In this document: positions 1-44,656 of the stretch, one piece after another | How the letters are laid out: each line of letters opens with the position of its first letter | Numbering within the stretch: the stretch's first letter is position 1 | Source of the DNA: a virus | Strand: one strand, 5' to 3' | Length of the DNA stretch: 44,656 nucleotides | IMG/VR virus record: IMGVR_UViG_3300045391_001696 | Location: 1 to 44,656 of that record | Program-made: the position numbers and the translations under genes | The notes under the pieces: model-generated | What the model was told of the DNA's origin: nothing | Seen by the model: the letters and a program-made list of their open reading frames with translations, nothing else | The model's database searches: none

Positions 1-208
1 CGATGCAGCCGTGCTGGAGTCGCCAGACGATGCAGCCGTGCTGGAGTTGCCAGACGATGCAGCCTTGCTGGAGTTGCCAGACGATGCAGCCTTGCTGGAG
101 TTGCCAGACGATGCAGCCGTGCTGGAGTCGCCAGACGATGCAGCCGTGCTGGAGTTGCCAGACGATGCAGCCTTGCTGTAGTTGCCAGACGATGCAGCCG
201 TGCTGTTA
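1..208. repeat. 27-bp tandem repeat, 7 full units plus a degenerate 8th (plus-strand unit GATGCAGCCGTGCTGGAGTCGCCAGAC)
   Basis: Units start at 2, 29, 56, 83, 110, 137, 164 and 191. Only unit positions 10 (g/t), 16 (g/t) and 20 (c/t/a/g) vary. Confidence 0.95.
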
Positions 209-327
209 TAGCCTTTTGATTTCTCTTTGCATGACTTGTAATATTCCTCAAATCCGGTTGTTGCTATGCCAAAAACCTCTGCCAATGCGTCGATTTCTAA
301 TTCGGCTTGTGATTTTTCTTTTGTCAT
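1..327 (-). CDS. 5' part of a repeat-containing early protein. It has a unique 38-aa N-terminus followed by SG[NDYH][SY]S[TK]AAS nonapeptides, and continues at 44656 if the molecule is circular.
   Basis: ATG at 327 preceded by AGGGA. The reverse frame is open down to position 1, with a codon boundary exactly at 1. It is probably absent from the ORF track because it has no stop in the window. Confidence 0.7.
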   Translation of the reverse strand, partial: MTKEKSQAELEIDALAEVFGIATTGFEEYYKSCKEKSKGYNSTAASSGNYSKAASSGNSSTAASSGDSSTAASSGNSSKAASSGNSSKAASSGNSSTAASSGDSSTAAS

Positions 328-351
328 TTCGTTATCCCTATTCTTTCTCCG

Positions 352-633
352 TTATTCTTTCGGGAAAAGCTGGTTCACAATTCCCTCGATTTGCTCTTTA
401 CGGCGCTCCGCCATTTCGATGTCATCCAGGGCATCCGCGATTTTGTCGAAGTCGATTTCTTTATCAGTACAGAACTTCGTAACCTCGCGTTGCTTGGTAA
501 GGATGTTACGGGCACATTCCGAAAGTTTTTGATCTGCTTTAGCCCGCGCCTCTTTCTCACGAATAGGAGCCATTTCGGCATCGATCTGTTGGTCTGTCAT
601 TTTCAGAAGCTCGTGGTATGGTTTAATTTGCAT
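352..633 (-). CDS. hypothetical early protein (93 aa, charged/helical)
   Basis: ORF track; ATG at 633 preceded by AAGGAAAG. Confidence 0.6.
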   Translation of the reverse strand: MQIKPYHELLKMTDQQIDAEMAPIREKEARAKADQKLSECARNILTKQREVTKFCTDKEIDFDKIADALDDIEMAERRKEQIEGIVNQLFPKE

Positions 634-841
634 TGTACTTTCCTTTCAAAAGTAAGATTTTATTTGATTGCTTTACGTGTTCTTTTCTCATGCATATGAA
701 TAGGTCTGCCGCCACATCCTCATTCCAATGTTTCCAAAAGTTGGGAATGTCTAGAATTGGCCATGAAGAGCCGGATACGCCAACAAGTCTTACATACCGT
801 TGGCGTTTTTTTGTTGCTATTACGCATCCGATTCCAGTCAT
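623..841 (-). CDS. hypothetical protein (72 aa)
   Basis: ORF track. Weak RBS, fills the gap in the co-oriented operon, 11-nt overlap with the next gene. Confidence 0.35.
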   Translation of the reverse strand: MTGIGCVIATKKRQRYVRLVGVSGSSWPILDIPNFWKHWNEDVAADLFICMRKEHVKQSNKILLLKGKYNAN

Positions 842-847
842 GACAGT

Positions 848-1123
848 CTACTTCACACGCCAAACGCGCTTGCCAGCATCGGTTGTACGGAATGCAAATG
901 TTGCATCATTTTCCTTGCCCCAGCGTCCCGCCTGGTAATGGACGGTTTTAATAACCGCCTCTTTCGTTCCAATCAGAAAGGAATCACCCGGCTTCATTGC
1001 CTTGAACAAATCGCTGTACGGATTCGGCTTCTTGCGTGATTGCAGCGGAATGTTGCGGTCAATCGCAAACGGAAGACCTCCTGTACGGTTTACGGCAATC
1101 TTTAATTTGGTATTGGCCTTCAT
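848..1123 (-). CDS. hypothetical early protein (91 aa)
   Basis: ORF track; co-oriented and tightly packed. Confidence 0.6.
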   Translation of the reverse strand: MKANTKLKIAVNRTGGLPFAIDRNIPLQSRKKPNPYSDLFKAMKPGDSFLIGTKEAVIKTVHYQAGRWGKENDATFAFRTTDAGKRVWRVK

Positions 1124-1344
1124 AGTGAACTCCTTTGGTTGGTTGTTGGTACTTCCGGTAAGTCTATAAATCCCTTCACGACCCAGGTAACGGCGGCATG
1201 AAATCCTATCTCGTCACTTGGTACTGCCGTTTCAGGCCATACGCCTGTCGGCTTGCGCTTGTTATGCAGCTTGAGCAGAGCCACTCGGTTGCCGTCGATA
1301 ACGGCCTTACGCGTTCCCTGCTGTATGATGAGTGGGGTTGTCAT
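1120..1344 (-). CDS. hypothetical early protein (74 aa)
   Basis: ORF track; 4-nt start/stop overlaps on both sides. Confidence 0.55.
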   Translation of the reverse strand: MTTPLIIQQGTRKAVIDGNRVALLKLHNKRKPTGVWPETAVPSDEIGFHAAVTWVVKGFIDLPEVPTTNQRSSL

Positions 1345-1667
1345 GAGTGCCTATTTACCTCCCGTTCATTAGCTGATTTTGTACGTAGCATTTCAATTCT
1401 GACTCTCTCAGCCTCAAGCTTTCCCTTCGCACGGTTAGCAAGCCTTTCAGATTCCACCATGTCTTTAACGTATGATTCGTACTGCGGATGACGATAAGCA
1501 TATTGCTCCTTTGCTGCCGCCGATCCTTCATTGCATTCATTGGCAAGCGTATAGAGGGTTGGCTTTTTCATCTCTGCCCTCAGGTCAGCAGCGGCCTTCT
1601 TATCCGCGTAGTCATCACTGAAAGACAGAAGGCGTTTCGCTATTGCGTATGGGTCGATATCGCTCAT
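1341..1667 (-). CDS. hypothetical early protein (108 aa, coiled-coil-like)
   Basis: ORF track; overlaps its neighbours by 1-4 nt. Confidence 0.6.
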   Translation of the reverse strand: MSDIDPYAIAKRLLSFSDDYADKKAAADLRAEMKKPTLYTLANECNEGSAAAKEQYAYRHPQYESYVKDMVESERLANRAKGKLEAERVRIEMLRTKSANEREVNRHS

Positions 1668-1903
1668 TAAAAAGGAATCTCATCGGATAGGGTTTGTGGA
1701 GTTGATTTCTGCATTTCTTTCTTTTCTTCATCGTCTGGAAATAGGGAGAAATTTAACCAATCTCCCGAAGCTTCGATGAACTTTTTGAATTCATCGGTAT
1801 TCTTGAATGACAGTTGCAAATTGCCGTACTGGTTGGTTTTGATGTTGCCAAAAGTCCACCACTTTCCAGTATCTTTGCGTTTACCGCTTACCTTGTAATT
1901 CAT
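1667..1903 (-). CDS. small protein (78 aa) ending in an SSB-type acidic tail ...LSDEIPF; possible minimal ssDNA-binding or SSB-tail-mimic protein
   Basis: C-terminal D-E-I-P-F resembles the bacterial SSB tip DDDIPF. Lies immediately downstream of the Rad52-like annealase gene. Confidence 0.55.
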   Translation of the reverse strand: MNYKVSGKRKDTGKWWTFGNIKTNQYGNLQLSFKNTDEFKKFIEASGDWLNFSLFPDDEEKKEMQKSTPQTLSDEIPF

Positions 1904-2643
1904 GCATTGCTCCTGACTTTGTTAAATCCTTGAGGCATTCCAGCCTTCATCATTTCCCGCTGCTCAATATCGAGCTTGCAGTTATCTTTCGTTATCTCTA
2001 ATTGTTTATAAATCTCAGGGTCAGAACGCTTGAATACCGTCAATTCTGGTTGATATTTTTGCCATATCGCCGCCAAATCCTGTTTGGTGGATTCTTCATC
2101 AGCGGCGCAGGAAATCAGTTCGTCTTTTATTTCAATCCAACGGGAATTTTGTTGGCGAGCGGTTTCAAACCCGGCTCGTTTTTCGGGCTTTACGTGCTTC
2201 CAGGGGTCACCAATCCAGCTTTGCCATTTACCGTTTGAGTTTATATTGCATGGAACCCATACGGCTTCTAAGTCATAGAGATATCTTCCGATACCCCAAC
2301 GAACGGCTGCACGTTTGAAAGCATCCGATAAGGCACCCTTTTCCGCTTCGATATCGGAATCTCCGGCACCGTCAGCTTTCCATATCCACTCGATGATTCC
2401 AGTTTTTTGGTTGTCTACCAAAATACCAATATCGCAAACAGTCTTCCCATTGGCATGGCTGTATTTGCACTGCCATCCACCTGGGCCGCAAACATCGTCA
2501 AGGCGGTTCATTACGTCTCTAGCGTCGATATACGCAAGAGCAAGCGCCTGGGAGTTTCCATTATCCTTCTTGCTAATATGCTGAGCCCTCCAGCTTACGG
2601 AGTCCTTAGGAAAGGGGGCGCGCAATTTATCAAAATCAACCAT
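1900..2643 (-). CDS. Rad52/Rad22-family single-strand annealing protein (Sak-like recombinase)
   Basis: Motifs AYIDARDVMNRLDDVCGPGGW and KGALSDAFKRAAVRWGIGRYLY are typical of the Rad52_Rad22 family. Confidence 0.8.
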   Translation of the reverse strand: MVDFDKLRAPFPKDSVSWRAQHISKKDNGNSQALALAYIDARDVMNRLDDVCGPGGWQCKYSHANGKTVCDIGILVDNQKTGIIEWIWKADGAGDSDIEAEKGALSDAFKRAAVRWGIGRYLYDLEAVWVPCNINSNGKWQSWIGDPWKHVKPEKRAGFETARQQNSRWIEIKDELISCAADEESTKQDLAAIWQKYQPELTVFKRSDPEIYKQLEITKDNCKLDIEQREMMKAGMPQGFNKVRSNA

Positions 2644-2803
2644 TGCTCATCTCTTGCGGGTGTTCTTCAAAATATTTAGCCGTTTCTTCATTCCGTATAT
2701 CGTCGGCAAGTCTGTCGAAGTCCTGCGCCAGCTCGCGGTATGTCTGCTCATTCAGATTGCTTCTAACGATGTTAAGCAATGCTCTTAGTTCCAGTATTTT
2801 CAT
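2636..2803 (-). CDS. hypothetical small protein (55 aa), not in ORF track
   Basis: Hand-translated MKILELRALLNIV...EMSNG. Its stop overlaps the annealase start, and its ATG overlaps the upstream stop (ATGA). Confidence 0.45.
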   Translation of the reverse strand: MKILELRALLNIVRSNLNEQTYRELAQDFDRLADDIRNEETAKYFEEHPQEMSNG

Positions 2804-2964
2804 GTCGTCTCATCCGCCAATGTAATCTCACGGCACTCCGGCACCTCATCATGCCAATCACCGCCCCATGCACACAGGGGGAGTGGAGCACATCCAACCA
2901 ACGCCAGAAAAAGCGTTGCAATGGCCATGATAATGAATACCGTGAATGCTATGCGTATTCTCAC
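2800..2964 (-). CDS. small predicted lipoprotein (54 aa), not in ORF track
   Basis: GTG start in a GTGA overlap. Signal peptide VRIRIAFTVFIIMAIATLFLALVGC with lipobox LVGC. Confidence 0.5.
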   Translation of the reverse strand: MRIRIAFTVFIIMAIATLFLALVGCAPLPLCAWGGDWHDEVPECREITLADETT

Positions 2965-3092
2965 AGTATGCCCCCGGCCTTCATGAGAAGGAGGACTCCG
3001 AATACATAGATAGAGCTAAGTATGCCCATCTCATGCTTCAGGCGCTTTTCGTCGGACGCCACAAGGCGCTTGTATTCTTCGTATGAACTCAT
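2961..3092 (-). CDS. small membrane-anchored protein (43 aa), not in ORF track
   Basis: Hand-translated MSSYEEYKRLVASDEKRLKHEMGILSSIYVFGVLLLMKAGGIL; ATGA overlap with the upstream gene. Confidence 0.4.
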   Translation of the reverse strand: MSSYEEYKRLVASDEKRLKHEMGILSSIYVFGVLLLMKAGGIL

Positions 3093-3304
3093 AACTCTCC
3101 CTTTGCGTAAGATGCCGGATTCTGCCTGAACGGGCGTTCTCCGAATAATTGAGCGAATACCTTCTCCGTCGATGCGGTAAGCTCGCTAATCTCAGAACGC
3201 ATTGCTTTCTGGTTCTGGAGCATTACGTCACCAAAGGAGGTTTCTACGATGTCCCGCATTTCAGCCCGTTCGGCTGCCATGCTTAAGATTTTATGTGTGT
3301 CCAT
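3089..3304 (-). CDS. hypothetical early protein (71 aa)
   Basis: ORF track frame, trimmed to ATG 3304 (MDTHKIL...), just after the stop of the upstream gene at 3307. Confidence 0.55.
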   Translation of the reverse strand: MDTHKILSMAAERAEMRDIVETSFGDVMLQNQKAMRSEISELTASTEKVFAQLFGERPFRQNPASYAKGEL

Positions 3305-3306
3305 GG

Positions 3307-3633
3307 CTACTTCCCCAACTGTTCGTTTAAATGGGATTCGCACATCGAATAATGCATGGCCTCTGCCTGCGCTCTGGCGGGGTCGTAATTATCCAGTTTG
3401 CATTTGAGCAAGTAGAGGATTCCATGCTCCAGATCGTCACTGACGCCATCCCGCAGATCGTTTAAATGCCCCTTAAGCATGTTGAGGCATTTCTTCATGT
3501 GGCTATCGTGCTCAACTTCACGGGCGAATTGATTGATAACGCCCTCCATGCCGGTAATGATTGACAGCAGGCCGGTATGCAGGGTGTTCGCCTTATCCAG
3601 GTCGCTTTCGTAGGGGTTGATTGAAAAGTCCAT
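3307..3633 (-). CDS. first gene of the leftward early operon, hypothetical (108 aa)
   Basis: ORF track; GGAG 7 nt upstream of ATG 3633; directly downstream of the PL-like promoter. Confidence 0.6.
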   Translation of the reverse strand: MDFSINPYESDLDKANTLHTGLLSIITGMEGVINQFAREVEHDSHMKKCLNMLKGHLNDLRDGVSDDLEHGILYLLKCKLDNYDPARAQAEAMHYSMCESHLNEQLGK

Positions 3634-3666
3634 TTGCTAACTCCATCGTTTGTTGTGATGAAGCTA

Positions 3667-3722
3667 GTTGTATCCGATATGGATACATTAGTCAACAACA
3701 AAAAGTATCCAAATCGGATATA
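3667..3722 (-). promoter_or_regulatory. PL-like early-left promoter with two repressor operators
   Basis: On the minus strand: TTGACT (3695-3690), 17 nt, TACAAC (3672-3667). Perfect palindrome GTATCCGATATGGATAC at 3670-3686 lies in the spacer. Second site TATCCAAATCGGATA at 3706-3720. Confidence 0.6.
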
Positions 3723-3785
3723 TTTTATTGCACCATTAAAAATAGGGGGTTAGTCTAATTACAGCTAAATAAGCTTGCCCTTGGG

Positions 3786-4157
3786 TTATCCCGCTATCAT
3801 GGGAAATAGGGCTTCAAGGTCTTTGGGAGAAAAATCTAATGGAATTTCTACTATTCTATCTGGCGATAATAGATGTATTGAAACAATTAGCAGGCATCCC
3901 CCATCGGCTATTTTATCTACTCGAAAACCCTTTACAGAAAAAATTTCTCCTGGCCTCAGATCGTTCCTATCGATGGGCTTGTCACAGCCGGGTACGGTTT
4001 TGCTCTGGAGCTGAGCAATCAATGCGGGGAGATTATAACGATTCAATATAACTTCCTTGGCGCTATTATTTTCGTCCTTGAAAACCAAGCGCACTAGGCT
4101 TCCGTCTGGATTAATGGATGTCTCACATTCCCATACAAGAAATGGTTTCTTATCCAT
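3786..4157 (-). CDS. hypothetical protein (123 aa) in the repressor-proximal cassette
   Basis: ORF track; lies downstream of cI and upstream of PL, the rexAB-like position. Confidence 0.6.
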   Translation of the reverse strand: MDKKPFLVWECETSINPDGSLVRLVFKDENNSAKEVILNRYNLPALIAQLQSKTVPGCDKPIDRNDLRPGEIFSVKGFRVDKIADGGCLLIVSIHLLSPDRIVEIPLDFSPKDLEALFPMIAG

Positions 4158-4167
4158 GACTAGCCCA

Positions 4168-4344
4168 TTATCTTCTTAATACATCGCGTAACGATATCAT
4201 TGCGCTAGAAAGCAATGGACAAGCCCCTCCACTTTGAAGCGGGCATGGATGGGTTGGGGCCTTTGGGCATCTATCCACTATGTTTTTGGCCTTTTCTAAA
4301 AGGAAATCGACATCGCTTGAAAAGTTATCATTGCTCGGTTCCAT
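4168..4344 (-). CDS. hypothetical small Cys/Pro-rich protein (58 aa)
   Basis: ORF track frame trimmed to ATG 4344, which has GAGGAG 7 nt upstream. Confidence 0.5.
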   Translation of the reverse strand: MEPSNDNFSSDVDFLLEKAKNIVDRCPKAPTHPCPLQSGGACPLLSSAMISLRDVLRR

Positions 4345-4375
4345 GCCATAGCTCCTCAAGGGTGGAATAGGAGCC

Positions 4376-4405
4376 TATATATAAGTTTTCCATAAATCAA
4401 CTCAA
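4376..4405 (-). promoter_or_regulatory. candidate sigma70-type promoter for the 4344-3786 cassette
   Basis: On the minus strand: TTGAGT (4405-4400), 16-18 nt, TATATA (4383-4376). An AT-only 8-bp inverted repeat TATCATTA/TAATGATA at 4419-4440 lies just after the cI stop. Confidence 0.3.
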
Positions 4406-4440
4406 AGTTGTTTTTAAATATCATTATTCTATTAATGATA

Positions 4441-4848
4441 CTAGGCTGTCTTTAGAATTAATGCCGCCATTGGTTCATTGGGTGATGTATCTTGGCCTTT
4501 GCGCCGGTATTCCATCACGTGATTATAAAGCAGGGTGGTATACGCGATGGTGGCGGCCAAATCCAAACGAAGTCCTTTATTTTTTGCAGCGGCCATAATT
4601 GCTTCAGCGCATCGCTGCATTAGCTCTTCATCGGCACGATAAATCTCACCACGTGAAGAGGACGGGGAAATTAAATCTATTGGGTTTCTACCAAGCCCAC
4701 GAGCTATTTTTTCTATCCATCGAGTCGTTAGCTGCATATCGCCCTTTTCAAGCTTCATAATAGTAGCCTTGGTTGTGCCAACTTTATTAGCCAGCTCCTC
4801 CATTGACATATCCGCCGCTTGGCGAAATTCTCTGATTCGATTTTGCAT
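4441..4848 (-). CDS. cI-like XRE-family HTH repressor (135 aa from ATG 4848), no S24 peptidase domain visible
   Basis: HTH MSMEELANKVGTTKATIMKLEKG; divergent from the cro-like gene across the operator region. The track ORF extends to 5028, but that extension overlaps cro and the operators. Confidence 0.75.
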   Translation of the reverse strand: MQNRIREFRQAADMSMEELANKVGTTKATIMKLEKGDMQLTTRWIEKIARGLGRNPIDLISPSSSRGEIYRADEELMQRCAEAIMAAAKNKGLRLDLAATIAYTTLLYNHVMEYRRKGQDTSPNEPMAALILKTA

Positions 4849-4860
4849 ACTCAGAGTTTC

Positions 4861-4936
4861 ATTCCGATTGGGATAATTACTAGAGCCTAAATCGGAAACA
4901 AAAATACTTGCGTCTCGTATCCGATTAGGATACAGT
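4861..4936. promoter_or_regulatory. Divergent PR/PRM-like control region with operators
   Basis: Perfect GTATCCGATTAGGATAC at 4917-4933 sits between TTGCGT (4908-4913) and TACAGT (4931-4936). Weaker sites: ATTCCGATTGGGATA at 4861-4875 and a half-site AAATCGGAAA at 4889-4898. Confidence 0.6.
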
Positions 4937-4942
4937 GTGGGC

Positions 4943-5176
4943 ATGCAGTTATCAGAATATCTCAAATCTACTGGCATTTCAGTTGCTGAATTTGCTTCTT
5001 TAGTGGGCGCGAAAAGTCGCGCTACCATTCATCGCTATATAACCAATGTGGCATCTACAAAGCGTTACCCCAGCCCATCCATGATGAAAAAAATAACCTT
5101 CATTACGCAGGGCAAGGTTACAGCTAACGATTTTTATGGTCAGCCTTCAAAGGTTAAAAACGGAGGCAATAAATAA
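4943..5176 (+). CDS. Cro-like HTH regulator (77 aa)
   Basis: HTH ISVAEFASLVGAKSRATIHRY. The ATG lies 7 nt after the putative -10, which suggests a leaderless mRNA. The track start 4937 is a GTG. Confidence 0.65.
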   Translation: MQLSEYLKSTGISVAEFASLVGAKSRATIHRYITNVASTKRYPSPSMMKKITFITQGKVTANDFYGQPSKVKNGGNK

Positions 5177-5212
5177 ACATATTTAACTAATTGTCAATCT
5201 TTAATCTAAGAA

Positions 5213-5240
5213 AACCGCCAAAAAGAGCGGTTAATTTTTT
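5213..5240 (+). terminator. rho-independent terminator after cro (tR1-like)
   Basis: AACCGC-caaaaaga-GCGGTT followed by AATTTTTT. Confidence 0.6.
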
Positions 5241-5294
5241 AACAAATGCATAAAAAATTCATAAGTAACGGGCGTTAAAACATCAGGGGGATAT

Positions 5295-5486
5295 ATGAAA
5301 ACCACACTTAAACGGCTTATAGACCAGCTAGAGAAGGCCCATACTGCCGAAAGCCCTATTTTATGCCGTCAGTACGTTCTGCTTTCTCTGGGCATTGCAG
5401 AAGCTTTATTTGATAGCGCTCCGGTTGAAAATCATCCATTCGGCGGCGGTCTAATCGAGGCCATTAGGCAGCCTTGTACGGATTAG
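5295..5486 (+). CDS. hypothetical early-right protein (63 aa)
   Basis: ORF track; GGGGG RBS upstream. Confidence 0.5.
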   Translation: MKTTLKRLIDQLEKAHTAESPILCRQYVLLSLGIAEALFDSAPVENHPFGGGLIEAIRQPCTD

Positions 5487-5489
5487 GTC

Positions 5490-5747
5490 ATGGCGGCGAT
5501 GACCAAAAAAGAGCGGGAATATGCCTCAAGAGTTGCTGAACTCGGCTGCATCATTTGCGGTGGTATTGCCAGCATACACCATGCCGGTACTGGTGCTGGT
5601 GGAAGGAAAGACCACAGCAAGATTTTACCAATTTGTTACGCTCATCATCAGGGGCATGAGGGCATCCATACGTTAGGCCGTAAGGCATGGCAAAATCGTT
5701 ACGGAACCGAAACAGAGCTTCTTGAGAAGGTGAGGGAGCTGCTATGA
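5490..5747 (+). CDS. Ref-family (DUF968-like) HNH/zinc-finger nuclease
   Basis: Pattern C-x2-C...HH...KDHSKILPICYAHHQGHEGIH resembles the P1 Ref/DUF968 family. Confidence 0.55.
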   Translation: MAAMTKKEREYASRVAELGCIICGGIASIHHAGTGAGGRKDHSKILPICYAHHQGHEGIHTLGRKAWQNRYGTETELLEKVRELL

Positions 5748-6181
5748 GCGGTTACAAGGTATTTATTCCCTCGTGGCGTCCCAAGAGCTTAAACAGCCTA
5801 TTCGTTCATTGGGGTAAGGCTGCTCGTCTTAAGAAGGCCGACACTCAAACAGTATGGGCTTATTGCCACCAGATACCCAAGGCAACCACAAAGCGCCTTG
5901 TGCGGGTTAAAATATACCTTACGGGCAGACAGAAGCCCTACGATCAGGATAACTGCTGGAAGAGCCTTATGGACGCTCTGGTGAAGAACGGCCTCTTGGT
6001 CGATGACAGCAACAAATGGGTTGAGACGCTTCCCGTAGAATTCATCAAGCGGGCATTCAGTCCAGGCACAGAGATTTACCTGCAAGATATTGAACCGCTT
6101 CCCTCGGCAATCGCAGAGGGAGCCGAGCACGATTACGTTACGCGCCCGTCTAAGCCAGTTGTTGTTATGGAGGAATTATGA
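5744..6181 (+). CDS. rusA: RusA-family Holliday junction resolvase
   Basis: PYDQDNCWKSLMDALVKNGLLVDDS matches the RusA D-x-DN...K...D-x-L...DD signature; ATGA overlap with the upstream gene. Confidence 0.7.
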   Translation: MSGYKVFIPSWRPKSLNSLFVHWGKAARLKKADTQTVWAYCHQIPKATTKRLVRVKIYLTGRQKPYDQDNCWKSLMDALVKNGLLVDDSNKWVETLPVEFIKRAFSPGTEIYLQDIEPLPSAIAEGAEHDYVTRPSKPVVVMEEL

Positions 6182-6573
6182 GCTTCGAGCGCATTTACTC
6201 CTACATCATATCTAGGGTTCCATTCCTCGGGGCTAATGCCAAAAACCCCTCTATCATAACCGAGTGGCTTGCTTCCGGCTACGACACCGACAAAGACATC
6301 ATTCCTGCCGTTGATTTCGTGTGCAAGAGGGGCGTGAACACCATTAAGGGATTCGGCTGGTTTACTGGAGCTATTCGCTGGCAGCATCAAAAGCGCATCG
6401 AAGCTCAATATAAGCCGAAAGAAAAAACCCAGGCAGAAGCAGATGCCATAAGGGCTAATAACATTCGCTGGCACAAAGACAGGGGAATCACCTCAACCAA
6501 GGTTGGCCCGCAGGACTTCGCTTGGCTTGAGCAATACGAAAGGAAAAAAGAAAACGGCCTGATGAACGGTTAG
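6178..6573 (+). CDS. hypothetical protein (131 aa), last early-right gene
   Basis: ORF track; ATGA overlap with rusA. Confidence 0.55.
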   Translation: MSFERIYSYIISRVPFLGANAKNPSIITEWLASGYDTDKDIIPAVDFVCKRGVNTIKGFGWFTGAIRWQHQKRIEAQYKPKEKTQAEADAIRANNIRWHKDRGITSTKVGPQDFAWLEQYERKKENGLMNG

Positions 6574-6589
6574 AAATAAAACGGCTGCG

Positions 6590-7080
6590 TCAGGCGGCAT
6601 AGTGGCATTACAGCGGGTTCGGCAAAGTGCCAAAGTGGATGACTCAGGGGTAACCCGAAGGAACCACTTCCGAGCGTATGATTGCGTAAAAGTTCCTTGG
6701 CCTCAATGGAATCAATACCAAGTGAGGCATGTCTAAGCGGTAGCGGCTCCAGTGGGGCATATCCCGGCATGAGTCTAAATACAGGCTAATCCCTGTAGGT
6801 AGACTCTCTATGCCATCACAATAGCTCACCAGTGAAGCATATACCACTTAAGTAAGTAATAAGCACTAGATGAACATTAACTTTAATATTACGCGGCATT
6901 TTTAGAATGATTGATTTTATGGCCAGAGGGGTGATGGGGGTTTGCAAACAGTTTCTTCTCTGGCCGCCACAATAGCCCAGCAAGCAGGTGGCGTAATGCA
7001 AATAACGGCTTGCAGCAGGAGCATGGGGCGACCACATAAAGCGCTCTTTACCCGCAAGGGCTATGTGATCCTGCATAGGG
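6590..7080 (+). ncRNA. candidate structured RNA or late regulatory leader (boundaries and strand uncertain)
   Basis: No credible ORF. Nested helices at 6766-6814, 6921-6965, 6965-6993 and 7015-7074. The last contains CCC-GCAA-GGG, a GNRA tetraloop only in plus orientation. Confidence 0.3.
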
Positions 7081-7157
7081 GTAAATAGATTCGGATGCGG
7101 AATGAATGTAAAATGTTATTGCAAGCAATAGTTAATACAAGCGTTTAGGAGCTAAAC

Positions 7158-7427
7158 TTGGCAAGCAGGATAACCCCGTCTAAAGGCTCAAAGCCAGATA
7201 AGTTATGGCGAGATGCAATTGCCGTTGCGGTGCATAGGGCAATTAATGAGCAGGAAAAGAAAAACAATCTTGCTGCATTGGCGGAGAAGCTAGTTGAAAA
7301 AGGATTATCCGGCGATGTAATGGCGCTTAAGGAAATAGGCGACAGACTTGATGGCAAAGCTTCACAAGATATTAACGCAAAGCTCGCTGGAGCGGTTACT
7401 GTGAATGGCAAGGTAGAGTTTGTCTGA
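7158..7427 (+). CDS. terS: putative small terminase subunit (89 aa)
   Basis: Position immediately upstream of and overlapping terL. TTG start with AGGAG 6 nt upstream and an in-frame TAG just before. Motif ALKEIGDRLDGK is, from memory, seen in small phage DNA-binding/terS-like proteins. Confidence 0.5.
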   Translation: MASRITPSKGSKPDKLWRDAIAVAVHRAINEQEKKNNLAALAEKLVEKGLSGDVMALKEIGDRLDGKASQDINAKLAGAVTVNGKVEFV

Positions 7428-8766
7428 TTACGAGATAAACTTCAACGCCAAGATTCCCAAAGTATTTAAGAGCCTATTTAAGCCAAAACGCTATAAGATT
7501 TATTATGGCGGGCGAGGAGGAGCTAAATCATGGGGATTCGCAGATGCGTTGCTTATTATGGGCACACAGAAGCCATTACGCATATTATGCGCCCGTGAAC
7601 TACAGAAATCCATTGCCGACTCGGTACACAAGCTCCTAAGCGATCAGATAGATAAGCTTGGGCTGCACGAGTTCTACGAGATCCAAAAGACCACAATCCT
7701 TGGTATTAATGGCACCGAGTTCCTGTTCAATGGACTAAAGCATAATGCGCGTGAGATTAAATCCACTGAAGGCATTGATATATGCTGGGTGGAGGAGGCA
7801 GAAAACGTATCTGATGCAAGTTGGGAATTACTTATACCAACGGTACGTAAAGAGGGTTCTGAAATATGGATTAGCTTTAACACTAAACAGCCAACAGACG
7901 CCACATATCGGCGCTTTATATTTGAAGCCGATGATGATTCGATCATTCAAAAGGTATCTTATAAAGACAATCCGTTCTTTCCTGACGTTTTGGAACGAGA
8001 ACGATTAAGGCTTAAGGCCAAAGACCCTAAAGCCTATGAGCATGTATGGGAGGGTGAATTCGATACGCGTTTTTCTGGCGCTGTCTATGCCAAGTGGATG
8101 GCAGAGCTTAAGGATAAGGGGCGCATTACCGATAGGGTAAAACACGATCCTGATTACCCCGTATCGACGCTATGGGATTTGGGCTTTGGCGATACATGCA
8201 CACAATGGTTCTTCCAGGAGGGACCGGGTGAGGTGCTTATAATCGATTACTACGAGAACAATAACGAAGGTATTGGGCATTATTGCGAGATGCTGCAATC
8301 AAAGCCTTATAAATACCGCGCCCATTACGTGCCGCAAGACGCTGGCAAGAAGCTTATGGAAGCCAGCGGCAGATCAATCGTTGAGCAGGCTTGGCAAGAT
8401 TACAAAGTTAAGATGACGATTATCCCGGAGACAACCCACGCTAACCGGCATGAAGGATTGCGTAAGGTGCTTCCATATTGCTGGTTCAATAGCGACACAT
8501 GCGCTGCTGGCATTGAGTCGTTAATGGCATACCATTACGAATACGATGAGGATTTACAGATATTCAAGAAGATACCTGTGCATGACTGGTCAAGCCATGC
8601 TTCATCCGCCCTAGAGCTATTGCCAAGCGTGTGGAGAGGAAGAACGCCGATTACCGTAGAGGACATGAAAAACCAAGCCATACGTAACGAGTTCTTTAGA
8701 AAGCGCAGGAAGAATAAACTTGAACAGGAAGACCCATACAGGATTAAGCCGATGGGTAAGAGATGA
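7420..8766 (+). CDS. terL: terminase large subunit (PBSX/Terminase_3-like)
   Basis: Walker A YYGGRGGAKS, Walker B-like ICWVEEAE, and a C-terminal nuclease region. A TTG start is the only option in frame. Confidence 0.9.
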   Translation: MSDYEINFNAKIPKVFKSLFKPKRYKIYYGGRGGAKSWGFADALLIMGTQKPLRILCARELQKSIADSVHKLLSDQIDKLGLHEFYEIQKTTILGINGTEFLFNGLKHNAREIKSTEGIDICWVEEAENVSDASWELLIPTVRKEGSEIWISFNTKQPTDATYRRFIFEADDDSIIQKVSYKDNPFFPDVLERERLRLKAKDPKAYEHVWEGEFDTRFSGAVYAKWMAELKDKGRITDRVKHDPDYPVSTLWDLGFGDTCTQWFFQEGPGEVLIIDYYENNNEGIGHYCEMLQSKPYKYRAHYVPQDAGKKLMEASGRSIVEQAWQDYKVKMTIIPETTHANRHEGLRKVLPYCWFNSDTCAAGIESLMAYHYEYDEDLQIFKKIPVHDWSSHASSALELLPSVWRGRTPITVEDMKNQAIRNEFFRKRRKNKLEQEDPYRIKPMGKR

Positions 8767-9566
8767 ATATCTCCGTCTATGATACAGGCCACGAAATAGC
8801 CGATACCATTGCTAAATCATTAGTAATGGGTATGGAGCAAAATATTGAAGCTGATGTAGCGATTGGCTATGGGATATTACGTGGCATGGCTGCAAACTTA
8901 CGAAAGCATAAGTACTGGTTTGAACTAGACCGTGGCTACTTCAACCCAGGCCACTACGACGGATATTACCGAATAAGCTATAAAGGCACACAAGCTAGAT
9001 ATGATGCGGCATATCCCATCTCTAAACAATATGAGTGTGAGCTAAAGCCGACTAGACCATACGATAAATCAAAGCCAATATTAGTATGCCCACCCACTGA
9101 TGTTGTAATGCGGTTCTTTGGCCTGGATGATTGGCCATGCAGGGCTACAAGCAATTACGTAATACGCCATAAGGGTAATCCAAATCCCATCAATTGGGAT
9201 GATTATTCCGCATGCATAACATTTAACTCAAGTGTAGGCTGGCAGGCTTTAATAAATGGCATTCCATGTATCTCTGATCCACATCATTCTGTGGTGGGGT
9301 CATACTATAACCCACTAGGGGTAGATATTTCACTTGACGAATATGTAGAACTGTTTAATAATGTGCCTCGCAAACCTCTATTAGACTTTATGTCTTCGCA
9401 CCAGTTCACTCTGGCGGAGATCAGTAGAGGTGACGCATGCAGCTTGATAAATTACTACCTCTCAAACTATATATCGGCTGGGATTCAAGAGAAGCCGTTG
9501 CGGCAGATGTCTGTAAGCATTCCATCGCCAAACGCACTACAACGCCGCTTTCAATCGAATATCTGA
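8763..9566 (+). CDS. putative glycosyltransferase, possibly KpsS/KpsC (Capsule_synth)-like
   Basis: ATGA-coupled to terL. Segment RHKGNP...ITFNSSVGWQALINGIPCI resembles the HP...NStvGfEALl.GkPv core of Kdo-transferase-like capsule enzymes. The function call is tentative. Confidence 0.45.
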   Translation: MNISVYDTGHEIADTIAKSLVMGMEQNIEADVAIGYGILRGMAANLRKHKYWFELDRGYFNPGHYDGYYRISYKGTQARYDAAYPISKQYECELKPTRPYDKSKPILVCPPTDVVMRFFGLDDWPCRATSNYVIRHKGNPNPINWDDYSACITFNSSVGWQALINGIPCISDPHHSVVGSYYNPLGVDISLDEYVELFNNVPRKPLLDFMSSHQFTLAEISRGDACSLINYYLSNYISAGIQEKPLRQMSVSIPSPNALQRRFQSNI

Positions 9567-10255
9567 AGCACCGTGATTTACGCAAGCGCGGTTTATTCTC
9601 GCGTCCATGGATTACGCTTGGCGCATCCGGAAGCTGGATTGATCCAACGGATGAAAAGCCGTTCAGCACTGAATTTTCCCATACCAGATTCCTTGTGCCG
9701 GAGTTAATGCAGTACAAGGGATGGGCGCTATTCCTCGATAGTGACATGATATGCCTTACCGATATCGCCAAACTGTTTGCGCTTTGCGATGATAAATATG
9801 CCGTAATGTGCGTTAAGCACACGCATGTGCCGCCGCTTAATTCGCATAAGATGGATGGCCGTGAGCAATTACGTTATCGCCGCAAGAACTGGTCATCATT
9901 CGTGTTATGGAATTGCAGCCATCCAGCCAATGCCAGGATTACTAAGGAAGCCGTTGGATTCATGAGGGGAACGGATTTGCACGCCTTCTCATGGCTTACA
10001 GACGATCAGATAGGCGAATTGCCTCCGACATATAATTATATCGCTGGGGTTAGTCCCAAGCTTGCGCCTGAGCGCGGCGGTATTCCCGATGTTATCCATT
10101 ACACCGAGGGCGGCCCATGGTTTCCTGAATGCCAGGAAGTACCATATGCAGGCATGTGGATTCAGGAATACGAAGATATGCAATGCAACGGCGAGATGGT
10201 TATTTGCGATGTTCCCAGTATTGCCTATGAGAAAGAGGAGATCATTAGAAAATGA
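9437..10255 (+). CDS. GT8-like (GT-A fold) glycosyltransferase
   Basis: N-terminal LYIGWDSRE..., DxD motif FLDSDMI, later HYTEGGPWF. GAGG RBS before ATG 9437. Confidence 0.65.
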   Translation: MQLDKLLPLKLYIGWDSREAVAADVCKHSIAKRTTTPLSIEYLKHRDLRKRGLFSRPWITLGASGSWIDPTDEKPFSTEFSHTRFLVPELMQYKGWALFLDSDMICLTDIAKLFALCDDKYAVMCVKHTHVPPLNSHKMDGREQLRYRRKNWSSFVLWNCSHPANARITKEAVGFMRGTDLHAFSWLTDDQIGELPPTYNYIAGVSPKLAPERGGIPDVIHYTEGGPWFPECQEVPYAGMWIQEYEDMQCNGEMVICDVPSIAYEKEEIIRK

Positions 10256-10938
10256 CAATCGCTCTTCTTTGCCCAACGCGCTCTCGGCCAGAACAATGCA
10301 AGCGCATGATTGACTCATCTTATGCAACAGCAGACAAGATCAATGTTTATATCGGTCTGACAATAGGCGACACATCCACATACGAGATAGATCCTAAAAG
10401 GGGTGCTTATATCGCATCATTCCATGACGGTATTCCCACCGTACATAAATGGAATCTGCTTGCTGAGGAGGCATTGGCGAATCCCGATAATAAACTATTT
10501 ATGCTCGCATCCGATGACATTGTATTTACAACGCCATGTTGGGATAGGGCGCTTCTCGATCATTACAGTGGCCTAGAGAATAAAATTCATGTTTATGCGT
10601 TACAGGATAGCCGTGATCCTGAGGGCACTCCGCATCCCATCGTTACGCGTGAATATATTGAGGCGATGGGATTCTTCCTTCCACCACTATTCCTACACTG
10701 GTATTGCGATACATGGACGGTAACGATAGCCAGATCGAATCATTGTTTTACCCATCTTAAAGACTATCTGCTTGTGCATGATAAGCCATCCGATAAAGGG
10801 CAGGGCGATGCCACGCATAACCGCATTCGCCAAATGGGATGGAAAGAGCGCGACGGCTGGGTGCATGAAAACCAGCGCTATACCACGCTAGGATTTTATA
10901 GCCAGCAGCTGCGAACACATATGCGGGATGCAGCATGA
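10252..10938 (+). CDS. putative GT2-like glycosyltransferase
   Basis: N-terminal LLCPTRSRP and SDD motif (MLASDDIVF); ATGA-coupled on both sides. Confidence 0.55.
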   Translation: MTIALLCPTRSRPEQCKRMIDSSYATADKINVYIGLTIGDTSTYEIDPKRGAYIASFHDGIPTVHKWNLLAEEALANPDNKLFMLASDDIVFTTPCWDRALLDHYSGLENKIHVYALQDSRDPEGTPHPIVTREYIEAMGFFLPPLFLHWYCDTWTVTIARSNHCFTHLKDYLLVHDKPSDKGQGDATHNRIRQMGWKERDGWVHENQRYTTLGFYSQQLRTHMRDAA

Positions 10939-11927
10939 GAATATGGATAACCGGCATAGCGGGGTTCTTGGGGTCGCATCTGGCAGATGTATTGTTGGCG
11001 CAGGGTCATACTGTATCTGGTAATGATAGCATGATATGCGGAAACCCAAAGAACGTGAATAAGAAGCTTGCATATACCTATACCGATTGCCGTAGCTTTG
11101 AGCCGTTAAGCGCATTCATGCGCGAATTTAGGCCGGATGTAGTAGTCCATTGCGCTGCTACCGCCCATGAGGGATTAAGTTCATTCAGTCCATCATTTAT
11201 TACCAGGAATATCTACGAAGCGTCCGTAACGACATTCAGTGCCGCTATTGCAGCTGGTGTTAAACGCATTGTTTATATGTCAAGCATGAGCCGGTATGGC
11301 AATGGCGATCCCCCCTTTGCGGAAGATCATTGGCCAGGGCCAGTCGATCCATATGGCATAGCCAAGGTTGCCGCAGAAGAAACGCTTAAAATCCTTTGCA
11401 ATACACACGGAGTAAAATACGCGATTGCTGTCCCTCATAATATTATTGGCATACGCCAGCGCAGCAATGATCCTTATCGGAATGTTGCCGCAATTATGAT
11501 TAATCGCTGTAAGCAAGGCAAATCGCCGATCATCTATGGCGATGGCTCACAGAAGAGATGTTTCAGCCCCGTTGCCGATTGTCTGCCGTCCCTTATTAAG
11601 ATGGTAAATGGCGAAGCCGACGGCGAGATTGTCAATATCGGCCCAGATAATAGCGAAATAACCATCCTTGAGCTTGCCAATATTATCAAGCAGATCACGC
11701 ATTGCGATCAGGATATTATGTATATGCCAGGTCGTCCTAATGAGGTACATGACGCTTATTGCTCAAGCGATAAAGCCCGCAGATTGCTAGGTTATGAAAA
11801 GAAGCAAAGCCTTCGTATGTGCCTAGAAGAAATGGCTGAATATATCAGGCCGCAGCCCTTTGATTATGATTTCCCTATAGAAATTACTCAGGGTTGCCCC
11901 AAGACATGGATTGGGAGGCTGATGTGA
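10935..11927 (+). CDS. NAD-dependent nucleotide-sugar epimerase/dehydratase (extended SDR)
   Basis: Rossmann motif ITGIAGFLGSHL and catalytic PYGIAKVAAE (YxxxK). Confidence 0.85.
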   Translation: MRIWITGIAGFLGSHLADVLLAQGHTVSGNDSMICGNPKNVNKKLAYTYTDCRSFEPLSAFMREFRPDVVVHCAATAHEGLSSFSPSFITRNIYEASVTTFSAAIAAGVKRIVYMSSMSRYGNGDPPFAEDHWPGPVDPYGIAKVAAEETLKILCNTHGVKYAIAVPHNIIGIRQRSNDPYRNVAAIMINRCKQGKSPIIYGDGSQKRCFSPVADCLPSLIKMVNGEADGEIVNIGPDNSEITILELANIIKQITHCDQDIMYMPGRPNEVHDAYCSSDKARRLLGYEKKQSLRMCLEEMAEYIRPQPFDYDFPIEITQGCPKTWIGRLM

Positions 11928-12115
11928 AGTGCGCTTATAATAATTGCCGTAAGAAATTCAAGGCAATAAAAACCTTTTGCCCAAAGAAATATTGTTCGAG
12001 AAAATGTAAGCAGCTTTCTGCACGGCAACGAGCAATCAAGAAAAATCCAGAATATTATCGGGAGTTGCAAAGAAGATGGACTGCTGCATGGAAGGCAAAA
12101 AAATGCCAACCATAG
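11906..12115 (+). CDS. small basic zinc-ribbon-like protein
   Basis: Cys pattern C-x4-C...FCPKKYCSRKC. The start may instead be GTG 11924, which has a GGGAGG RBS and a GTGA overlap with the epimerase stop. Confidence 0.45.
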   Translation: MDWEADVKCAYNNCRKKFKAIKTFCPKKYCSRKCKQLSARQRAIKKNPEYYRELQRRWTAAWKAKKCQP

Positions 12116-12519
12116 CAATCTCCGGCGGTTTTGATCCTATACATGGCGGTCATATCGACCTGATCGACGAAGCATCCATCTATGGCGATGTCGTTGTTAT
12201 CCTCAATAGTGATGACTGGCTCACACGCAAGAAGGGTAAGCCATTTATGAAATGGGAGCACCGCGCAAAGGTAATGCGTAGTATTAAGGGAATTCTCAAT
12301 GTTATCCCCGTGGATGATTCAGATGGCACTGTATGTTCGGCGCTTCGGCAGTTAAAGCCTGATTATTTTGCCAACGGAGGTGACCGCACGAATGAGAATA
12401 CGCCAGAACTAAAAATATGCGCCGATTATGGCATTAAGCCTCTATTCGGCATAGGTGGCGATAAGACAGGTAGCAGCAGTGCCTTAATTAGGGGGGCCAT
12501 GCAGTTCCATGATTGGTAA
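12103..12519 (+). CDS. cytidylyltransferase-family sugar-phosphate nucleotidyltransferase (RfaE domain II/TagD-like)
   Basis: ISGGFDPIHGGHIDLI (HxGH motif) and overall RfaE-II-like layout; trimmed to ATG 12103 with GGAAGG RBS. Confidence 0.75.
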   Translation: MPTIAISGGFDPIHGGHIDLIDEASIYGDVVVILNSDDWLTRKKGKPFMKWEHRAKVMRSIKGILNVIPVDDSDGTVCSALRQLKPDYFANGGDRTNENTPELKICADYGIKPLFGIGGDKTGSSSALIRGAMQFHDW

Positions 12520-12793
12520 TCGTTTGGTATTTCGCACATGGGGTTGGTATCTGGTATTGCTTAACCGTAAGCGCTTCAAGGTGAAATTATTGCGCTTCAA
12601 CGGTAAGCGCAGGATGTCCCGCCAATATCATAAATTCAGGAATGAATTATGGCTGTTTCTTACAGGCGCGCATAAAGGCACTTGGCGCAAGCATCACAAG
12701 CGCAAGGAGCATACCTATACCGGGGATAAGGCATTGGTTATTGAAATCCAGTATGGCTCCAAATGCGAGGAGAGCGATATTGTCAGATTATGA
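12509..12793 (+). CDS. cupin-domain protein (type II phosphomannose-isomerase C-terminal-like)
   Basis: RTWGWYLVL...KVKLLRF...[20 protein letters not shown] resembles the RPWG...KvK.l.v.PG..lSlQ.H..R.E.W cupin core. Confidence 0.6.
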
Positions 12794-13473
12794 ATCCAAT
12801 ATGCATTATTCCGGCGCGCATGGCCTCTACACGACTGCCGGGAAAGCCGTTGATGGATATAGACGGAAAGCCAATGGTCGTGCGGGTGGCGGAACGTGCA
12901 ACAATAGGGATGAAAATGCTGCAATTTGACGAACTTTGGAAGAAGATAAACGAGCGCGGTTCAATCGTTACCGTGCAGGAATACCATGAGCTTAAGCATG
13001 TATTTAATCTCATGCAGGAAGCCGAATCTTATCTTGAAGTTGGAAGCGCCGAGGGCAATTCTTTGTATGTGCTTTCACACGCGCTAAAACCGGGCGGGCA
13101 TATCACCTATATTGATTGGGATGAGCCGCATACCAGAGAACCGCGCAAACAGGTTGTACAGGATATATGCGACAGGGGAATCAGCGTTATAGGCATACAT
13201 GCAGATAGCAATGACTTTATCTCCAAAGATCAGATTAAGGATTACAAATACGATATCGTTCTAATCGATGCCGGCCATGAAGATTTCAATGTAGCAATCG
13301 ATGCCATGCTGTATGGGCCTCTAGCTACGAAATATATCATATTCCATGACATCATGCTTCCTGACGTTGCCAGGGCGTTTAAATGGTACGCGGCACAAAG
13401 ACCGGATTGCAAGATGAGCATGTATGTCAATAGCCAGACATTTGGCTATGGAATTTTGGAGATAAAGCAATGA
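12790..13473 (+). CDS. fusion protein: about 40-aa KdsB (CMP-Kdo synthetase) N-terminal remnant joined to a class I SAM-dependent methyltransferase
   Basis: [37 protein letters not shown] matches only the KdsB N-terminus. It is followed by [10 protein letters not shown]...[13 protein letters not shown]-coupled to the cupin gene. An alternative methyltransferase-only start exists at 12910. Confidence 0.65.
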
Positions 13474-15188
13474 ATGATATAGCGGTAATTACAACATTTC
13501 CCAACAATTCATGGGAAATTTACGCCAAGAAGATGATTCAATCGTTTGTGGCTAACTGGCCGCAGGAAATACCGCTGTTGATACAGCTTGATGATGATTT
13601 GCTAGTGCGTGACGTACAAAAGCTATTGCGCCCGCAGGATGCCATTGCCGTGGGTTGGGAAGATGACCACAAAGCATTTGTAGAGCGCAATAAGGGTAAA
13701 GATGATCCACAGGACTACCGCAAGCAGGCCGTTAGATTCTGTCATAAGGTATTTGCGATTAGGCGTGCTTTAAAAGCCATTGAAGATGCCAAGGCTAATA
13801 ATGAACCGACAGCGCGTTACTTGATCTGGGTGGATGCCGATGTCATCACGCAGCGCAAGGTAACGCTTGATGAGGTGAGGGAATGTCTGCCCAAAGAAGG
13901 TGACGCCATTGCGTATCTTGGCCGTAAGGACTGGCCGCATAGCGAATGTGGTTGGCTGGCGTTTGACTTGGAAAATGGCGGCGATCTAGCTATTGCCAAT
14001 ATGTTTAATACCTATGTTTCTGAGGAGATTTTTAAACACACGCAAACTCATGACTCATGGATTTGGGATAGGTTGCGCGAGATTCAAGAAAATTCTGGGA
14101 TGAAATGGACAAACCTCACTGCCGATAAACCCGGTATGGACATCTGGCCGCATAGCCCAATGGGCAAATGGTCAACGCATTACAAGGGACCACAGGCCAA
14201 AGCCGATCTTGTCAATCTCGGTCAGCCAAGACAGCTCAACCAAAATGGCATGCAAAGCAATATTATTATTCAGACGCAAAACGCCATTCCTAACGAAGAA
14301 ATCCGCAAGAATATCGAAACTAACCAAACGCTTATCAATCATTGGATAAGGCCGTGCAAGCCAACAGATGAGGAAATTGTCGTGGTCTCGGCAGGGCCGA
14401 TGCTTATTGCCGAAGATGTGCGCCGGGAAAGGGGCAAGCGCATTGTAGCCGTAAAACATGCATTGGAACCGCTTAAGGCGGCTGGTATTAAGCCTTGGGC
14501 GTGTATATTGCTAGACCCGCGCGACCATGTAGCTAAGTTCGTTGATAATCCCGATAAAGATGTTATTTGGATCGTGGCAAGTCAGGTGCAACCGGAAGTC
14601 ACCAGAAAACTGATTGACGCCGGGTGTACGGTGTGGGGGTATCATGCCGCAGTGGCCGCCGGAGAGCAGGAGCTTACCAAAAAACAACAATATGCAGTAA
14701 TCAGCGGCGGAAGCGCTACTGCAACTCGTGGGCTGTATGTACTAAAGCATCTTGGTTTTAAGAACATGGTTTTATATGGTTATGATCTGTGTTTTGCCGA
14801 CCGGCAGGATCTTAACGCAAGGGATGAACGCGGTCAGCCTAAATATCTTGAGATGTCCATTGGGTTGCAGCACCCGCTTTACAGCATCAAGCGCTGCTTC
14901 TGGTCTGAGCCGCAGCTTATTGCCCAATTTGAAGAACTAAACGACATCATTAAAAACAATATCTTCAATCTAAGAGCATATGGCGATGGCATTATCCCCT
15001 TTGTTTTAAAGGCAAAGCAGACGGGTGAATTGCGAGAGAGTGAATTAAGGACTAAAATTAACGGTAAACGTTTACCCACATATGAGCAGCTATTGAAATG
15101 CAGCAGCAAGAAAAAGATGCTATCCTCAATGATGCGGCAGCTGAAGTGGCTGCTGAGCCCCCTGAAAACGATCAGGAACAGCAATTAA
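13470..15188 (+). CDS. two-domain protein (572 aa): N-terminal GT-A-like domain plus C-terminal DUF115/MptE/Maf-like Rossmann domain
   Basis: N-terminal domain: IWVDADV (DxD). C-terminal domain: VVVSAGPML...[29 protein letters not shown] resembles the DUF115 G-x-G-P-S-L...P-D-x-x-x-x-D core. Confidence 0.55.
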
Positions 15189-17293
15189 TTGATGGTCTGG
15201 CCCAATCTGAACTAGCCGGACGCGTTAAAAACGCTGCCGAGACCTACAATCTTGCCCAAGACATGGAAGATGGCCTGTTGCGGGAAATAGGCCAGGAATG
15301 CGCTAACGGGCTTAAGGATGACGATGAAAGCCGCGCCGAATGGCTTGATATGCATGCTTTCTGGCTGTCTCTTTATATGCAGCAGGATTATGCAGAAAAC
15401 TCCGATGCGGAGCGTTCATGGGGCGCAACCGAATCTGTCCCGATTCTTACTGAATCCTGTAATCAATTCCAGTCGCGCACATACAAAGCGTTTTTCCCTC
15501 AGGATAACTTCGTATCGGCAGTTCCGATGCGTAAAACCAGAGAGGATAGGGCGGTTCTTGAGGAACGCGCTAAACGCGTTGGCGATCATATGTCTTATCA
15601 GCTTGGTTATCTGGACCGCGCTTATAAACAGGATAAAGACGCGTTATTTCTCGGTGTACCTATTCACGGAAGCTTTTTCACCAAGACCTATTTCAGCGAT
15701 AGGTTAAAGCGTTTTAAAGTAGATAACGTTCGTCCTACAGATCTCGTTGTTAATTATAACGTAGGTCCTGTTCGTATCGAAGATGTGCGCCGCAAATCGC
15801 ATATGATCTATACGACCGTAGGAGAAACGGAAGAAGCCGTAAGGCGCGGTTTCCTTGTATCTCCATGCATTTCATCTATGCAGGATGGCAACAACGTGTA
15901 CAATATCAAGGTAGATGAATCGCAGGGATTAACCGAGCCCAATTCTTCCATTAAACGAGATCGTCCGGCTATCCTTGTCGAGCAGCACTTATATCTTGAT
16001 CTGGATGGTAACGGATTCCGCCCGTATATCGTGACGTTCGATCCTGCGCGTCGTAGCGTCAAGCGCATGACTATTGGCTATGAAGCAGATCAAATGGGTA
16101 ATCCGCTAAAAGATTACGAACAGACGCAGTATTTCACCCATTATAAATACCGAGAAAACCCTGACGGTTTCTATGGCTTCGGCTTAGGACAGGATATCGG
16201 TGATTTAAATGCCGCTATCAATATCATGCTCAGGCAGTCTATGGATGCCGCTACGCTTGCCAATGACGGCAATATGTCCGGCTTTATAAGCGAGCGCCTT
16301 GGCCTTGAGGGCGATGAAATTCGCATGGTGCTGGGTAAACTAACAAAGATACCCGATCAAGTGCAGGATATGGATTCCAGCATTATGATGATGAAATTCC
16401 CTGGCCCTAATGATGCTATGCTTAAAATCATGCAGGCTATGGATGAGCGCGCACAGCGCATGGCATCGACTACGGAAGCCACCACAGGAACCATGGATAA
16501 GGTCGTGCAGCCCACCACCTATCTGACGCAGGTTGAGCAGGCTCTTGAGCCCTTCAGCAGCGTCCAGATGCGCCTTGCATCATCAATGACCGATGAATTC
16601 CAGAAGATATACAAGATTAATCAGAAATACCTGCCACTGGTCGATTACTACATCGTTGATGGTGCGCCTGAAATGGTCACCCGCTCCGATTATGCCGATG
16701 ATATGCTCATTGCACCAATCTTCGATCCTAAATTCAGCACCCAATCACAGAAGGTAGCGCGTTCACAGGCAGTAGCCCAGGTAGTGATGGCTAACCCGCT
16801 TACCCAGACACGCCCACAGGTTATGGATGCAATTACTAAGAGGCAGCTTGAGGCGCTTGATATCGATAATATCGAAGAATTAGTACCAGAATTGCCGCCA
16901 CCAGCCAGAATTGACGACCAAAACCAAGAAAATATGTTATTTATGATGCCAAGCGGTTCCGCGCCTCCGTTTGATGTATTCCCCGACCAAAACCATGCCG
17001 AGCATTTGGCAAAACTGGAGCCATTCGTTAAAAGTGAAGGCGGAAAACTGATGCCAGACCAGCAGCAAGCCGTCTTAGCACACAAACAAAAGCATGAGGC
17101 ATTCCTATATGGACAAAAGCAAGGGCTCGTCCCACCGCCCAGACAGGTCGGAAATACATCATTGGACGCACGACAGGGTGACGAGATGGGTAATGGACAA
17201 CCTCAATCGGCAATTCCCAATCTGGCCGCCTTACTTGCCCCCCAAATCGCTGGAGCAGGCCCATCAGTCAGCGGGGCAGCAGCAAGTTCTTAA
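15098..17293 (+). CDS. portal protein (731 aa)
   Basis: Size, position in the head module, an acidic N-terminus and a Pro/Gln-rich C-terminal tail. The family was not identified by eye. Confidence 0.7.
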   Translation: MQQQEKDAILNDAAAEVAAEPPENDQEQQLIDGLAQSELAGRVKNAAETYNLAQDMEDGLLREIGQECANGLKDDDESRAEWLDMHAFWLSLYMQQDYAENSDAERSWGATESVPILTESCNQFQSRTYKAFFPQDNFVSAVPMRKTREDRAVLEERAKRVGDHMSYQLGYLDRAYKQDKDALFLGVPIHGSFFTKTYFSDRLKRFKVDNVRPTDLVVNYNVGPVRIEDVRRKSHMIYTTVGETEEAVRRGFLVSPCISSMQDGNNVYNIKVDESQGLTEPNSSIKRDRPAILVEQHLYLDLDGNGFRPYIVTFDPARRSVKRMTIGYEADQMGNPLKDYEQTQYFTHYKYRENPDGFYGFGLGQDIGDLNAAINIMLRQSMDAATLANDGNMSGFISERLGLEGDEIRMVLGKLTKIPDQVQDMDSSIMMMKFPGPNDAMLKIMQAMDERAQRMASTTEATTGTMDKVVQPTTYLTQVEQALEPFSSVQMRLASSMTDEFQKIYKINQKYLPLVDYYIVDGAPEMVTRSDYADDMLIAPIFDPKFSTQSQKVARSQAVAQVVMANPLTQTRPQVMDAITKRQLEALDIDNIEELVPELPPPARIDDQNQENMLFMMPSGSAPPFDVFPDQNHAEHLAKLEPFVKSEGGKLMPDQQQAVLAHKQKHEAFLYGQKQGLVPPPRQVGNTSLDARQGDEMGNGQPQSAIPNLAALLAPQIAGAGPSVSGAAASS

Positions 17294-17310
17294 TGCCATA
17301 GCTACGCTTT

Positions 17311-17715
17311 GTGGTGACATTCCACAAGATTGATGCGGATTGCATAGATTACATACCCGCACAGGGTATCGATTATCTTGAATCTGCCGCCGACAATCCT
17401 TGCAGCGATATTACTGTAAATGATGTCATTAGCTATGCCCGTGCAGGACTAGCAGAGATATACTTGGTTATAGATGGTGATATATGCGGGGCTTTTTGTC
17501 TCATGTATGGACATAATAACGCCGGAAAGATGGTAGATATTGTGCTTTTAGGGGGTAAAGACCTCGATACATGGAAAGAGCCGGTAAAGGCATATATCAT
17601 TGATATTGCTAAGAAAAATGGCTGTAACCAGCTATTTCTCATAGGAAGGCATGGTTTTGGCAAGCTATTTCCTGTTTTAAAGCCAGTAGGAACGGTGTAT
17701 ATGATGGAAATATGA
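17311..17715 (+). CDS. hypothetical protein (134 aa), possibly GNAT-like
   Basis: ORF track; GTG start, no clear RBS. Confidence 0.45.
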   Translation: MVTFHKIDADCIDYIPAQGIDYLESAADNPCSDITVNDVISYARAGLAEIYLVIDGDICGAFCLMYGHNNAGKMVDIVLLGGKDLDTWKEPVKAYIIDIAKKNGCNQLFLIGRHGFGKLFPVLKPVGTVYMMEI

Positions 17716-17930
17716 AGTTTTTAAGATTAAAACCATTTCTAGTTTTCTTTGCTCTTGGCGTGATCCAAGGCATATATTTTATTGTTAGCAATAATATAAA
17801 AATAGTCCCTCTTAACGCCGTGATTGCTCTGACAAGTCGTGGGGTTGGTGCATCTATCTGGGCAATACCTTATTGCTTTTTTACCCGCAAAGGAAAAACA
17901 AAGGCAGAATTCGATGTTGAAAAATCATAG
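17712..17930 (+). CDS. small two-TM membrane protein (72 aa), moron-like
   Basis: Hydrophobic segments FLVFFALGVIQGIYFIV and GVGASIWAIPYCFF; visibly AT-rich DNA. Confidence 0.5.
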   Translation: MKFLRLKPFLVFFALGVIQGIYFIVSNNIKIVPLNAVIALTSRGVGASIWAIPYCFFTRKGKTKAEFDVEKS

Positions 17931-18162
17931 CATAAAATATTTGATTATCCCACTTTTGTTGTGCGCCTGCACAACTCCCAAAACTATTTTAAAAAATGAA
18001 TCTACTGGTCAGATTGCCATTTGCGGCGGTACGGCTAACGGATCATTTGCCGGGGGAATCATTGGTTATCATGTGCAAAAGGCCAATGATGAGGACTGTG
18101 TCAATGACTATAAGTCCGAAGGTTTCTCAATTTTAAAATCCGAAAATAATAACGCCCAATAG
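17914..18162 (+). CDS. predicted lipoprotein (82 aa), moron-like
   Basis: MLKNHSIKYLIIPLLLCACTTP has a signal peptide with a lipobox-like LCAC. AT-rich. The track ORF was trimmed to ATG 17914. Confidence 0.55.
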   Translation: MLKNHSIKYLIIPLLLCACTTPKTILKNESTGQIAICGGTANGSFAGGIIGYHVQKANDEDCVNDYKSEGFSILKSENNNAQ

Positions 18163-18204
18163 GGGTCAACTGACACCATAATTTACTCATGTCATAATTG
18201 CGGC

Positions 18205-18888
18205 ATGAGTAAAAGAGTCAGGTCTATTGCGCTTCCCGTTCTTGGTGGTATTGTTGGTGGTCCCATAGGCGCCGCCGCAGCGGCTGGGGTCAATAGCTAC
18301 ACACAAGATCACAATATAGGATCGGCATTAACATCGGCCGGATTGGCTGGGGCGGGTTCTTATATTGGCGGAAATCTTGGTGCATCCCTAGGCGGCCCTA
18401 CCTTGGCTGGCGGTTTAGAATCTGCGCTTGGGCCAGATCTCGGTTCTGCAATAGGACAATTAGCGGGTAGTTCTGCCTTAACCCCATTATCTGGATTGGC
18501 TGGTGGATTTGTTGGTAGCAATTTAGCCTCATCCCTTACAGCATCAAATTCTGTTCCCAAGGGAGCACCACTTGCCGCTCCTTATCAGCCTACCCAGCAG
18601 TCACAGCAAACCCTACCCCTTAGTCTTTCCACACTTGGCAGCCTGACAAATCAACAGCAGGCAAGCAACATCGCAACCGGCGGTGTTTACGGTGGGGGAG
18701 AGGGACCAGAAGAAAATAGTTATTTCCTCAATCTAATCAATCGCCGCCTGGTAGATCCTAGCGGCAATGTTGGAGATTTAAGCGAAATAAACCCGGTAGA
18801 AAATAGCTATTTAAATCAACTTGGCCTTGGCGGAGCAAAAGATTCAAGAAGTTTACTGGAGGCGATTAGTAAATACAAAGCAGCATAG
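18205..18888 (+). CDS. Gly/Ala/Ser-rich low-complexity protein (227 aa) with glycine-zipper-like segments
   Basis: ORF track. GxxxG-rich N-terminal two thirds, Gln-rich middle, ordinary C-terminus. Confidence 0.6.
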   Translation: MSKRVRSIALPVLGGIVGGPIGAAAAAGVNSYTQDHNIGSALTSAGLAGAGSYIGGNLGASLGGPTLAGGLESALGPDLGSAIGQLAGSSALTPLSGLAGGFVGSNLASSLTASNSVPKGAPLAAPYQPTQQSQQTLPLSLSTLGSLTNQQQASNIATGGVYGGGEGPEENSYFLNLINRRLVDPSGNVGDLSEINPVENSYLNQLGLGGAKDSRSLLEAISKYKAA

Positions 18889-18895
18889 GAGCAAT

Positions 18896-19234
18896 ATGAG
18901 CAAGTATAATCCCAAATTTGGTAGAGTTTTAATTGAGCGAGAAGTTACGAAAAAGACAACGGGCGGTATTATTATTCCCGATTCTGCATCTAAACGTAAT
19001 GCAAGCTGTATCGGCAAAATCATCGCATTAGGCGAAACCGCAGGCTGGACAGAAACATTCGATGAATCCGGCGATAGAATCGCCGTGCAAACCCTCAAAA
19101 TTGGCCAGACCGTAATCTTTGGCAGGCATTCTGGAGCTTGGCTGGATGCTACCTACGATAATAAGGGCGGCGAAAATGACGACGGAAGTTTATTCATCTG
19201 CCAAGACGCAGATATTTTAGCAACAGTGGAGTAG
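18896..19234 (+). CDS. groES: GroES/Cpn10-family co-chaperonin homologue
   Basis: FGRVLIEREVTKKTTGGIIIPDSA...GKIIALG...IGQTVIFGRHSG...DADILATVE aligns by eye with bacterial GroES; AGGAG RBS before ATG 18896. Confidence 0.8.
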   Translation: MSKYNPKFGRVLIEREVTKKTTGGIIIPDSASKRNASCIGKIIALGETAGWTETFDESGDRIAVQTLKIGQTVIFGRHSGAWLDATYDNKGGENDDGSLFICQDADILATVE

Positions 19235-19237
19235 ATT

Positions 19238-20266
19238 ATGAGCGAAGATACGGAAACCGCGGGCGGCACGGAATCACAAACAGACGGCGGCCAACTGGCG
19301 GATATTCTGCCATCGGCAAATGAATCAGATAAGAATTCTGCTACTGATAACCAGCCATTAATTCAAAATCAAAAAGCAGACAAACCAGCCGGATATCATC
19401 CTGTTGATCTTAGCAATCTTCCAGAAGATGTGCGAAAGCCCATTGAAGAGCGCTTTAGATATATGTATGGCCAAATCAAAGGAAATGAACGCAAAGTAAA
19501 AGAGGTATTCAGCATTGCCGATCAGCAGGCGCAGAAAATCGAAGAGCTGATGTCGGGCGTTGGTCAGGTTGTCGATCATTTGCAGAATAAAAGTCTGGAT
19601 GACCTTGAATCTCAGGCTAAGTCACAGCTTCGTGCTGCACATGAATCTGGCGACATTGACGGTTTTATCACTGCCAATGATCGCTTAAGCGAAATCAAGG
19701 CTAAAAAACTTCTGGCGGCAGAACGTGCTAAAAGCCAGAAAACTGAACGGCCAAAACAGACTAACCAATATCGTTCCGCATCCGAAATAGCCAGTTCTGC
19801 TGAAATGGATGGAGAATTATCCTCTGATGACGGGCGCGCCATTTCGGCATGGCAAAGCGAAACTGATTCCAGTGGCGCAACTCTAAGGCCATGGGCGCAT
19901 AGCCGTAATCCGGAGAATCCCACTGCTGACCCACTGTATCGCCGCGCTCTTATAGAATCCGCCGCTGTATTCGATGAGGCAAGTCCGTGGGCATCAAAAA
20001 CGACAGCTGAGAAATTAGCCGAAATAGACCGTAGGATGGGGCTAACCCGTAATAGCGGTTCGCAGTCGGTAATGGGAGGTAACATGGGGGGTCAATTGAC
20101 AACGCAGCGTAAATCAGCAAAACTTACATTAACGCCCGAACAGGAAAAAATAGCAATCCGGATGAATGTGGGCGCTAAGCACTCTTCCAAGCCACGATCA
20201 GATGCCGAAAAAATACAGGCATATCTCGATCAGATGAAAAAAGTTTCGGCTAGGGGAGCAAAATAA
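19238..20266 (+). CDS. putative scaffolding protein (342 aa)
   Basis: Acidic, helical/coiled-coil composition; lies between the portal and capsid genes. Confidence 0.55.
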   Translation: MSEDTETAGGTESQTDGGQLADILPSANESDKNSATDNQPLIQNQKADKPAGYHPVDLSNLPEDVRKPIEERFRYMYGQIKGNERKVKEVFSIADQQAQKIEELMSGVGQVVDHLQNKSLDDLESQAKSQLRAAHESGDIDGFITANDRLSEIKAKKLLAAERAKSQKTERPKQTNQYRSASEIASSAEMDGELSSDDGRAISAWQSETDSSGATLRPWAHSRNPENPTADPLYRRALIESAAVFDEASPWASKTTAEKLAEIDRRMGLTRNSGSQSVMGGNMGGQLTTQRKSAKLTLTPEQEKIAIRMNVGAKHSSKPRSDAEKIQAYLDQMKKVSARGAK

Positions 20267-20742
20267 TGAGCATCGAAGCAAATACGGTAGGCAAAAGAAG
20301 TCCGGGCCGTCCTAAAAGCGAAATTCCCAAAGTAAAAAAAGGTAACTCTTCCTGGCGTCCGGCAAGCATTCTGGATGTTGAGGGCAAAGAAGATGGTTAT
20401 CGCTACCGCTGGTCTAACAAGAGCAAGGATAACCTTGCCAAAAAGGCCGCAGAAGGCTGGGAAACAGTAAGCGCCATTCAAAGCAGCGAATCTCGCAATA
20501 CAGAAAATAATTATATTAATGACGGTAAGTCATTAACAAGCGTGGTGGAAAAACACGACTGTATTTTGCAGAGGATTCCTGAGGAAGTGGCACTAGAGCG
20601 AGATGAGTTTTTTAATAATGAGAGCGCAAGACGGATAGCCGGACTTACCGCCCATATTAAAAAAGAAATTGGAAATACGGGGGCGAAAGCTCACGGAGAT
20701 ATAACAATCAGTTCCCGAAACGGAACACAGGTAATTGAATAA
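20266..20742 (+). CDS. hypothetical head-module protein (158 aa)
   Basis: ORF track; start overlaps the scaffold stop. Confidence 0.55.
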   Translation: MSIEANTVGKRSPGRPKSEIPKVKKGNSSWRPASILDVEGKEDGYRYRWSNKSKDNLAKKAAEGWETVSAIQSSESRNTENNYINDGKSLTSVVEKHDCILQRIPEEVALERDEFFNNESARRIAGLTAHIKKEIGNTGAKAHGDITISSRNGTQVIE

Positions 20743-20757
20743 CTGGAGGATAATTAA

Positions 20758-21339
20758 ATGGCAGCTGGACGCGTAGGTTTTATTCCTAGCAGACAACCCG
20801 TACCGGATTGGGTTCGTAACGTTCCCGTATCGGCAAATGGTACGGACACAATCGCCAAAGGCGATGCTGTAGTAATGGTAAACGGTATTGCCGTTCGCGC
20901 AAGCTCTGGTCAGGACCCGACCAATGGTAAGGGTTATGGCGTTGTTCTTGCGGTATATACGACTGCAAACCGCCCACTCACCTTCAATACCAGCAAGATC
21001 ATCACCTCTGCACAGCCCGGTCGCGCTGACGTGGTATTTGATCCCAACCAAACCTTTTATGTTCAGTGCGTAACCTCTGTCGGTCCGAGCAACATCAATA
21101 AAAACGTTGTTGTTGACGTATCTTCGGCGAATGCAACCACTGGCCTTTCGGCGATGTCTGTAGACATCCCCGCTTCTGCATCTGCCAATGATTATTTCAA
21201 AATCATCAACATTGGTCCGTTCGATGAACTCGGCGGTAAGATGGGTATTAACGGCGGTGCTGGTGGCGGTGGCCCCAACAATGGCGTGGAAGTTAAATGG
21301 AATAACCACTTCCTGCACGCACCCGTAGCAGGACAATAG
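20758..21339 (+). CDS. putative capsid decoration/cement or minor capsid protein (193 aa)
   Basis: GGAGG RBS; immediately precedes the major capsid gene; beta-rich composition with a Gly-rich C-terminus. Confidence 0.5.
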   Translation: MAAGRVGFIPSRQPVPDWVRNVPVSANGTDTIAKGDAVVMVNGIAVRASSGQDPTNGKGYGVVLAVYTTANRPLTFNTSKIITSAQPGRADVVFDPNQTFYVQCVTSVGPSNINKNVVVDVSSANATTGLSAMSVDIPASASANDYFKIINIGPFDELGGKMGINGGAGGGGPNNGVEVKWNNHFLHAPVAGQ

Positions 21340-21351
21340 GGAGAATAAAAC

Positions 21352-22269
21352 ATGGTAATGTCAACTGGTGCATTTTCAGAATTTCTATGGCCTGGTATTC
21401 TCGCCACATTCGGCGATGAGTACGACGATTATGATCCCATTTGGGAAAAAATCGTAGACAAGCATGAGTCCGATAAGGCTTTTGAGAAATTCCAGGGCAT
21501 CACTAATTATGGCCTCGCTGGTGTAAAAGACCAGGGCGCTGGCGTTCCCTACCGTGATAAATTCCAGGGCTTTCCCCGCGAAATTATCAACATCACCTAT
21601 GGTATCGGTTCGACCATCACCTATGAAATGATGCGTTATGACCAGTACGATAAATTCAAAGCGATTCCTCAGCAGCTCGCTCAGGCAGTTCGCCGCACGG
21701 AAGAAACGGTTGTTGGCAATTTGTTCAACAACGGCTTCTCCACCGCAGCAAACCCGACCCTGACGGCAGACGGAAAAAGCCTGTTCAACTCCGCACATTT
21801 GCTGGTTGGCGCTAACAACGTAACCCAAAAGAATACCCCCGCAACGGCATCCGATCTTTCTCAGTCGGCGCTTGAGCAGATGTATATCGATGTGGGCCGT
21901 TTTGTTGACGATCAGAACTTACCGATTGTTGTGCAGCCTCAGCGCTTGATGGTTCCGATTGAATCGCAGCATCTTGCCCGCAAGATTATGCAGACGGAAT
22001 ATGAGGTTGACTCCGGCAATAACACGATCAACCCGGTTTCTTCTTCCCGCATGCCGCTTGATCTGGTTATCAGCCCGTGGCTCACTGACGTTGATGCATG
22101 GTTTGTTAAAACCAACCAGGCAGACGGTACGGTATTTACGGATGTTGATCCGGTTATGCTTGACCGCGATAACGAATTTGACACCAAGAGCCTTAAATTC
22201 TCCGCAATGAGACTGTTCGGTGTCGGCGCGGTTAATTATCTCGGCTGGTACGGTTCACCTGGCGCATAA
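21352..22269 (+). CDS. major capsid protein (305 aa, presumed HK97 fold)
   Basis: Size and position after the scaffold and decoration genes; sequence character typical of capsid proteins. No family was assigned by eye. Confidence 0.7.
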   Translation: MVMSTGAFSEFLWPGILATFGDEYDDYDPIWEKIVDKHESDKAFEKFQGITNYGLAGVKDQGAGVPYRDKFQGFPREIINITYGIGSTITYEMMRYDQYDKFKAIPQQLAQAVRRTEETVVGNLFNNGFSTAANPTLTADGKSLFNSAHLLVGANNVTQKNTPATASDLSQSALEQMYIDVGRFVDDQNLPIVVQPQRLMVPIESQHLARKIMQTEYEVDSGNNTINPVSSSRMPLDLVISPWLTDVDAWFVKTNQADGTVFTDVDPVMLDRDNEFDTKSLKFSAMRLFGVGAVNYLGWYGSPGA

Positions 22270-22278
22270 GAGGTACTA

Positions 22279-22746
22279 ATGACTCGGTATACGGATAATA
22301 TCTATAGCGGCAATCAGGCTATAACTTCTGCTTTATCAAGTAAAAGTGCGGTTGTTCTTACTAAGGTGCATCGCATTGCTGGCGGCGCGGCCTCGACAAT
22401 CAGTGGCACGTTCCCGCAGGGGGCGCAGAACCTTGATGCTAAGCTTTATATCATGCTTAACGCATCAGCTACGGTCAGCGATAAGATCACTGTATCTGCC
22501 GCAGGTGTTGATCTGATTACGATCACGCAATTTGGTTCGGCTGCTGGTGTATTACGTCAGACCACAACGAGCCTTGGCGTTCTTACGGCTGTAGCATCTT
22601 CGTGTGGTTTGTTAACGGGGGCTGCTAATGCTGAACTGCCCTATGCCGTTACCTATGCAGCCAATACGCAGGCGACCGGCGCTGATTATCAGCTTGTTCT
22701 AACTTTCAATCGTGCCGATACCAACACGCTTGGAGTAACTGCGTAA
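22279..22746 (+). CDS. hypothetical virion protein (155 aa, Ala/Thr/Ser-rich)
   Basis: ORF track. Confidence 0.55.
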
Positions 22747-22889
22747 TGCCGCTTAAGTCTGGTTCTTCAAAAAAGACCATATCTAAAAATATCGCTACAG
22801 AAATGCGATTTGGCAAACCTCAAAAACAGGCGATTGCCATAGCATTTTCTAAGGCCGGAAAGGGCAAAAAGAAGCCCGGAAAGAAGTGA
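22746..22889 (+). CDS. small basic protein (47 aa), not in ORF track
   Basis: Hand-translated [47 protein letters not shown]; TAATG overlap with the upstream stop. Confidence 0.5.
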
Positions 22890-22893
22890 CGCC

Positions 22894-23271
22894 ATGAGAC
22901 CAAAGACTTTCATCGTTGTTGGCTCAACTGGCGGCCCTACTTATAGCCCCGCCTACGTTATAGATACCTATAATAACCCGTGTAACGTTGGTATAGGCGT
23001 TGTAGTAAGCGGCAACAACACAGTTGCAGACCTCCAGGAAACCTTCAGTGATCCTTTTGCCATCAACCTGACGGCAAACGTATCTGCTGGCGTATGGGTT
23101 AATAACACGGTTTTGACGTCTGCTACGCAAGCTGGGGCCGCTAATGGCGCTTACGATACAAACTATGCATTTCCCCCGCGCGCAATTCGTGTCCGTGTGC
23201 GAGCACTAGCATCGGCTGGCGCAGGAGAGGCGGCTACATTCTTTATCCAACAGGCAGGCCCGGAGACTTAG
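22894..23271 (+). CDS. hypothetical virion protein (125 aa)
   Basis: ORF track. Confidence 0.55.
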   Translation: MRPKTFIVVGSTGGPTYSPAYVIDTYNNPCNVGIGVVVSGNNTVADLQETFSDPFAINLTANVSAGVWVNNTVLTSATQAGAANGAYDTNYAFPPRAIRVRVRALASAGAGEAATFFIQQAGPET

Positions 23272-23272
23272 A

Positions 23273-23422
23273 ATGAAGGAACCACCGAAAATTGATCCCT
23301 GTAAGGGACTGACCCCAAATACCGCCCAACGCCGTCCCGATGAGCCGAAGCACTCTCCGCCAAAGCCATTCAAATTAAGCAATGGGTTTAAACAGACCAA
23401 CTACCGCCCACAGGGGAGATAA
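23273..23422 (+). CDS. possible small Pro/Lys-rich protein (49 aa), not in ORF track
   Basis: Hand-translated MKEPPKIDPCKGLTPNTAQRRPDEPKHSPPKPFKLSNGFKQTNYRPQGR; fills an otherwise empty gap. Confidence 0.3.
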   Translation: MKEPPKIDPCKGLTPNTAQRRPDEPKHSPPKPFKLSNGFKQTNYRPQGR

Positions 23423-23432
23423 TGGATAGCTT

Positions 23433-23735
23433 ATGGCAAGACGCGGAGGACGCAAGGGCGACTATCTAATTACAGATGATTATACTGGCTTTACGACCTA
23501 TTCCAGTAAGGTTCATCTCGATTTTTGGGGTGCTCTCGCCAAAAAACCGCTTCTTAGGAATTTACAGGAAATTGCATCTCCCTTAGCTGATCCCTATCCC
23601 GTCAATCCTTATCGTGGCCCTAATTATGAATCGGTAAATCCACTCACGACTACGGTTGCGCCCACCTTTGTTGGTAAGACCAATGTCAAAACTAGCCATG
23701 ATAACGCCGCCTTTGAAAGCGGGGCAGTAACATGA
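23433..23735 (+). CDS. hypothetical virion protein (100 aa)
   Basis: ORF track; ATGA overlap with the next gene. Confidence 0.5.
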   Translation: MARRGGRKGDYLITDDYTGFTTYSSKVHLDFWGALAKKPLLRNLQEIASPLADPYPVNPYRGPNYESVNPLTTTVAPTFVGKTNVKTSHDNAAFESGAVT

Positions 23736-24514
23736 CTACCTATAATAAAAATACCCTTAAAACATTTTTCCAGACCAATGACGTTCCGGACGGTAATGAT
23801 TATGCGAATTTAATTGATTCGCAGATCAATATTGTCGAAACGGCATCGCAATCAATGGCTGGGCCTCTAGTAACTACCGAGCTTGTCACGCCGCGTGTCA
23901 GCGCCACTGCCGGTATTTTTAGCAGTGTTTCAGCCGCTAGTATTAATGCCGCGGTATTAAATACCAGCCAAGGGATAGCGAGCCTTGGTCAGACGATAAT
24001 AGCCGGATCCGTTACTATAACGAGCGCCGTTACCATGGTTAATGCTGGCATTAGTATAGTAGGAAACGGAGATTTTAGTACAAGTGGTGGCTCGGTTCTT
24101 TGCAGCGCTTTAAATGTTGCTGGCGGCGCGCTTGTTTCGCGGAATACGGGCGGGCTATTTATAGGCGGAGACGTTTCTGCTAATAGCGCAAGTGTTTATT
24201 GTAGCGCGCTTCATATCAGTTCTGTTGGTATTGTAAGTGCTGCTGGAACAACACAGGGCGCTGCCGCTGTCTTAACCAATAGCATCAATCGATTACAGGG
24301 GATCAACGATGGGGCGCAAACTGGCTTTGCAATCCCCGCCAATAAAGTTGGTCTTGTCCAGTATATCGTCAATGAAACGGCGACCTCTGCAAATCTATGG
24401 CCGCCCACTGGCGGGACTATCAATAACCTCGGCGTTAATAACGTATTCGCGCTTGCCGGGGGTACTTCCTACACCATTTTCCACACAAGGGCTTCCGCCT
24501 ACGGGGTAAAATAA
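23732..24514 (+). CDS. putative tail fibre-like protein (260 aa)
   Basis: N-terminal FFQTNDVPDGNDYANLIDSQIN resembles the conserved tail-fibre N-terminal motif; Ser/Ala/Gly-rich beta-like remainder. Confidence 0.5.
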   Translation: MTTYNKNTLKTFFQTNDVPDGNDYANLIDSQINIVETASQSMAGPLVTTELVTPRVSATAGIFSSVSAASINAAVLNTSQGIASLGQTIIAGSVTITSAVTMVNAGISIVGNGDFSTSGGSVLCSALNVAGGALVSRNTGGLFIGGDVSANSASVYCSALHISSVGIVSAAGTTQGAAAVLTNSINRLQGINDGAQTGFAIPANKVGLVQYIVNETATSANLWPPTGGTINNLGVNNVFALAGGTSYTIFHTRASAYGVK

Positions 24515-25216
24515 ATGGGCGTGGGCGATGTCAGATATACCGTCCTTCAAACCGTAAATGAGGTGCAGCGCAAGCTTGGCCTGACGGAAACTGCGCTGTC
24601 TAATAACAAGCTTTCCATTCAGCTTATCGACTTCATAAATGATACCTGCAATGATCTCTCCGATTTTGGGAACTGGCAGGAAACATTGGTTACAGCCAAC
24701 GTAACATGCGTGTCCGGACAAGTCGATTATTTAGTAAATACCAGCGCTAATATTAAGAATATCGGTGACCTATATCTTTCGATTCGGCGTGGCCCGCTAT
24801 TGCACGTAACTATTGATGAAATGCGCGTTTTAACCCGCGTGACCGCCATCGGAACGCCAACCCAATATACGATATTTGGAACGGATGCCAGCAGCGGCAA
24901 TCCAATTATTCGCGTAAGGCCGAAACCGGCACAGGCTGAAGATGGATCTCTGTTCTCAGTTCTTTATTATATTAGAACGCCACTTTATACGACAAGCGAT
25001 AGTAATACAATCATACCGTTTCCAGCGCGCGTTGTGGTTCTCGGCACGCTTGCCAGGGCTATTTTAAATGAATCTGGTGGAGCTCCCACAGATCGCTATT
25101 CCGTTACTTATAAAGACTATCTTAATGCAAGAAAGGAGGCATTAAACCGCTTTAAAGGCGATACTGGTTGGGATGTATCATTTACTCCATCCCTGATTAG
25201 CAGGAGGAATAGATGA
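24515..25216 (+). CDS. putative head-tail adaptor (T7 gp11-like tail tubular protein A)
   Basis: Size (233 aa) and position before a 686-aa protein; pattern loosely similar to podovirus adaptors. Confidence 0.45.
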   Translation: MGVGDVRYTVLQTVNEVQRKLGLTETALSNNKLSIQLIDFINDTCNDLSDFGNWQETLVTANVTCVSGQVDYLVNTSANIKNIGDLYLSIRRGPLLHVTIDEMRVLTRVTAIGTPTQYTIFGTDASSGNPIIRVRPKPAQAEDGSLFSVLYYIRTPLYTTSDSNTIIPFPARVVVLGTLARAILNESGGAPTDRYSVTYKDYLNARKEALNRFKGDTGWDVSFTPSLISRRNR

Positions 25217-27273
25217 TAACGGTTGATTATCAATTGCCTCCCTATGGGCTTGGAACTGATTTTTCAGAATTTGAACGCCCGATTACATTTGCAGAAACCT
25301 ATACAAACAGATTTAGAAATATTACGGGTGGCGCAGAGCGTCGTCCTGGAATGTCCGTTTTCGGCGTCGCCGTAAGCGGCGCTCCAAACCTGACCAGGAT
25401 GCATGAATATGTAAGCAATACCGGCGTCGAAACGCTGTTTACATCGGACAATTTCGGTAACATATATAGATTTAATAGTTTCGGTACGGCGGCTACCGTT
25501 GTCAGCGGTAAATCAAACGTAAAACTTTTAAGCGCGCAGGCCGAAGATAAGCTTATTTTTGTAAACGGCGTTGACCGAAATTTCTACACTGATGACGGCG
25601 GTAATACCTTTAAGGAACTTAAGGCCATTATCACGCTTGGCACGATGGCTGGCGGCACATCGGCAACTAGCGTTATAGATGGGCAGATTTCCAATTGGAT
25701 AAATCAAACATTAGTATCAAACAATGACATTGTTTATAATGTTACCCTTAATGCATATGGTATTGTATCGACTGTTGCCAGTGCGGCACTTACTATTACA
25801 GCCATAGGCAGCGCCGCTACCGGAGTTGGAAATGCCGTAAGAGATCAGCAGAGCGGTGATATTTATCAGCTTATAGATTATGTTGATCTGAATATAATTC
25901 CGCAGGGAAATGGCACCACTGATAATATAGCTACGGCCACCACGGGAACTACAACCGGCGTTGTGGCCGTTAGTGGTGTAAATTTTTCAAATACAACCAT
26001 CCGTATCGGTGATTTCGTCTACAATACTACGCGCTCAGCCATTGCAATTGTCGGCAGCGTAAGCGCTAATATAAATTATGCTCCGCAGGCAAATAGTAAT
26101 GGGCAGATAACCGGGCAAACCGCAGGAGATGCTCTGGTATTCTTTAAATCAGCCATGCCAATTGCTTCATGGGTGCATGTGCATTATGGTCGTGTTTATT
26201 ATTTAGATTCAAGAGATCAAACGAATATTGTTATATCGGCTCCTGATGATGCCCAGGATGTGACAACATATCAAGAAACGCTAGATACTACATCATTTAG
26301 CTTTGGAACCCAGCAGCCAACTGGCGACACCATTTTAAGCATGGGGACATTCCAAAAATATTTCGTGGCATCGGGAACAAAGAATTTATATATCTATGAC
26401 GGTATTACGCCTATTGCCGATACGGCTTCAACTACTATTGATTTTAAGCCGATTGCCTTTTATCCAAACGGTATAGCATCTCGTTTCGGCCTTGGAACGA
26501 ATGGCAGCGACCTATTGCATGTAACAACTGAGGGTTTGCAGGCAATCAACATTGGCAATATCAGCAATACGACAGTGCAGAATAACGCGTCTGTCCCTGT
26601 GCGTACTGCCATGTTGCGCGCAATCCTTGCCTCAAATCCGGAAAACATACAGCTTTCATTTTATCCGCGCCGGTCATGGCTCATAACCAAAATTAGTGAC
26701 GTATGCTACATTTTAAATACGAATCCCACCTATAACGATGCCGGACAGTTGCAGATCATTTCCTCATGGCATTTGTTCACCGGATTATGGGCGCAACAGA
26801 ATCATTATTTTGTGCGCCATAACGGTGATCTTCTGGCGTGTGGCACAAATGGCCTTGTTTATCAAATGGATAATAGCGCGGCAACTGATGTCGGCACAAG
26901 AATCCAGACCGATTTAACTACGGCTTGGCTTGGTATGGAAGAGCCGCAAAAAACGGTTAGGGTTAAGCAAGGGCAGTACATTAAGCCCATATTTGAAAGC
27001 ACAACTGGAATAGCATATACTATCAATGCCGTAGCGGGTTGGGATGCATTTTCAAGCGATTCCATCGTTGTTTCTGCTGTTGGGGCTGGCCAGATCGGGA
27101 GCGCGATCATTGGCGTTACGCCCATAGGAGCCGGAAACTTCGCCCAAGCAACTAAATATCCTCTCCGCTGGCGGGGCGAGCAAGTCAGGATTGAGTTCCT
27201 GACAGAATCAAGCGCAACACCAGACATCATAACGGGCTTCACCCTATATGGGGAAGTTGGAGGTATTCGCTAA
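25213..27273 (+). CDS. putative tail nozzle (T7 gp12-like tail tubular protein B)
   Basis: 686 aa, beta-rich, ATGA-coupled after the adaptor-like gene. No tape measure gene anywhere in the genome. Confidence 0.45.
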   Translation: MITVDYQLPPYGLGTDFSEFERPITFAETYTNRFRNITGGAERRPGMSVFGVAVSGAPNLTRMHEYVSNTGVETLFTSDNFGNIYRFNSFGTAATVVSGKSNVKLLSAQAEDKLIFVNGVDRNFYTDDGGNTFKELKAIITLGTMAGGTSATSVIDGQISNWINQTLVSNNDIVYNVTLNAYGIVSTVASAALTITAIGSAATGVGNAVRDQQSGDIYQLIDYVDLNIIPQGNGTTDNIATATTGTTTGVVAVSGVNFSNTTIRIGDFVYNTTRSAIAIVGSVSANINYAPQANSNGQITGQTAGDALVFFKSAMPIASWVHVHYGRVYYLDSRDQTNIVISAPDDAQDVTTYQETLDTTSFSFGTQQPTGDTILSMGTFQKYFVASGTKNLYIYDGITPIADTASTTIDFKPIAFYPNGIASRFGLGTNGSDLLHVTTEGLQAINIGNISNTTVQNNASVPVRTAMLRAILASNPENIQLSFYPRRSWLITKISDVCYILNTNPTYNDAGQLQIISSWHLFTGLWAQQNHYFVRHNGDLLACGTNGLVYQMDNSAATDVGTRIQTDLTTAWLGMEEPQKTVRVKQGQYIKPIFESTTGIAYTINAVAGWDAFSSDSIVVSAVGAGQIGSAIIGVTPIGAGNFAQATKYPLRWRGEQVRIEFLTESSATPDIITGFTLYGEVGGIR

Positions 27274-27773
27274 TGGCTTCAGATATTTTACAAATGTTGC
27301 AACTAATGCAGAAAATGCAGCCATCAGCTGCACAATCCATTGCATCTGCATATCCCTTTTTAAGCCTTCCTGGCGAACAGAAAACAGCTTTTGCGCCAGC
27401 GCAGCAATACGCCGCCGCCGCAACCGATACCAATAATCCGCTTTATCAGCAGATTTATGGGCAACAGCGTGAGCAAGGGCAGCAGAATTTAGCTGATTCA
27501 ATCATGCAGCTTACCAATCAGAACCGTAAATTATCTATGATGGGCAGGACGCCGTTATTTGCTGCTGATAGGGGCGGAGAAACTTTATTCCGTGGACTTA
27601 CATCCGGCTATCAAGACGCACAAAATCAAGCGGCAATCAATACTAGGGGCATATTAAATAATGCTTATACCAATGCTATGAATACGGGCGCATTACAGGC
27701 GCAATTAGCAGCTAATAAGAAGGGCATCCAAGGAAACTTGCTCGGAGCCATAACCAAATTATTTGGTCTATAA
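27273..27773 (+). CDS. putative internal virion/ejection protein (166 aa, Gln-rich)
   Basis: ORF track; position after the nozzle gene. Confidence 0.45.
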   Translation: MASDILQMLQLMQKMQPSAAQSIASAYPFLSLPGEQKTAFAPAQQYAAAATDTNNPLYQQIYGQQREQGQQNLADSIMQLTNQNRKLSMMGRTPLFAADRGGETLFRGLTSGYQDAQNQAAINTRGILNNAYTNAMNTGALQAQLAANKKGIQGNLLGAITKLFGL

Positions 27774-27774
27774 A

Positions 27775-28893
27775 ATGGATGACATAAGATCGATTTTATC
27801 CCAAATGTTTGATGCACAATCTGCACAGCCGGTTAATTTATATGGCGCTTCGGATATTCCCCAGATGCCATGGCAGCAACAGCCGCAAACTGATGTTGCG
27901 CCGCAAAATCTATCACAGCGCATTCAGGAAGTACTGGGAGCTAAACCGGCTAATCAGGGTGGTACAGTATCGAACATATTATCTTCAAGATTCAATACCG
28001 ATATGGCGGGCGCTTCTGATCTTAGTGGCCTGAGTTCACTTTTTGATGGCGGACCATCTTATGGAGATTACGCACAGGGCGTTGTGCAATCAGCTCTTGG
28101 AAAACCAGAAGTGGGTCAAAATAATAGCGACCTACTCAAAAAACTCTCTACGCTTTCTGAGCTTCAGAAAAATATGGCCATGGCGCAGCTATATCAAAGC
28201 GGGGGCAGTGGTAACCAAACACTTAAAATAGCGCAAGGGCTAATGAATGAAAACCCGAGTCTGTCTCTAGCTGATGCCGTTGCTGTAGTTAAATCTAGCG
28301 GTACTGTACCGCTTACCGTTGGCCGGAATGGCGAAGCCGTCAATCTTCCCGGCTCGGTGAATGCCGCAAGCAATATGGCGGGCGCTAAGCAGCAGGCGGA
28401 AAAAAGCGTTGATTTGGCAATGAATCCACAAATTAAATATCAAGAAGGCGTATCAGAGCAGAATGCTAAATCTGACATGGCGGCGACTAGTACGCTACCG
28501 ATCATAGATCAACTACGCCAATTTAATGCCGGTACTTTTGAAATGCCTTATGCCGATACGGCCCCGGTTAGGGGATATAGCCGCATATTCGGTAGCGCGG
28601 ATCAGCAGGCAAAACAGCAGAATATGGATTTATTGCGCCAAGCCAGAACTGATTTGGCGGCACCCCTTGCCAAAGAACTTGGCGTTAATCCAACCGACAG
28701 AGACTTTCAGGCCACTCTGGACCGTATTTTTGATTCCAATGCCTCGCAAAAATCACGTGCGGCCCAAATCGATTCGCTTGAGCAGAGAATACTGGCCAGA
28801 AAAGCGGCTAGGGCCGGTAAGCAAACTCCCGCTGCTCATGTTAATACCGTCAATTGGATCATTCAAAATGGCAAACTGGTTCCGGCACAATGA
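27775..28893 (+). CDS. putative internal virion/ejection protein (372 aa)
   Basis: ORF track frame trimmed from TTG 27763 to ATG 27775. Confidence 0.45.
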   Translation: MDDIRSILSQMFDAQSAQPVNLYGASDIPQMPWQQQPQTDVAPQNLSQRIQEVLGAKPANQGGTVSNILSSRFNTDMAGASDLSGLSSLFDGGPSYGDYAQGVVQSALGKPEVGQNNSDLLKKLSTLSELQKNMAMAQLYQSGGSGNQTLKIAQGLMNENPSLSLADAVAVVKSSGTVPLTVGRNGEAVNLPGSVNAASNMAGAKQQAEKSVDLAMNPQIKYQEGVSEQNAKSDMAATSTLPIIDQLRQFNAGTFEMPYADTAPVRGYSRIFGSADQQAKQQNMDLLRQARTDLAAPLAKELGVNPTDRDFQATLDRIFDSNASQKSRAAQIDSLEQRILARKAARAGKQTPAAHVNTVNWIIQNGKLVPAQ

Positions 28894-30314
28894 CGCAATC
28901 CGTAACATTGCCAGATGGATCGATTCATAATTTCCCGGATGAAGCAACACCGGAAATGATCGCTGGAGCTTTGGGAGTGTCTGCTCCCCCATCAGCACAA
29001 CCAGCAAATCCGCAAGTCGGTACCGGCATGGATGTGGCCAAATCTGTTGGCTCCAATTTGGTGGGTGGCGGTATTGATCTGGCCATGACGCTTCCTAATT
29101 TAGTTAACCAGACTGTAGCGGGCCCACAATTGCTTGGACGTGGCATTGCTGAAAATGTAGATAAATTGATCGGAATAGAACCCCAGCCACGCGGGGAATT
29201 ATGGCAGCCTCTTTATAGTTCTTACGATGCGGAAAAAGTACTAGGTACAGATTACCAGCCGCAAACTACGGCGGGGCAGGTTGCGGCATTACCTGCACGT
29301 ATATTGGGTGGAATAGGGGCGGCAAAGGGATTGCAAAAAGCCGAAATCGGCGCTGAAAAATTGCTGAATGATCAGACTTCCGGTATTCCCCAAAACCCTC
29401 AAACGACTGCTGCCGATATTTCAAAATTATCACAACAGCAATACGCGCTTGCCGACCAAAAGGGCGGCGTGCTGAAACCAGATGTTACCAATAGGTTTAT
29501 TAATGAGGTTGATTCCATGGCGCGGCAAACGCCACAGGGGAAAGCCCTAGCCGGTAATAGCGAATTTACCAAGACTTCTGATATATTGAAGGGATTTAAA
29601 GATCAGCCCGTTTCATTACGGGCAGCCCAGGAAATCGATGAGGAATTAGCGGATAGGATTGATAGTTTTGTTGATCGCCAAACCGGAATTCTCGATAAGC
29701 AGGGTAAGAAATTACTCGATATTCAAACTAAATTTCGTGAGACTATAGATAGCGCTTCCCCATCGGACGTTATAGGCGGGAAAGATGGATTTGAAGCCCT
29801 TAAGGAAGGACGCAGGCTATGGTCTGCGTCTGCTCGGTTACGCGACATAGAGCGCATTATTAATCGTGCCGAGATGACGGATAATCCAGCTACCGCAATT
29901 AAAACCGGCTTTCGTACATTGGCCAGCAATCCAGCTCGTTTACGCGGATTTTCAAAACAAGAAGTTACCCTTATTAAAAATGCTGCAAAAACTGGAATTA
30001 TAGGTGATTCACTCAGAACGATGGGGAGCAGATTAATACCGGCTATTACCGCTGCTTCTGGGGGGGGGCTTGGCGCTACAGCCGCCGCTCAGGCAACTAC
30101 TATGGCTTCGCGTAATGCTGCAACCAGAATGCAGGTAAATCGAGCAACAAAAGTTGCCAATGCCGTTGCCAATCGTGCCATGACTCCACCGTCTACACAG
30201 CAGGTTCAGAATTTTCCGTCTTTCCTTTTGCCACTTGAAACATCGCTTTTGGAAAGCAAAGCAAATCGTCTCGCACTTCCTCTTGAGGATATGCGTCAGA
30301 AACTCAATCGATAG
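28890..30314 (+). CDS. putative internal virion/ejection protein (474 aa)
   Basis: Track frame trimmed to ATG 28890 (ATGA overlap); N-terminus MTQSVTLPDGSIHNFPDEATPEMI. Confidence 0.45.
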   Translation: MTQSVTLPDGSIHNFPDEATPEMIAGALGVSAPPSAQPANPQVGTGMDVAKSVGSNLVGGGIDLAMTLPNLVNQTVAGPQLLGRGIAENVDKLIGIEPQPRGELWQPLYSSYDAEKVLGTDYQPQTTAGQVAALPARILGGIGAAKGLQKAEIGAEKLLNDQTSGIPQNPQTTAADISKLSQQQYALADQKGGVLKPDVTNRFINEVDSMARQTPQGKALAGNSEFTKTSDILKGFKDQPVSLRAAQEIDEELADRIDSFVDRQTGILDKQGKKLLDIQTKFRETIDSASPSDVIGGKDGFEALKEGRRLWSASARLRDIERIINRAEMTDNPATAIKTGFRTLASNPARLRGFSKQEVTLIKNAAKTGIIGDSLRTMGSRLIPAITAASGGGLGATAAAQATTMASRNAATRMQVNRATKVANAVANRAMTPPSTQQVQNFPSFLLPLETSLLESKANRLALPLEDMRQKLNR

Positions 30315-30323
30315 GAGACTAAC

Positions 30324-30848
30324 ATGGGACTAAACAATACGAATCCGAAAGATGAATTGAGCGCTGCTCAGGTGCTTATCAGTATGGCCGGGGTTTTGAA
30401 AAACCTTACCAGCGATTCTAAATACCTGGCCAAACTTTCCGAGGATGCTTACGGGCTTCCCGATGCGGAAAAAGCTAAGGCAGATAAGGCGCGGGCGGAC
30501 ATTGCGGCTAATCAGGCGGTTCTTGCAGAAATAAAAGACCGCCAGGATGAGTTGGCTGATGCACAGGAAAAGCTCGATAATGATAAAGCTAATCTATCTT
30601 CACAAGCCGCTGCTTTGGAAGAGGCTAGAAAAAGTCTTGATAAATACAAGCGCGATCTTGACGCAATTGCTTCTTCACAATCGCAAAAAGATAAAGATCA
30701 AAATCAGCGCGAAAGCGACCTGAATAATATTCGAGCGCAGGTAGATGCGGATAAAACTAAAAACGTTGCCGACAAAAAAGCCAACGAAGATCTGGCGGAT
30801 GAGCTGCAAGCAAAGCGTGAAGAAATCAACCGTATTTTAAATAAATGA
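30324..30848 (+). CDS. coiled-coil protein (174 aa)
   Basis: Highly charged Ala/Asp/Lys heptad-like sequence. Confidence 0.5.
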   Translation: MGLNNTNPKDELSAAQVLISMAGVLKNLTSDSKYLAKLSEDAYGLPDAEKAKADKARADIAANQAVLAEIKDRQDELADAQEKLDNDKANLSSQAAALEEARKSLDKYKRDLDAIASSQSQKDKDQNQRESDLNNIRAQVDADKTKNVADKKANEDLADELQAKREEINRILNK

Positions 30849-30857
30849 TAGGGTTTA

Positions 30858-32246
30858 ATGGGAACCGGGCTAACCATATTCCCCTCTCTAACGGAAGGAA
30901 TAATTGACGGCGGTGGCGGCGCGTCAATTGGCGGAACCGTAACGGGCGGCCTTGATGGGCGTATATTATACATCCATCCCGATGGCGTTCTAGCGCAAGA
31001 TAGTAATTTTCTTTGGGATGGTTCAACCCAAAGCATCGGCGGCAATCTTACCTTTATCGGTGGCAACCGCACTATAACAACTGATATAGCCGCGACCTCT
31101 AGAAGCCTGACGATTAATCCAGCTACACCTACAAATTCTAATGCGGCTGGTGGTGCAATCACTATTCGCGGTGGCTCACGAAACGGCATTAATACCGATG
31201 GTGCCGTAAACATAGAATCTTTGGTTCTTGGAACCGTCAATATTAAAGCCGGTACGAGTGGCACCACTGGCGGCACTATCAATATAAACGCTGGCGGCAC
31301 TATTGCTGGCGGTACTATTAACATCACAAATACATTTGCTGGCGGCATCAATATCAATGCGGGTGCTACCGGCATATTGAAGCTTAATAATACGAGCACC
31401 GGGGCTGTAATATCCGGTGGCAATACCCAATATGGATCGGCGCAATTTACTGCGCGTGGCGATATCGCTATCGGCAATAGTACGAATTCAGCAACTATTA
31501 ATTTTGATGCCACAAGCATTGATGGCGCGCTTAGTTATTTTCAACAAGTTGGCGGAAATGATGTTCAGCGCTTTTCTTTCTTGTCATCCGGGATTTCTAC
31601 ACAGGCAGGCGTTAGTACGCTTTCAGCCGGTCTTGACAGTTTTCTCGGATTAATTGGCGCTTTCGGCTTGAGTGCCTTCTATGTGGGCGGCAATGCATCG
31701 ACCGGCGCATTAGGCGTTGTTGAATCCGCCAGTGATGTTGGGATAGGTGGTGGCTTCCTGCTCGGCCAAACTATTCCTGGGCAGGCCTCACAGCCAGATG
31801 AAGTCTTGGGAAGCGTTTTATTCTTCGGCAATGATTCAAGCGGCAGCAATGTCAGCCTAACAACTGGTATATTTGGTATTGCAGAAAGCGACTTCGATGT
31901 AAGCCAGGAAATAGGTATTTATGTCGATACGGGTGGCTTGGGCACCCACATCTCGGCATGGCATAATAACGGTAGCTTTGAGCATAATATCCAGCGTTCG
32001 ACAGATGCGAGCTGGAATATGCACAGCAGCCTGAATGATGATTTTGTCTGGATGATGGCAGATAACGGTTGGGTTGGAATAAATAAGGTTCCCGTTGCTT
32101 ATGACCTCGAAGTAAACGGCGATATTCAGGCAGGGGGATATAGATCATCCGACGCCAGTGCCGGTATCAATACAACCATTACCACGGCCTCTTTGGTTGG
32201 GAAGACCATTACGGTAAAAAACGGTTTAATCACAGGATTTGCATAA
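30858..32246 (+). CDS. tail fibre/spike protein with beta-helix-like GGTINI repeats (462 aa)
   Basis: Repeats GTVNIKAG/GGTININAGG/GGTINITN/GGININAG; C-terminal variable-looking domain. Confidence 0.6.
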   Translation: MGTGLTIFPSLTEGIIDGGGGASIGGTVTGGLDGRILYIHPDGVLAQDSNFLWDGSTQSIGGNLTFIGGNRTITTDIAATSRSLTINPATPTNSNAAGGAITIRGGSRNGINTDGAVNIESLVLGTVNIKAGTSGTTGGTININAGGTIAGGTINITNTFAGGININAGATGILKLNNTSTGAVISGGNTQYGSAQFTARGDIAIGNSTNSATINFDATSIDGALSYFQQVGGNDVQRFSFLSSGISTQAGVSTLSAGLDSFLGLIGAFGLSAFYVGGNASTGALGVVESASDVGIGGGFLLGQTIPGQASQPDEVLGSVLFFGNDSSGSNVSLTTGIFGIAESDFDVSQEIGIYVDTGGLGTHISAWHNNGSFEHNIQRSTDASWNMHSSLNDDFVWMMADNGWVGINKVPVAYDLEVNGDIQAGGYRSSDASAGINTTITTASLVGKTITVKNGLITGFA

Positions 32247-32473
32247 TGACTGAAATCATCGAAAATTGCGACGGAAAGCTCCGGGTTACATCAACGGATG
32301 CGCGAGAATACGACATTCCCGAACTGCAAAGGCAGCTTACTGAAACCAATAAACGTCTGAACAATATCCAGACATTTGCCGATGTGCAGAAGCAGCCGCA
32401 TTTGCGCCGCAAGGAATATCTCGAAAATCTAATTTATCAAGCAACCCAACTAGGCATAACGGAGAATCCATGA
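32246..32473 (+). CDS. hypothetical protein (75 aa)
   Basis: ORF track; ATGA overlaps. Confidence 0.45.
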   Translation: MTEIIENCDGKLRVTSTDAREYDIPELQRQLTETNKRLNNIQTFADVQKQPHLRRKEYLENLIYQATQLGITENP

Positions 32474-32619
32474 CACCTGTAGAATCCTTGACTCTGGTAT
32501 ATTCAGTCATCCGCAAAATTAGCTTGAACGCCGATGAGCACGACAAGCTGAAAGAGGCTTGCATGATTATCGATAAGGCGCTCGCTCCCAAGAAAGACGA
32601 GAGCAATGTCCAGTCGTGA
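32470..32619 (+). CDS. possible small protein (49 aa), not in ORF track
   Basis: Hand-translated MTPVESLTLVYSVIRKISLNADEHDKLKEACMIIDKALAPKKDESNVQS; ATGA-coupled. Confidence 0.35.
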   Translation: MTPVESLTLVYSVIRKISLNADEHDKLKEACMIIDKALAPKKDESNVQS

Positions 32620-32842
32620 CCCAGAGCGCATAGCGGTACTTGAAACCCGCGCCGATACCCACGAAGAGAAAATCTCCGAAATGGCAGATACCCTGAAAAC
32701 CATTGAGGTTGATGTAAGGAGCATAAGCCTAAAGCTGGATAAGAACCTTAGTTTCTTTGCCGGTGTGGCATTTACCTTTTCATTGTTCGGGGCAGTATTC
32801 GGCTCTCTGGGAATGAAAGCAGTAGATAAGATATTTTCATGA
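32606..32842 (+). CDS. membrane-anchored protein, holin candidate (78 aa)
   Basis: Single C-terminal TM segment LSFFAGVAFTFSLFGAVFGSLGM; immediately upstream of the endolysin gene. Confidence 0.4.
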   Translation: MSSRDPERIAVLETRADTHEEKISEMADTLKTIEVDVRSISLKLDKNLSFFAGVAFTFSLFGAVFGSLGMKAVDKIFS

Positions 32843-33240
32843 ACGATACCGAAACATTAGCGCGTACCCTGTGGGGCGAGTCAAGAGGCGAGGGTGACCT
32901 GGGCATCCATGCCGTTGCTAATGTTGTTATGAATCGTGTTGATGCGAAGAAATGGTGGGGGCTGACGCCATATGAAGTATGCCGCAAGCCGTGGCAGTTC
33001 TCGTGCTGGAATGAAAACGATCCTAACCGTGCAAAGCTGTTGGCCGTTACGGACGCCGATCCGATCTACGCCAAATGCCTGCAAATCGCCCAAAAGGCCG
33101 TTAATCACGCGCTGCCCGATATTACTGACAAGGCAACGCATTATTTCGACAAGCGAATGCCATCCGTACCAAAATGGGCGGAAGATGCAGAACCTTGTGC
33201 AATCATAGGTCATCACGTTTTCTATCGGGGAATACAATGA
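32839..33240 (+). CDS. endolysin, SleB-like cell wall hydrolase (Hydrolase_2 family)
   Basis: ARTLWGESRGEG...AVANVVMNRV...PWQFSCWN are typical Hydrolase_2 motifs. Confidence 0.85.
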   Translation: MNDTETLARTLWGESRGEGDLGIHAVANVVMNRVDAKKWWGLTPYEVCRKPWQFSCWNENDPNRAKLLAVTDADPIYAKCLQIAQKAVNHALPDITDKATHYFDKRMPSVPKWAEDAEPCAIIGHHVFYRGIQ

Positions 33241-33410
33241 ATAAATCACTAAAGGAAATACTGGCGTATATCATCGTCGGAGCCGCAATACTTCTTACCG
33301 CATTCAAGGGAACACTCGACTGGATGGGCCTCGCTATCGTGGCGCTTATCCTGCATCTTCCCGGAACACAGTGGCTACGTAAAATATTCAAAAGGCTGAG
33401 CGGCAGATGA
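33237..33410 (+). CDS. two-TM small membrane protein, holin/antiholin candidate (57 aa)
   Basis: Track frame trimmed to ATG 33237 (ATGA overlap with the endolysin stop); TM segments ILAYIIVGAAILLTAF and WMGLAIVALILHL. Confidence 0.5.
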   Translation: MNKSLKEILAYIIVGAAILLTAFKGTLDWMGLAIVALILHLPGTQWLRKIFKRLSGR

Positions 33411-33805
33411 ACGCACTGGCCATATTGCTGCAATATTGGAAGCCGCTGGTAATCGTCCTGCTGCTTTTGGTCAGCAACGCATGGTCGCTTAATCACGGAA
33501 TGGTGCTTGTAGAACGAGAGCAAGACGCCGCCATATCCAGACAGCGTGAAAACAATCTCAAGGTAAATACGGAGGTATCGGATGCCCTGCAAAAGAAATA
33601 TGCTTCTCTGCGTCATCGCTACGATGATATTATCAGGATGCGCCAGACAGGTGGCTTGCTCCTATCCCCAACCACCGGCAGACCTGATGCAGCCCCCTGC
33701 ACAAACGGACTTTCTGGGGAAATTCTATCCCTGATGCTTCAGGCCGACCTAAATACACAGCAACTTATTGCACTGCAAACATGGATTAAAACCATAGGAA
33801 AGTGA
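33407..33805 (+). CDS. Rz: i-spanin (Rz-like)
   Basis: N-terminal TM segment LVIVLLLLVSNAW, coiled-coil periplasmic domain, and an embedded lipoprotein ORF in the +1 frame. Confidence 0.65.
   Translation: MNALAILLQYWKPLVIVLLLLVSNAWSLNHGMVLVEREQDAAISRQRENNLKVNTEVSDALQKKYASLRHRYDDIIRMRQTGGLLLSPTTGRPDAAPCTNGLSGEILSLMLQADLNTQQLIALQTWIKTIGK
33600..33734 (+). CDS. Rz1: o-spanin (Rz1-like lipoprotein, 44 aa) embedded in the Rz frame; not in ORF track
   Basis: Hand-translated MLLCVIATMILSGCARQVACSYPQPPADLMQPPAQTDFLGKFYP; lipobox LSGC; Pro-rich mature part. Confidence 0.7.
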   Translation: MLLCVIATMILSGCARQVACSYPQPPADLMQPPAQTDFLGKFYP

Positions 33806-33813
33806 GGGATCGC

Positions 33814-33975
33814 ATGATCCACATACTCCGCATTATCCGTAAGAAGCCAGAAATAGGCGTTATCGTCATGGCGGGCGTGTCTATCGCGCTTACCATATGT
33901 TGGGGGGGCCTTATTATCTGGTGTTTGTATAATGACTCCTGCGTTAGTCACTGGATGGATAGGCTTACAGCATGA
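33814..33975 (+). CDS. possible small membrane protein (53 aa), not in ORF track
   Basis: Hand-translated MIHILRIIRKKPEIGVIVMAGVSIALTICWGGLIIWCLYNDSCVSHWMDRLTA; ATGA overlap with the next gene. Confidence 0.35.
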   Translation: MIHILRIIRKKPEIGVIVMAGVSIALTICWGGLIIWCLYNDSCVSHWMDRLTA

Positions 33976-34343
33976 AGCTAAACAGCGCCGGTAAAGACCT
34001 CATTGCGTTTCTAAAGCACGATGACGAATTCCTGCTGGAGACACGTAAAGACGCAGAGAAGGCCATAAAGGCGCTTGTCCATGTCAGACTAACCAATAAC
34101 CAATATTCAGCGCTCCTGAGCTTTATAATGAGCGAGGGTATACATACGTTTAAAGCCAGCAAGCTTCTAAAGCTGGTAAACGCCCGTAATGTTCGCTCGG
34201 CAGACCAGTTCGATAAGTACATCTACAGCATAGACGAGAACGGCCAGAGGATAGTCGATACGTTCCTGGTCAGGCATAGGGAGCTTGAGAAGGCATTATT
34301 CCTGATGCCGGAGCTGTTGCCCAAACGCAGGAAACGGGGATAG
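33972..34343 (+). CDS. lysozyme (GH24)-like protein lacking the catalytic N-terminal segment
   Basis: LTNNQYSALLSFIMSEGIHTFKASKLLKLVN...FLVRHRELEKALF matches the C-terminal half of T4/lambda-type lysozymes. The E...D...TIGYG region is absent. Confidence 0.6.
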   Translation: MKLNSAGKDLIAFLKHDDEFLLETRKDAEKAIKALVHVRLTNNQYSALLSFIMSEGIHTFKASKLLKLVNARNVRSADQFDKYIYSIDENGQRIVDTFLVRHRELEKALFLMPELLPKRRKRG

Positions 34344-34345
34344 CC

Positions 34346-35098
34346 ATGATTCCACGCCCATATGAAAAAATGCGGCGCAATTTTTTAGAGCGGGTTAAAA
34401 GAGCCGACCGAGGGGAAACTGTTCTTGTAATTCCCGACCTTCATATACCATTCAACCATATCGATGCTTTAGATTTCCTCAAAGCCGTTAAGGATAAATA
34501 CCATCCCACCCAATTCGTATGCCTGGGCGATGAAATAGACGCAGCAAGCTTTTCCCGCTATACGCCAGATCCAGACGGAATGACTCCGGGGCAAGAGCTT
34601 GCCAAGGCCATTGAGGGCCTTGTGCCGTTCTATCTCGAATTCCCCAATATGCTGGTATGCGAGTCCAACCATACCGTAAGGCCATGGAAAAAGGCTTTTG
34701 ACGCTGGTTTGCCTGCCAGCTTCCTACCCAGTATAGCCAAGATTTTAAATGCTCCTGACGGCTGGCAATGGGCCTCACGATGGGAAATAGACGGCGTTTT
34801 ATACATACACGGCGATAATGGTAAATCAGGTCAGTATGCGGCAGTCAATTACATGAAGTCTGCCAAGCAATCTGTCGTAATCGGTCATATCCACAGTTAC
34901 GCCTCGGTATTCTATGAGGGTAATGATTTTGCCATGAATACGGGGTGTCTTATAGACCATACCGCATTCTGCTTTAAATACGCCAAGAACATGCTTACTA
35001 GGGTGAATCTGGGGTGCGGCATAGTTATTGACGGTAAGGAAGCCCATTTCATTCCCATGCGCTTAAACCCACAAGGACGCTGGCAGGGATATCTATGA
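34346..35098 (+). CDS. calcineurin-like metallophosphoesterase
   Basis: Motifs IPDLHIP, CLGDEID, ESNH, IHGDNG, IGHIH. Confidence 0.75.
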   Translation: MIPRPYEKMRRNFLERVKRADRGETVLVIPDLHIPFNHIDALDFLKAVKDKYHPTQFVCLGDEIDAASFSRYTPDPDGMTPGQELAKAIEGLVPFYLEFPNMLVCESNHTVRPWKKAFDAGLPASFLPSIAKILNAPDGWQWASRWEIDGVLYIHGDNGKSGQYAAVNYMKSAKQSVVIGHIHSYASVFYEGNDFAMNTGCLIDHTAFCFKYAKNMLTRVNLGCGIVIDGKEAHFIPMRLNPQGRWQGYL

Positions 35099-35286
35099 GG
35101 CAACCCATCAATCCACCCCTTATATACTACCGAGACGGCCATACGTGCGTTGAGCGGGTACTGGTATTCGATAATGAGACATATATCGAGAAGATGGATA
35201 ACCAGCATGTTTTGAATGTCATGGCTGGGCTTGCCTCGATTAATATGGCTGTATGGGCCAGAAAGACCCATGCGGAAGAAAATTAG
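35095..35286 (+). CDS. hypothetical protein (63 aa), last late-operon gene
   Basis: ORF track; ATGA overlap. Confidence 0.4.
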   Translation: MRQPINPPLIYYRDGHTCVERVLVFDNETYIEKMDNQHVLNVMAGLASINMAVWARKTHAEEN

Positions 35287-35377
35287 GGCTACTGGTTGAC
35301 TTTCGGGGATTTTCATATAGTATAAATGGACACCCTGATTGCAGCTTCCCTCGAAAAGAATACTGCGGTCTAAGATT

Positions 35378-35410
35378 AACCCGGTTTCAGCTTCGCTGGC
35401 CGGGTTTTTC
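35378..35410 (+). terminator. rho-independent terminator ending the late operon
   Basis: AACCCGG...CCGGGTT stem with inner CAGC/GCTG pairing, followed by TTTTC. Confidence 0.65.
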
Positions 35411-35440
35411 ATTGACTATGACTATTATAATATAAACAAC

Positions 35441-35457
35441 TGTCCTATGCAAGGACA
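35441..35457 (-). terminator. possible terminator hairpin for the convergent minus-strand cassette
   Basis: TGTCCT-atgca-AGGACA; on the minus strand it is followed by the T-rich GTTGTTTATATT. Confidence 0.3.
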
Positions 35458-35593
35458 ACAACGGTGCTTTATGCAACCGCTGATATACTGGCGGTATGAG
35501 ATTCGTGCTTATCATCGTATTGCTATCATTCCCGGCCTATGCGGCTTGCAGGACATCGCTTACAATGGGCGGTGATCTTCGGACGGAGTGCAG

Positions 35594-35962
35594 CTAGTCA
35601 GAGGTCTTAGTAGCGTTATCGCGCTTACCCCAGCCTACAGGACATTCGCACTTTCCCCATTGCGCGTTACATTCATTACAAAGGGTTTCACCCAATAAAA
35701 ACGAGGCTGAATTATGGCCGTCCGTATTCTGAGATGGGCTCCCGAAACCCTCTAAAATCAAGTCGCCTCTTGGAAGAAACTTTCCGTCATCCGTTTCATT
35801 GAGATCAAGACCAGCAGTATAGGGATGCTTGTATGAGTGCTTAAGATAAGACTGTATGATCCTGCGAAATTTATCTTCCGAAAGCGACATTTGTCCATAA
35901 TCTTCCTTTGGGGCTACCGAAGCTTCCTCAGCAAAGGCGGCTTTAAATGCTTCATCATCCAT
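35594..35962 (-). CDS. hypothetical Cys-rich C-terminus protein (122 aa)
   Basis: Track frame trimmed to ATG 35962, which has AAGGAG 7 nt upstream; C-terminus CNECNAQWGKCECPVGW. Confidence 0.5.
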   Translation of the reverse strand: MDDEAFKAAFAEEASVAPKEDYGQMSLSEDKFRRIIQSYLKHSYKHPYTAGLDLNETDDGKFLPRGDLILEGFGSPSQNTDGHNSASFLLGETLCNECNAQWGKCECPVGWGKRDNATKTSD

Positions 35963-36093
35963 TATCCCGCTCCTTATGGTAAAAACCAATATTGATTCTT
36001 GGGAGTTGAAAGATAAATGCGACCAGCCATAACCAGAGCAGGGCTGGAGAAATGGCAAAATCAAGCGCTCTCTTTTTGAGGGGGCTAATCAGC

Positions 36094-36303
36094 TTATCCA
36101 TTGCCAATCTCGTATCCAAAATATTTCTTGCCACTCATCTCGTCCTTCTGGTCTTGGGTGGTACATTCCATATGCTGATGCCCCCATTTGTCAGAATCAC
36201 TGTTTGGCTTCCCGACATTGGTCAAACGCACCATTACGCTCTTTCCTAACTCGACAGGTTCGCCACAGCGTAAGCAGGGATACGTATTATTGATCTGGTT
36301 CAT
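36094..36303 (-). CDS. small zinc-ribbon-like protein (69 aa)
   Basis: ORF track; PCLRCGEP...HQHMEC; ATGA overlap upstream. Confidence 0.5.
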   Translation of the reverse strand: MNQINNTYPCLRCGEPVELGKSVMVRLTNVGKPNSDSDKWGHQHMECTTQDQKDEMSGKKYFGYEIGNG

Positions 36304-36518
36304 GACATACCCTCCGTAGATTCTAGGCTCTTAAGATTTTTGATTTGATCGCGCAGTACATAAACGAATTTCGCTGCGGCCTCGTCCATCGTAATACCAT
36401 CAGGAATACGCACACCAAATCCCGTTTGCGTAGGAAAGATACTTAAAATATCTCTTCCACCCACGCCAAACGTTAGTTGGTTTATTTCGTTCTTATTAAT
36501 TTGCAAAATTTCGTTCAT
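36300..36518 (-). CDS. hypothetical protein (72 aa)
   Basis: ORF track; ATGA overlaps on both sides. Confidence 0.5.
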   Translation of the reverse strand: MNEILQINKNEINQLTFGVGGRDILSIFPTQTGFGVRIPDGITMDEAAAKFVYVLRDQIKNLKSLESTEGMS

Positions 36519-36685
36519 TTCTCGTCCTCCGATTTGTTCGTTAGGTGTTTAGCAAAAAATTCCTCTAATGCTTCTGTTATGGCTTCTTTCATAATACGCT
36601 TTTGTGCTCTGCAAATGGGGCAACCGCTTGCAATAGAACCCAACCATTCATGTCCACAGCTTCCAGTACATCTACCGTATGTCAT
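36515..36685 (-). CDS. small zinc-ribbon protein (56 aa), not in ORF track
   Basis: Hand-translated MTYGRCTGSCGHEWLGSIASGCPICRAQKRIMKEAITEALEEFFAKHLTNKSEDEK; stop overlaps the next ATG. Confidence 0.45.
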   Translation of the reverse strand: MTYGRCTGSCGHEWLGSIASGCPICRAQKRIMKEAITEALEEFFAKHLTNKSEDEK

Positions 36686-36701
36686 ATCATCACTTTCTAG
36701 G

Positions 36702-36863
36702 TTACTCTGTAATCGAGGTCACTTTATAGATTCCATTCGGCGGGGGCTTCATCAGCCCAACCCGCACAAGCGCTCTCTTGTACCAAGGCAAGCATTGCAA
36801 ATGACATGGCAACGGAATGTAAATTCGGTCTCCAGTCACCACTTCGATTCCATCTATTTTCAT
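36702..36863 (-). CDS. possible small protein (53 aa), not in ORF track
   Basis: Hand-translated MKIDGIEVVTGDRIYIPLPCHLQCLPWYKRALVRVGLMKPPPNGIYKVTSITE. Confidence 0.3.
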   Translation of the reverse strand: MKIDGIEVVTGDRIYIPLPCHLQCLPWYKRALVRVGLMKPPPNGIYKVTSITE

Positions 36864-36882
36864 AAATCACCCTATATTATCT

Positions 36883-37059
36883 TCAGTTATCAGCTATTGT
36901 AATAAAAGCAGCCATAGCTACTACGATATAAACTATACCCCATCCAATGCCGAATTTAATTGCTATGGCTATGTACGGTATAACCAGAGCGCAAATCCCC
37001 ACAGCCAACATCAAAGTCACCGCCGTTAGTACAAAAACAAATCTTTTCGCTAATTCCAT
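36883..37059 (-). CDS. small two-TM membrane protein (58 aa), not in ORF track
   Basis: Hand-translated MELAKRFVFVLTAVTLMLAVGICALVIPYIAIAIKFGIGWGIVYIVVAMAAFITIADN; AGGGA RBS. Confidence 0.45.
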   Translation of the reverse strand: MELAKRFVFVLTAVTLMLAVGICALVIPYIAIAIKFGIGWGIVYIVVAMAAFITIADN

Positions 37060-37077
37060 AACATCCCTATAAATATT

Positions 37078-37302
37078 TCATTTCCGGTTATCGTGTGCAA
37101 ATAATACCCCGAATGGGTCATTATGCTCGATTACTTCAATGTCCTCGAATAATAGCTTTCCATCCGAATATTCCAAATAGTCGTGTAAGTCCTCAAGATG
37201 AGTTTTGCCAAGCGCTATAACTTGCGGCTTGTGGCCGGTGTCTTTCACATAGCCCTCGATGCTGCCAACCAGGCCATTATACATCACGTTTCTATCTAGC
37301 AT
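37078..37302 (-). CDS. hypothetical protein (74 aa), first gene inward of attP
   Basis: Track frame trimmed from TTG 37323 to ATG 37302. Confidence 0.5.
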   Translation of the reverse strand: MLDRNVMYNGLVGSIEGYVKDTGHKPQVIALGKTHLEDLHDYLEYSDGKLLFEDIEVIEHNDPFGVLFAHDNRK

Positions 37303-37486
37303 GAGCGCTTCCCAGATGAGCAATCCCTTATTAACGATTTTAGTATAATGATAAATTTAACCATATAAATCTACTGTAACGGTATTGTGACGATTTAAAC
37401 CGTTTTCTACGGTTGTCATTTCTTCCGTTTCTTTCCCTGTAACCAGCACTGTGCTTGCATTTGGCCGTATTTTTGGTAAATCCATA

Positions 37487-37535
37487 GAGGACTCTGACTC
37501 CGTCAACCTAGGTTCGAATCCTAGTCCCCCAGCCA
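37487..37535 (+). other. attP core candidate: 3' 49 nt of a tRNA-Gln(CUG) gene (anticodon arm to CCA); not a complete tRNA
   Basis: Anticodon loop CTCTGAC (CTG at 37494-37496), T arm CTAGG-TTCGAAT-CCTAG, acceptor TCCCCCA, discriminator G, CCA. No matching 5' acceptor strand lies upstream. Confidence 0.7.
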
Positions 37536-37537
37536 CA

Positions 37538-38617
37538 CTATAACTTAGCATGCCTGCTCCTTTCAGCCGATTTTGCTTGTTTAGCACTCCGTTTGCCTTG
37601 TGACGATTTTGTGACGGTTCCCATAGCTTTATGCAGATCATCCGTCTTGAGAAACCAATAAGATTTCTCCGTTACTGCGATACTGTGATGCCCTAGTAAT
37701 TCCTTGAGGGTTTCAAGTTTGATATCGTCCTCACGGTAGCGCCAGCATGTGAAGGTGCGCCTTAGGTCGTGCAGGGTCACATTGGGTACTTTAGCCTCCT
37801 TGGCGGCCCTTTGAAGTGCCTTATTGAGCGTCTTAAATGGGATGCCCTTCTTATGCCAGAAAACCAAGTCTGTTTTAGTGTGACGAATTTGTGACTCTAG
37901 TATCGCAATGGCGCGTGCCCTCAAAGGAACAATACGGTCTTTATTAGCCTTAGTATTGATGACAGTCATTTCCCTCTTTTTTAGGTCAATCTGCTCCCAG
38001 CAAAGACTTATTAATTCCTCTGATCGCAGGCCGGTTTCAACGTCGAATTCGCACATATCGGCCTGAAGTTTACCAAGATGGGGAAGTATCTTCTCGAATT
38101 CCTTGCGGCTTAAATTGCGTGTCCTTGGCTGCCCCTCATCCATCTTCTTAATGGTAATCAAAGGATTATATTCAATCATATCCCTGTCGGCGGCGAAAGA
38201 GAATAGGGCGGACAGGTAAGAGCGATCTCGGTTTACTGAGCTTCCCGATACCTCCTTAGCCCTTGCATCCAGATACGCCACGATTTCAGCCTTTCCTATT
38301 TCACTGATAAGCTTGCCGGTAAAGTGTGCATCACAGGCATTCGCGCTAACTTCATAGCGAAGTACAGATTTAGGTTTGAGAACGATATCGCAATGCTCAA
38401 GGAATTTTTCCATAAGATCGTCATACAAAATATCTTCCTTAACCCCGTTACGTTTGCGCTTCAGGCGTTCGCGGGCATTGTCCCGCCATTCTCTCGCCTT
38501 TGTTGGCGACGTTTCCTTAGTAGATTCGTGGATTTTCCCGCCGCCAAGCTCAATCTTGCACCACCAGTACTTGCCCCTTTTATAGAGGTTGTCCATGTTC
38601 TTTGGCTTTGCTGGCAT
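37538..38617 (-). CDS. int: tyrosine recombinase (phage integrase)
   Basis: Arm-binding-type N-terminus LYKRGKYWWC; catalytic GLRSEE, HDLRRTF, LLGHHSIAVTEKSY. The stop codon is 3 nt from the tRNA fragment. Confidence 0.9.
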   Translation of the reverse strand: MPAKPKNMDNLYKRGKYWWCKIELGGGKIHESTKETSPTKAREWRDNARERLKRKRNGVKEDILYDDLMEKFLEHCDIVLKPKSVLRYEVSANACDAHFTGKLISEIGKAEIVAYLDARAKEVSGSSVNRDRSYLSALFSFAADRDMIEYNPLITIKKMDEGQPRTRNLSRKEFEKILPHLGKLQADMCEFDVETGLRSEELISLCWEQIDLKKREMTVINTKANKDRIVPLRARAIAILESQIRHTKTDLVFWHKKGIPFKTLNKALQRAAKEAKVPNVTLHDLRRTFTCWRYREDDIKLETLKELLGHHSIAVTEKSYWFLKTDDLHKAMGTVTKSSQGKRSAKQAKSAERSRHAKL

Positions 38618-38793
38618 GATAACTCCCTTTGCTTAAACCATTGACGGGCACGGCGTTCATCAAACAACCATTTCCCGCCATCTACAAGCTGAAATGCGCC
38701 AGGTATCTCGCCGGACTTGGCCATAGAGACAATCTGCCTGGGCGTGTAGGGAATGATTTCGGCAATACGCTGCGCTTCTACGTATTCAGTCAT
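38461..38793 (-). CDS. xis: excisionase-like HTH protein
   Basis: EAQRIAEIIPYTPRQIVSMAKSGEIPGAFQLVDGGKWLFDERRARQWF resembles AlpA/Xis-type wHTH proteins. The open frame runs 157 nt into int. Confidence 0.6.
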   Translation of the reverse strand: MTEYVEAQRIAEIIPYTPRQIVSMAKSGEIPGAFQLVDGGKWLFDERRARQWFKQRELSCQQSQRTWTTSIKGASTGGARLSLAAGKSTNLLRKRRQQRRENGGTMPANA

Positions 38794-38804
38794 CTCGATA
38801 CTCG

Positions 38805-39041
38805 CTAGCGTAATGTCCAATGTTTACGGTTACTAACTCCATCTTCACACCCCTCCTGAAAATGAATCCACGCACGAAAGCACTGCCTTCCCTCTGGGTT
38901 TTTAGGTTCAGAGAGAAAATATTCTACGGGATCTAATAATACCCATCCCGCTATTGGCTGCTTTGTAACGCCTTTGTTTCTGCCAACAGCCACATCAATG
39001 GATTGATATGGCGGCAACTCGTTCGTCAGTTCGTGGGTCAT
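38805..39041 (-). CDS. hypothetical protein (78 aa)
   Basis: ORF track. Confidence 0.5.
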   Translation of the reverse strand: MTHELTNELPPYQSIDVAVGRNKGVTKQPIAGWVLLDPVEYFLSEPKNPEGRQCFRAWIHFQEGCEDGVSNRKHWTLR

Positions 39042-39193
39042 GGCACAAGCCTCAGCGTATAATCGATGTCATCAATTAGATTCATGGATTGGATTTTTAT
39101 TTCACTGCCCTTGTAGCAAACCTTGCAAACAAGGCGCAAAAGTGCCTTGGCAATAGCAAAACAAACTTTCATTGTCAGATAGCGCCAATTCAT
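39038..39193 (-). CDS. possible small protein (51 aa), not in ORF track
   Basis: Hand-translated MNWRYLTMKVCFAIAKALLRLVCKVCYKGSEIKIQSMNLIDDIDYTLRLVP; ATGA overlaps at both ends. Confidence 0.4.
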   Translation of the reverse strand: MNWRYLTMKVCFAIAKALLRLVCKVCYKGSEIKIQSMNLIDDIDYTLRLVP

Positions 39194-39363
39194 TTATCGA
39201 CTCCTGGTTCATCGTTCTTACAAAACTCACCCCATGCAATAGGCGCTCCCGGCTTTCCCCACCAATTATCAGCGTCGATAGCGTCCTTTGCTGTAAACTC
39301 GCGCCCACAGGTATGCTTTGTGGTCTTTGAGCAGCAGAAGGTAGTATCTCTAAAGCAGATCAT
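39190..39363 (-). CDS. possible small Cys-rich protein (57 aa), not in ORF track
   Basis: Hand-translated MICFRDTTFCCSKTTKHTCGREFTAKDAIDADNWWGKPGAPIAWGEFCKNDEPGVDK; ATGA overlaps at both ends. Confidence 0.4.
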   Translation of the reverse strand: MICFRDTTFCCSKTTKHTCGREFTAKDAIDADNWWGKPGAPIAWGEFCKNDEPGVDK

Positions 39364-39614
39364 TTCGTCCTCTCATCGTTTGATTTAGTTGCCTTCGGCG
39401 GCTTACCCTTAAAGTCCTTTGGGAATTCAAGAACTGGCTTGATGATTCCGGCCATTATCCAAGCCACATCCTTTATGCAATCCTCCGGCGTTTCTCCGGC
39501 AATGGAAATGTCGCAATATGAATAGGGGCGTTTTTTGTTATCGTAATAAACCTCTTGCATCATGCAATGCGGCTCCCCGTTTTCTATGATTCTTACAATG
39601 CGGTAATTCCACAT
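39360..39614 (-). CDS. hypothetical protein (84 aa)
   Basis: Track frame trimmed to ATG 39614, 1 nt after the upstream stop at 39616. Confidence 0.5.
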   Translation of the reverse strand: MWNYRIVRIIENGEPHCMMQEVYYDNKKRPYSYCDISIAGETPEDCIKDVAWIMAGIIKPVLEFPKDFKGKPPKATKSNDERTK

Positions 39615-39615
39615 A

Positions 39616-40026
39616 TCAATTATCGCCTTTAGATAGGGTTCTCTTGCGGCGCATCGCTGCATATTTCTCGCAATAGCGATAATGGCCTCTCTCGGCTTCG
39701 ATGCTTTCTGCATAGCGCTTACCGTCAATCGTATAACAAGGAACGGGCGGAATACGCTTAATCATTTGCGCCAACTCCCAATATACTTCCTGTTTTGCAT
39801 CCCAAGCTATATCCCCAGAGTTTCTGCAATCGTAATCAATGGATGGCTTTTCTTTCGGAGCATTTTCTAGGATGCAATTAAGAAATGCCTTTATAGCCTC
39901 TGATCTATCGGGGTATTCCGAACCATATGTAAGGGGGTGTATATATGGATCAACACCGCAACTGCATATTTCTGGAATTTCGGCAGGCCCATTATGCAGG
40001 GCACAATCTGAAGCATGTTCTTTCAT
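39616..40026 (-). CDS. hypothetical Cys-containing protein (136 aa)
   Basis: ORF track. Confidence 0.55.
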   Translation of the reverse strand: MKEHASDCALHNGPAEIPEICSCGVDPYIHPLTYGSEYPDRSEAIKAFLNCILENAPKEKPSIDYDCRNSGDIAWDAKQEVYWELAQMIKRIPPVPCYTIDGKRYAESIEAERGHYRYCEKYAAMRRKRTLSKGDN

Positions 40027-40032
40027 AAAATC

Positions 40033-40551
40033 CTACTTAAGTTGAAATGCATTTTTCTTTATCCATTCGTGGTCAACCTCGGACGGATTGCGGTCTATAC
40101 ACCAAAGTCCACGGGTGCTGTCATATTCATGCTGTAATGTTGCAAGTTTACTCAACACCGGCTTGGGTGCAATCTGCATGGATTCGAGAAGATCGAGCAA
40201 CGGATAGCGTTCAACGCAGTCTGTAAAATTGCTTCCCAGAAGCGGAGCCTTTAAAACGGGTAATGCCTTCACTAGATCGATTAACGGAATCTCACGCGGT
40301 AAATGATCGACAAACCGCTCGTCTCTTACAGGCTGTCTTGATGCTTCGGCGAATTTATCAACTAGATCAAGGGCTGGGGAAGCCGTGGCAGCTATCATCG
40401 GTGCTTCCCCCATAGCTGCGATGGCCTCACGCAATTTACGTTTAAGCCAAGTATGACCAAGGCGCACATTCTCAGGCGTAATGATAGCCTCAAGATTAGC
40501 GCTCAGAAGTGAATGGATTGGCGGTTGTGTGGTCATGCTGTTACCAATCAT
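40033..40551 (-). CDS. hypothetical protein (172 aa; alternative start 40536)
   Basis: ORF track. Confidence 0.55.
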   Translation of the reverse strand: MIGNSMTTQPPIHSLLSANLEAIITPENVRLGHTWLKRKLREAIAAMGEAPMIAATASPALDLVDKFAEASRQPVRDERFVDHLPREIPLIDLVKALPVLKAPLLGSNFTDCVERYPLLDLLESMQIAPKPVLSKLATLQHEYDSTRGLWCIDRNPSEVDHEWIKKNAFQLK

Positions 40552-40666
40552 TATGAAGTTGTGGTGATTGACGATCTCCGCACTTTATGCAGATACCGTT
40601 AGCATTAATTCTATGGTTCTCGAAAAAGCAGAATAGCCATCGATTCCACCATTTATGAGTTGTCAT
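40541..40666 (-). CDS. possible small protein (41 aa), not in ORF track
   Basis: Hand-translated MTTHKWWNRWLFCFFENHRINANGICIKCGDRQSPQLHNDW; ATGA overlap upstream. Confidence 0.35.
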   Translation of the reverse strand: MTTHKWWNRWLFCFFENHRINANGICIKCGDRQSPQLHNDW

Positions 40667-40767
40667 GTCGGACACCCTACAGTTGCAATTAAATAAACCC
40701 CGCTTATTGCTCCGGTTATTGAAGCCGCAATAAACCAGTATAAGAACCAGATCAGCGAATCAGTCAT
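40663..40767 (-). CDS. possible single-TM micro-protein (34 aa), not in ORF track
   Basis: Hand-translated MTDSLIWFLYWFIAASITGAISGVYLIATVGCPT; GAGGAG RBS; ATGA overlaps. Confidence 0.35.
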   Translation of the reverse strand: MTDSLIWFLYWFIAASITGAISGVYLIATVGCPT

Positions 40768-40925
40768 CGACTTATCTCCTCAGCCGCTTCAATTAGCAGC
40801 GTAAAATTATCTCTGCCTACGTGTGTTTGAGTAGTAGCGCGAGCCATTTTAAGAAGCCTAACGGAGATACGCAGAAGGAAACGGCGTATGCTTCGACGCA
40901 CTAAATAATTATATTCACCAATCAT
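40764..40925 (-). CDS. possible small basic protein (53 aa), not in ORF track
   Basis: Hand-translated MIGEYNYLVRRSIRRFLLRISVRLLKMARATTQTHVGRDNFTLLIEAAEEISR. Confidence 0.35.
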   Translation of the reverse strand: MIGEYNYLVRRSIRRFLLRISVRLLKMARATTQTHVGRDNFTLLIEAAEEISR

Positions 40926-40936
40926 GCTCGTATTCA

Positions 40937-41164
40937 TCACTCATTCTCCAATGGTTCGGGTAGCGGTGTCCAATGTGTCGGTTTAAAATTGTGTGGCCAT
41001 CTTGCAAAAGACCCATCTGTTTCAAGCCATACGCACCACGGATCGCTCGTGTAGGGTTTGCCACCAGTGAATCCATTACAAACATTGAATGCCTGAACGA
41101 CAAACATAGTGTCAGGGAAAACCGTGCCGTTATTAATCTCAAGCCAACCGGAGTTCGTGTTCAT
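40937..41164 (-). CDS. DUF551-like protein (75 aa)
   Basis: C-terminus PTHWTPLPEPLE resembles the DUF551 signature THWMPLPEPP. Trimmed to ATG 41164 (ATGA overlap). Confidence 0.6.
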   Translation of the reverse strand: MNTNSGWLEINNGTVFPDTMFVVQAFNVCNGFTGGKPYTSDPWCVWLETDGSFARWPHNFKPTHWTPLPEPLENE

Positions 41165-41367
41165 TGCGGTTCCCTGATAAATTCGGTACAGCCGTACCAA
41201 TTATTGGTATGTAACCAGACAGGCTCTTTACTATTCATTGCCTGCACATGCTCGTTATTCTTAAGCGCAGCATCCACATATTCTTGCTTTGTATTGTAAT
41301 AATGAACCTCGGCGGTATCTAAATTGCCGCACGTGCTTAAGCCAAAGCATAATAATACCCATTTCAT
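41161..41367 (-). CDS. small secreted protein or lipoprotein (68 aa)
   Basis: Trimmed to ATG 41367. MKWVLLCFGLSTCGNLD has a signal peptide with a lipobox-like LSTC. Confidence 0.5.
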   Translation of the reverse strand: MKWVLLCFGLSTCGNLDTAEVHYYNTKQEYVDAALKNNEHVQAMNSKEPVWLHTNNWYGCTEFIREPQ

Positions 41368-41398
41368 ATTGTTTCCCCATCTATCAGTCCGGTGTTTG

Positions 41399-41794
41399 TC
41401 ATATTTTCCCCCCGCACATAAGCAACTCCATAACCTGCTCTGTAATCTTCCCAGCAATGTCTCGAAATATCGAGAACTGATCGACCGCCTGCTGGTACTC
41501 ATATTTTAATCTTACTGGCCTGCCGTTCACTTTGAAGAAGATGTGCCTTGCTCTGTCGTAATGAGATTCTTCGGTCTGCACATAGGAAGCATCAATGGAA
41601 GGAATATCAACGGTCACGCGATCAGTAATATCTTTCCAAATCTTTTCCTCATATTCTTTCGCCAGCCGAATAGAGTCATCCGTAGGTGCTCGATGCTCAT
41701 GCACTTCACGAGTAACATATTCTGTGCGTGTCTCTTGATGCCCCATAGAAAGCATTGCGCCTAACGCCAATAATTCTCTATCTTTCCTACTCAT
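41399..41794 (-). CDS. hypothetical protein (131 aa)
   Basis: ORF track. Confidence 0.55.
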   Translation of the reverse strand: MSRKDRELLALGAMLSMGHQETRTEYVTREVHEHRAPTDDSIRLAKEYEEKIWKDITDRVTVDIPSIDASYVQTEESHYDRARHIFFKVNGRPVRLKYEYQQAVDQFSIFRDIAGKITEQVMELLMCGGKI

Positions 41795-41814
41795 GACCTA
41801 TGAACCCTTTGTTG

Positions 41815-42900
41815 CTATATCGCCCCCAAGGTTGTCAGCATATTGGGCTGAACCATGGAAATTCGTTTGTTTGCCAATTCGATATATTCAGGATTCAATT
41901 CAATCCCGATATATTCACGCCCATGCTCTAAAGCTACGGCTCCCGTGGTGCCGCTGCCATTAAACGGATCCAGAATAATATCGCCAGGGCGAGAGCCAGC
42001 CAGTATGCACGGTTCAATCAGTTTCGGCGGATAGGTAGCAAAATGAGCTTCTGGATAGGGCTTTGTAGGGATTACCCATACAGAGCGTTTATTCCGCATT
42101 CCTGAGCACTGTTCTTCATGTGTCATATTGTCCAAACGCTCGTTAAACCCGGCATGGCGGCGGGAATGACCGCGCTGCTTATCCGAATGCTTTCCATTGA
42201 ATTTCTTAGCATCCTTAAAAACTGAACCGCGAATACCATTCTTCTCAGCGGTGGGTGCTGATTTTTGGTCCTCTTTTGCGCGGTCTTTACGAGCCAAAGT
42301 TCCGTATCCATCAATATCCCATACGCCAGGTTCTTTAATGGCTTCATGGTTATAGAAATACCTCTCCGATTTGCTTAAGAGGAAGATATACTCATGAGCT
42401 TTTGTCGGCCGATCGGTTACGGATTCCGGCATGGGATTGGGCTTGGACCAAATAATGTCTGAGCGCAGATACCAACCGGAGGCCTGCAATGCGAAAGCCA
42501 CGCGCCAGGGGATGCCAACCAAATCTTTGGGTTTTAGTCCATGCGGGGTATTGGGATTGCCGCCACCCCATCTTTTAACGCTTCTATCCTTTGGCTTACA
42601 TTGCTCCCAACCGGGCCGCTCTGATGCAAATGAACCTCCGCCACCCTTACCGCTGCCGGCATAGCTATCACCAAGATTTAGCCATAGCGTACCGTCATCT
42701 TTTAGCAGCTGGAAAACTAGGCTAAAAACCTCTGACATGGCTTCAACATATTGTTCTGGCGTTTCTTCTAGCCCCAGCTGGCCATCGCAATTGTAGTTAC
42801 GCAAACCCCAATATGGGGGGCTGGTAACGCATGACTGCACCTTAACCCCTTCATCGATAAGGCGTTGCATAACTTCAATACAGTTGCCGTTGTAAATCAT
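41815..42900 (-). CDS. beta-class DNA methyltransferase (N4-cytosine or N6-adenine), orphan
   Basis: Motif IV VTSPPYWG near the N-terminus and motif I LDPFNGSGTTG near the C-terminus. No adjacent restriction gene. Confidence 0.85.
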   Translation of the reverse strand: MIYNGNCIEVMQRLIDEGVKVQSCVTSPPYWGLRNYNCDGQLGLEETPEQYVEAMSEVFSLVFQLLKDDGTLWLNLGDSYAGSGKGGGGSFASERPGWEQCKPKDRSVKRWGGGNPNTPHGLKPKDLVGIPWRVAFALQASGWYLRSDIIWSKPNPMPESVTDRPTKAHEYIFLLSKSERYFYNHEAIKEPGVWDIDGYGTLARKDRAKEDQKSAPTAEKNGIRGSVFKDAKKFNGKHSDKQRGHSRRHAGFNERLDNMTHEEQCSGMRNKRSVWVIPTKPYPEAHFATYPPKLIEPCILAGSRPGDIILDPFNGSGTTGAVALEHGREYIGIELNPEYIELANKRISMVQPNMLTTLGAI

Positions 42901-43085
42901 TCTTTATATTTTCCACATCTTTTGCATTCCATACCAACCCCGTCCCCACTCATAAATCTGTGCAAACTATTTTGTGAGCCGAATGGTGGCAAATACCACT
43001 CATGGCCACGGAATGAGCATGAGCACACATAAGCAACGCCAATGATAATTAGTATAAATATTCCGCCCGCTAAATTCGGTTCCAT
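42897..43085 (-). CDS. small membrane-anchored protein with C-terminal CxxC (62 aa)
   Basis: ORF track; TM segment GGIFILIIIGVAYV; ATGA overlap with the methyltransferase start. Confidence 0.45.
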   Translation of the reverse strand: MEPNLAGGIFILIIIGVAYVCSCSFRGHEWYLPPFGSQNSLHRFMSGDGVGMECKRCGKYKE

Positions 43086-43088
43086 GAG

Positions 43089-43319
43089 CTATGAATCCCT
43101 CGATGGGTTACTTTGCTGTTCAACAAAGGTGGCAAACAGTTTGGCTGATTCTTCACCCATGACAGCAATAACAGTGTCACCATACGTCATGTGATACTGA
43201 CGACCAGACCATATGCCCGTGTCAGTATCCCGCACTCGGTAGCAAGCCAGTTTGATACCCCCGGCAATAAGAACGCCTTCGCGCCGGACAATGTCGTCTT
43301 TGTCATATTTATTTGTCAT
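43089..43319 (-). CDS. hypothetical protein (76 aa)
   Basis: ORF track. Confidence 0.5.
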   Translation of the reverse strand: MTNKYDKDDIVRREGVLIAGGIKLACYRVRDTDTGIWSGRQYHMTYGDTVIAVMGEESAKLFATFVEQQSNPSRDS

Positions 43320-43340
43320 GACCTACCTACATTTACTTGA

Positions 43341-43550
43341 TTAACTTGGTTGCTGGTCCGTGTAACCACAAGTGGCACAGATAAAATCAACGTATTCGCC
43401 GGGATTGTATTGCGAGGCATACCGCGAATCTATGCCGTGGTGAGTACGCCAGCTATCTTCGCACCCATGCGGGCATTTCATCCCCATTGGACGTGCGCGG
43501 TTGCCATTTTGGACATTGCACTGGTAAACGCTTTCTTTTACTGACATCAT
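43341..43550 (-). CDS. small Cys/His-rich (zinc-binding-like) protein (69 aa)
   Basis: ORF track; CPHGC...CATCG. Confidence 0.5.
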   Translation of the reverse strand: MMSVKESVYQCNVQNGNRARPMGMKCPHGCEDSWRTHHGIDSRYASQYNPGEYVDFICATCGYTDQQPS

Positions 43551-43651
43551 AAGACTCTCCTCCCGTCCGTTAATTCGTAGTTATTTCGTTGATCGTCTCT
43601 CCGACCTGTCACGAACGGTTTGCCAAGCCATCGTTCACTTGTCTCCGCCAT
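43547..43651 (-). CDS. possible micro-ORF (34 aa), not in ORF track
   Basis: Hand-translated MAETSERWLGKPFVTGRRDDQRNNYELTDGRRVL; ATGA overlap with the next gene; weak RBS. Confidence 0.25.
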   Translation of the reverse strand: MAETSERWLGKPFVTGRRDDQRNNYELTDGRRVL

Positions 43652-43792
43652 ATCTGGGCCTTGTGCGGAGATTAACTTAAACTTGTCACACCGTGGTAAT
43701 TCCGCTACCAAGCGGCAGTGCTTAAGCCAAACCCAGAGTTACTTTTTACCCTTGCGGGGTATCTCGTTATTATCCCTAGCCGTTATACGTAT

Positions 43793-44656
43793 CTATGCTG
43801 CTTCCTTAAGTTTCTCCGCGAACCGATCCGCGCCATATTGCCCCTTAACCAGCGCAGCAATCTGCTTTGCGGTATAGGTGTCATCTAGGCTCTTTCCGGT
43901 TGTCTCCACGAAATGACGGACACCCGCACCGCATGCACCAGTGACAGCACGGTAAATACTAATCCATTCCGTACCTGTAGCTTTTTTAGGAAGCTTGCCA
44001 TCGAACTTAGCAACGGCCTTATAGATTAAATCTTCACGCGCTTCCTTGATGGTCTTGCCATGCGCGGAATTGCCATTTTCTTCACTAACGACAAACAAGA
44101 TTTTTCCATCGTCGGTTTTGACTTTTTTCACACCCGCTTTATTGGAAATAACTCGAGAGAAAATACCGTCTGAGAAATCAACGGCTACCCATTTGCCACC
44201 CTCAACTATGTACCATTGGTCGGCTTTAAGTTTCTTTCCGTCTACAATGTCGGCTTTACCGCCTATAGGTATGCACTTACCGTCTTTTGCGATGTATTCA
44301 GAGGCCATTAAAAGATTCCCTTTATCACCCTTAACGGCGGCACGATAGCCCACGGCAGTACAGGCGCTATGTTCGCCAGACGATGCAGCCGTGCTGTAGT
44401 AGCCAGACGATGCAGCCGTGCTGTAGTTGCCAGACGATGCAGCCGTGCTGGAGTTGCCAGACGATGCAGCCGTGCTGTAGTGGCCAGACGATGCAGCCGT
44501 GCTGTAGTGGCCAGACGATGCAGCCTTGCTGGAGTCGCCAGACGATGCAGCCGTGCTGTAGTTGCCAGACGATGCAGCCTTGCTGTAGTTGCCAGACGAT
44601 GCAGCCGTGCTGGAGTCGCCAGACGATGCAGCCGTGCTGGAGTTGCCAGACGATGC
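43793..44656 (-). CDS. 3' part of the repeat-containing early protein: nonapeptide repeats followed by a 190-aa globular C-terminal domain of unknown function
   Basis: The frame of track ORF 43793-44353 stays open upstream to 44656, with the codon boundary at the window edge. The repeats read SG[NDYH][SY]S[TK]AAS. The track start is an internal GTG. Confidence 0.7.
   Translation of the reverse strand, partial: ASSGNSSTAASSGDSSTAASSGNYSKAASSGNYSTAASSGDSSKAASSGHYSTAASSGHYSTAASSGNSSTAASSGNYSTAASSGYYSTAASSGEHSACTAVGYRAAVKGDKGNLLMASEYIAKDGKCIPIGGKADIVDGKKLKADQWYIVEGGKWVAVDFSDGIFSRVISNKAGVKKVKTDDGKILFVVSEENGNSAHGKTIKEAREDLIYKAVAKFDGKLPKKATGTEWISIYRAVTGACGAGVRHFVETTGKSLDDTYTAKQIAALVKGQYGADRFAEKLKEAA
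44369..44656. repeat. 27-bp tandem repeat, 10 full units plus partial units; same family as 1-208
   Basis: Units begin at 44382 and recur every 27 nt to 44651; the last 60 nt equal positions 1-60. Confidence 0.95.

Follow-up and report, generated by a model that had tools for sequence, protein, structure and literature searches.

A structured RNA with a putative pseudoknot between the early-right and terminase genes of an uncultivated temperate phage

The window, meaning the whole stretch of 44,656 nt that was analysed, is a metagenomic contig of a temperate phage that carries a 60-nt terminal repeat inside a 27-nt tandem array and encodes an integrase, an Erf recombinase and a methylase. All larger ORFs from approximately 4937 to 33000 lie on the plus strand, and no tRNA or tmRNA genes were detected in the window. 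The gene order around the region studied here is a cro-like gene, a 63-aa ORF, a Ref/HNH-like gene, RusA, a 131-aa ORF without family annotation (6178-6573, plus strand), a gap, a small terminase-like gene (terS; 7158-7427, plus strand, weak match to DUF5681) and the large terminase gene TerL (7420-8766, plus strand, Terminase_3, 9e-44). An earlier note on this DNA had described the gap (6574-7157) as free of credible ORFs and rich in helices. The first of these observations holds: only short ORFs are present (35-48 aa on the plus strand, 66-86 aa antisense), none of them credible and none with a match in Pfam or PHROGs. Across relatives, every plus-strand frame contains at least two stops in each of six lineages, and no minus-strand frame is open in all of them.

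The second observation applies to part of the gap. The four helices listed previously, at 6766-6814, 6921-6965, 6965-6993 and 7015-7074, are all found in the DNA, and the segment around the first (6764-6816) folds beyond chance (z = -5.9; 0/200 shuffles folding equally well). The other three have no homolog and belong to an unconserved stretch of approximately 290 nt that folds at chance level, with z-scores of -2.4 for 6917-6968 (3/200 shuffles folding equally well), -0.75 for 6962-6996 (42/200) and -1.4 for 7012-7077 (19/200). The intervening segment 6823-6920 is even less structured than its shuffles (z = +2.2; 198/200). Taken as a whole, the 584-nt gap gives z = -1.9 on either strand, composed of -2.7 for 6578-6822 and -0.43 for 6823-7157. 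The gap is two different things: a structured RNA at 6557 to about 6865, followed by a stretch (6870-7157) without sign of structure or conservation. The boundaries of the element consequently differ from those of the ORF-free region first proposed, since its 5' end overlaps the final codons of the upstream ORF and its 3' end is close to 6865.

On comparative sequence evidence, positions 6557 to approximately 6865 of the plus strand are predicted to form a structured, pseudoknotted RNA of about 300 nt organised in two modules. The 5' module combines helices P0, P1, P2 and P5 with a pseudoknot, formed by PKa and PKb, that surrounds the loop GAUGACUCA and a GNRA hairpin. The core of the 3' module is P6, a long hairpin with a bulge, which has a small hairpin on either side, the two resembling each other. 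The domain at 6557-6740, missed by the earlier note, is the best-supported part of the element. It opens with the P0 hairpin (GCCUGA 6557-6562 / UCAGGC 6590-6595), a stem of 6 bp whose sequence differs across eight lineages. The 5' strand of P0 is made of the last codons of the 131-aa ORF in the window, and its loop holds a conserved CGG...ACGGCUGC box together with the stop codon of that ORF (6571-6573); in five other lineages P0 starts 2-10 nt past the stop. P1 (GGCAU 6596-6600 / AUGUC 6729-6733), identified by eye, is the proposed closing helix of the multi-helix domain. It measures 3-5 bp, with a GCA/UGC core, in most lineages, is not resolved in L123, and is the weakest helix, standing outside the statistics. 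The P2 hairpin (GGCAUU 6604-6609 / AGUGCC 6626-6631) shows compensatory changes at 4/6 positions in eight lineages and has a conserved apical part, ACAGCGGGUUCGGCAA.

The centre of the 5' module is occupied by two crossing helices. Within PKa (AGUG 6634-6637 / CACU 6665-6668) lie L1, a conserved loop of sequence GAUGACUCA (6638-6646), and the P3 hairpin, GGG-GUAA-CCC (6647-6649 / 6654-6656). The P3 stem varies from lineage to lineage (GGG/CCC, CAC/GUG, ACC/GGU, CGC/GCG and others), while its loop, GUAA at 6650-6653 in the window, is a GNRA loop in 6/8 lineages. The argument for the plus strand made previously from a GCAA loop refers to the unconserved stretch; the conserved GNRA loop is this GUAA. 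PKb (AAGGAAC 6658-6664 / GUUCCUU 6692-6698) spans a variable hairpin region (6669-6691) and is followed by the P5 hairpin (GCCUCA 6700-6705 / UGAGGC 6723-6728), which has an additional inner helix, and by the junction UAAGCGG (6734-6740). The 3' module then begins with a small hairpin seen by eye, P5b (GCUCC 6746-6750 / GGGGC 6754-6758), present with a different stem in nearly every lineage, ambiguous in L018, and resembling the hairpin that follows P6 in the same lineage. P6 itself (6766-6814), the first helix of the earlier note, is built in three tiers: a base of GGCAU/AUGCC, a 3-nt UCU bulge, a middle helix GAGUCUA/UAGACUC, tandem A.G mismatches and a top helix UACAGG/CCUGUA, the last being different in every lineage. 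A covariance model of this 50-nt hairpin (R1) gives 48 bits for the copy in the window and 77 bits for that of L112. The 3' tail (6815-6863) comprises AUCACAA, a weak hairpin and UAAGUAAGUAAUAAG (6849-6863), which has stops in all three frames. A UAAGUAAG-type block with stops in all three frames was found in 6/7 lineages that reach this point (the window, L112, L115, L119, L122 and L124), and in the last five of these a purine-rich ribosome-binding site with an ATG comes next; in L123 the stops are all UGA, ahead of an AAGG-type site with an ATG.

These helices were evaluated in three comparisons. In a two-sequence RNAalifold analysis, 13/52 pairs were compensatory, against 5.3 +/- 2.2 in 300 shuffles (0/300 reaching 13), with a consensus energy z of -8.9. 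In A11, a sequence-only MAFFT alignment of seven sequences in which six helices were counted, 92.3% of cells pair, compared with 34-45% when the partners are slid by 1-3 columns, and double-sided changes occur in 18/32 pairs; none of 500 shuffles reaches any of these measures. Both PKa (A11 columns 92-95 / 127-130) and PKb (columns 120-126 / 173-179) are 100% paired. Two of the four PKa pairs are double-changed (AU, GC, CG, GU; AU, UA), as are 4/7 pairs of PKb, where one position is G-C, A-U or U-A according to the lineage. Since the two helices cross and each is fully paired with covariation, the fold would contain a pseudoknot. P5 has 5/6 pairs double-changed with 95% of cells paired, the base and middle helices of P6 are 89-90% paired with four double changes, and UAAGCG of the junction is invariant. 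A hand-registered table gave compensatory changes at 37/50 positions and canonical pairs in 374/388 cells; its helices were registered by conserved flanks and the table is biased to pairing, the strands having been chosen to pair. P0 and P2 were scored in this table only, because MAFFT could not register them; P0 shows compensatory changes at 6/6 positions in eight lineages, with no unpaired cells. The plus strand is favoured by the consensus energy (-48.0, z = -17, versus -32.6, z = -12.7, for the minus strand) and by the G.U pairs and GNRA loops, which fall on this strand. The plus-strand RNA proposed in the earlier note is thereby strongly supported for 6557 to about 6865, through covariation among relatives in approximately eight lineages, but not for 6870-7157, and just one of the four helices cited as its basis lies within the covarying part.

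The relatives on which this analysis depends were reached through the upstream gene. The only close relative of the 131-aa protein, P0002 (57% identity), is encoded on two short contigs, and the first 250 nt of the gap recur on both at approximately 62% identity. Homologs of the RNA were found directly downstream of relatives of the 131-aa gene (24-57% identity) in approximately eight metagenomic or prophage lineages, with nhmmer E-values of 1e-13 to 1e-68 (loci L017/018, L114, L115-117/127/128, L119-121/113/129, L124, L123 and L122, the last a prophage in an NCBI genome). Every full-length copy of the RNA is located downstream of a member of the 131-aa family, and one member (L118) has neither a gap nor an RNA behind it. 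The GC-rich lineages L122, L123 and L125 contain an extra conserved segment of approximately 200 nt between the family gene and the RNA, which weakens a strict coupling of the RNA to the upstream stop codon. The order in relatives is constant, with nuclease or methylase genes, the family gene, the RNA and the next ORF, and a metagenome pattern scan recovered the 3' module alone, before an ORF, in an unrelated context (L111/112). No match was obtained among GenBank phages by blastn with the region, its halves or a relative's copy, nor by tblastn with two 131-aa family proteins, nor in the E. coli genomes searched, and exact-pattern scans with three viral patterns and one metagenome pattern returned no true homolog. 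Two groups of similar-looking sequences were rejected: L099-L107, a family with a 17-mer match, corresponds to the 3' end of a coding gene, and the pattern matches L108-L110 are due to chance. The RNA family is a small, uncatalogued one of approximately eight lineages that occurs in uncultivated temperate phages and prophages.

This distribution bears on the suggestion, also made in the earlier note, that the gap is the pac region. Sites of this type are usually located upstream of terS in phages with Terminase_3-type enzymes, and the element, which contains direct repeats, has just this position; a pac or cos site bound as DNA by the small terminase could be placed here. However, the element follows the upstream gene and not the terminase type. 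Phages whose TerL is 82%, 73% and 61% identical (L001-L003) lack both the gap and the RNA, none of 80 loci with terS relatives carries it, and the prophage L122 has it together with a different terminase type (Terminase_2 and Terminase_6). Moreover, one or two genes separate the RNA from terS in relatives, and strand-asymmetric pairing with compensatory changes would be unexpected in a duplex DNA site. A packaging site is accordingly disfavoured as highly improbable. The placement of the element between early-right and packaging genes, given in the earlier note, is supported: it comes after early-right genes in every lineage, and terminase genes were observed downstream only in the window, L122 and L128.

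The second part of the gap differs from the element in its conservation, as no nucleotide or translated match to 6870-7157 was found in any related locus. The place immediately after the RNA is occupied in L115, L124 and L128 by a zinc-ribbon ORF of 63 to approximately 68 aa. The 63-aa version of L115 and L128, MNYIYCSNIRHKK..., is homologous to the N-terminal part of an HNH endonuclease of 150 aa that L122 encodes (E 5e-15; Pfam HNH 1.8e-8). In L119 the next ORF is a mini-ORF of six codons followed by a Dam methylase, and in L123 it is a DUF968-like ORF. A conserved coding frame in relatives, which the earlier note had named as evidence that would speak against an RNA, therefore exists solely at the place of the 3' half. 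In the window this place holds an 11-codon ORF, MNINFNITRHF (6870-6905, plus strand), probably a remnant of the zinc-ribbon/HNH gene, a match made by eye only; tblastn with all downstream ORFs of the relatives gave nothing but noise in 6860-7157. The remaining spacer (6906-7157) is unconserved, folds at chance level and ends with the ribosome-binding site of terS. Positions 6870-7157 are outside the RNA, at the place where the downstream gene was lost.

Comparison with phage late switches was made for the element and for the gap as a whole. As in the Q/qut/tR' region of phage lambda and the put sites of HK022, the site comes after RusA or nin-type genes and before the late genes, and as with lambda Q, a small gene without family match is present where Q would sit. 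Unlike Q, however, the upstream protein matches no Q family, and searches of the plus strand at and near the element, in the window, L115 and L122, yielded no convincing sigma-70-like promoter or intrinsic terminator. A lambda-type Q late switch was discarded for these two reasons. The put RNAs are approximately 70 nt long, have two stems and come directly after a promoter, whereas the RNA described here exceeds put and the qut region several-fold in size; at about 300 nt, with neither a promoter upstream nor an intrinsic terminator downstream on the plus strand, it was not assigned to put-type antitermination RNAs. The same considerations apply to the possibility that all 585 nt, including the helices at 6921-7074, form one RNA driving read-through into the late genes in the manner of HK022 put. 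Such an RNA would be well placed at the early-to-late boundary of a run of same-strand genes from 4937 to about 33000, and part of it is real structured RNA. Its 3' 290 nt, however, are unconserved with chance-level folding, there is no promoter immediately upstream and no visible downstream terminator to override, and the resemblance to the short put RNAs is poor, making this reading very hard to sustain.

Comparison with catalogued RNAs yielded one partial similarity. In the Rfam scan suggested by the earlier note, the window matched no family, either at the gathering threshold or even at E <= 10 (341-nt and 1.1-kb searches). The best match, below threshold, was RF02932 (Betaproteobacteria-1), found in L123 (24.7 bits) and L119 (17.1 bits) against a gathering score of 49.4. 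Its positions 1-39 correspond to P0 and 44-76 to P2, in the same register in both lineages, where the first hairpin with its CGG...ACGGCAGC loop and the second hairpin CUGUGGG...UGAAA are aligned. The likeness to the present family covers the CGG...ACGNCAGC loop of P0, an A/U-rich junction, the CUGNGGG...GAAA hairpin of P2 and the subsequent GG(A)UGGC, the start of L1; the counterparts in the window, GAACGG...ACGGCUGC and ACAGCGGG...GCAAAG, were recognised by eye only. In contrast, the third hairpin of RF02932 (89-116) is skipped, its stem positions being deleted in L123 and 81-116 forming an unaligned block of 36 nt in L119, and at its place the present family has L1, P3 and the pseudoknot. 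The RF02932 model is 120 nt long, whereas the present family runs approximately 200 nt further (pseudoknot, P5 and P6). From these sequence similarities, the 5' third of the RNA can be read as distant kin of RF02932, and not as a member of it. The Betaproteobacteria-1 motif receives no discussion and no function in the main text of Weinberg et al. 2017 (PMC5737381).

Other known systems show more general resemblances. ROOL, GOLLD and HEARO/IscB omega RNAs are also sizeable, multi-helix non-coding RNAs associated with phages or HNH genes, but no Rfam match at E <= 10 connects them with this element, the window has no neighbouring tRNAs, and the HNH protein encoded downstream in L122 is a 150-aa enzyme and not IscB. 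Group I and group II introns were set aside, as no Rfam intron model matched at E <= 10 and the upstream protein ends at the normal C-terminus of its family in all members. Among riboswitches, no known class matches. For L1, the 5' strand of P6 is a possible alternative partner in every lineage, at -4.7 to -10.2 kcal/mol. A single three-way co-variation, in L123, accompanies this pairing, which is only suggestive. In T4-like phages, structured leaders delay the translation of free-standing or intron-borne homing endonuclease genes. The 3' module is similar to these leaders in that it immediately precedes the ribosome-binding site of a short HNH/zinc-ribbon ORF and travels with that ORF type into an unrelated context (L111/112). 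It differs from them in the sequence conservation of the lower stem and bulge of P6 and in that the window keeps P6 without the ORF.

The gene that accompanies the RNA provides further indications of its role, which do not all point in the same direction. A full HMMER scan returned 39 representatives of the 131-aa family at E <= 1e-3, and no match to the protein was found in Pfam, PHROG or PDB sequences. Its AF2 model is all-helical (pLDDT 87.6), and in Foldseek searches of two AlphaFold models against the PDB and BFVD no fold match reached E <= 0.001. With RusA, VRR-NUC and methylase genes as its neighbours, the gene occupies the position of a late regulator, and by co-occurrence only, the protein is the most economical candidate for an RNA-binding partner of the 5' module. 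The domain composition of the family points away from such a role and towards replication-organiser-like proteins: longer proteins that open with DUF1376, HTH_36 or Phage_rep_org_N carry the same domain at their C-terminal end, one member matches a PHROG of DnaD-like loaders, and the lambda P loader is the top fold match, though not a significant one. The element might on these grounds be part of a replication origin, either a priming or activating transcript or a plus-strand ssDNA initiation signal, working with the 131-aa protein. Three look-alike 17-nt repeats (6719, 6749 and 6829), followed by the AT-rich and unusually unstructured 6823-6920, would fit an origin, and no replication gene was recognisable elsewhere in the window among those tested. 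Nevertheless, the gene ends a nin-like region (RusA, VRR-NUC, methylases) away from replication genes, the AT-rich stretch is unconserved, the repeats are co-varying hairpins and the fold matches are far from significance. A pseudoknot, GNRA loops and a conserved G.U pair also suit an RNA better than an iteron array, so that an origin is considered improbable.

The interpretation we favour, and regard as reasonably probable, is that the RNA at 6557 to about 6865 is a cis-acting intercistronic leader at the boundary between the early and packaging genes, possibly acting with the upstream protein. Since the RNA begins either at the final codons of the upstream gene or inside them, and nothing promoter-like precedes it, it is probably transcribed within the early-right operon. 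At its other end come stops in all three frames, and beyond these a ribosome-binding site and the first gene of the packaging block. Co-transcribed in this way, it would act in cis, setting transcription, RNA stability or translation as expression passes into the HNH, terS and TerL genes. Speculatively, the 131-aa protein might bind the 5' module, and the loop GAUGACUCA might compete with the P6 3' strand for pairing to the P6 5' strand. The 3' module, which travels with the downstream zinc-ribbon/HNH gene, may control the translation of that gene, although its retention in the window, where the candidate gene is gone, counts against this. As no promoter- or terminator-like site was found on the plus strand, a termination or antitermination mechanism, though possible, has no visible terminator on which to operate, and control may act at any of these levels.

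The RNA could instead be a stable, trans-acting non-coding RNA cut from the operon transcript, serving as a decoy or sponge for host or defence factors, or as a subunit of a particle with the 131-aa protein. Its compact pseudoknotted fold, its GNRA and conserved loops and a size larger than that of typical cis leaders would agree with this, as would the filing of the partly similar RF02932 as 'Gene; sRNA' in Rfam and the intact RNA of the window despite the loss of the adjacent downstream ORF. The lack of a detectable promoter or terminator of its own, and its fixed position and orientation in line with the operon, abutting the start and stop codons of its neighbours, argue against a trans-acting product, which we consider rather unlikely. 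A further reading is that the protein and the pseudoknotted RNA constitute an undescribed early-to-late switch in temperate phages without a Q-type regulator. Here the protein, as the final product of the early operon, would recognise an RNA starting at its own stop codon and, once bound, would change the fold of this RNA, for instance through an exchange of the L1 pairing with P6, licensing expression of HNH, terS and TerL. This switch is put forward as a doubtful, tentative proposal.

How the expression of late and packaging genes is timed has been worked out in a few model phages (Q, Ogr, RinA, put); to our knowledge, most environmental temperate phages have no recognisable late regulator. 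A covariation-supported RNA of approximately 300 nt with a predicted pseudoknot, invariably placed at the early-to-packaging boundary and co-inherited with one protein family, is a testable candidate for another solution to this timing. In addition, RF02932, which is without an assigned function, gains a genomic context, a 3' extension and a candidate protein partner. A model of the RNA family would also be of use in annotation, by cleaning up spurious ORFs: in some contigs (L018, L124), gene callers have placed such ORFs on the RNA.

The small hairpins that flank P6 (6766-6814), a helix of the 3' module of the conserved RNA, resemble each other within each lineage but differ between lineages, both in the window and in the related loci L115, L119 and L123. 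In the window, three look-alike 17-mers, CMAGTGRRGCATRTMYM, occupy positions 6719-6735, 6749-6765 and 6829-6845. This pattern suggests that the hairpins could be duplicated modules, or that a single lineage-specific binder could have two sites. Loop L1 of the 5' domain (6641-6645) and both strands of P6 (6771-6775 and 6802-6806) contain GANTC sites, in the form GACTC or GAGTC, which CcrM-type methylases target. Genes for N6_N4 or Dam-type methylases adjoin the gene of the 131-aa protein family, located upstream of the RNA, in relatives L017 and L119, and a faint GcrA-like gene was detected in L123, in which the L1 and P6 GANTC sites are not kept.

The 3' module also occurs on its own, without the 5' domain and without the family gene, in L112 (4684-4800), a GC-rich contig from soil, and in L111. 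In L112 it comprises the junction, a small hairpin, P6, a hairpin, the stop block and a ribosome-binding site, with a Terminase_2-like fragment (6412-6621) roughly 1.6 kb further on in the downstream direction. In three GC-rich lineages, the family gene is separated from the RNA by an extra conserved segment of approximately 170-260 nt (L122, 3390-3555; L123, 3376-3545; L125, 1131-1390). This segment, which may contain a promoter or be another RNA, has an A run, a GC-rich nested hairpin and then the boxes CTTGAA, GCCAAGCRTCTG and CTGCCACATTT.

Regarding the protein family, the relatives P0018, P0029 and P0032 are longer proteins, of 280-320 aa, in which DUF1376, HTH_36 and Phage_rep_org_N domains at the N-terminus are joined to the 131-aa domain; these fusions hint at a link with replication initiation or helicase loading. 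Another relative, P0034, carries the source label "ribosomal protein S16", which looks like a mis-annotation. In public assemblies, hypothetical ORFs have been called on the RNA itself, in L018 (912-1007, minus strand) and in L124 (785-991 and 1013-1216, plus strand).

In the window, the large terminase ORF has a TTG start, and its first 8 nt (7420-7427) are also the last 8 nt of the small terminase-like ORF, which likewise starts with TTG, preceded by an AGGAG site. Both contig ends (1-160 and 44434-44656) share a 60-nt exact repeat located within a 27-nt tandem repeat, with the unit GACGATGCAGCC(G/T)TGCTGGAGT(C/T)GCCA, and the apparent circular closure of the contig falls inside a repetitive coding-like array.

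Follow-up and report, generated by a model that had tools for sequence, protein, structure and literature searches.

In the seroconversion cassettes of temperate phages (gtrABC, O-antigen acetylase/polymerase), the glycan-modifying genes are found beside the attachment site; the lysogen expresses them, and their products are integral membrane proteins of the Gtr or Wzy type. Glycosyltransferase (GT) genes are also found within the head operon of Cluster O actinobacteriophages. In Corndog, gp35-38 comprise one O-methyltransferase and three glycosyltransferases encoded between portal and protease; these products are expressed in infected cells and are not found in virions, and glycosylation of the capsid or tail has been proposed as their role (PMC4351075). 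According to the account of Freeman 2023 given in PMC12582341, glycosylation of mycobacteriophage virions is documented for capsid and tail proteins. Among bacterial enzymes, the characterised motility-associated factors (Maf), flagellin nonulosonic-acid O-glycosyltransferases, without exception carry out their protein glycosylation in the cytoplasm, and some of them can use CMP-Kdo (PMC11339370; bioRxiv 2020.06.03.131540). WbbB, KpsC and KrkA modify O-antigen or capsule glycolipids, likewise from the cytoplasm and without transmembrane segments, and QXXXD and HP motifs have been defined for the beta-Kdo transferases (PMC12887879). In yet other phages, pairs of glycosyltransferases and sugar epimerases glycosylate 5hmC, sometimes beside terminase genes (bioRxiv 2023.12.21.572611).

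The actinobacteriophage virion-glycosylation cassettes are the closest precedent for an island at positions 8763-15188 of IMG/VR record IMGVR_UViG_3300045391_001696 (44,656 nt; this whole stretch is termed the window). Eight sizeable ORFs and one small one, all on the plus strand, are bounded by the genes, also on the plus strand, for the large terminase TerL (7420..8766; Pfam Terminase_3, 9.3e-44; TIGR01547, 2.8e-47) and the portal protein (15098..17293; phrog_1216 portal, 1.9e-15; SU10_portal, 1.3e-6). The junction sequences show ATGA overlaps at TerL/ORF1, GT8/GT, GT/SDR and methyltransferase/Maf-like fusion, as well as between the cupin gene and a kdsB fragment (kdsB'), and a GTGA overlap between the SDR gene and the small ORF; the remaining island junctions are overlaps of 11, 31, 91 and 130 nt, with the tail of the fusion protein gene covering 91 nt at the portal start. 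These observations bear out the original prediction of nine co-oriented ORFs between terL and portal, linked at most junctions by ATGA or GTGA overlaps beginning at terL/8763. We detected no predicted terminator inside the island and no excess of predicted promoters. In GC content the island cannot be told apart from the remaining genome, and its translation is coupled to that of TerL.

The likeness to Corndog is one of gene content and position, namely glycosyltransferase and O-methyltransferase genes inside a head-assembly operon. However, the present island occupies the TerL-portal interval and is roughly double the size; in addition it encodes an SDR, a nucleotidyltransferase and a cupin, together with a Maf-like domain and a Kdo-transferase-like fold. 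Moreover, the phage itself is unrelated, with SU10-type portal and adaptor genes, a temperate lifestyle (it encodes an integrase and a CI-like repressor) and a diderm host (its genome encodes an embedded Rz/Rz1-type spanin), in which CMP-Kdo and heptose phosphates are therefore available. The earlier description of such an island as not a standard phage module was overstated, given the Cluster O genes and another uncultured podovirus with GT8, FkbM-type methyltransferase and TPR genes within its structural module.

The first gene, ORF1 (8763..9566), encodes a 267-aa protein predicted to be a soluble two-Rossmann-domain transferase (AF2 model; pLDDT 85, pTM 0.81). Foldseek ranks WbbB (GT99; 8csc/5fa1, E 8.5e-5), KpsC of the KpsC/KpsS group (GT107; 6mgd, 6.5e-4) and KrkA (GT140) first for this model, so that the suggested KpsS/KpsC-like identity holds at the level of the fold. 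The predicted fold resembles those of these retaining beta-Kdo transferases, at low TM-scores of 0.35-0.38. ORF1 is, however, much shorter and lacks both their QXXXD nucleophile and (K/R)XHP motifs, carrying C-P-P-T-x-x-V where QXXXD is expected and R-x-K-G where H-P is expected; it keeps an N-S-S-x-G phosphate-binding-like motif (N155-S156-S157) where their CMP-phosphate-binding serines lie. Pfam Capsule_synth weakly matches two of 25 family members, and a precomputed Pfam domain is present in none of 393 ORF1 homologues. ORF1 is followed by a GT8-family retaining glycosyltransferase of the GT-A fold (9437..10255; Pfam Glyco_transf_8, 4.3e-7, 30.2 bits against a cutoff of 24.3; phrog_28018, 7e-54), in which D101-x-D103 and the H..GGPWF motif with H221 are invariant among nine orthologues. 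The second GT-A-type enzyme (10252..10938; phrog_14945 'glycosyltransferase', 1.6e-18) displays P-x-R-x-R and D88-D89 motifs, with residues invariant across nine orthologues, and its homologues are annotated as glycosyltransferases in Pelagibacter and Streptomyces phages.

The next genes encode enzymes of sugar tailoring. An extended SDR of the GalE-like nucleotide-sugar 4-epimerase type (10935..11927; Pfam Epimerase, 7e-43) shows GxxGxxG and SS...YxxxK motifs; its sequence has no TDE dehydratase motif, and its best solved relatives are UDP-glucose 4-epimerase (4zrm, 5e-38), PelX (6wjb) and UDP-GlcA decarboxylase. The gap between it and the nucleotidyltransferase holds a small Cys-rich, zinc-ribbon-like ORF (11924..12115; listed as 11894-12115, with GTG 11924 as the probable start), which has no homologue in any related locus, is strain-specific and is probably outside the core pathway. 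The HxGH (HIGH-motif) nucleotidyltransferase of the cytidylyl/adenylyltransferase superfamily (12076..12519; Pfam CTP_transf_like, 6.6e-15; phrog_7878, 8e-22) matches rfaE_dom_II at 3e-16, under the equivalog cutoff. Its PDB relatives, namely the Fom1 cytidylyltransferase domain (5x3d, 6e-11), ECT (3elb, 4e-10) and TagD (1coz, 4e-8), point to several possible substrates, those of the relatives ranging over hydroxyethylphosphonate, phosphoethanolamine, glycerol phosphate and heptose phosphate. The minimal 94-aa cupin of the type-II phosphomannose-isomerase kind (12509..12793; Pfam MannoseP_isomer, 1.2e-10; GMP_PMI, 2e-7) bears the motif S-x-Q-x-H-x-x-R-x-E-x-W and a second His, with Q39, H41, R44, E46, W48 and H68 invariant among eight orthologues. 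A class I SAM-dependent (O-)methyltransferase (12763..13473; Pfam Methyltransf_24, 1.2e-7; Methyltransf_3, 2.7e-4; phrog_15516) completes this set, and is predicted to be of the small-molecule O-methyltransferase type. Orthologue alignment places its conserved part from about residue 51 (about nt 12913) onwards, leaving some 50 extra N-terminal residues. Within the first ~47 of these lies, fused in frame, a fragment that corresponds to the 5' end (~36-38 codons) of a CMP-Kdo synthetase gene (kdsB'; 12790..12903; NCBIfam KdsB models, 6.5e-14, residues 8-47; PDB KdsB 3k8d, 3e-10, with the alignment beginning at the KdsB N-terminus). In two related loci (L020 and L021) its equivalent is a free 50-aa ORF at the equal position, and with a dN/dS of 0.09 across 36 codons the fragment appears to be under purifying selection.

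The last gene of the island encodes a 572-aa fusion protein. Its N-terminal domain (13470..14219; residues 1-250, AF2 pLDDT about 90), originally proposed to be a glycosyltransferase, has a predicted GT-A fold of the GT6/GT8-like kind, retrieving alpha-1,3-galactosyltransferase, glycogenin and LARGE1 in Foldseek searches (E 1e-8 to 1e-6), and contains an invariant W120-x-D122-A-D124 motif. Its C-terminal part (14292..15188) is a Maf/MptE-like (Maf_flag10, DUF115) domain with a short helical tail (Pfam MptE-like, PF01973, 1.2e-18, 67.9 bits against a cutoff of 34.6, profile positions 4-170 of 171; PseD domain model, 1.4e-6). The whole protein finds Maf of Magnetospirillum (5mu5, E 4.6e-9) as its top Foldseek match, and its BFVD matches are MptE-like proteins from uncultured phages. 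Since PF01973 also includes a pterin pyrophosphokinase, the putative transferase activity is read from fold rank alone. Missed in the original prediction, this domain gives the strongest indication that the acceptor is a protein. Like Maf, the fusion is predicted to be a soluble cytoplasmic enzyme. It differs in having a GT-A domain with DxD where Maf has a degenerate Rossmann domain at its N-terminus, in lacking the N- and C-terminal domains through which flagellin Mafs presumably bind flagellin (the latter being a long helical, flagellin/chaperone-like domain), and in being phage-encoded and unlinked to flagellin or pse/leg/neu genes.

Every related contig that covers the region repeats this gene order, with amino-acid identities of 35-77%, which indicates that the arrangement is not due to chance. 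The island separates TerL from portal in all ten genomes spanning that interval, whereas further-removed relatives that share the order of head genes have portal directly after TerL. The ten genomes all retain ORF1, GT8, the GT-A enzyme, the Maf-like fusion and the nucleotidyltransferase, which every island examined contains, and portals 59-72% identical follow the island in all relatives. The accessory genes vary (HNH, GT17, PMM, 2OG-oxygenase-like, tRNA-synthetase-like), a pattern like that of surface-glycan loci, and among relatives a small lipoprotein moron comes and goes at the edge of the island. The fusion protein is represented by at least 540 metagenomic clusters at 90% identity and ORF1 by 393, on contigs of up to 41-48 kb; the family has 209 representatives at 50% identity (E below 1e-30), and no cultured clade member or host genome was found. 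These comparisons make the island a clade hallmark, a fixed and internally variable part of the head operon in what we take to be temperate phages of diderm hosts. Beyond the clade, genes 187-189 of Pelagibacter phage Mosig EXVC030M are adjacent homologues of ORF1 (26%), GT8 (37%) and the GT-A half of the fusion (28%), flanked by methyltransferases and another glycosyltransferase. Mosig is, in contrast, a T4-like myovirus, with these genes beside nucleotide-metabolism genes and without the Maf-like domain.

Searches with Pfam, phrog, NCBIfam and structures thus confirm that the ORFs are sugar-active enzymes, Pfam matching each of the epimerase SDR, HxGH nucleotidyltransferase, PMI-like cupin and SAM methyltransferase. 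Of the self-contained activate-tailor-transfer pathway once envisaged the enzymes stand and the full self-containment does not, as the window encodes no mutase, kinase or ulosonic-acid synthase and host precursors would therefore be needed. Nonulosonic-acid or Kdo synthesis genes are absent except for the 36-codon kdsB remnant; none of the island proteins has a hydrophobic segment above 1.6 (19-residue Kyte-Doolittle window), and polyprenyl-phosphate transferase, flippase, polymerase and ligase genes were not found. We favour, at about even chances, the interpretation that the island is a late cytoplasmic protein glycosylation cassette, probably acting on virion proteins. In the order of steps that we infer, host nucleotide sugars and sugar phosphates would be tailored first, with the GalE-like SDR epimerising UDP-hexose or UDP-HexNAc, the PMI-type cupin converting a ketose phosphate to a manno-configured aldose phosphate, and the nucleotidyltransferase activating a phospho-sugar or phospho-alcohol (giving NDP-mannose/heptose or CDP-X). 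Four soluble transferase domains (those of GT8, the GT-A enzyme, the fusion's GT-A half and ORF1, itself similar to cytidine-nucleotide-dependent beta-Kdo/TagF-type transferases) may then build a short hetero-oligosaccharide, which the methyltransferase would cap or decorate. The Maf-like half would form the Ser/Thr protein linkage, with a CMP-activated ulosonic acid as its donor by analogy with Maf enzymes; host CMP-Kdo is plausible here because Maf enzymes can use it and the island carries the kdsB remnant. The most likely acceptor would be at least one virion protein made from the same transcript. These virion proteins have no Pfam matches and no obvious Ser/Thr-rich tail or repeat.

A Maf-like fold implies a protein acceptor without specifying which, and the target might instead be a host flagellin, pilin, receptor or defence/metabolic protein, or a non-structural phage protein, so as to take over or blind the cell. 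The window does encode a possible O-glycosylation substrate, a protein of 376 aa on the early strand in which a Ser/Thr-rich 9-aa unit (SGxSSxAAS) occurs in at least 17 copies. However, its gene is part of the early region and on the opposite strand, the flagellin-binding C-terminal domain is absent from the fusion, and the head-operon position with perfect portal/TerL linkage across the clade fits a structural target better; we consider a non-virion target distinctly improbable. Glycosylation of phage DNA bases before packaging would suit the adjacency to TerL, and one relative's island has a faint 2OG-Fe(II) oxygenase-like ORF; as in the DNA hypermodification clusters (C5-MT and 5mYOX/TET with GT, with or without epimerase), GT-A enzymes are paired with a donor-supplying epimerase. 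It is nonetheless a very remote prospect, as nowhere in the genome did we find the base-hydroxymethylating enzymes that define such clusters: C5-cytosine methyltransferase, TET/JBP-type dioxygenase, thymidylate-synthase-like hydroxymethylase and DNA polymerase are all missing from the window, its sole DNA methylase is of N6/N4 type and far from the island, outside the island and the head-tail module all ORFs of 200 aa or more are otherwise accounted for, and the island methyltransferase is of the predicted small-molecule type.

Unlikely, though less so than these, is remodelling of the host envelope, in which lipid-linked host glycans (LPS core, O-antigen terminus, capsule linker) would be modified by the enzymes at the cytoplasmic face and then exported by the host in altered form, leading late in infection to less progeny adsorption to debris or in a lysogen to superinfection exclusion. 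This is consistent with WbbB, KpsC and KrkA as the nearest folds of ORF1, the LPS heptose enzyme RfaE domain II as the closest NCBIfam model of the nucleotidyltransferase, the kdsB remnant, the temperate lifestyle and the lipoprotein moron at the island edge in relatives. Soluble enzymes such as WbbB and KpsC also work on inner-leaflet lipid-linked acceptors, and a temperate phage may have a lysogen-expressed role for the island. Nevertheless, the characterised relatives of the Maf-like domain have protein acceptors only, and a surface change that begins only minutes before lysis could hardly arrive at the outer membrane in time. Unlike seroconversion cassettes, with which it shares glycan-modifying genes in a temperate phage, the island lies in the predicted late operon, joined to TerL and portal by stop/start overlaps without a promoter and terminator of its own, and its products are all predicted to be soluble, the membrane Gtr or Wzy-type proteins not being found here. 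Late cytoplasmic glycosylation of virion proteins, should this prove to be the function of the island, would provide each phage lineage with its own surface glycan.

Eight sizeable + strand ORFs occupy the interval between the gene for the large terminase (TerL, 7420-8766; Terminase_3, 9e-44) and the portal gene (15098-17293), which is the 3' neighbor of this island, and their coordinates agree exactly with those of the original prediction (8763-15188). The sole apparent gap in the series, between the SDR and nucleotidyltransferase genes, is filled by a small + strand ORF (11924-12115) for a Cys-rich, zinc-ribbon-like protein with the pattern CxxxxC...CxxxxCxxxC, which has no counterpart in any related locus; in relatives, the same junction is a slot of accessory genes. 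Adjacent genes share an ATGA overlap at TerL/ORF1 (ORF1, 8763-9566, 267 aa), between the two stand-alone glycosyltransferase genes, between the second of these and the SDR gene, at the methyltransferase/fusion protein junction, and also where the cupin stop meets the start of a KdsB-like fragment. The SDR gene and the small ORF share a GTGA overlap, and the other island junctions are overlaps of 11 to 130 nt. Two are unusually long, ORF1/GT8 (130 nt, 9437-9566) and fusion protein/portal (91 nt, 15098-15188), and since both recur in a relative, L001, as overlaps of 85 and 109 nt, respectively, they are probably genuine and not the result of miscalled start codons. The GC content of the island (0.45-0.48) is the same as that of the rest of the genome, a consensus scan placed promoter-like sites in it more rarely than in shuffled sequence, and a sequence scan found no convincing + strand terminator within it. 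No island protein has a transmembrane-grade hydrophobic segment (maximal 19-residue hydropathy 1.53). Likewise, none matches a defense-system model at a meaningful level in PADLOC, for which reason a defense-system identity of the island was dropped.

The last gene of the island (13470-15188) encodes a 572-aa protein, whose N-terminal domain is glycosyltransferase-like as originally predicted; a second, Maf-like domain had been overlooked. The AlphaFold2 model of this fusion protein, built with a 22-sequence alignment (pLDDT 84.6), comprises two domains with a disordered tail at the end. Residues 1-250 are predicted to adopt a GT-A fold like that of the GT6 and GT8 retaining transferases, with an invariant W-x-D-A-D motif, and residues 275-531 constitute an MptE-like/DUF115 (Maf-like) domain (Pfam, 1.2e-18). 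The match to PF01973 (Maf_flag10/MptE-like) scores 67.9 bits against a gathering cutoff of 34.6 and aligns residues 279-444 with positions 4-170 of the 171 in the profile. When the whole model is compared with the PDB, the flagellin glycosyltransferase Maf ranks first (5mu5; E 4.6e-9, probability 1.0), with a global TM-score of only 0.33 because the flanking domains differ. Maf enzymes have three domains, including a C-terminal helical flagellin/chaperone-like one (PMC11339370), which the fusion protein lacks. The flagellin-modifying Maf enzymes are also linked to genes for flagellin and for CMP-nonulosonic-acid synthesis, whereas the island has no such linkage: among the window ORFs scanned we found neither kind of gene, only the 36-codon kdsB fragment. 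For the fusion protein, ORF1, the cupin and the second glycosyltransferase, fold searches alone were informative against the PDB. Sequence searches with the fusion protein, both single and as a profile, returned nothing, as did those with the second glycosyltransferase and the cupin, and the ORF1-family profile gave one insignificant match (2kzx, E 0.26).

ORF1 has no Pfam match. Its predicted model (pLDDT 85, pTM 0.81) has as its first Foldseek matches the retaining beta-Kdo transferases WbbB, KpsC and KrkA (best E 8.5e-5), with the best 15 PDB matches all being WbbB or KpsC chains (TM 0.35-0.38), and shares with these enzymes (GT99/GT107/GT140) a fold of two Rossmann-like domains. Retaining beta-Kdo transferases are defined by a QXXXD motif, supplying the Asp nucleophile, and a CMP-binding (K/R)XHP motif (PMC12887879). 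In place of the former, the ORF1 family consensus has C-P-P-T-x-x-V after the equivalent strand (106-109), and D113 of the window protein is not conserved in the family; in place of the latter it has R135-x-K137-G138, these equivalences being drawn by secondary-structure order rather than structural superposition. Capsule_synth (PF05159), the commonest family in the scan, is undetected in the window ORF1 and matches two of 25 family members weakly (best E 0.0039). As QXXXD and the HP motif are missing and N-S-S-x-G alone is kept of the motifs compared, this is a resemblance of fold and not of membership, and ORF1 should not be filed with the retaining beta-Kdo transferases. The model nevertheless suggests that ORF1 is like them in fold and probably also in binding a cytidine nucleotide donor.

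Domain and motif evidence matched the sugar-active types expected for the remaining ORFs. The GT8 glycosyltransferase (9437-10255; Pfam, 30.2 bits against a cutoff of 24.3) has both the DxD motif and a C-terminal one of the H-x-x-G-x-x-(K)PW type, with D101-S-D103, H221 and G225-G-P-W-F invariant in nine orthologues, and the second glycosyltransferase (10252-10938; phrog glycosyltransferase, 1.6e-18) is a GT-A enzyme with invariant PxRxR and DD motifs. The closest solved relatives of the extended SDR (10935-11927) are UDP-hexose 4-epimerases (4zrm, matched at 5.4e-38 over residues 1-305, and PelX) and UDP-GlcA decarboxylase. Its motifs are G7-IA-G10-FL-G13 and S-S-M-S...Y-G-I-A-K, corresponding to the GxxGxxG site for NAD and the Ser plus YxxxK triad. 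An NDP-hexose 4,6-dehydratase was ruled out, with S-S-M-S-R standing where Thr-Asp-Glu would be expected and every NCBIfam dehydratase equivalog scoring far under its cutoff; with SS...YxxxK present and the TDE motif missing, the enzyme is by its motifs epimerase-like (GalE-like). The nucleotidyltransferase (12076-12519) belongs to the PF01467 superfamily, with HxGH and S-S-S-x-L-I-R motifs. Its nearest NCBIfam model is RfaE domain II, the heptose-1-phosphate adenylyltransferase, an assignment rejected at 59.4 bits against an equivalog cutoff of 181.5. In the PDB, it comes closest to other cytidylyltransferases, namely the Fom1 cytidylyltransferase domain, ECT and TagD, so that more than one substrate may be considered. 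It is followed by a minimal PMI-type cupin (12509-12793), whose metal and substrate motif is kept in eight orthologues, and by a class I SAM methyltransferase (12763-13473).

The first ~47 residues of the methyltransferase include the N-terminus of the CMP-Kdo synthetase KdsB. In this fragment (12790-12903), a KdsB start codon overlapping the cupin stop is followed by 36-38 codons and then by the methyltransferase start. In the related contigs L020 (7930-8082) and L021 (1713-1865), which lack the methyltransferase, this fragment is found at the same position in the form of a free ORF of 50 aa. Three clade members thus keep it at one position, fused to the methyltransferase gene in one (the window) and free in the other two, and the shared junction suggests a single ancestral event. 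Over 36 codons, dS is 1.29 and dN 0.11; the resulting dN/dS of 0.09 argues against a decaying pseudogene, and the peptide therefore appears to be maintained. Historically, the fragment ties the island to the metabolism of CMP-Kdo, and the named bacterial sequences that it matches best, KdsB fragments from betaproteobacteria, give a weak hint of the host. A conserved 36-codon remnant of this kind is a small puzzle by itself.

Queried by megablast with the stretch from TerL to portal, 50,697 phage records yielded no match, and thus no cultured close relative. Portal-based and protein-identity look-ups in IMG/VR, Logan, ENA, JGI and NCBI metagenomes recovered 16 related stretches, not counting L008, which duplicates the window. 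Ten genomes span the interval; each has the island between TerL and portal, with ORF1, the nucleotidyltransferase, the GT8 and GT-A enzymes and the GT-A/Maf fusion all detectable. The SDR and the cupin are each missing from one genome, and the methyltransferase is missing from L020 (and from L021, a partial contig). In relatives, the variable part is the middle of the island, which has gained HNH endonucleases at differing positions (L009 2051-2572; L011 6456-6950), a GT17 glycosyltransferase (L009 5704-6492), a PMM-type phosphomannomutase, several small ORFs, a faint 2OG-oxygenase-like ORF and a class-I tRNA-synthetase-like ORF of 247 aa (L016 8261-9004). The phosphomannomutase gene lies between those for the SDR and the nucleotidyltransferase (L010 7760-8419), and this position, along with the PMI-type cupin, suggests a route by way of isomerase, mutase and nucleotidyltransferase to an NDP-manno-sugar (mannose or heptose), for which the window phage would draw the mutase from its host. 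In a wider census, clustering at 90% left the fusion protein with at least 540 relatives, on contigs reaching 41-48 kb, and clustering at 50% with 209 representatives (E below 1e-30), including three-domain variants and stand-alone halves; ORF1 has 393 relatives.

The expectation that terL and portal adjoin in related phages held for more distant ones: in the uncultured phage MW202796.1 and the Alcaligenes phage QDWS535, which have the same head-gene order (portal 27-28% and capsid 34-35% identity), TerL is followed directly by portal. Gene order thus marks the island as a clade-specific insertion, vertically inherited thereafter. The only tblastn match of the fusion protein is in the cultured Pelagibacter phage Mosig, at 28% identity over the N-terminal domain. 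In this phage (MT647606.1, 4952-10786), homologues of the GT-A half, GT8 and ORF1 are adjacent and constitute a sub-module common to the island. It is flanked there by two methyltransferases, a sulfotransferase and a further glycosyltransferase, and adjoins ribonucleotide reductase genes. A second, unrelated instance of glycosylation-type genes within a structural module is found in MW202512.1, an uncultured 44-kb podovirus. Here, genes for a TPR protein, an endonuclease, an FkbM methyltransferase and a GT8-like 'galT-like' protein (5251-8684) lie between those for the major capsid and a 'phage stabilization protein'.

The window comprises an entire phage genome (~44.6 kb) that was assembled as a circle, and its ends overlap by 60 nt inside an array of 27-nt tandem repeats across the circular junction (1-205 and 44375-44656), leaving the repeat number uncertain. 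An early-region ORF on the - strand runs over the junction and encodes a protein of ~376 aa, without a Pfam match, that has at least 17 copies of the Ser/Thr-rich 9-aa repeat SGxSSxAAS. The phage is evidently temperate, with a tyrosine integrase (37538-38617, - strand) ~22 kb from the island, a CI-like HTH repressor (4441-5028, - strand), a Rad52-type recombinase and RusA. The window has no tRNA gene that might mark an attachment site, and scans of GTDB genomes with the fusion-protein and portal alignments recovered no prophage. The lysis genes include a holin-like ORF (33174-33410), two lysozyme-type genes and a Rz-like i-spanin (33407-33805) that embeds, in another frame, a Pro-rich Rz1-like lipoprotein ORF with the lipobox LSGC (33582-33734); this spanin pair indicates a diderm host. 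The head module includes a major capsid protein of the Mu-gpT/Phage_capsid_4 type (21352-22269) and, between the portal and scaffold-like genes, a GroES/Cpn10-like co-chaperonin gene (18821-19234) that is kept across the clade and in the island-less MW202796.1 and QDWS535. A lipoprotein-like gene (17839-18162, lipobox LLLCAC) lies 3' of the portal gene, and in some relatives a small gene of this kind directly follows TerL (L001 3617-3805; L011 2601-2801). A DUF2846 lipoprotein gene, of unproven relationship to it, follows the portal gene in L009 and TerL in L010. The lipoprotein-like gene thus behaves like a mobile moron at the island edges.

Virion glycosylation is documented in giant viruses and, more recently, in actinobacteriophages, where it alters antibody recognition. 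The island resembles the virion-glycosylation cassettes of the latter in having glycosyltransferase and O-methyltransferase genes within the structure and assembly operon, a likeness of gene content and position. [quoted passage not shown] Glycosyltransferase cassettes in phage structural operons are therefore already known, and the island is not new in kind. Our literature searches found no report of virion glycosylation in phages of Gram-negative hosts, nor the enzyme set of the island, with its GT-A/Maf fusion, motif-less beta-Kdo-transferase-like protein, sugar-nucleotide tailoring enzymes and conserved kdsB remnant. They likewise returned no such cassette at the TerL-portal position, with a diderm host, or in a clade of this size or internal variability.

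The best-supported reading of the island is that of a late cytoplasmic cassette for glycan assembly and protein glycosylation. What the analysis shows is to which families and folds the enzymes belong, that they are conserved, where the island sits, that overlapping codons couple it to TerL and portal, and that all its products are soluble; the steps of the pathway are inferred. The Maf-like domain would place a CMP-activated ulosonic acid on Ser/Thr of a protein, with host CMP-Kdo as a plausible donor, because Maf enzymes accept it (PMC11339370; bioRxiv 2020.06.03.131540). The GT-A, GT8 and ORF1 enzymes would lengthen the glycan with epimerized UDP-sugars and the nucleotidyltransferase product, the methyltransferase would cap it, and the acceptors would be virion proteins from the same transcript. 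A virion acceptor was not identified in silico: composition revealed no striking Ser/Thr-rich segment in any virion protein, and Pfam gave nothing for ten structural or uncharacterized window proteins. Just upstream of the GroES-like gene, we noted a low-complexity protein of 227 aa, rich in Gly, Ala and Ser and hydrophobic at its N-terminus (18205-18888), which has no detectable family and is conserved at 37-53% identity in every clade member examined. It was weighed as an acceptor; its absence from the island-less relatives carries no weight, these being too distant.

Other targets for the same enzymes have to be considered. It is credible that they remodel the host envelope at the inner leaflet, in line with the WbbB/KpsC-like fold of ORF1, the RfaE-like nucleotidyltransferase and the temperate lifestyle; however, such a role sits poorly with the presence of a Maf-like domain, with the missing membrane partners and with the welding of the island into the late operon. 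The gtr-type seroconversion cassettes, too, differ in consisting of membrane GtrA/GtrB/Gtr(type) proteins encoded beside att and int, whereas the island is soluble and remote from the integrase. It is possible that the glycosylated protein is not a virion component, as the early-strand protein with Ser/Thr-rich nonapeptide repeats offers a candidate in the genome itself. Sugar hypermodification of DNA (cf. bioRxiv 2023.12.21.572611) is unlikely and was dropped as the main reading because the base-hydroxymethylating enzymes are absent. Phage clusters of that kind have either a C5-methyltransferase with a 5mYOX/TET enzyme or a ThyS-like hydroxymethylase, but the window ORFs scanned include no C5-cytosine methylase, 5mYOX/TET-like dioxygenase, ThyS-like hydroxymethylase or DNA polymerase, and the sole DNA methyltransferase found is the orphan N6/N4 enzyme (N6_N4_Mtase).

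Tentatively, and as a proposal that we hold to be rather doubtful in its full form, this large, uncultured temperate clade infecting Gram-negative bacteria might O-glycosylate its own capsid or tail proteins by means of the phage-specific GT-A/Maf fusion. A host-derived ulosonic acid such as Kdo would start or join the glycan, the island enzymes would extend and methylate it, and variation in gene content would produce lineage-specific virion 'glycotypes'. If true, Maf-type glycosylation of proteins would for the first time be known beyond flagella, extending these enzymes past flagellin, and phages of diderm hosts would have their first autonomous pathway for a virion glycan. Such a system would also provide soluble, compact protein-glycosylating enzymes, possibly with a Kdo-on-protein linkage, for glyco-engineering. 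A conserved 6-7 kb head-operon pathway in hundreds of metagenomic genomes would mean that tailed phages can own multi-step glycan factories. That the island varies in its middle hints at diversifying selection acting at the surface of the particle, and such selection would bear on the interactions of these phages with their hosts, with immune systems and with antiphage defenses.

Follow-up and report, generated by a model that had tools for sequence, protein, structure and literature searches.

A phage-encoded fusion of GT-A and Maf-like domains within a late-operon sugar cassette: a candidate protein glycosyltransferase

Maf enzymes have a three-domain architecture (PMC11339370) and transfer Kdo from CMP-Kdo to Ser/Thr residues (bioRxiv 10.1101/2020.06.03.131540; PMC11339370). 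In the Maf protein of M. magneticum, E324 and D415 were reported to be essential (D272 and D357 in CbMaf). Among phages, essentially the only established case of virion O-glycosylation that was found is that of the mycobacteriophages, whose capsid and tail-tube subunits are glycosylated by phage-encoded glycosyltransferases, according to Freeman et al. 2023 as cited in PMC12619734. In chlorovirus PBCV-1, protein A064R, which contains two glycosyltransferases and a methyltransferase, builds a capsid-protein glycan independently of the host machinery (PMC7826918). A search of the literature on DUF115 in phages returned nothing relevant.

The window analyzed here is the entire 44,656-nucleotide stretch of IMG/VR virus record IMGVR_UViG_3300045391_001696, and its features of interest are collected in Table 1. 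A previous sequence-only reading of the window had proposed that a 572-aa open reading frame encodes a GT-A domain with a DxD motif fused to a DUF115/Maf-like domain. The coordinates and length of this reading frame are exactly as described, and the assignment of both domains is confirmed by the HMM score, by the fold of the predicted structure, and by the conservation of catalytic residues. The reading frame is judged to be a genuine gene because more than 540 full-length homologs were found (58-69% identity, mostly on 40-48 kb contigs), together with 1872 matches at E<=1e-3 in a search of 1.84 billion cluster representatives. The AlphaFold model of the protein has a pLDDT of 89.7 and contains two domains; the pTM is 0.54, and how the two domains are placed relative to each other is predicted with low confidence. 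The position of the linker between them is occupied by a Methyltransf_24 domain or an insert of ~150 aa in relatives. The last 91 nt of the gene overlap the longest possible portal reading frame, and the true start of the portal gene may be further downstream than 15098.

Table 1. Positions of the two-domain glycosyltransferase gene, its parts, and the surrounding cassette in the window
Feature	Position	Strand	Basis and remarks
Large terminase subunit, upstream cassette boundary	7420..8766	+	Pfam Terminase_3, E=9e-44; stop overlaps c1 start by 4 nt
Cluster c1, small beta-Kdo-transferase-like protein	8763..9566	+	AlphaFold pLDDT 86.8; 49 loci, most widespread partner gene
GT8-like glycosyltransferase, conserved partner of N-domain family	9437..10255	+	Pfam GT8, E=4e-7; 47 loci
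Conserved cassette protein, cluster c29	10252..10938	+	No family match; 11 loci
SDR nucleotide-sugar epimerase/dehydratase (predicted)	10935..11927	+	Pfam, PHROG, NCBIfam
Cytidylyl/adenylyl-transferase-like protein (HldE domain II / TagD-like), sugar or polyol phosphate activation	12076..12519	+	Pfam, PHROG, NCBIfam
Small cupin, mannose-6-phosphate isomerase C-terminal type	12509..12793	+	Co-travels with nucleotidyltransferase in ~15 loci
Methyltransf_24 (TylF-like) methyltransferase	12763..13473	+	Pfam; overlaps glycosyltransferase start by 4 nt
kdsB (CMP-Kdo synthetase) N-terminus remnant, 40 codons	12784..12903	+	In frame with methyltransferase
Two-domain glycosyltransferase gene (predicted)	13470..15188	+	ATG 13470, stop 15188; 572 aa
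N-terminal GT-A domain, GT6/GT8-like retaining fold (predicted)	13470..14219	+	aa 1-250; Foldseek vs PDB
DxD motif D122-A123-D124	13833..13841	+	Alignments A1, A2
Interdomain linker, disordered	14220..14255	+	aa 251-262; pLDDT <50
C-terminal Maf-like domain	14265..15146	+	aa 266-559; Pfam MptE-like core aa 279-444 (14304-14801)
D349 in LLDPR motif, equivalent to Maf E324	14514..14516	+	C-domain profile/5mu5 alignment
D439 in LYGYD motif, equivalent to Maf D415	14784..14786	+	C-domain profile/5mu5 alignment
Portal protein, downstream cassette boundary	15098..17293	+	PHROG portal and Pfam SU10_portal

The N-terminal domain (N-domain) was compared with PDB structures using Foldseek. Matches to LARGE1, alpha-1,3-GalT, ABO GTA/GTB, BoGT6a, XXYLT1, and glycogenin-2 have E values of 1e-8 to 1e-6, with a probability of 1.00 for many GT6 and GT8 structures, and the best target-normalised TM-score is 0.64 (BoGT6a, 4ayl). 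The VDADV segment pointed out in the sequence-only reading is present. Its DxD residues D122 and D124 are conserved across homologs, being invariant in alignment A1 (52 homologs) and, in the more divergent sequences of alignment A2 (27 sequences, 22-58% identity), conserved to at least 90%. The motifs of the family are [11 protein letters not shown], WxDAD, YLGR, SECG, WHDS, and HxKG. No Pfam (E<=1), PHROG, or NCBIfam match was obtained for the N-domain, including GT8 (PF01501) or GT6, and no PDB sequence was matched by either the single sequence or the family profile. The hhalign comparison with the neighboring GT8-like family gave a probability of 4.8% with only the DxD region aligned, and the comparison with the c1 family was insignificant. 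Sequence-level assignment was unsuccessful, so the placement of the N-domain is taken solely from its predicted fold, and retaining stereochemistry is suggested only by the nearest structural neighbors. The GT-A fold, the DxD motif, and a C-terminal HxKG are shared with the retaining GT6/GT8 enzymes (alpha-1,3-GalT, ABO GTA/GTB, BoGT6a, the xylosyltransferase domain of LARGE1, XXYLT1, and glycogenin), whereas sequence membership in these families is not detectable and the N-domain constitutes a separate family that has motifs of its own ([16 protein letters not shown]). In the proposed mechanism, the N-domain would be a metal-dependent (DxD), retaining GT-A transferase of the GT6/GT8 type that uses an NDP-sugar donor.

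The C-terminal domain (C-domain) is matched by Pfam PF01973 (MptE-like, formerly DUF115, MAF_flag10) over residues 279-444 with 67.9 bits against a gathering cutoff of 34.6 (E=1.2e-18, model positions 4-170 of 171). A Foldseek alignment with 5mu5 (Cst-II-like fold), the only Maf glycosyltransferase with a solved structure, extends over 346 columns with E=4.1e-8. Structure prediction, which the sequence-only reading had put forward as a check, thus gives a C-domain that matches Maf. In the search of PDB sequences with the C-domain profile, Maf 5mu5 appears with E=1.7e-6 and 30.6 bits, and archaeal MptE 8sd5 with E=0.02 and 17.2 bits. The NCBIfam model for PseD flagellin modification gives a local match only, at 27 bits versus a cutoff of 670. 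Of the two residues equivalent to the essential acidic residues of Maf, D349 is invariant in alignments A1 and A6, and D439 is invariant in A6. The nearly invariant S415 of a GGS motif is 66 residues from D349 and 24 residues from D439; the corresponding spacings are 62/23 for S334 of CbMaf and 71/23 for S356 of GkMaf, and this is a comparison of spacing only. S389 of 5mu5 aligns two positions off S415, and the Ser that is essential in CbMaf and GkMaf has no clean alignment. The C-domain is proposed to be a Maf/Cst-II-type transferase, for which the donor would be a CMP-activated 2-keto-3-deoxy acid sugar. From the two predicted folds and their conserved residues, the protein is very probably a bifunctional glycosyltransferase.

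The central PF01973/Cst-II-like fold and both essential acidic residues are shared with the Maf proteins of M. magneticum (5mu5), C. botulinum (CbMaf), and G. kaustophilus (GkMaf). Like Maf, the phage enzyme is taken to be soluble and cytoplasmic. Unlike Maf, it contains neither the degenerate N-terminal Rossmann domain nor the C-terminal helical/TPR acceptor-binding domain, and a GT-A domain that looks functional is found in front instead. It is also not accompanied by GlfM, a flagellin gene, or nonulosonic-acid synthesis genes, and adjoins the portal gene. Neither a flagellin gene nor a NeuB/PseI-type synthase was found among the window ORFs and the representatives of related loci that were scanned. 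Because the flanking Maf domains are absent and no flagellin or nonulosonic-acid genes are nearby, the phage protein is not a canonical Maf. The earlier description of a Maf-like protein glycosyltransferase applies to the DUF115/Maf fold and the acidic residues, but several defining features of Maf proper are missing.

The glycosyltransferase gene is the last of a seven-gene sugar cassette that is bounded by the gene for the large terminase on one side and by the portal gene on the other. Starting at the terminase, the genes of the cassette are joined by 4-nt overlaps, and a transmembrane-like segment is absent from every cassette protein. The true start of the methyltransferase is likely 12910 or 12916. 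The kdsB remnant is detected by NCBIfam KdsB models with 46-52 bits over residues 8-47 and by Pfam CTP_transf_3, and is found in this phage only. Matches to promoters and terminators are not enriched and are fewer than in shuffled sequence, which is uninformative and not decisive. An independent "moron" transcription unit was considered and set aside on the same scans, with the same reservation. A sigma-70-like match is located at 9334-9362, inside the cassette. PADLOC gave no meaningful matches in support of an anti-phage defence role. Pyruvyl transferase and FkbM-type methyltransferases are carried by related loci.

All top Foldseek matches for c1 are to Kdo transferases, namely WbbB, KpsC, or KrkA (best E=1.4e-4), and the c1 sequence profile matches 5fa0 at E=0.08. 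The beta-Kdo transferases WbbB (GT99), KpsC/KpsS (GT107), and KrkA, which use CMP-Kdo, are relevant to c1 rather than to the two-domain protein. They have a fold different from that of the C-domain and act on lipid-linked polysaccharides. One of them, WbbB, combines a Kdo transferase with another glycosyltransferase in a multidomain enzyme. The c1 protein is ~130 aa shorter than these enzymes, and the TM-scores of 0.26-0.36 are modest. A full-length KdsB above the equivalog cutoff (299 versus 281 bits) is encoded by one relative, L031, and by only this one of ~80 loci. CMP-Kdo is tentatively suggested as the donor because of the kdsB remnant, the full KdsB of L031, and the beta-Kdo-transferase-like neighbor. 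The same evidence bears on the nonulosonic acid named in the sequence-only reading, which is not necessarily the donor sugar. The documented Kdo/Neu5Ac promiscuity of Maf fits the kdsB traces of the cassette, although it could be c1, and not the Maf-like domain, to which the kdsB link belongs. The most likely donor sugar for the C-domain would be Kdo drawn from the pool of the host, and an ancestral cassette probably raised this pool with its own KdsB.

The arrangement of the N-domain (N), Methyltransf_24 (MT), and C-domain (C) was examined among 143 cluster representatives: 70 are N-C, 34 are N-MT-C, 14 are MT-C, 15 contain C alone, and 10 contain N alone. The N- and C-domains are split into adjacent genes in L031 and L037, and are encoded by separate genes in reversed order in L059, L067, L068, L073, and L079. 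In L036, Methyltransf_24 is fused between the two domains. The portal gene directly follows the glycosyltransferase gene in 33 of 40 loci, and in a second lineage the module has the major head protein gene immediately upstream and a tail gene downstream. Many uncultured phages carry the GT-A, Methyltransf_24, and Maf-like modules in fused, split, or reordered form, and in two lineages the modules are within head-gene blocks. T4-like phages such as Mosig have the N-domain module outside the structural region; the stand-alone N-domain gene of this Pelagibacter phage is the sole match to the target in the cultured-phage collection. The portal and capsid proteins of the window are only 22-35% identical to those of cultured phages (Pelagibacter HTVC023P/027P, Roseobacter CRP-901/902, and Alcaligenes and Caulobacter phages). 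Proteobacteria and cyanobacteria are the hosts of the nearest relatives in culture.

The glycosyltransferase genes are co-located and co-oriented with virion structural genes, as expected of virion glycosylation systems. Established directly are the predicted domain folds, the conserved catalytic residues, the coupling of the modules, and the genomic contexts. The overall reading, evenly poised in our estimate, is that a cytoplasmic enzyme with two glycosyltransferase activities assembles a short glycan on a protein acceptor, probably one belonging to the virion. A protein acceptor is favored to a modest degree. Given the position of the cassette in the late terminase-portal-capsid operon, a virion protein would be the likeliest acceptor, an assignment held at slightly below even confidence. 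The partners would be the upstream methyltransferase (fused between the domains in many relatives), the GT8-like transferase, c1, and the nucleotide-sugar enzymes, and the product would be a short, partly methylated, acid-sugar-bearing glycan assembled directly on the protein acceptor. With the cassette translationally coupled into the terminase-portal-capsid operon, these enzymes would be made late in infection, and a virion protein would receive its glycan in the cytoplasm, either ahead of head assembly or while it is under way. We infer the donor identities, the order of the reactions, the Ser/Thr linkage, and the identity of the acceptor.

Several proteins of the window had been listed as acceptor candidates in the earlier reading. 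The Ser/Thr content is 22-23% for the proteins encoded at 22279-22746 and 23732-24514 and for the nonapeptide-repeat protein (43793-44656 plus 1-327), and 17% for the protein encoded at 18205-18888. The repeat protein is encoded on the minus strand and does not belong to the late operon. The Ser/Thr richness of the candidates is borne out, but composition alone cannot tie them to the enzyme.

Bacterial homologs provide a second genomic setting. A fusion of the N-domain with Methyltransf_24, accompanied by a GT8-like neighbor, is located beside flagellin or type IV pilin genes in 3 of 6 contexts examined, and no filament gene is nearby in the other 3. In one context the fusion and the GT8-like gene are flanked by flgL and flagellin, with a TPR protein adjacent; in two, the fusion is beside a type IV pilin gene with TPR proteins, and in one of these pilin contexts a PglL-like oligosaccharyltransferase and a sugar aminotransferase are encoded as well. 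The bacterial GT8-like protein is 39-57% identical to the phage GT8-like proteins and 39-41% identical to that of the window. The Maf-like domain is absent from these bacterial loci, which are therefore evidence for the GT-A/GT8-like module and not for the C-domain. The earlier proposal of a protein glycosyltransferase gains circumstantial support from these loci and from the phage head-gene blocks.

The phage encodes an integrase and a CI-like repressor. Since it is temperate, modification of the host surface is a realistic alternative, albeit an unlikely one. The same enzymes would act on host flagellin, type IV pilin, or another surface protein, such that the receptor is masked and competing phages are excluded, or progeny are kept off debris. 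The bacterial GT-A-methyltransferase fusion and GT8-like gene do adjoin flagellin and pilin genes, Maf enzymes use flagellin as the acceptor, and a sigma-70-like match is present inside the cassette. Pilin glycosylation is also described as blocking pilus-specific phages in the account of Harvey et al. 2018 given by PMC11841053. Against modification of a host protein, the cassette is translationally coupled into the late operon with fewer promoter-like matches than shuffled sequence, and no TPR or other known filament-binding adaptor is encoded in the window. The cassette is also ~22 kb from the integrase, whereas conversion genes are usually near the attachment site. The module is found within head-gene blocks in two lineages and also in T4-like (Kyanoviridae) phages such as Mosig, which we take to be lytic. 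The fusion was not found in prophages among 185,579 bacterial and archaeal species genomes searched with exact peptide patterns, which is weak evidence of absence.

Somewhat less likely still is an action on lipid-linked glycans of the host, in which the cassette would remodel LPS core, O-antigen, or capsule on the cytoplasmic side of the membrane and the Maf-like and beta-Kdo-transferase-like modules would add Kdo-type residues to a polysaccharide instead of a protein. The closest structural relatives of c1 (WbbB, KpsC, and KrkA) act on lipid-linked polysaccharides, O-antigen-type nucleotide-sugar enzymes are present in the cassette, and the pyruvyl transferase and FkbM-type methyltransferases of related loci are common in polysaccharide clusters. 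Some DUF115 proteins, moreover, put nonulosonic acids on glycans and not on proteins. The cassette, however, includes no initiating phosphoglycosyl transferase, flippase, polymerase, or ABC exporter, its proteins are devoid of membrane segments, and it occupies a late-operon position. The bacterial counterparts are in flagellin and pilin loci, not in O-antigen or capsule loci.

Glycosylation of phage DNA (hypermodified bases) against restriction is very improbable: GT-A and GT-B phage glycosyltransferases acting on 5hmC-type bases are well documented, but the known enzymes are of different types (JGT/TarP-like or T4-BGT-like, beside C5-methyltransferase/5mYOX or thymidylate-synthase-like genes), no gene for making a 5hm-pyrimidine precursor was found in the window, where only a distant N6/N4 methylase is present, the closest folds are the protein- or glycan-directed GT6/GT8 and Maf enzymes, and the bacterial homologs are in filament loci. 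Equally remote is a C-domain that functions as an MptE-type pyrophosphokinase or other nucleotide-binding enzyme, with sugar transfer by the N-domain alone: PF01973 is named after the archaeal 6-hydroxymethylpterin diphosphokinase and the profile matches 8sd5 weakly, but the C-domain scores better against Maf, keeps both Maf catalytic acidic residues, is accompanied in all architectures observed by glycosyltransferases and a sugar-type methyltransferase, as fusion partners or as neighbors, and has sugar enzymes rather than a folate pathway as its context.

If glycosylation of virion proteins is the correct reading, sugar-coated virions would be common among uncultured aquatic phages, which would matter for receptor binding, the stability of virions, grazing, and recognition by the immune system. 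The Maf class would be extended beyond flagella to a compact GT-A/methyltransferase/Maf-like architecture in one or two polypeptides, and such an enzyme could serve protein glyco-engineering with Kdo or sialic-acid-like sugars. The bacterial pair of the GT-A-methyltransferase fusion and the GT8-like protein beside flagellin and pilin genes is an uncharacterised candidate system for filament glycosylation. More speculatively, and with doubt outweighing belief, this protein may be the first phage-encoded Maf-type transferase and the core of an unrecognised cytoplasmic pathway for virion O-glycosylation that is widespread in aquatic phages, places Kdo-like acidic sugars and methylated hexoses on virion proteins, and has its GT-A/GT8-like half in common with bacterial flagellin and pilin glycosylation islands. 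Protein-glycosylation modules would then be exchanged between phage heads and bacterial filaments.

As in the mycobacteriophages, phage-encoded glycosyltransferases are proposed here to act on virion proteins. The mycobacteriophage systems, as far as they are described in the cited account, differ in having actinobacterial hosts and in relying on ordinary glycosyltransferases; Maf-like and Kdo-type modules are absent from them. The chlorovirus enzymes differ in their eukaryotic algal hosts, N-linked glycans, and rhamnosyltransferases, and in the absence of a Maf-like domain, and are cited as an analogy; the BFVD match M1IF74 (638 aa) is a lead only for this comparison. Like the phage enzyme, A064R and A111/114R are virus-encoded, soluble, multidomain proteins, with two glycosyltransferase activities and a sugar methyltransferase, and the logic of the phage N-MT-C triple fusions is analogous to that of A064R.

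The open reading frame at window positions 13470–15188, the target of this analysis, was confirmed as a plus-strand gene of 572 aa running from an ATG to a stop codon. In a family search of 1.84 billion cluster representatives, 1872 reached E ≤ 1e-3. Full-length homologs that are 58–69% identical to the target number more than 540, most of them on contigs of 40–48 kb. On these counts, the target is clearly a real gene under selection. Pfam PF01973 (MptE-like, formerly DUF115, the same as MAF_flag10) matches aa 279–444 with an E-value of 1.2e-18 and 67.9 bits (gathering cutoff 34.6 bits). The N-terminal 270 aa gave no family match in Pfam, PHROG or NCBIfam and no sequence match in the PDB. D122 and D124 of the VDADV motif are invariant across 52 close homologs and are kept in at least 90% of a 27-member family that reaches down to 22% identity.

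An AlphaFold2 model of the target was built from 52 homologs (mean pLDDT 89.7). Two domains, the N-domain (aa 1–250) and the C-domain (aa 266–559), are separated by a disordered linker (aa 251–262). The Foldseek matches of the N-domain in the PDB are GT6- and GT8-family enzymes of the retaining GT-A type (E-values of 1e-8 to 1e-6), including LARGE1, bovine alpha-1,3-galactosyltransferase, human ABO GTA/GTB, XXYLT1 and glycogenin-2. Bacteroides BoGT6a superimposes with a TM-score of 0.64 on the target. For the C-domain the match is 5mu5, the only solved Maf structure, from Magnetospirillum magneticum (E = 4e-8, 346 columns). A profile constructed from 22 diverse C-domains finds 5mu5 from sequence alone (E = 1.7e-6) and matches the archaeal MptE kinase 8sd5 weakly (E = 0.02). 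In the alignment to 5mu5, D349 of the invariant LLDPR motif falls on Maf E324, and D439 of the LYGYD motif falls on Maf D415. Both Maf residues are reported as critical in the M. magneticum enzyme, and their counterparts are essential in the Maf proteins of C. botulinum and G. kaustophilus (bioRxiv 10.1101/2020.06.03.131540). The central domain of Maf has been described as a modified GT-A domain related to the GT42 sialyltransferase Cst-II (PMC11339370; bioRxiv 10.1101/2020.06.03.131540). Because of the predicted folds, the profile match and the aligned D349 and D439, the C-domain is assigned as a Maf-type transferase domain that looks catalytically intact, and the N-domain as a GT-A transferase with a DxD motif. 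The sequence-only reading had proposed both halves, a DxD-containing GT-A region and a DUF115/Maf-like domain, and had called for a structural comparison with Maf/DUF115; both halves are now supported. The target is very probably a bifunctional glycosyltransferase. The target model also matches M1IF74 from BFVD at rank 50 (E = 2.5e-5), an unnamed viral protein of 638 aa, which is the length of the chlorovirus GT-GT-methyltransferase A064R.

From its gene content, the 44.7-kb window is identified as a temperate phage; it encodes a tyrosine integrase, a CI-like repressor, a Rad52-type recombinase and RusA. The exact 60-nt terminal overlap, located inside a gene that contains about 20 nonapeptide repeats (AASSGxxST) in tandem, suggests a circular assembly, in which some copies of the repeat may have been lost by collapse. 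A sugar-gene cassette inserted between the large terminase and the portal has the target as its final gene, and the coordinates are presented in the table.

Features of the window and of the cassette between terminase and portal
Feature	Position	Remark
Large terminase	7420–8766	upstream flank of cassette
c1	8763–9566	first cassette gene
GT8-like transferase	9437–10255	second cassette gene
Protein without assigned function	10252–10938	third cassette gene
SDR epimerase/dehydratase	10935–11927	fourth cassette gene
73-aa ORF	11894–12115	
HldE-domain-II/TagD-like nucleotidyltransferase	12076–12519	fifth cassette gene
Small cupin	12509–12793	sixth cassette gene
Methyltransf_24/TylF-like methyltransferase	12763–13473	adjoins target upstream
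kdsB remnant	12784–12903	40 codons
Portal	15098–17293	downstream flank of cassette
GroES/Cpn10-like co-chaperonin	18821–19234	likely start 18896
Tyrosine integrase	37538–38617	
Nonapeptide-repeat gene	43793–44656 and 1–~330	minus strand, across contig ends

Start and stop codons overlap by 4 nt at the terminase/c1, GT8-like/third gene, third gene/SDR and methyltransferase/target junctions. The c1 and GT8-like frames share 130 nt (9437–9566) in different frames; the GT8-like frame has no alternative start within its first 60 codons, and alignment with its homologs starts at residue 9. Within the cassette just one intergenic gap is of any size (148 nt); it is filled by the 73-aa ORF, which is rich in Cys and Lys, of CxxC type and possibly a zinc ribbon. 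Promoter- and terminator-like matches are not commoner than in shuffled sequence. The co-chaperonin gene lies in the head module between portal and capsid and is conserved in 18 related loci.

The ORFs of 77 related viral loci were fetched and clustered. In the clade of ~45-kb phages, the portal lies directly 3′ of the C-domain gene in 33 of 40 cases; of the remaining seven, five have the reversed order, one has an intervening 88-aa ORF and one a short downstream ORF at a contig end. Where enough upstream sequence is available, c1 is found upstream in 15 of 19 loci and the GT8-like gene in 16 of 19. The N- and C-domains are genetically coupled in every arrangement seen and fused in most loci. 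They are split between adjacent genes in L031 and L037, and Methyltransf_24 is fused between them in the 786-aa protein of L036. In L059, L067, L068, L073 and L079 they are separate genes in reversed order, MptE-like (PF01973, E = 7e-17) and then GT-A. Among 143 newly retrieved cluster representatives at 50% identity, the architectures are N–C (70), N–methyltransferase–C (34), methyltransferase–C (14), C alone (15) and N alone (10). On the basis of these coupling and fusion patterns the working unit is GT-A plus methyltransferase plus Maf-like domain, the methyltransferase being the upstream overlapping gene in the window. A viral structure library holds the same architectures solely as unannotated proteins from uncultured phages. 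The reversed-order module is placed between the major head protein gene, which it immediately follows, and a tail protein gene, and is a second, independent insertion in a virion-structural block; its gene order is MptE-like, small ORF, GT-A, Methyltransf_24 and GT8-like (L079:7938–11083, also L067 and L073). At L028:6616–7992 and L011:5317–6685 a methyltransferase and a 2OG-Fe(II) oxygenase, which occur fused (458 aa) or as two genes, replace the nucleotidyltransferase/cupin pair. Additional genes in other cassettes encode a GT17-like protein, a radical SAM/SPASM enzyme, a pyruvyl transferase or a histidine phosphatase. Such gene swaps suggest that the glycan is diversified from phage to phage.

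Traces of kdsB bear on the donor of the C-domain. The first 47 codons of the methyltransferase ORF contain a clean N-terminal fragment of KdsB, the CMP-Kdo synthetase (NCBIfam KdsB, 46–52 bits, residues 8–47), in frame with the downstream Methyltransf_24 gene. Homologs of this methyltransferase begin ~50 residues further in, so the fragment looks like the relic of a deleted kdsB. Among ~80 loci it was found in the window phage alone. Gene callers place the methyltransferase start at 12790, so translation may include the fragment as an extension at the N-terminus. Locus L031 carries a full-length KdsB right after the portal gene (299.4 bits; equivalog cutoff 281). Maf enzymes have been shown to move Kdo from the host CMP-Kdo pool to Ser/Thr of flagellin (PMC11339370; bioRxiv 10.1101/2020.06.03.131540). 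The c1 protein (267 aa) has no family match, and the top structural matches of its model (pLDDT 86.8) are exclusively beta-Kdo transferases (WbbB, KpsC and KrkA; best E = 1.4e-4, modest TM-scores). A profile match to 5fa0, though weak (E = 0.08), is consistent with this. No other partner gene is as widespread as c1 (49 loci), and large contigs of T4-like phages carry as many as five paralogs in one locus. Since c1 resembles beta-Kdo transferases, the kdsB traces could serve c1, the Maf-like domain or both, and CMP-Kdo is a tentative assignment for the C-domain donor.

A search with the N-domain profile also returned proteins of 420–480 aa that combine this domain with Methyltransf_24 in a single fused chain. 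Contigs of up to 999 kb carry some of them and are therefore bacterial chromosomes; six such contexts were examined. In a Steroidobacteraceae MAG (L081) the fusion is part of a flagellar cluster, with flgK/flgL on one side and the flagellin gene fliC on the other, and adjoins a TPR protein; the flgL–flagellin interval is the classical site of Pseudomonas flagellin glycosylation islands. In L085/L086 and L089/L090 it adjoins a gene for a type IV pilin as well as large TPR proteins, and one of these two pilin contexts further encodes an oligosaccharyltransferase of PglL/Wzy_C type and a DegT aminotransferase. The other three contexts have no filament gene close by. At all three filament loci a neighbouring gene of 223–238 aa is homologous to the GT8-like gene of the phages, 55–57% identical to Mosig_00188 of the cultured T4-like Pelagibacter phage Mosig and 39–41% identical to that of the window. 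Mosig has genes for the N-domain, the GT8-like transferase and c1 (Mosig_00185 to Mosig_00189). Because of this shared neighbour, the GT8-like gene and the GT-A(+methyltransferase) gene are interpreted, from sequence comparison, as a conserved module exchanged between the head operons of phages and the filament loci of bacteria. The bacterial fusion with its GT8-like neighbour is a candidate filament-glycosylation module, as yet uncharacterised. O-glycosylation is well known for flagellin as well as pilin, and by analogy the cellular counterpart points to protein acceptors.

The target would be a soluble bifunctional glycosyltransferase produced late in infection with the head proteins. Its GT-A domain would add a sugar from an NDP-donor, possibly made by the nucleotidyltransferase, cupin and SDR enzymes of the cassette, and the neighbouring methyltransferase would O-methylate a sugar. 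The Maf-like domain would add a CMP-activated keto-deoxy acid sugar, for which Kdo is the favoured candidate, and the GT8-like and c1 enzymes would add further residues. The acceptor would most likely be a protein and, within the phage, a virion protein; we regard the first as moderately probable and the second as plausible, with less assurance. Precedents are the capsid and tail-tube glycans of mycobacteriophages, as cited in PMC12619734, and chlorovirus A064R, which builds capsid glycans (PMC7826918). The acceptor ORFs proposed by the sequence-only reading are indeed rich in Ser, Thr, Ala and Gly, but nothing links them to the enzyme, and the nonapeptide-repeat protein among them is encoded on the minus strand outside the late operon.

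Glycosylation of a host filament or surface protein for superinfection exclusion is a realistic alternative for a temperate phage, and pilin glycosylation is known to block phages (PMC11841053), but the cassette is embedded in the late operon and an adaptor domain is absent. Remodelling of a lipid-linked host glycan, which the nature of c1's relatives would favour, is improbable, as the cassette holds no membrane, initiation or export component and none of its proteins has a transmembrane-like segment. Glycosylation of DNA is unlikely, since the window yielded no gene for C5-methylation, TET-type oxidation or the synthesis of hydroxymethyl-pyrimidines. A non-transferase role of the C-domain is likewise unlikely, given that its profile scores 30.6 bits to Maf 5mu5 versus 17.2 bits to MptE 8sd5.

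The N- and C-domain types are both already known. Three features seem not to have been described before in the literature searched: the GT-A/(methyltransferase)/Maf-like architecture, the confinement of this architecture to head operons of phages, and the connection of the modules with flagellin and pilin islands. The target is not a canonical Maf. Unlike at Maf loci, no flagellin gene was found among the window ORFs scanned, nor were genes for nonulosonic acid synthesis. The full-length Maf/PseD model, the NCBIfam model for flagellin modification, gives a local match only, at 27 bits far under its cutoff of 670. Acceptors are recognised by TPR domains in Maf-1 and FlmG, and in Maf proteins flagellin is recognised by a helical or TPR domain at the C-terminus (PMC11339370). 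At the N-terminus, Maf proteins have a degenerate Rossmann domain (PMC11339370), whereas the target carries a second glycosyltransferase in its place.

What the first reader, a model, noticed from the sequence alone, without database searches (positions are those of the whole stretch)
43793..44656. Hypervariable 27-bp in-frame repeat in which every difference is nonsynonymous
The gene spanning the window junction (43793-44656 joined to 1-327, minus strand) contains 16-18 tandem 27-bp units encoding SG-x-x-S-x-AAS.

Across all full units, 24 of 27 nt are invariant. Only three nucleotide positions vary, and each changes an amino acid:
- Codon 3 is AAC/GAC/TAC/CAC; its first base samples all four nucleotides, giving N/D/Y/H.
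- Codon 4 is TCC/TAC (S/Y).
- Codon 6 is ACG/AAG (T/K).
- There are no synonymous differences at all.

This pattern suggests concerted evolution combined with diversification at defined residues. Because the unit length is a multiple of 3, copy number can change without breaking the frame.

Alternative DNA-level reading: the array could be an iteron-type origin embedded in its initiator gene, as ori-lambda lies inside gene O. That would matter because no other replication gene is recognisable here.
Basis: partly seen in the sequence, partly recalled or inferred. Interest (0 to 1): 0.8.

Follow-up and report, generated by a model that had tools for sequence, protein, structure and literature searches.

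The report
Hypervariable repeat protein of a phage
A temperate phage's early gene encodes a protein built from many near-identical 9-amino-acid units that differ at only three positions. It belongs to a large, undescribed phage family that joins arrays of this kind to one conserved tail domain, so it is most likely a variable binding protein and not a replication origin.

Summary
A minus-strand gene (327..1 joined to 44656..43793) carries 27-nt in-frame units, TCTGGC-NAC-TMC-AGC-AMG-GCTGCATCG, encoding SG[NDHY][SY]S[TK]AAS. Only nt 7, 11 and 17 vary, and every variant changes an amino acid.

There are two caveats. The window ends overlap by exactly 60 nt inside the array, so copy number is unresolved at 11, 15 or 17 units. 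Also, "all nonsynonymous" is not significant within this window alone (P about 0.18).

The real signal comes from comparison across 25 related arrays (280 units). Synonymous sites are homogeneous within an array (heterozygosity 0.076) but differ between arrays (0.50). In contrast, nt 7, 11 and 17 vary in 100, 84 and 96% of arrays. This indicates concerted evolution with diversity maintained at three residues.

AlphaFold2 predicts a beta-solenoid with one strand and one turn per unit. The C-terminal module of about 125 aa (invariant H, K, YRxxTGACxxG) has no Pfam, NCBIfam, PADLOC or PDB match. It is fused in other phages to unrelated hypervariable arrays, some of them LRR-like.

Relatives carry separate replication genes (DnaB, HTH_36 or a replisome organizer), some have only one or two units, and their unit DNA is not conserved. 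The iteron-origin reading is therefore not supported. The protein's function is unknown; a variable binder of a host factor is inferred.

The parts
214..327 (-). Start codon (ATG at 327-325) and the N-terminal 38 aa (MTKEKSQAELEIDALAEVFGIATTGFEEYYKSCKEKSK). This is a conserved amphipathic helix that probably caps the solenoid.
   Evidence: Translation; conserved in 109 homologues; AF2 helix at residues 7-36.
190..213 (-). Degenerate first unit, GYNSTAAS.
1..189 (-). 5' part of the array: 7 full 27-nt units (NYSK, NSST, DSST, NSSK, NSSK, NSST, DSST).
1..60 (.). Exact 60-nt duplicate of 44597-44656. It is the terminal overlap of a contig that was broken or circularised inside the array.
   Evidence: Many related contigs also end inside their arrays.
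44381..44656 (-). 3' part of the array: 6 nt of a unit tail, then 10 full units (NSST, DSST, NYSK, NYST, DSSK, HYST, HYST, NSST, NYST, YYST). The first two units belong to the 60-nt overlap.
44201..44380 (-). Degenerate last unit (SGEHSACTA), followed by a cap and beta-hairpin segment (GYRAAVKGDKGNLLMASEY...WYIVEGGKWVAV). This segment is shared only with the 9-aa-repeat subfamilies.
   Evidence: AF2 confidence is low for residues 194-223.
43796..44200 (-). Conserved C-terminal module of about 125 aa, within the 135-aa stretch that was modelled. It has 4 strands and a helix, then a helical half. H47, K61, Y83, T87, G88, A89 and C90 are invariant in both alignments; R84, G93, A54, D11, G48 and L58 are invariant or at least 90% conserved.
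   Evidence: Alignments; AF2 pLDDT 90; no Pfam, NCBIfam, PADLOC or PDB relative.
43793..43795 (-). Stop codon TAG.

Best explanation
The array is the coding sequence of a repeat (solenoid) domain in an early-operon protein of a temperate SU10-like phage.

Each 9-residue unit supplies a constant scaffold (S-G, S, A-A-S) and three variable residues. Two lie in the turn (x3, x4) and one at the start of the strand (x6). These residues come from a narrow alphabet typical of binding sites: D/N/Y/H at x3, Y/S/N at x4 and T/K at x6. Each alternative is reachable by a single base change (NAC, TMC, AMG).

Unequal recombination or slippage between the near-identical 27-nt units adds, removes, duplicates and homogenises units. 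That process keeps synonymous sites uniform within a genome. Selection, or less likely local hypermutation, keeps the three surface positions different from unit to unit.

The array is joined to a constant C-terminal module. Other phages fuse the same module to quite different hypervariable arrays, so the protein most likely works as variable binding surface plus constant functional module. It would be aimed at a host or competitor macromolecule early in infection; anti-defence or host take-over are candidate roles.

Shown here: the repeat anatomy, the evolutionary pattern, the size and architectures of the family, the genomic position, and the absence of known homologues. Inferred: the solenoid fold (AF2 only), surface exposure of the variable residues, the binding role and the target.

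The confidence of 0.65 refers to the overall reading (a protein-level hypervariable repeat domain evolving by concerted evolution with maintained diversity, acting as a variable binder). The evolutionary part alone would rate about 0.85. The specific binding, anti-defence or host-directed role would rate about 0.35.
For: - Unit anatomy and the three variable nucleotides.
- Homologues: 355 with the same N-terminus, 1-15 units and the same C-terminus.
- Concerted evolution with maintained diversity: (within-array versus between-array heterozygosity 0.076 versus 0.50 at third positions, and 0.62, 0.41 and 0.43 at nt 7, 11 and 17).
- Codon bias cannot explain the uniformity: the four Ser positions of the unit each keep their own codon (TCT, TCC, AGC, TCG) in every unit.
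- Recombination or recurrence: 8 of the 16 possible three-site haplotypes are present in this array.
- Residue usage over 605 units: x3 is D 35, N 25, Y 25%; x4 is Y 39, S 28, N 15%; x6 is T 50, K 43%.
- Copy-number change: a 5-unit in-frame indel between phages 99.4-99.75% identical.
- Predicted fold: AF2 gives one 5-residue strand and one 4-residue turn per unit, pLDDT about 80.
- Other architectures: the same C-terminal module is fused to at least 8 other array types, some of them LRR-like. These show the same pattern of a few hypervariable codons and, in most, quiet synonymous sites.
- Family size: 1211 clusters at 50% identity with E<=1e-10. The profile also covers LRR-like N-terminal positions, so repeat-only matches such as P0235 inflate the count. 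No globular domain fusions were found.
- Genomic position: the repressor-proximal early operon, beside Erf/Rad52-type recombinases, in the window and in relatives.
Against: - There is no functional evidence of any kind. The family has no characterised member, and no host is known because all homologues come from metagenomes or MAGs.
- The solenoid rests on AF2 alone, which tends to give regular beta-structures for any perfect repeat. Foldseek finds no solved analogue.
- Model coordinates could not be inspected, so exposure of x3, x4 and x6 is inferred from strand/turn positions.
- Selection for diversity was not separated from site-specific hypermutation or from repeated reshuffling of a few old unit types.
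- Short-read assemblies may collapse or mis-order units, so part of the apparent copy-number variation could be technical.
Confidence: 0.65

Rival explanations
1. Iteron-type replication origin embedded in its initiator gene, as ori-lambda lies within gene O. The protein would bind the 27-bp repeats in its own gene and start replication.
For: The repeats are tandem and direct, and no replication gene is recognisable in this window. A 26%-GC 80-nt patch lies at about 622-701.
Against: - Relatives carry separate replication genes: DnaB plus an HTH_36 protein in the opposite operon, or a replisome organizer.
- Some homologues have only one or two units.
- Unit DNA is not conserved between relatives at synonymous sites while the peptide is.
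- The same C-terminal module sits behind unrelated 8-22-aa arrays.
- The variable bases fall exactly on codon positions 1 and 2.
- The array is 62% GC, and the AT-rich patch lies about 400 nt away in an intergenic region.
- No match to any initiator family.
Confidence: 0.04
2. A neutral low-complexity spacer or linker. The three sites would vary simply because they are the only unconstrained residues, with no selection for diversity and no binding role.
For: The composition is low-complexity and Ser/Ala/Gly-rich. Copy number ranges from 1 to more than 20 without any obvious constraint. AF2 solenoids for perfect repeats can be artefacts.
Against: If homogenisation were neutral, it would erase variation at the three sites as efficiently as at synonymous sites. 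Instead they stay highly polymorphic in nearly every array while synonymous sites are uniform. The restricted alphabet (D/N/Y/H, Y/S/N, T/K) recurs in unrelated array types fused to the same module.
Confidence: 0.15
3. Targeted mutagenesis by a diversity-generating retroelement, or gene conversion from silent cassettes.
For: Variation is confined to a few codons of NAC type, and nt 7 samples all four bases.
Against: - No reverse transcriptase was found among the 40 longer ORFs scanned with Pfam.
- There is no template repeat and no extra copy of the unit elsewhere in the early regions searched, 1-7500 and 35000-44656.
- Other adenines in the unit (nt 8, 13, 16, 24) are invariant, and nt 11 and 17 are mostly C.
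Confidence: 0.02
4. Assembly artefact: the array, or its apparent variation, is produced by short-read mis-assembly.
For: The contig ends lie inside the array with a 60-nt overlap. L089 suggests a different path through the array. Many related contigs break in their arrays.
Against: Arrays of 5-21 units are fully spanned inside long contigs from many independent samples. The reading frame and flanking domains are always intact. Two independent assemblies give the same shorter allele. Only copy number and unit order in this window are in doubt, not the feature itself.
Confidence: 0.04
5. A Ser/Thr-rich acceptor for O-glycosylation by the phage's own glycosylation cassette (GT8, epimerase, cytidylyltransferase, Maf/MptE-like at 9437-15188).
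For: The window encodes such a cassette, and each repeat unit has four or five Ser/Thr residues.
Against: The cassette lies in the structural module, far from this early gene. The flanks fetched for relatives that carry the repeat gene show no such genes nearby. This reading is pure speculation.
Confidence: 0.03

Closest known systems
Hypervariable repeat proteins of the TALE type (repeat-variable residues), and the hypervariable LRR proteins of Flavobacterium psychrophilum and Dictyostelium purpureum (Altae-Tran et al. 2020, PMC10392669)
   Same: Near-identical tandem units carry two or three localised hypervariable residues, and units are rearranged, gained and lost between relatives. The Dictyostelium di-residue is dominated by Y, D, H and N, the same alphabet as x3 and x4 here.
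   Different: The unit here is 9 aa and predicted to form a beta-solenoid, not a 34-aa helical repeat or an LRR. The protein is phage-encoded, made early and lacks a signal peptide. The conserved C-terminal module is unrelated to anything described. No ligand or recognition code is known.
RTX nonapeptide beta-roll (GGxGxDxUx)
   Same: The period is 9 residues, with one short strand and one turn per unit in the prediction.
   Different: There is no GGxGxD calcium-binding motif. The core positions are Ala/Ser rather than large hydrophobic residues. Foldseek gives no significant match; 6sus scores E=3.5.
ori-lambda iterons inside gene O
   Same: Direct repeats lie inside a phage early gene.
   Different: Lambda has 4 iterons of about 19 bp next to an AT-rich region, inside a recognisable initiator gene. 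Here there are 11-17 units that are GC-rich, constrained at codon level and variable in number, in a gene that coexists with separate replication modules in relatives.
DGR variable proteins
   Same: Diversity is focused on a few codons of a phage protein, with NAC/NNC-type codons.
   Different: There is no RT, no template repeat and no adenine specificity.
PHROG 4433 and 27197 (unknown function), plus an unannotated 245-aa ORF of Tetrasphaera phage TJE1 and XCD03121.1 of 'Dulem virus 31'
   Same: These are sequence relatives. TJE1 and Dulem carry the same C-terminal module behind LRR-like or SSGDYAQLA arrays. TJE1 is a cultured phage, and its gene also lies next to an ERF gene.
   Different: None has been characterised. 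TJE1 has a different repeat type with only 3-4 units, and GenBank splits the gene into orf50 (wrong strand) and orf51.

Membership tests
Iteron origin within an initiator gene (lambda O/ori type) | The gene product is a replication initiator | tested here: not met
   There is no Pfam, PHROG-function, NCBIfam or PDB match. Relatives have separate replication genes: DnaB plus HTH_36, or a replisome organizer.
Iteron origin within an initiator gene (lambda O/ori type) | Repeat DNA sequence and number are conserved among relatives, with an adjacent AT-rich unwinding element | tested here: not met
   Synonymous sites differ between arrays. Unit number ranges from 1 to over 20. The array is 62% GC, and the nearest AT-rich patch is about 400 nt away.
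Iteron origin within an initiator gene (lambda O/ori type) | The protein binds the repeats and the segment drives replication | not testable with these tools
   This needs an EMSA and a plasmid replication assay.
Diversity-generating retroelement target | Reverse transcriptase plus a template repeat in cis | tested here: not met
   No RT domain was found in the ORFs scanned. No second copy of the unit was found elsewhere in the early regions searched.
Diversity-generating retroelement target | Variation restricted to template adenines | tested here: not met
   nt 8, 13, 16 and 24 are A and invariant, while nt 11 and 17 are mostly C.
Hypervariable tandem-repeat binding proteins (TALE-like or hypervariable-LRR concept, PMC10392669) | Near-identical tandem units with variation localised to a few positions | tested here: met
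Hypervariable tandem-repeat binding proteins (TALE-like or hypervariable-LRR concept, PMC10392669) | Unit subtypes rearranged, gained and lost among relatives | tested here: met
   A 5-unit indel separates phages 99.4-99.75% identical.
Hypervariable tandem-repeat binding proteins (TALE-like or hypervariable-LRR concept, PMC10392669) | The variable residues form a ligand-binding surface or code | not testable with these tools
   The only evidence is the AF2 strand/turn pattern. No ligand is known.
RTX beta-roll | GGxGxDxUx calcium-binding nonapeptide | tested here: not met
   The unit is SGxxSxAAS. There is no Pfam RTX hit and no significant fold match.
PHROG 4433 (unknown function) | Significant profile match | tested here: met
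   E=1.6e-12 over residues 38-249. The family carries no functional annotation.
YdhT (NCBIfam PRK09946) | Score above the curated cut-off of 300 bits | tested here: not met
   The score is 41 bits and covers the repeat region only.

The most novel reading that the evidence does not exclude
A large, undescribed phage protein family (over 1000 clusters at 50% identity) works as modular, evolvable recognition proteins. Interchangeable solenoid arrays (9-aa, 8-aa, LRR-like 20-22-aa) read a target through a two- to four-residue code per unit. Recombination between units rapidly re-tunes that code. A constant C-terminal module (invariant His, Lys, Tyr-Arg and Thr-Gly-Ala-Cys) delivers a common activity against a host or rival-phage component. 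This would be a phage-side counterpart of TALEs or variable lymphocyte receptors, engaged in an arms race.
Probability: 0.2. Interest if true: 0.85.

Novelty: new variant of a known kind. Interest (0 to 1): 0.62.

Why it matters
If the inference is right, temperate phages of many lineages carry an early-expressed protein whose specificity domain is rebuilt by simple unit recombination. That would be a cheap route to diversification that needs no reverse transcriptase.

The family has no Pfam, NCBIfam or PDB relative, yet it comprises more than a thousand sequence clusters. It is therefore a sizeable blind spot in phage annotation.

Its position beside recombinases in the early operon makes it a candidate for the still poorly catalogued anti-defence or host-take-over functions.

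There is also a practical point. These arrays systematically break short-read phage assemblies and create terminal overlaps, so circular or DTR calls and copy numbers at such loci should be treated with care.

Tried and rejected
- Protein family scans of the full protein and of the C-terminal module gave no informative family. This covers Pfam, NCBIfam and PADLOC. The only hits were sub-threshold repeat matches (YdhT, collagen-like adhesins, LRR, ice nucleation, T4 gp5).
- The PDB sequence profile gave only spurious additive WD40 hits.
- Foldseek against PDB found nothing significant for the full model or for the C-terminal module.
- Foldseek against BFVD returned only uncharacterised family members.
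- A HicB-like fold for the first half of the module was considered, based on the motif G-x-T-x-x-EA and a rank-23 Foldseek hit to 6g1n at E=3.2. No search supported it.
- The megablast search of the phage collection found no near relative.
- An exact 24-mer from the array/C-terminus boundary found nothing in metagenome or viral contigs.
- The genome-contig scan gave only 5 MAG contigs binned to unrelated taxa, so no host could be assigned.
- GC skew follows gene orientation and says nothing about an origin.
- Promoter and terminator scans around the gene were at chance level.
- PHROG scans of 19 neighbouring small ORFs gave no function, apart from the Erf-like recombinase that was scanned with them.
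- Literature searches for the motifs and for phage hypervariable repeats found no description of this family. Only the general framework of PMC10392669 applies.
Full report
**1. What is in the sequence**

The window behaves as a circle cut inside a repeat. On the minus strand an ORF starts at ATG 327-325, runs off base 1, resumes at 44656 and stops at TAG 43795-43793. TRF reports period-27 arrays at 1-205 and 44375-44656.

In register, every full unit reads TCTGGC-NAC-T[C/A]C-AGC-A[C/A]G-GCT-GCA-TCG, encoding SG[N/D/H/Y][S/Y]S[T/K]AAS. Only nt 7, 11 and 17 vary. These are codon positions 1, 2 and 2, and no synonymous variant exists.

Two qualifications apply.

- The two window ends share an exact 60-nt overlap (1-60 = 44597-44656); a trivial 6-nt overlap also exists.
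  - A naive join gives an irregular AAS-AS-SG junction.
  - Removing 60 nt gives 15 full units and removing 6 nt gives 17.
- A second JGI contig (L089, 3734 nt) is 100% identical to the window over 3705 nt and reaches 29 nt further into the array.
  - It has an NYSK unit where the 60-nt join has NSSK. That fits a path of only 11 units, or a polymorphism.
  - Copy number and order are therefore unresolved.

Of the 80 related viral loci fetched, a large share begin or end inside their arrays. Some contigs have the two halves of the gene at their two ends, for example L004/L034 and L017/L018. These arrays routinely break short-read assemblies.

**2. Is the pattern more than chance?**

Within this window alone it is only weakly so. 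For the consensus unit, 57 of 80 non-stop single-base changes are nonsynonymous, so five of five nonsynonymous variants has P about 0.18.

The strong signal comes from comparison. I extracted 25 arrays (280 units) of the same SGxxSxAAS type from related contigs.

- **Between genomes:** consensus units differ freely at synonymous sites, for example TCT/TCG/TCC/AGT for the first Ser and GCT/GCA/GCC/GCG for Ala. Between-array heterozygosity at third positions is 0.50.
- **Within an array:** those same sites are almost uniform, at 0.076.
- **At the three hypervariable sites:** nt 7, 11 and 17 have within-array heterozygosity of 0.62, 0.41 and 0.43. They are variable in 100, 84 and 96% of arrays.

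Codon bias cannot explain the uniformity. The four Ser positions of the unit use four different codons (TCT, TCC, AGC, TCG), each fixed at its own position in every unit.

Eight of the 16 possible three-site haplotypes occur in this array. The sites are therefore reshuffled or hit repeatedly.

This is the signature of concerted evolution (unequal exchange or slippage homogenising units) with diversity actively maintained at three residues.

There is direct evidence for unit turnover. L003 and L087/L088 come from three assemblies and are 99.4-99.75% identical over about 13 kb. They differ by a 135-nt, five-unit in-frame indel bounded by repeated NSSI-VHS units.

**3. The protein and its family**

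A search with the C-terminal part found 355 metagenomic homologues. Full-length members are 241-368 aa with the same plan:

- a conserved N-terminal helix of about 38 aa;
- 1-15 strict units (up to 21 in contigs that span the array);
- a conserved C-terminal region of about 190 aa.

Over 605 units the variable positions use a narrow alphabet. x3 is D 35, N 25, Y 25 and E 7%. x4 is Y 39, S 28 and N 15%. x6 is T 50 and K 43%.

AlphaFold2 with 109 sequences predicts the following:

- a long N-terminal helix (residues 7-36);
- a strictly periodic element with a 5-residue strand (x6-A-A-S-S) and a 4-residue turn (G-x3-x4-S) in every unit, pLDDT about 80;
- a poorly defined segment (residues 194-223);
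- a confident C-terminal domain (pLDDT above 90).

The three variable residues thus sit in the turns and at the strand entry. That is consistent with exposure, but it is not proven. I could not inspect coordinates, and AF2 tends to regularise perfect repeats.

**4. The C-terminal module has other partners**

More distant viral loci keep only the last ~125 residues. This module is modelled at pLDDT 90 as four strands and a helix followed by a helical half. In two independent alignments its His, Lys and Tyr-Arg-x-x-Thr-Gly-Ala-Cys-x-x-Gly motif are invariant or at least 90% conserved.

In those loci the module follows entirely different tandem arrays:

- SSGDYAQIG (9 aa);
- GxSSTIKA, GWNCTFKT and WDSSRVEA (8 aa);
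- LRR-like GGxLxLxSVTSLPEGFNPTV and GGxLxLxNTGITSLPDNLTV (20 aa);
- a 21-aa and a 22-aa unit.

At DNA level these arrays repeat the pattern. They have two to four hypervariable codons, mostly single-base alternatives (GAC/TAC/AAC, TAT/TCT, AAG/ACG, CAA/CGA). Synonymous sites are quiet in most of them, with third-position heterozygosity of 0.000 in L029 and L031.

A profile search of 1.84 billion representatives found 2210 clusters at E<=1e-3, 1211 at E<=1e-10 and 520 at E<=1e-30. These counts are upper estimates, because the profile also covers LRR-like N-terminal positions and picks up repeat-only matches such as the 2132-aa P0235. Pfam scans of 52 long members show only repeat families (LRR, ice nucleation, gp5-like) and no globular partner domain.

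The module itself has no detectable relative:

- Pfam;
- NCBIfam;
- PADLOC;
- PDB sequences (only spurious WD40 sums);
- PDB folds (best E=1.1).

BFVD returns only uncharacterised phage proteins.

Two deposited genomes carry members.

- **Tetrasphaera phage TJE1 (cultured):** the 245-aa ORF is mis-annotated as two genes on opposite strands and lies next to an ERF gene.
- **'Dulem virus 31':** the member has an SSGDYAQLA array repeated 11 times.

**5. Genomic setting**

The window is a temperate, SU10-like phage. Its recognisable genes are as follows.

| Gene | Coordinates | Strand |
|---|---|---|
| Integrase | 37538-38617 | - |
| CI-like repressor | 4441-5028 | - |
| Rad52/Erf-like annealing protein | 1900-2643 | - |
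| N6/N4 methyltransferase | 41815-42900 | - |
| RusA | 5744-6181 | + |
| Large terminase | 7420-8766 | + |
| SU10-type portal | 15098-17293 | + |
| SU10-type adaptor | 24515-25216 | + |
| Capsid protein | 21352-22269 | + |

The repeat gene lies in the long leftward early operon that runs from the repressor region to the integrase, among small ORFs of unknown function.

Relatives have the same placement, beside ERF, SSB and Gp157, upstream of the integrase. In lambdoid phages this region is known, from general knowledge, to hold recombination, host-interference and anti-restriction genes. That makes an early, intracellular host-directed role plausible but does not prove it. No signal peptide or transmembrane segment is evident in the N-terminus (sequence inspection).

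**6. The origin hypothesis**

The evidence nevertheless goes against an iteron origin in an initiator.

- Homologous phages carry separate replication genes: DnaB plus an HTH_36 protein in the opposite operon, or a 'replisome organizer'.
- Some homologues have one or two units (P0063, P0008).
- The units are conserved as peptide, not as DNA.
- The module accepts unrelated arrays.
- The variable bases are tied to codon positions.
- The array is 62% GC against 47% for the genome. The nearest AT-rich patch (26% GC, about 622-701) lies some 400 nt away in an intergenic region.
- GC skew simply follows transcription direction.

Binding and replication assays remain the formal test.

**7. Other rivals**

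- **DGR.** No reverse transcriptase was found in the ORFs scanned. No template copy was found in the early regions searched. Other adenines in the unit are invariant.
- **Neutral linker.** This reading cannot explain why homogenisation spares exactly three sites in nearly every array, nor why the same residue alphabet recurs in unrelated arrays.
- **Assembly artefact.** Only copy number and order here are in doubt. Many arrays are spanned inside long contigs.

**8. Comparison with what is known**

In concept this belongs with hypervariable tandem-repeat recognition proteins. Examples are TALE repeat-variable residues and the hypervariable LRR proteins catalogued by Altae-Tran et al. (PMC10392669). 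In that paper the Dictyostelium di-residue is likewise dominated by Y, D, H and N.

It differs in several ways. The unit is 9 aa with predicted beta-solenoid geometry and no RTX calcium motif. The protein is phage-encoded and made early. The constant module has no known relative. I found no paper describing the family.

**9. Verdict**

The 'concerted evolution plus diversification' reading is supported and generalised, and the origin reading is not supported. The function remains inferred. I rate it a new variant of a known kind, of moderate to high interest. The interest lies mainly in the size and modularity of the undescribed family and in the clean evolutionary signature.

Noticed in passing
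window 8763-15188 (+): Between the large terminase and the portal lies a set of sugar-modification genes: a GT8 glycosyltransferase (9437-10255), an NAD-dependent epimerase/dehydratase (10935-11927), a cytidylyltransferase plus methyltransferase (12763-13473) and an MptE/Maf-like protein (13470-15188). Together they resemble a nonulosonic-acid protein-glycosylation cassette placed inside a phage structural module.
   Followed up: no
window 1-60 and 44597-44656; many related loci (L004/L034, L017/L018, L010-L013 and others): Contig ends fall inside the repeat array, here with an exact 60-nt overlap. Related IMG/VR contigs show the same thing, so these arrays systematically break short-read assemblies. 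The terminal overlaps they create may be read as direct terminal repeats.
   Followed up: partly
L090 3809-4546 (Tetrasphaera phage TJE1, HQ225832, about 39130-39867): A 245-aa plus-strand ORF is not annotated as such. It has LRR-like 20-aa units and the conserved C-terminal module. GenBank has orf50 on the opposite strand and a truncated orf51 in its place. An ERF gene lies just downstream.
   Followed up: partly
L091 (PP511318.1, 'Dulem virus 31'): This 35.8-kb record has a replisome organizer, YopX and a family member with an SSGDYAQLA array repeated 11 times. It is classified as Microviridae, which does not fit its size or gene content.
   Followed up: no
L003 6001-7146 versus L087 8001-9020 and L088 2579-3598: Phages from three assemblies are 99.4-99.75% identical over about 13 kb. 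They differ by a 135-nt (5-unit) in-frame indel in the array.
   Followed up: yes
window 41333-41346 and 43718-43731: An exact 14-nt direct repeat, GTGCTTAAGCCAAA, occurs at two sites in the leftward early region. One copy lies about 60 nt downstream of the repeat gene's stop codon. It is unexplained.
   Followed up: no
window 3-482 (+): A 159-aa antisense ORF runs through the array. It is most likely a by-product of stop-free repeats and not a gene.
   Followed up: no
window 5295-7400 (+): The rightward early operon holds only small ORFs before the terminase: a RecA-dependent-nuclease/DUF968-like protein at 5490-5747 and RusA at 5744-6181. Unlike relatives L086 and L087, it has no DnaB or initiator. 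How this phage replicates is unclear.
   Followed up: partly
repeat regions of the window protein and of L029: The NCBIfam model for E. coli YdhT (PRK09946) weakly matches the 9-aa arrays, at 41 and 87 bits against a cut-off of 300. YdhT may contain a similar short-period repeat.
   Followed up: no
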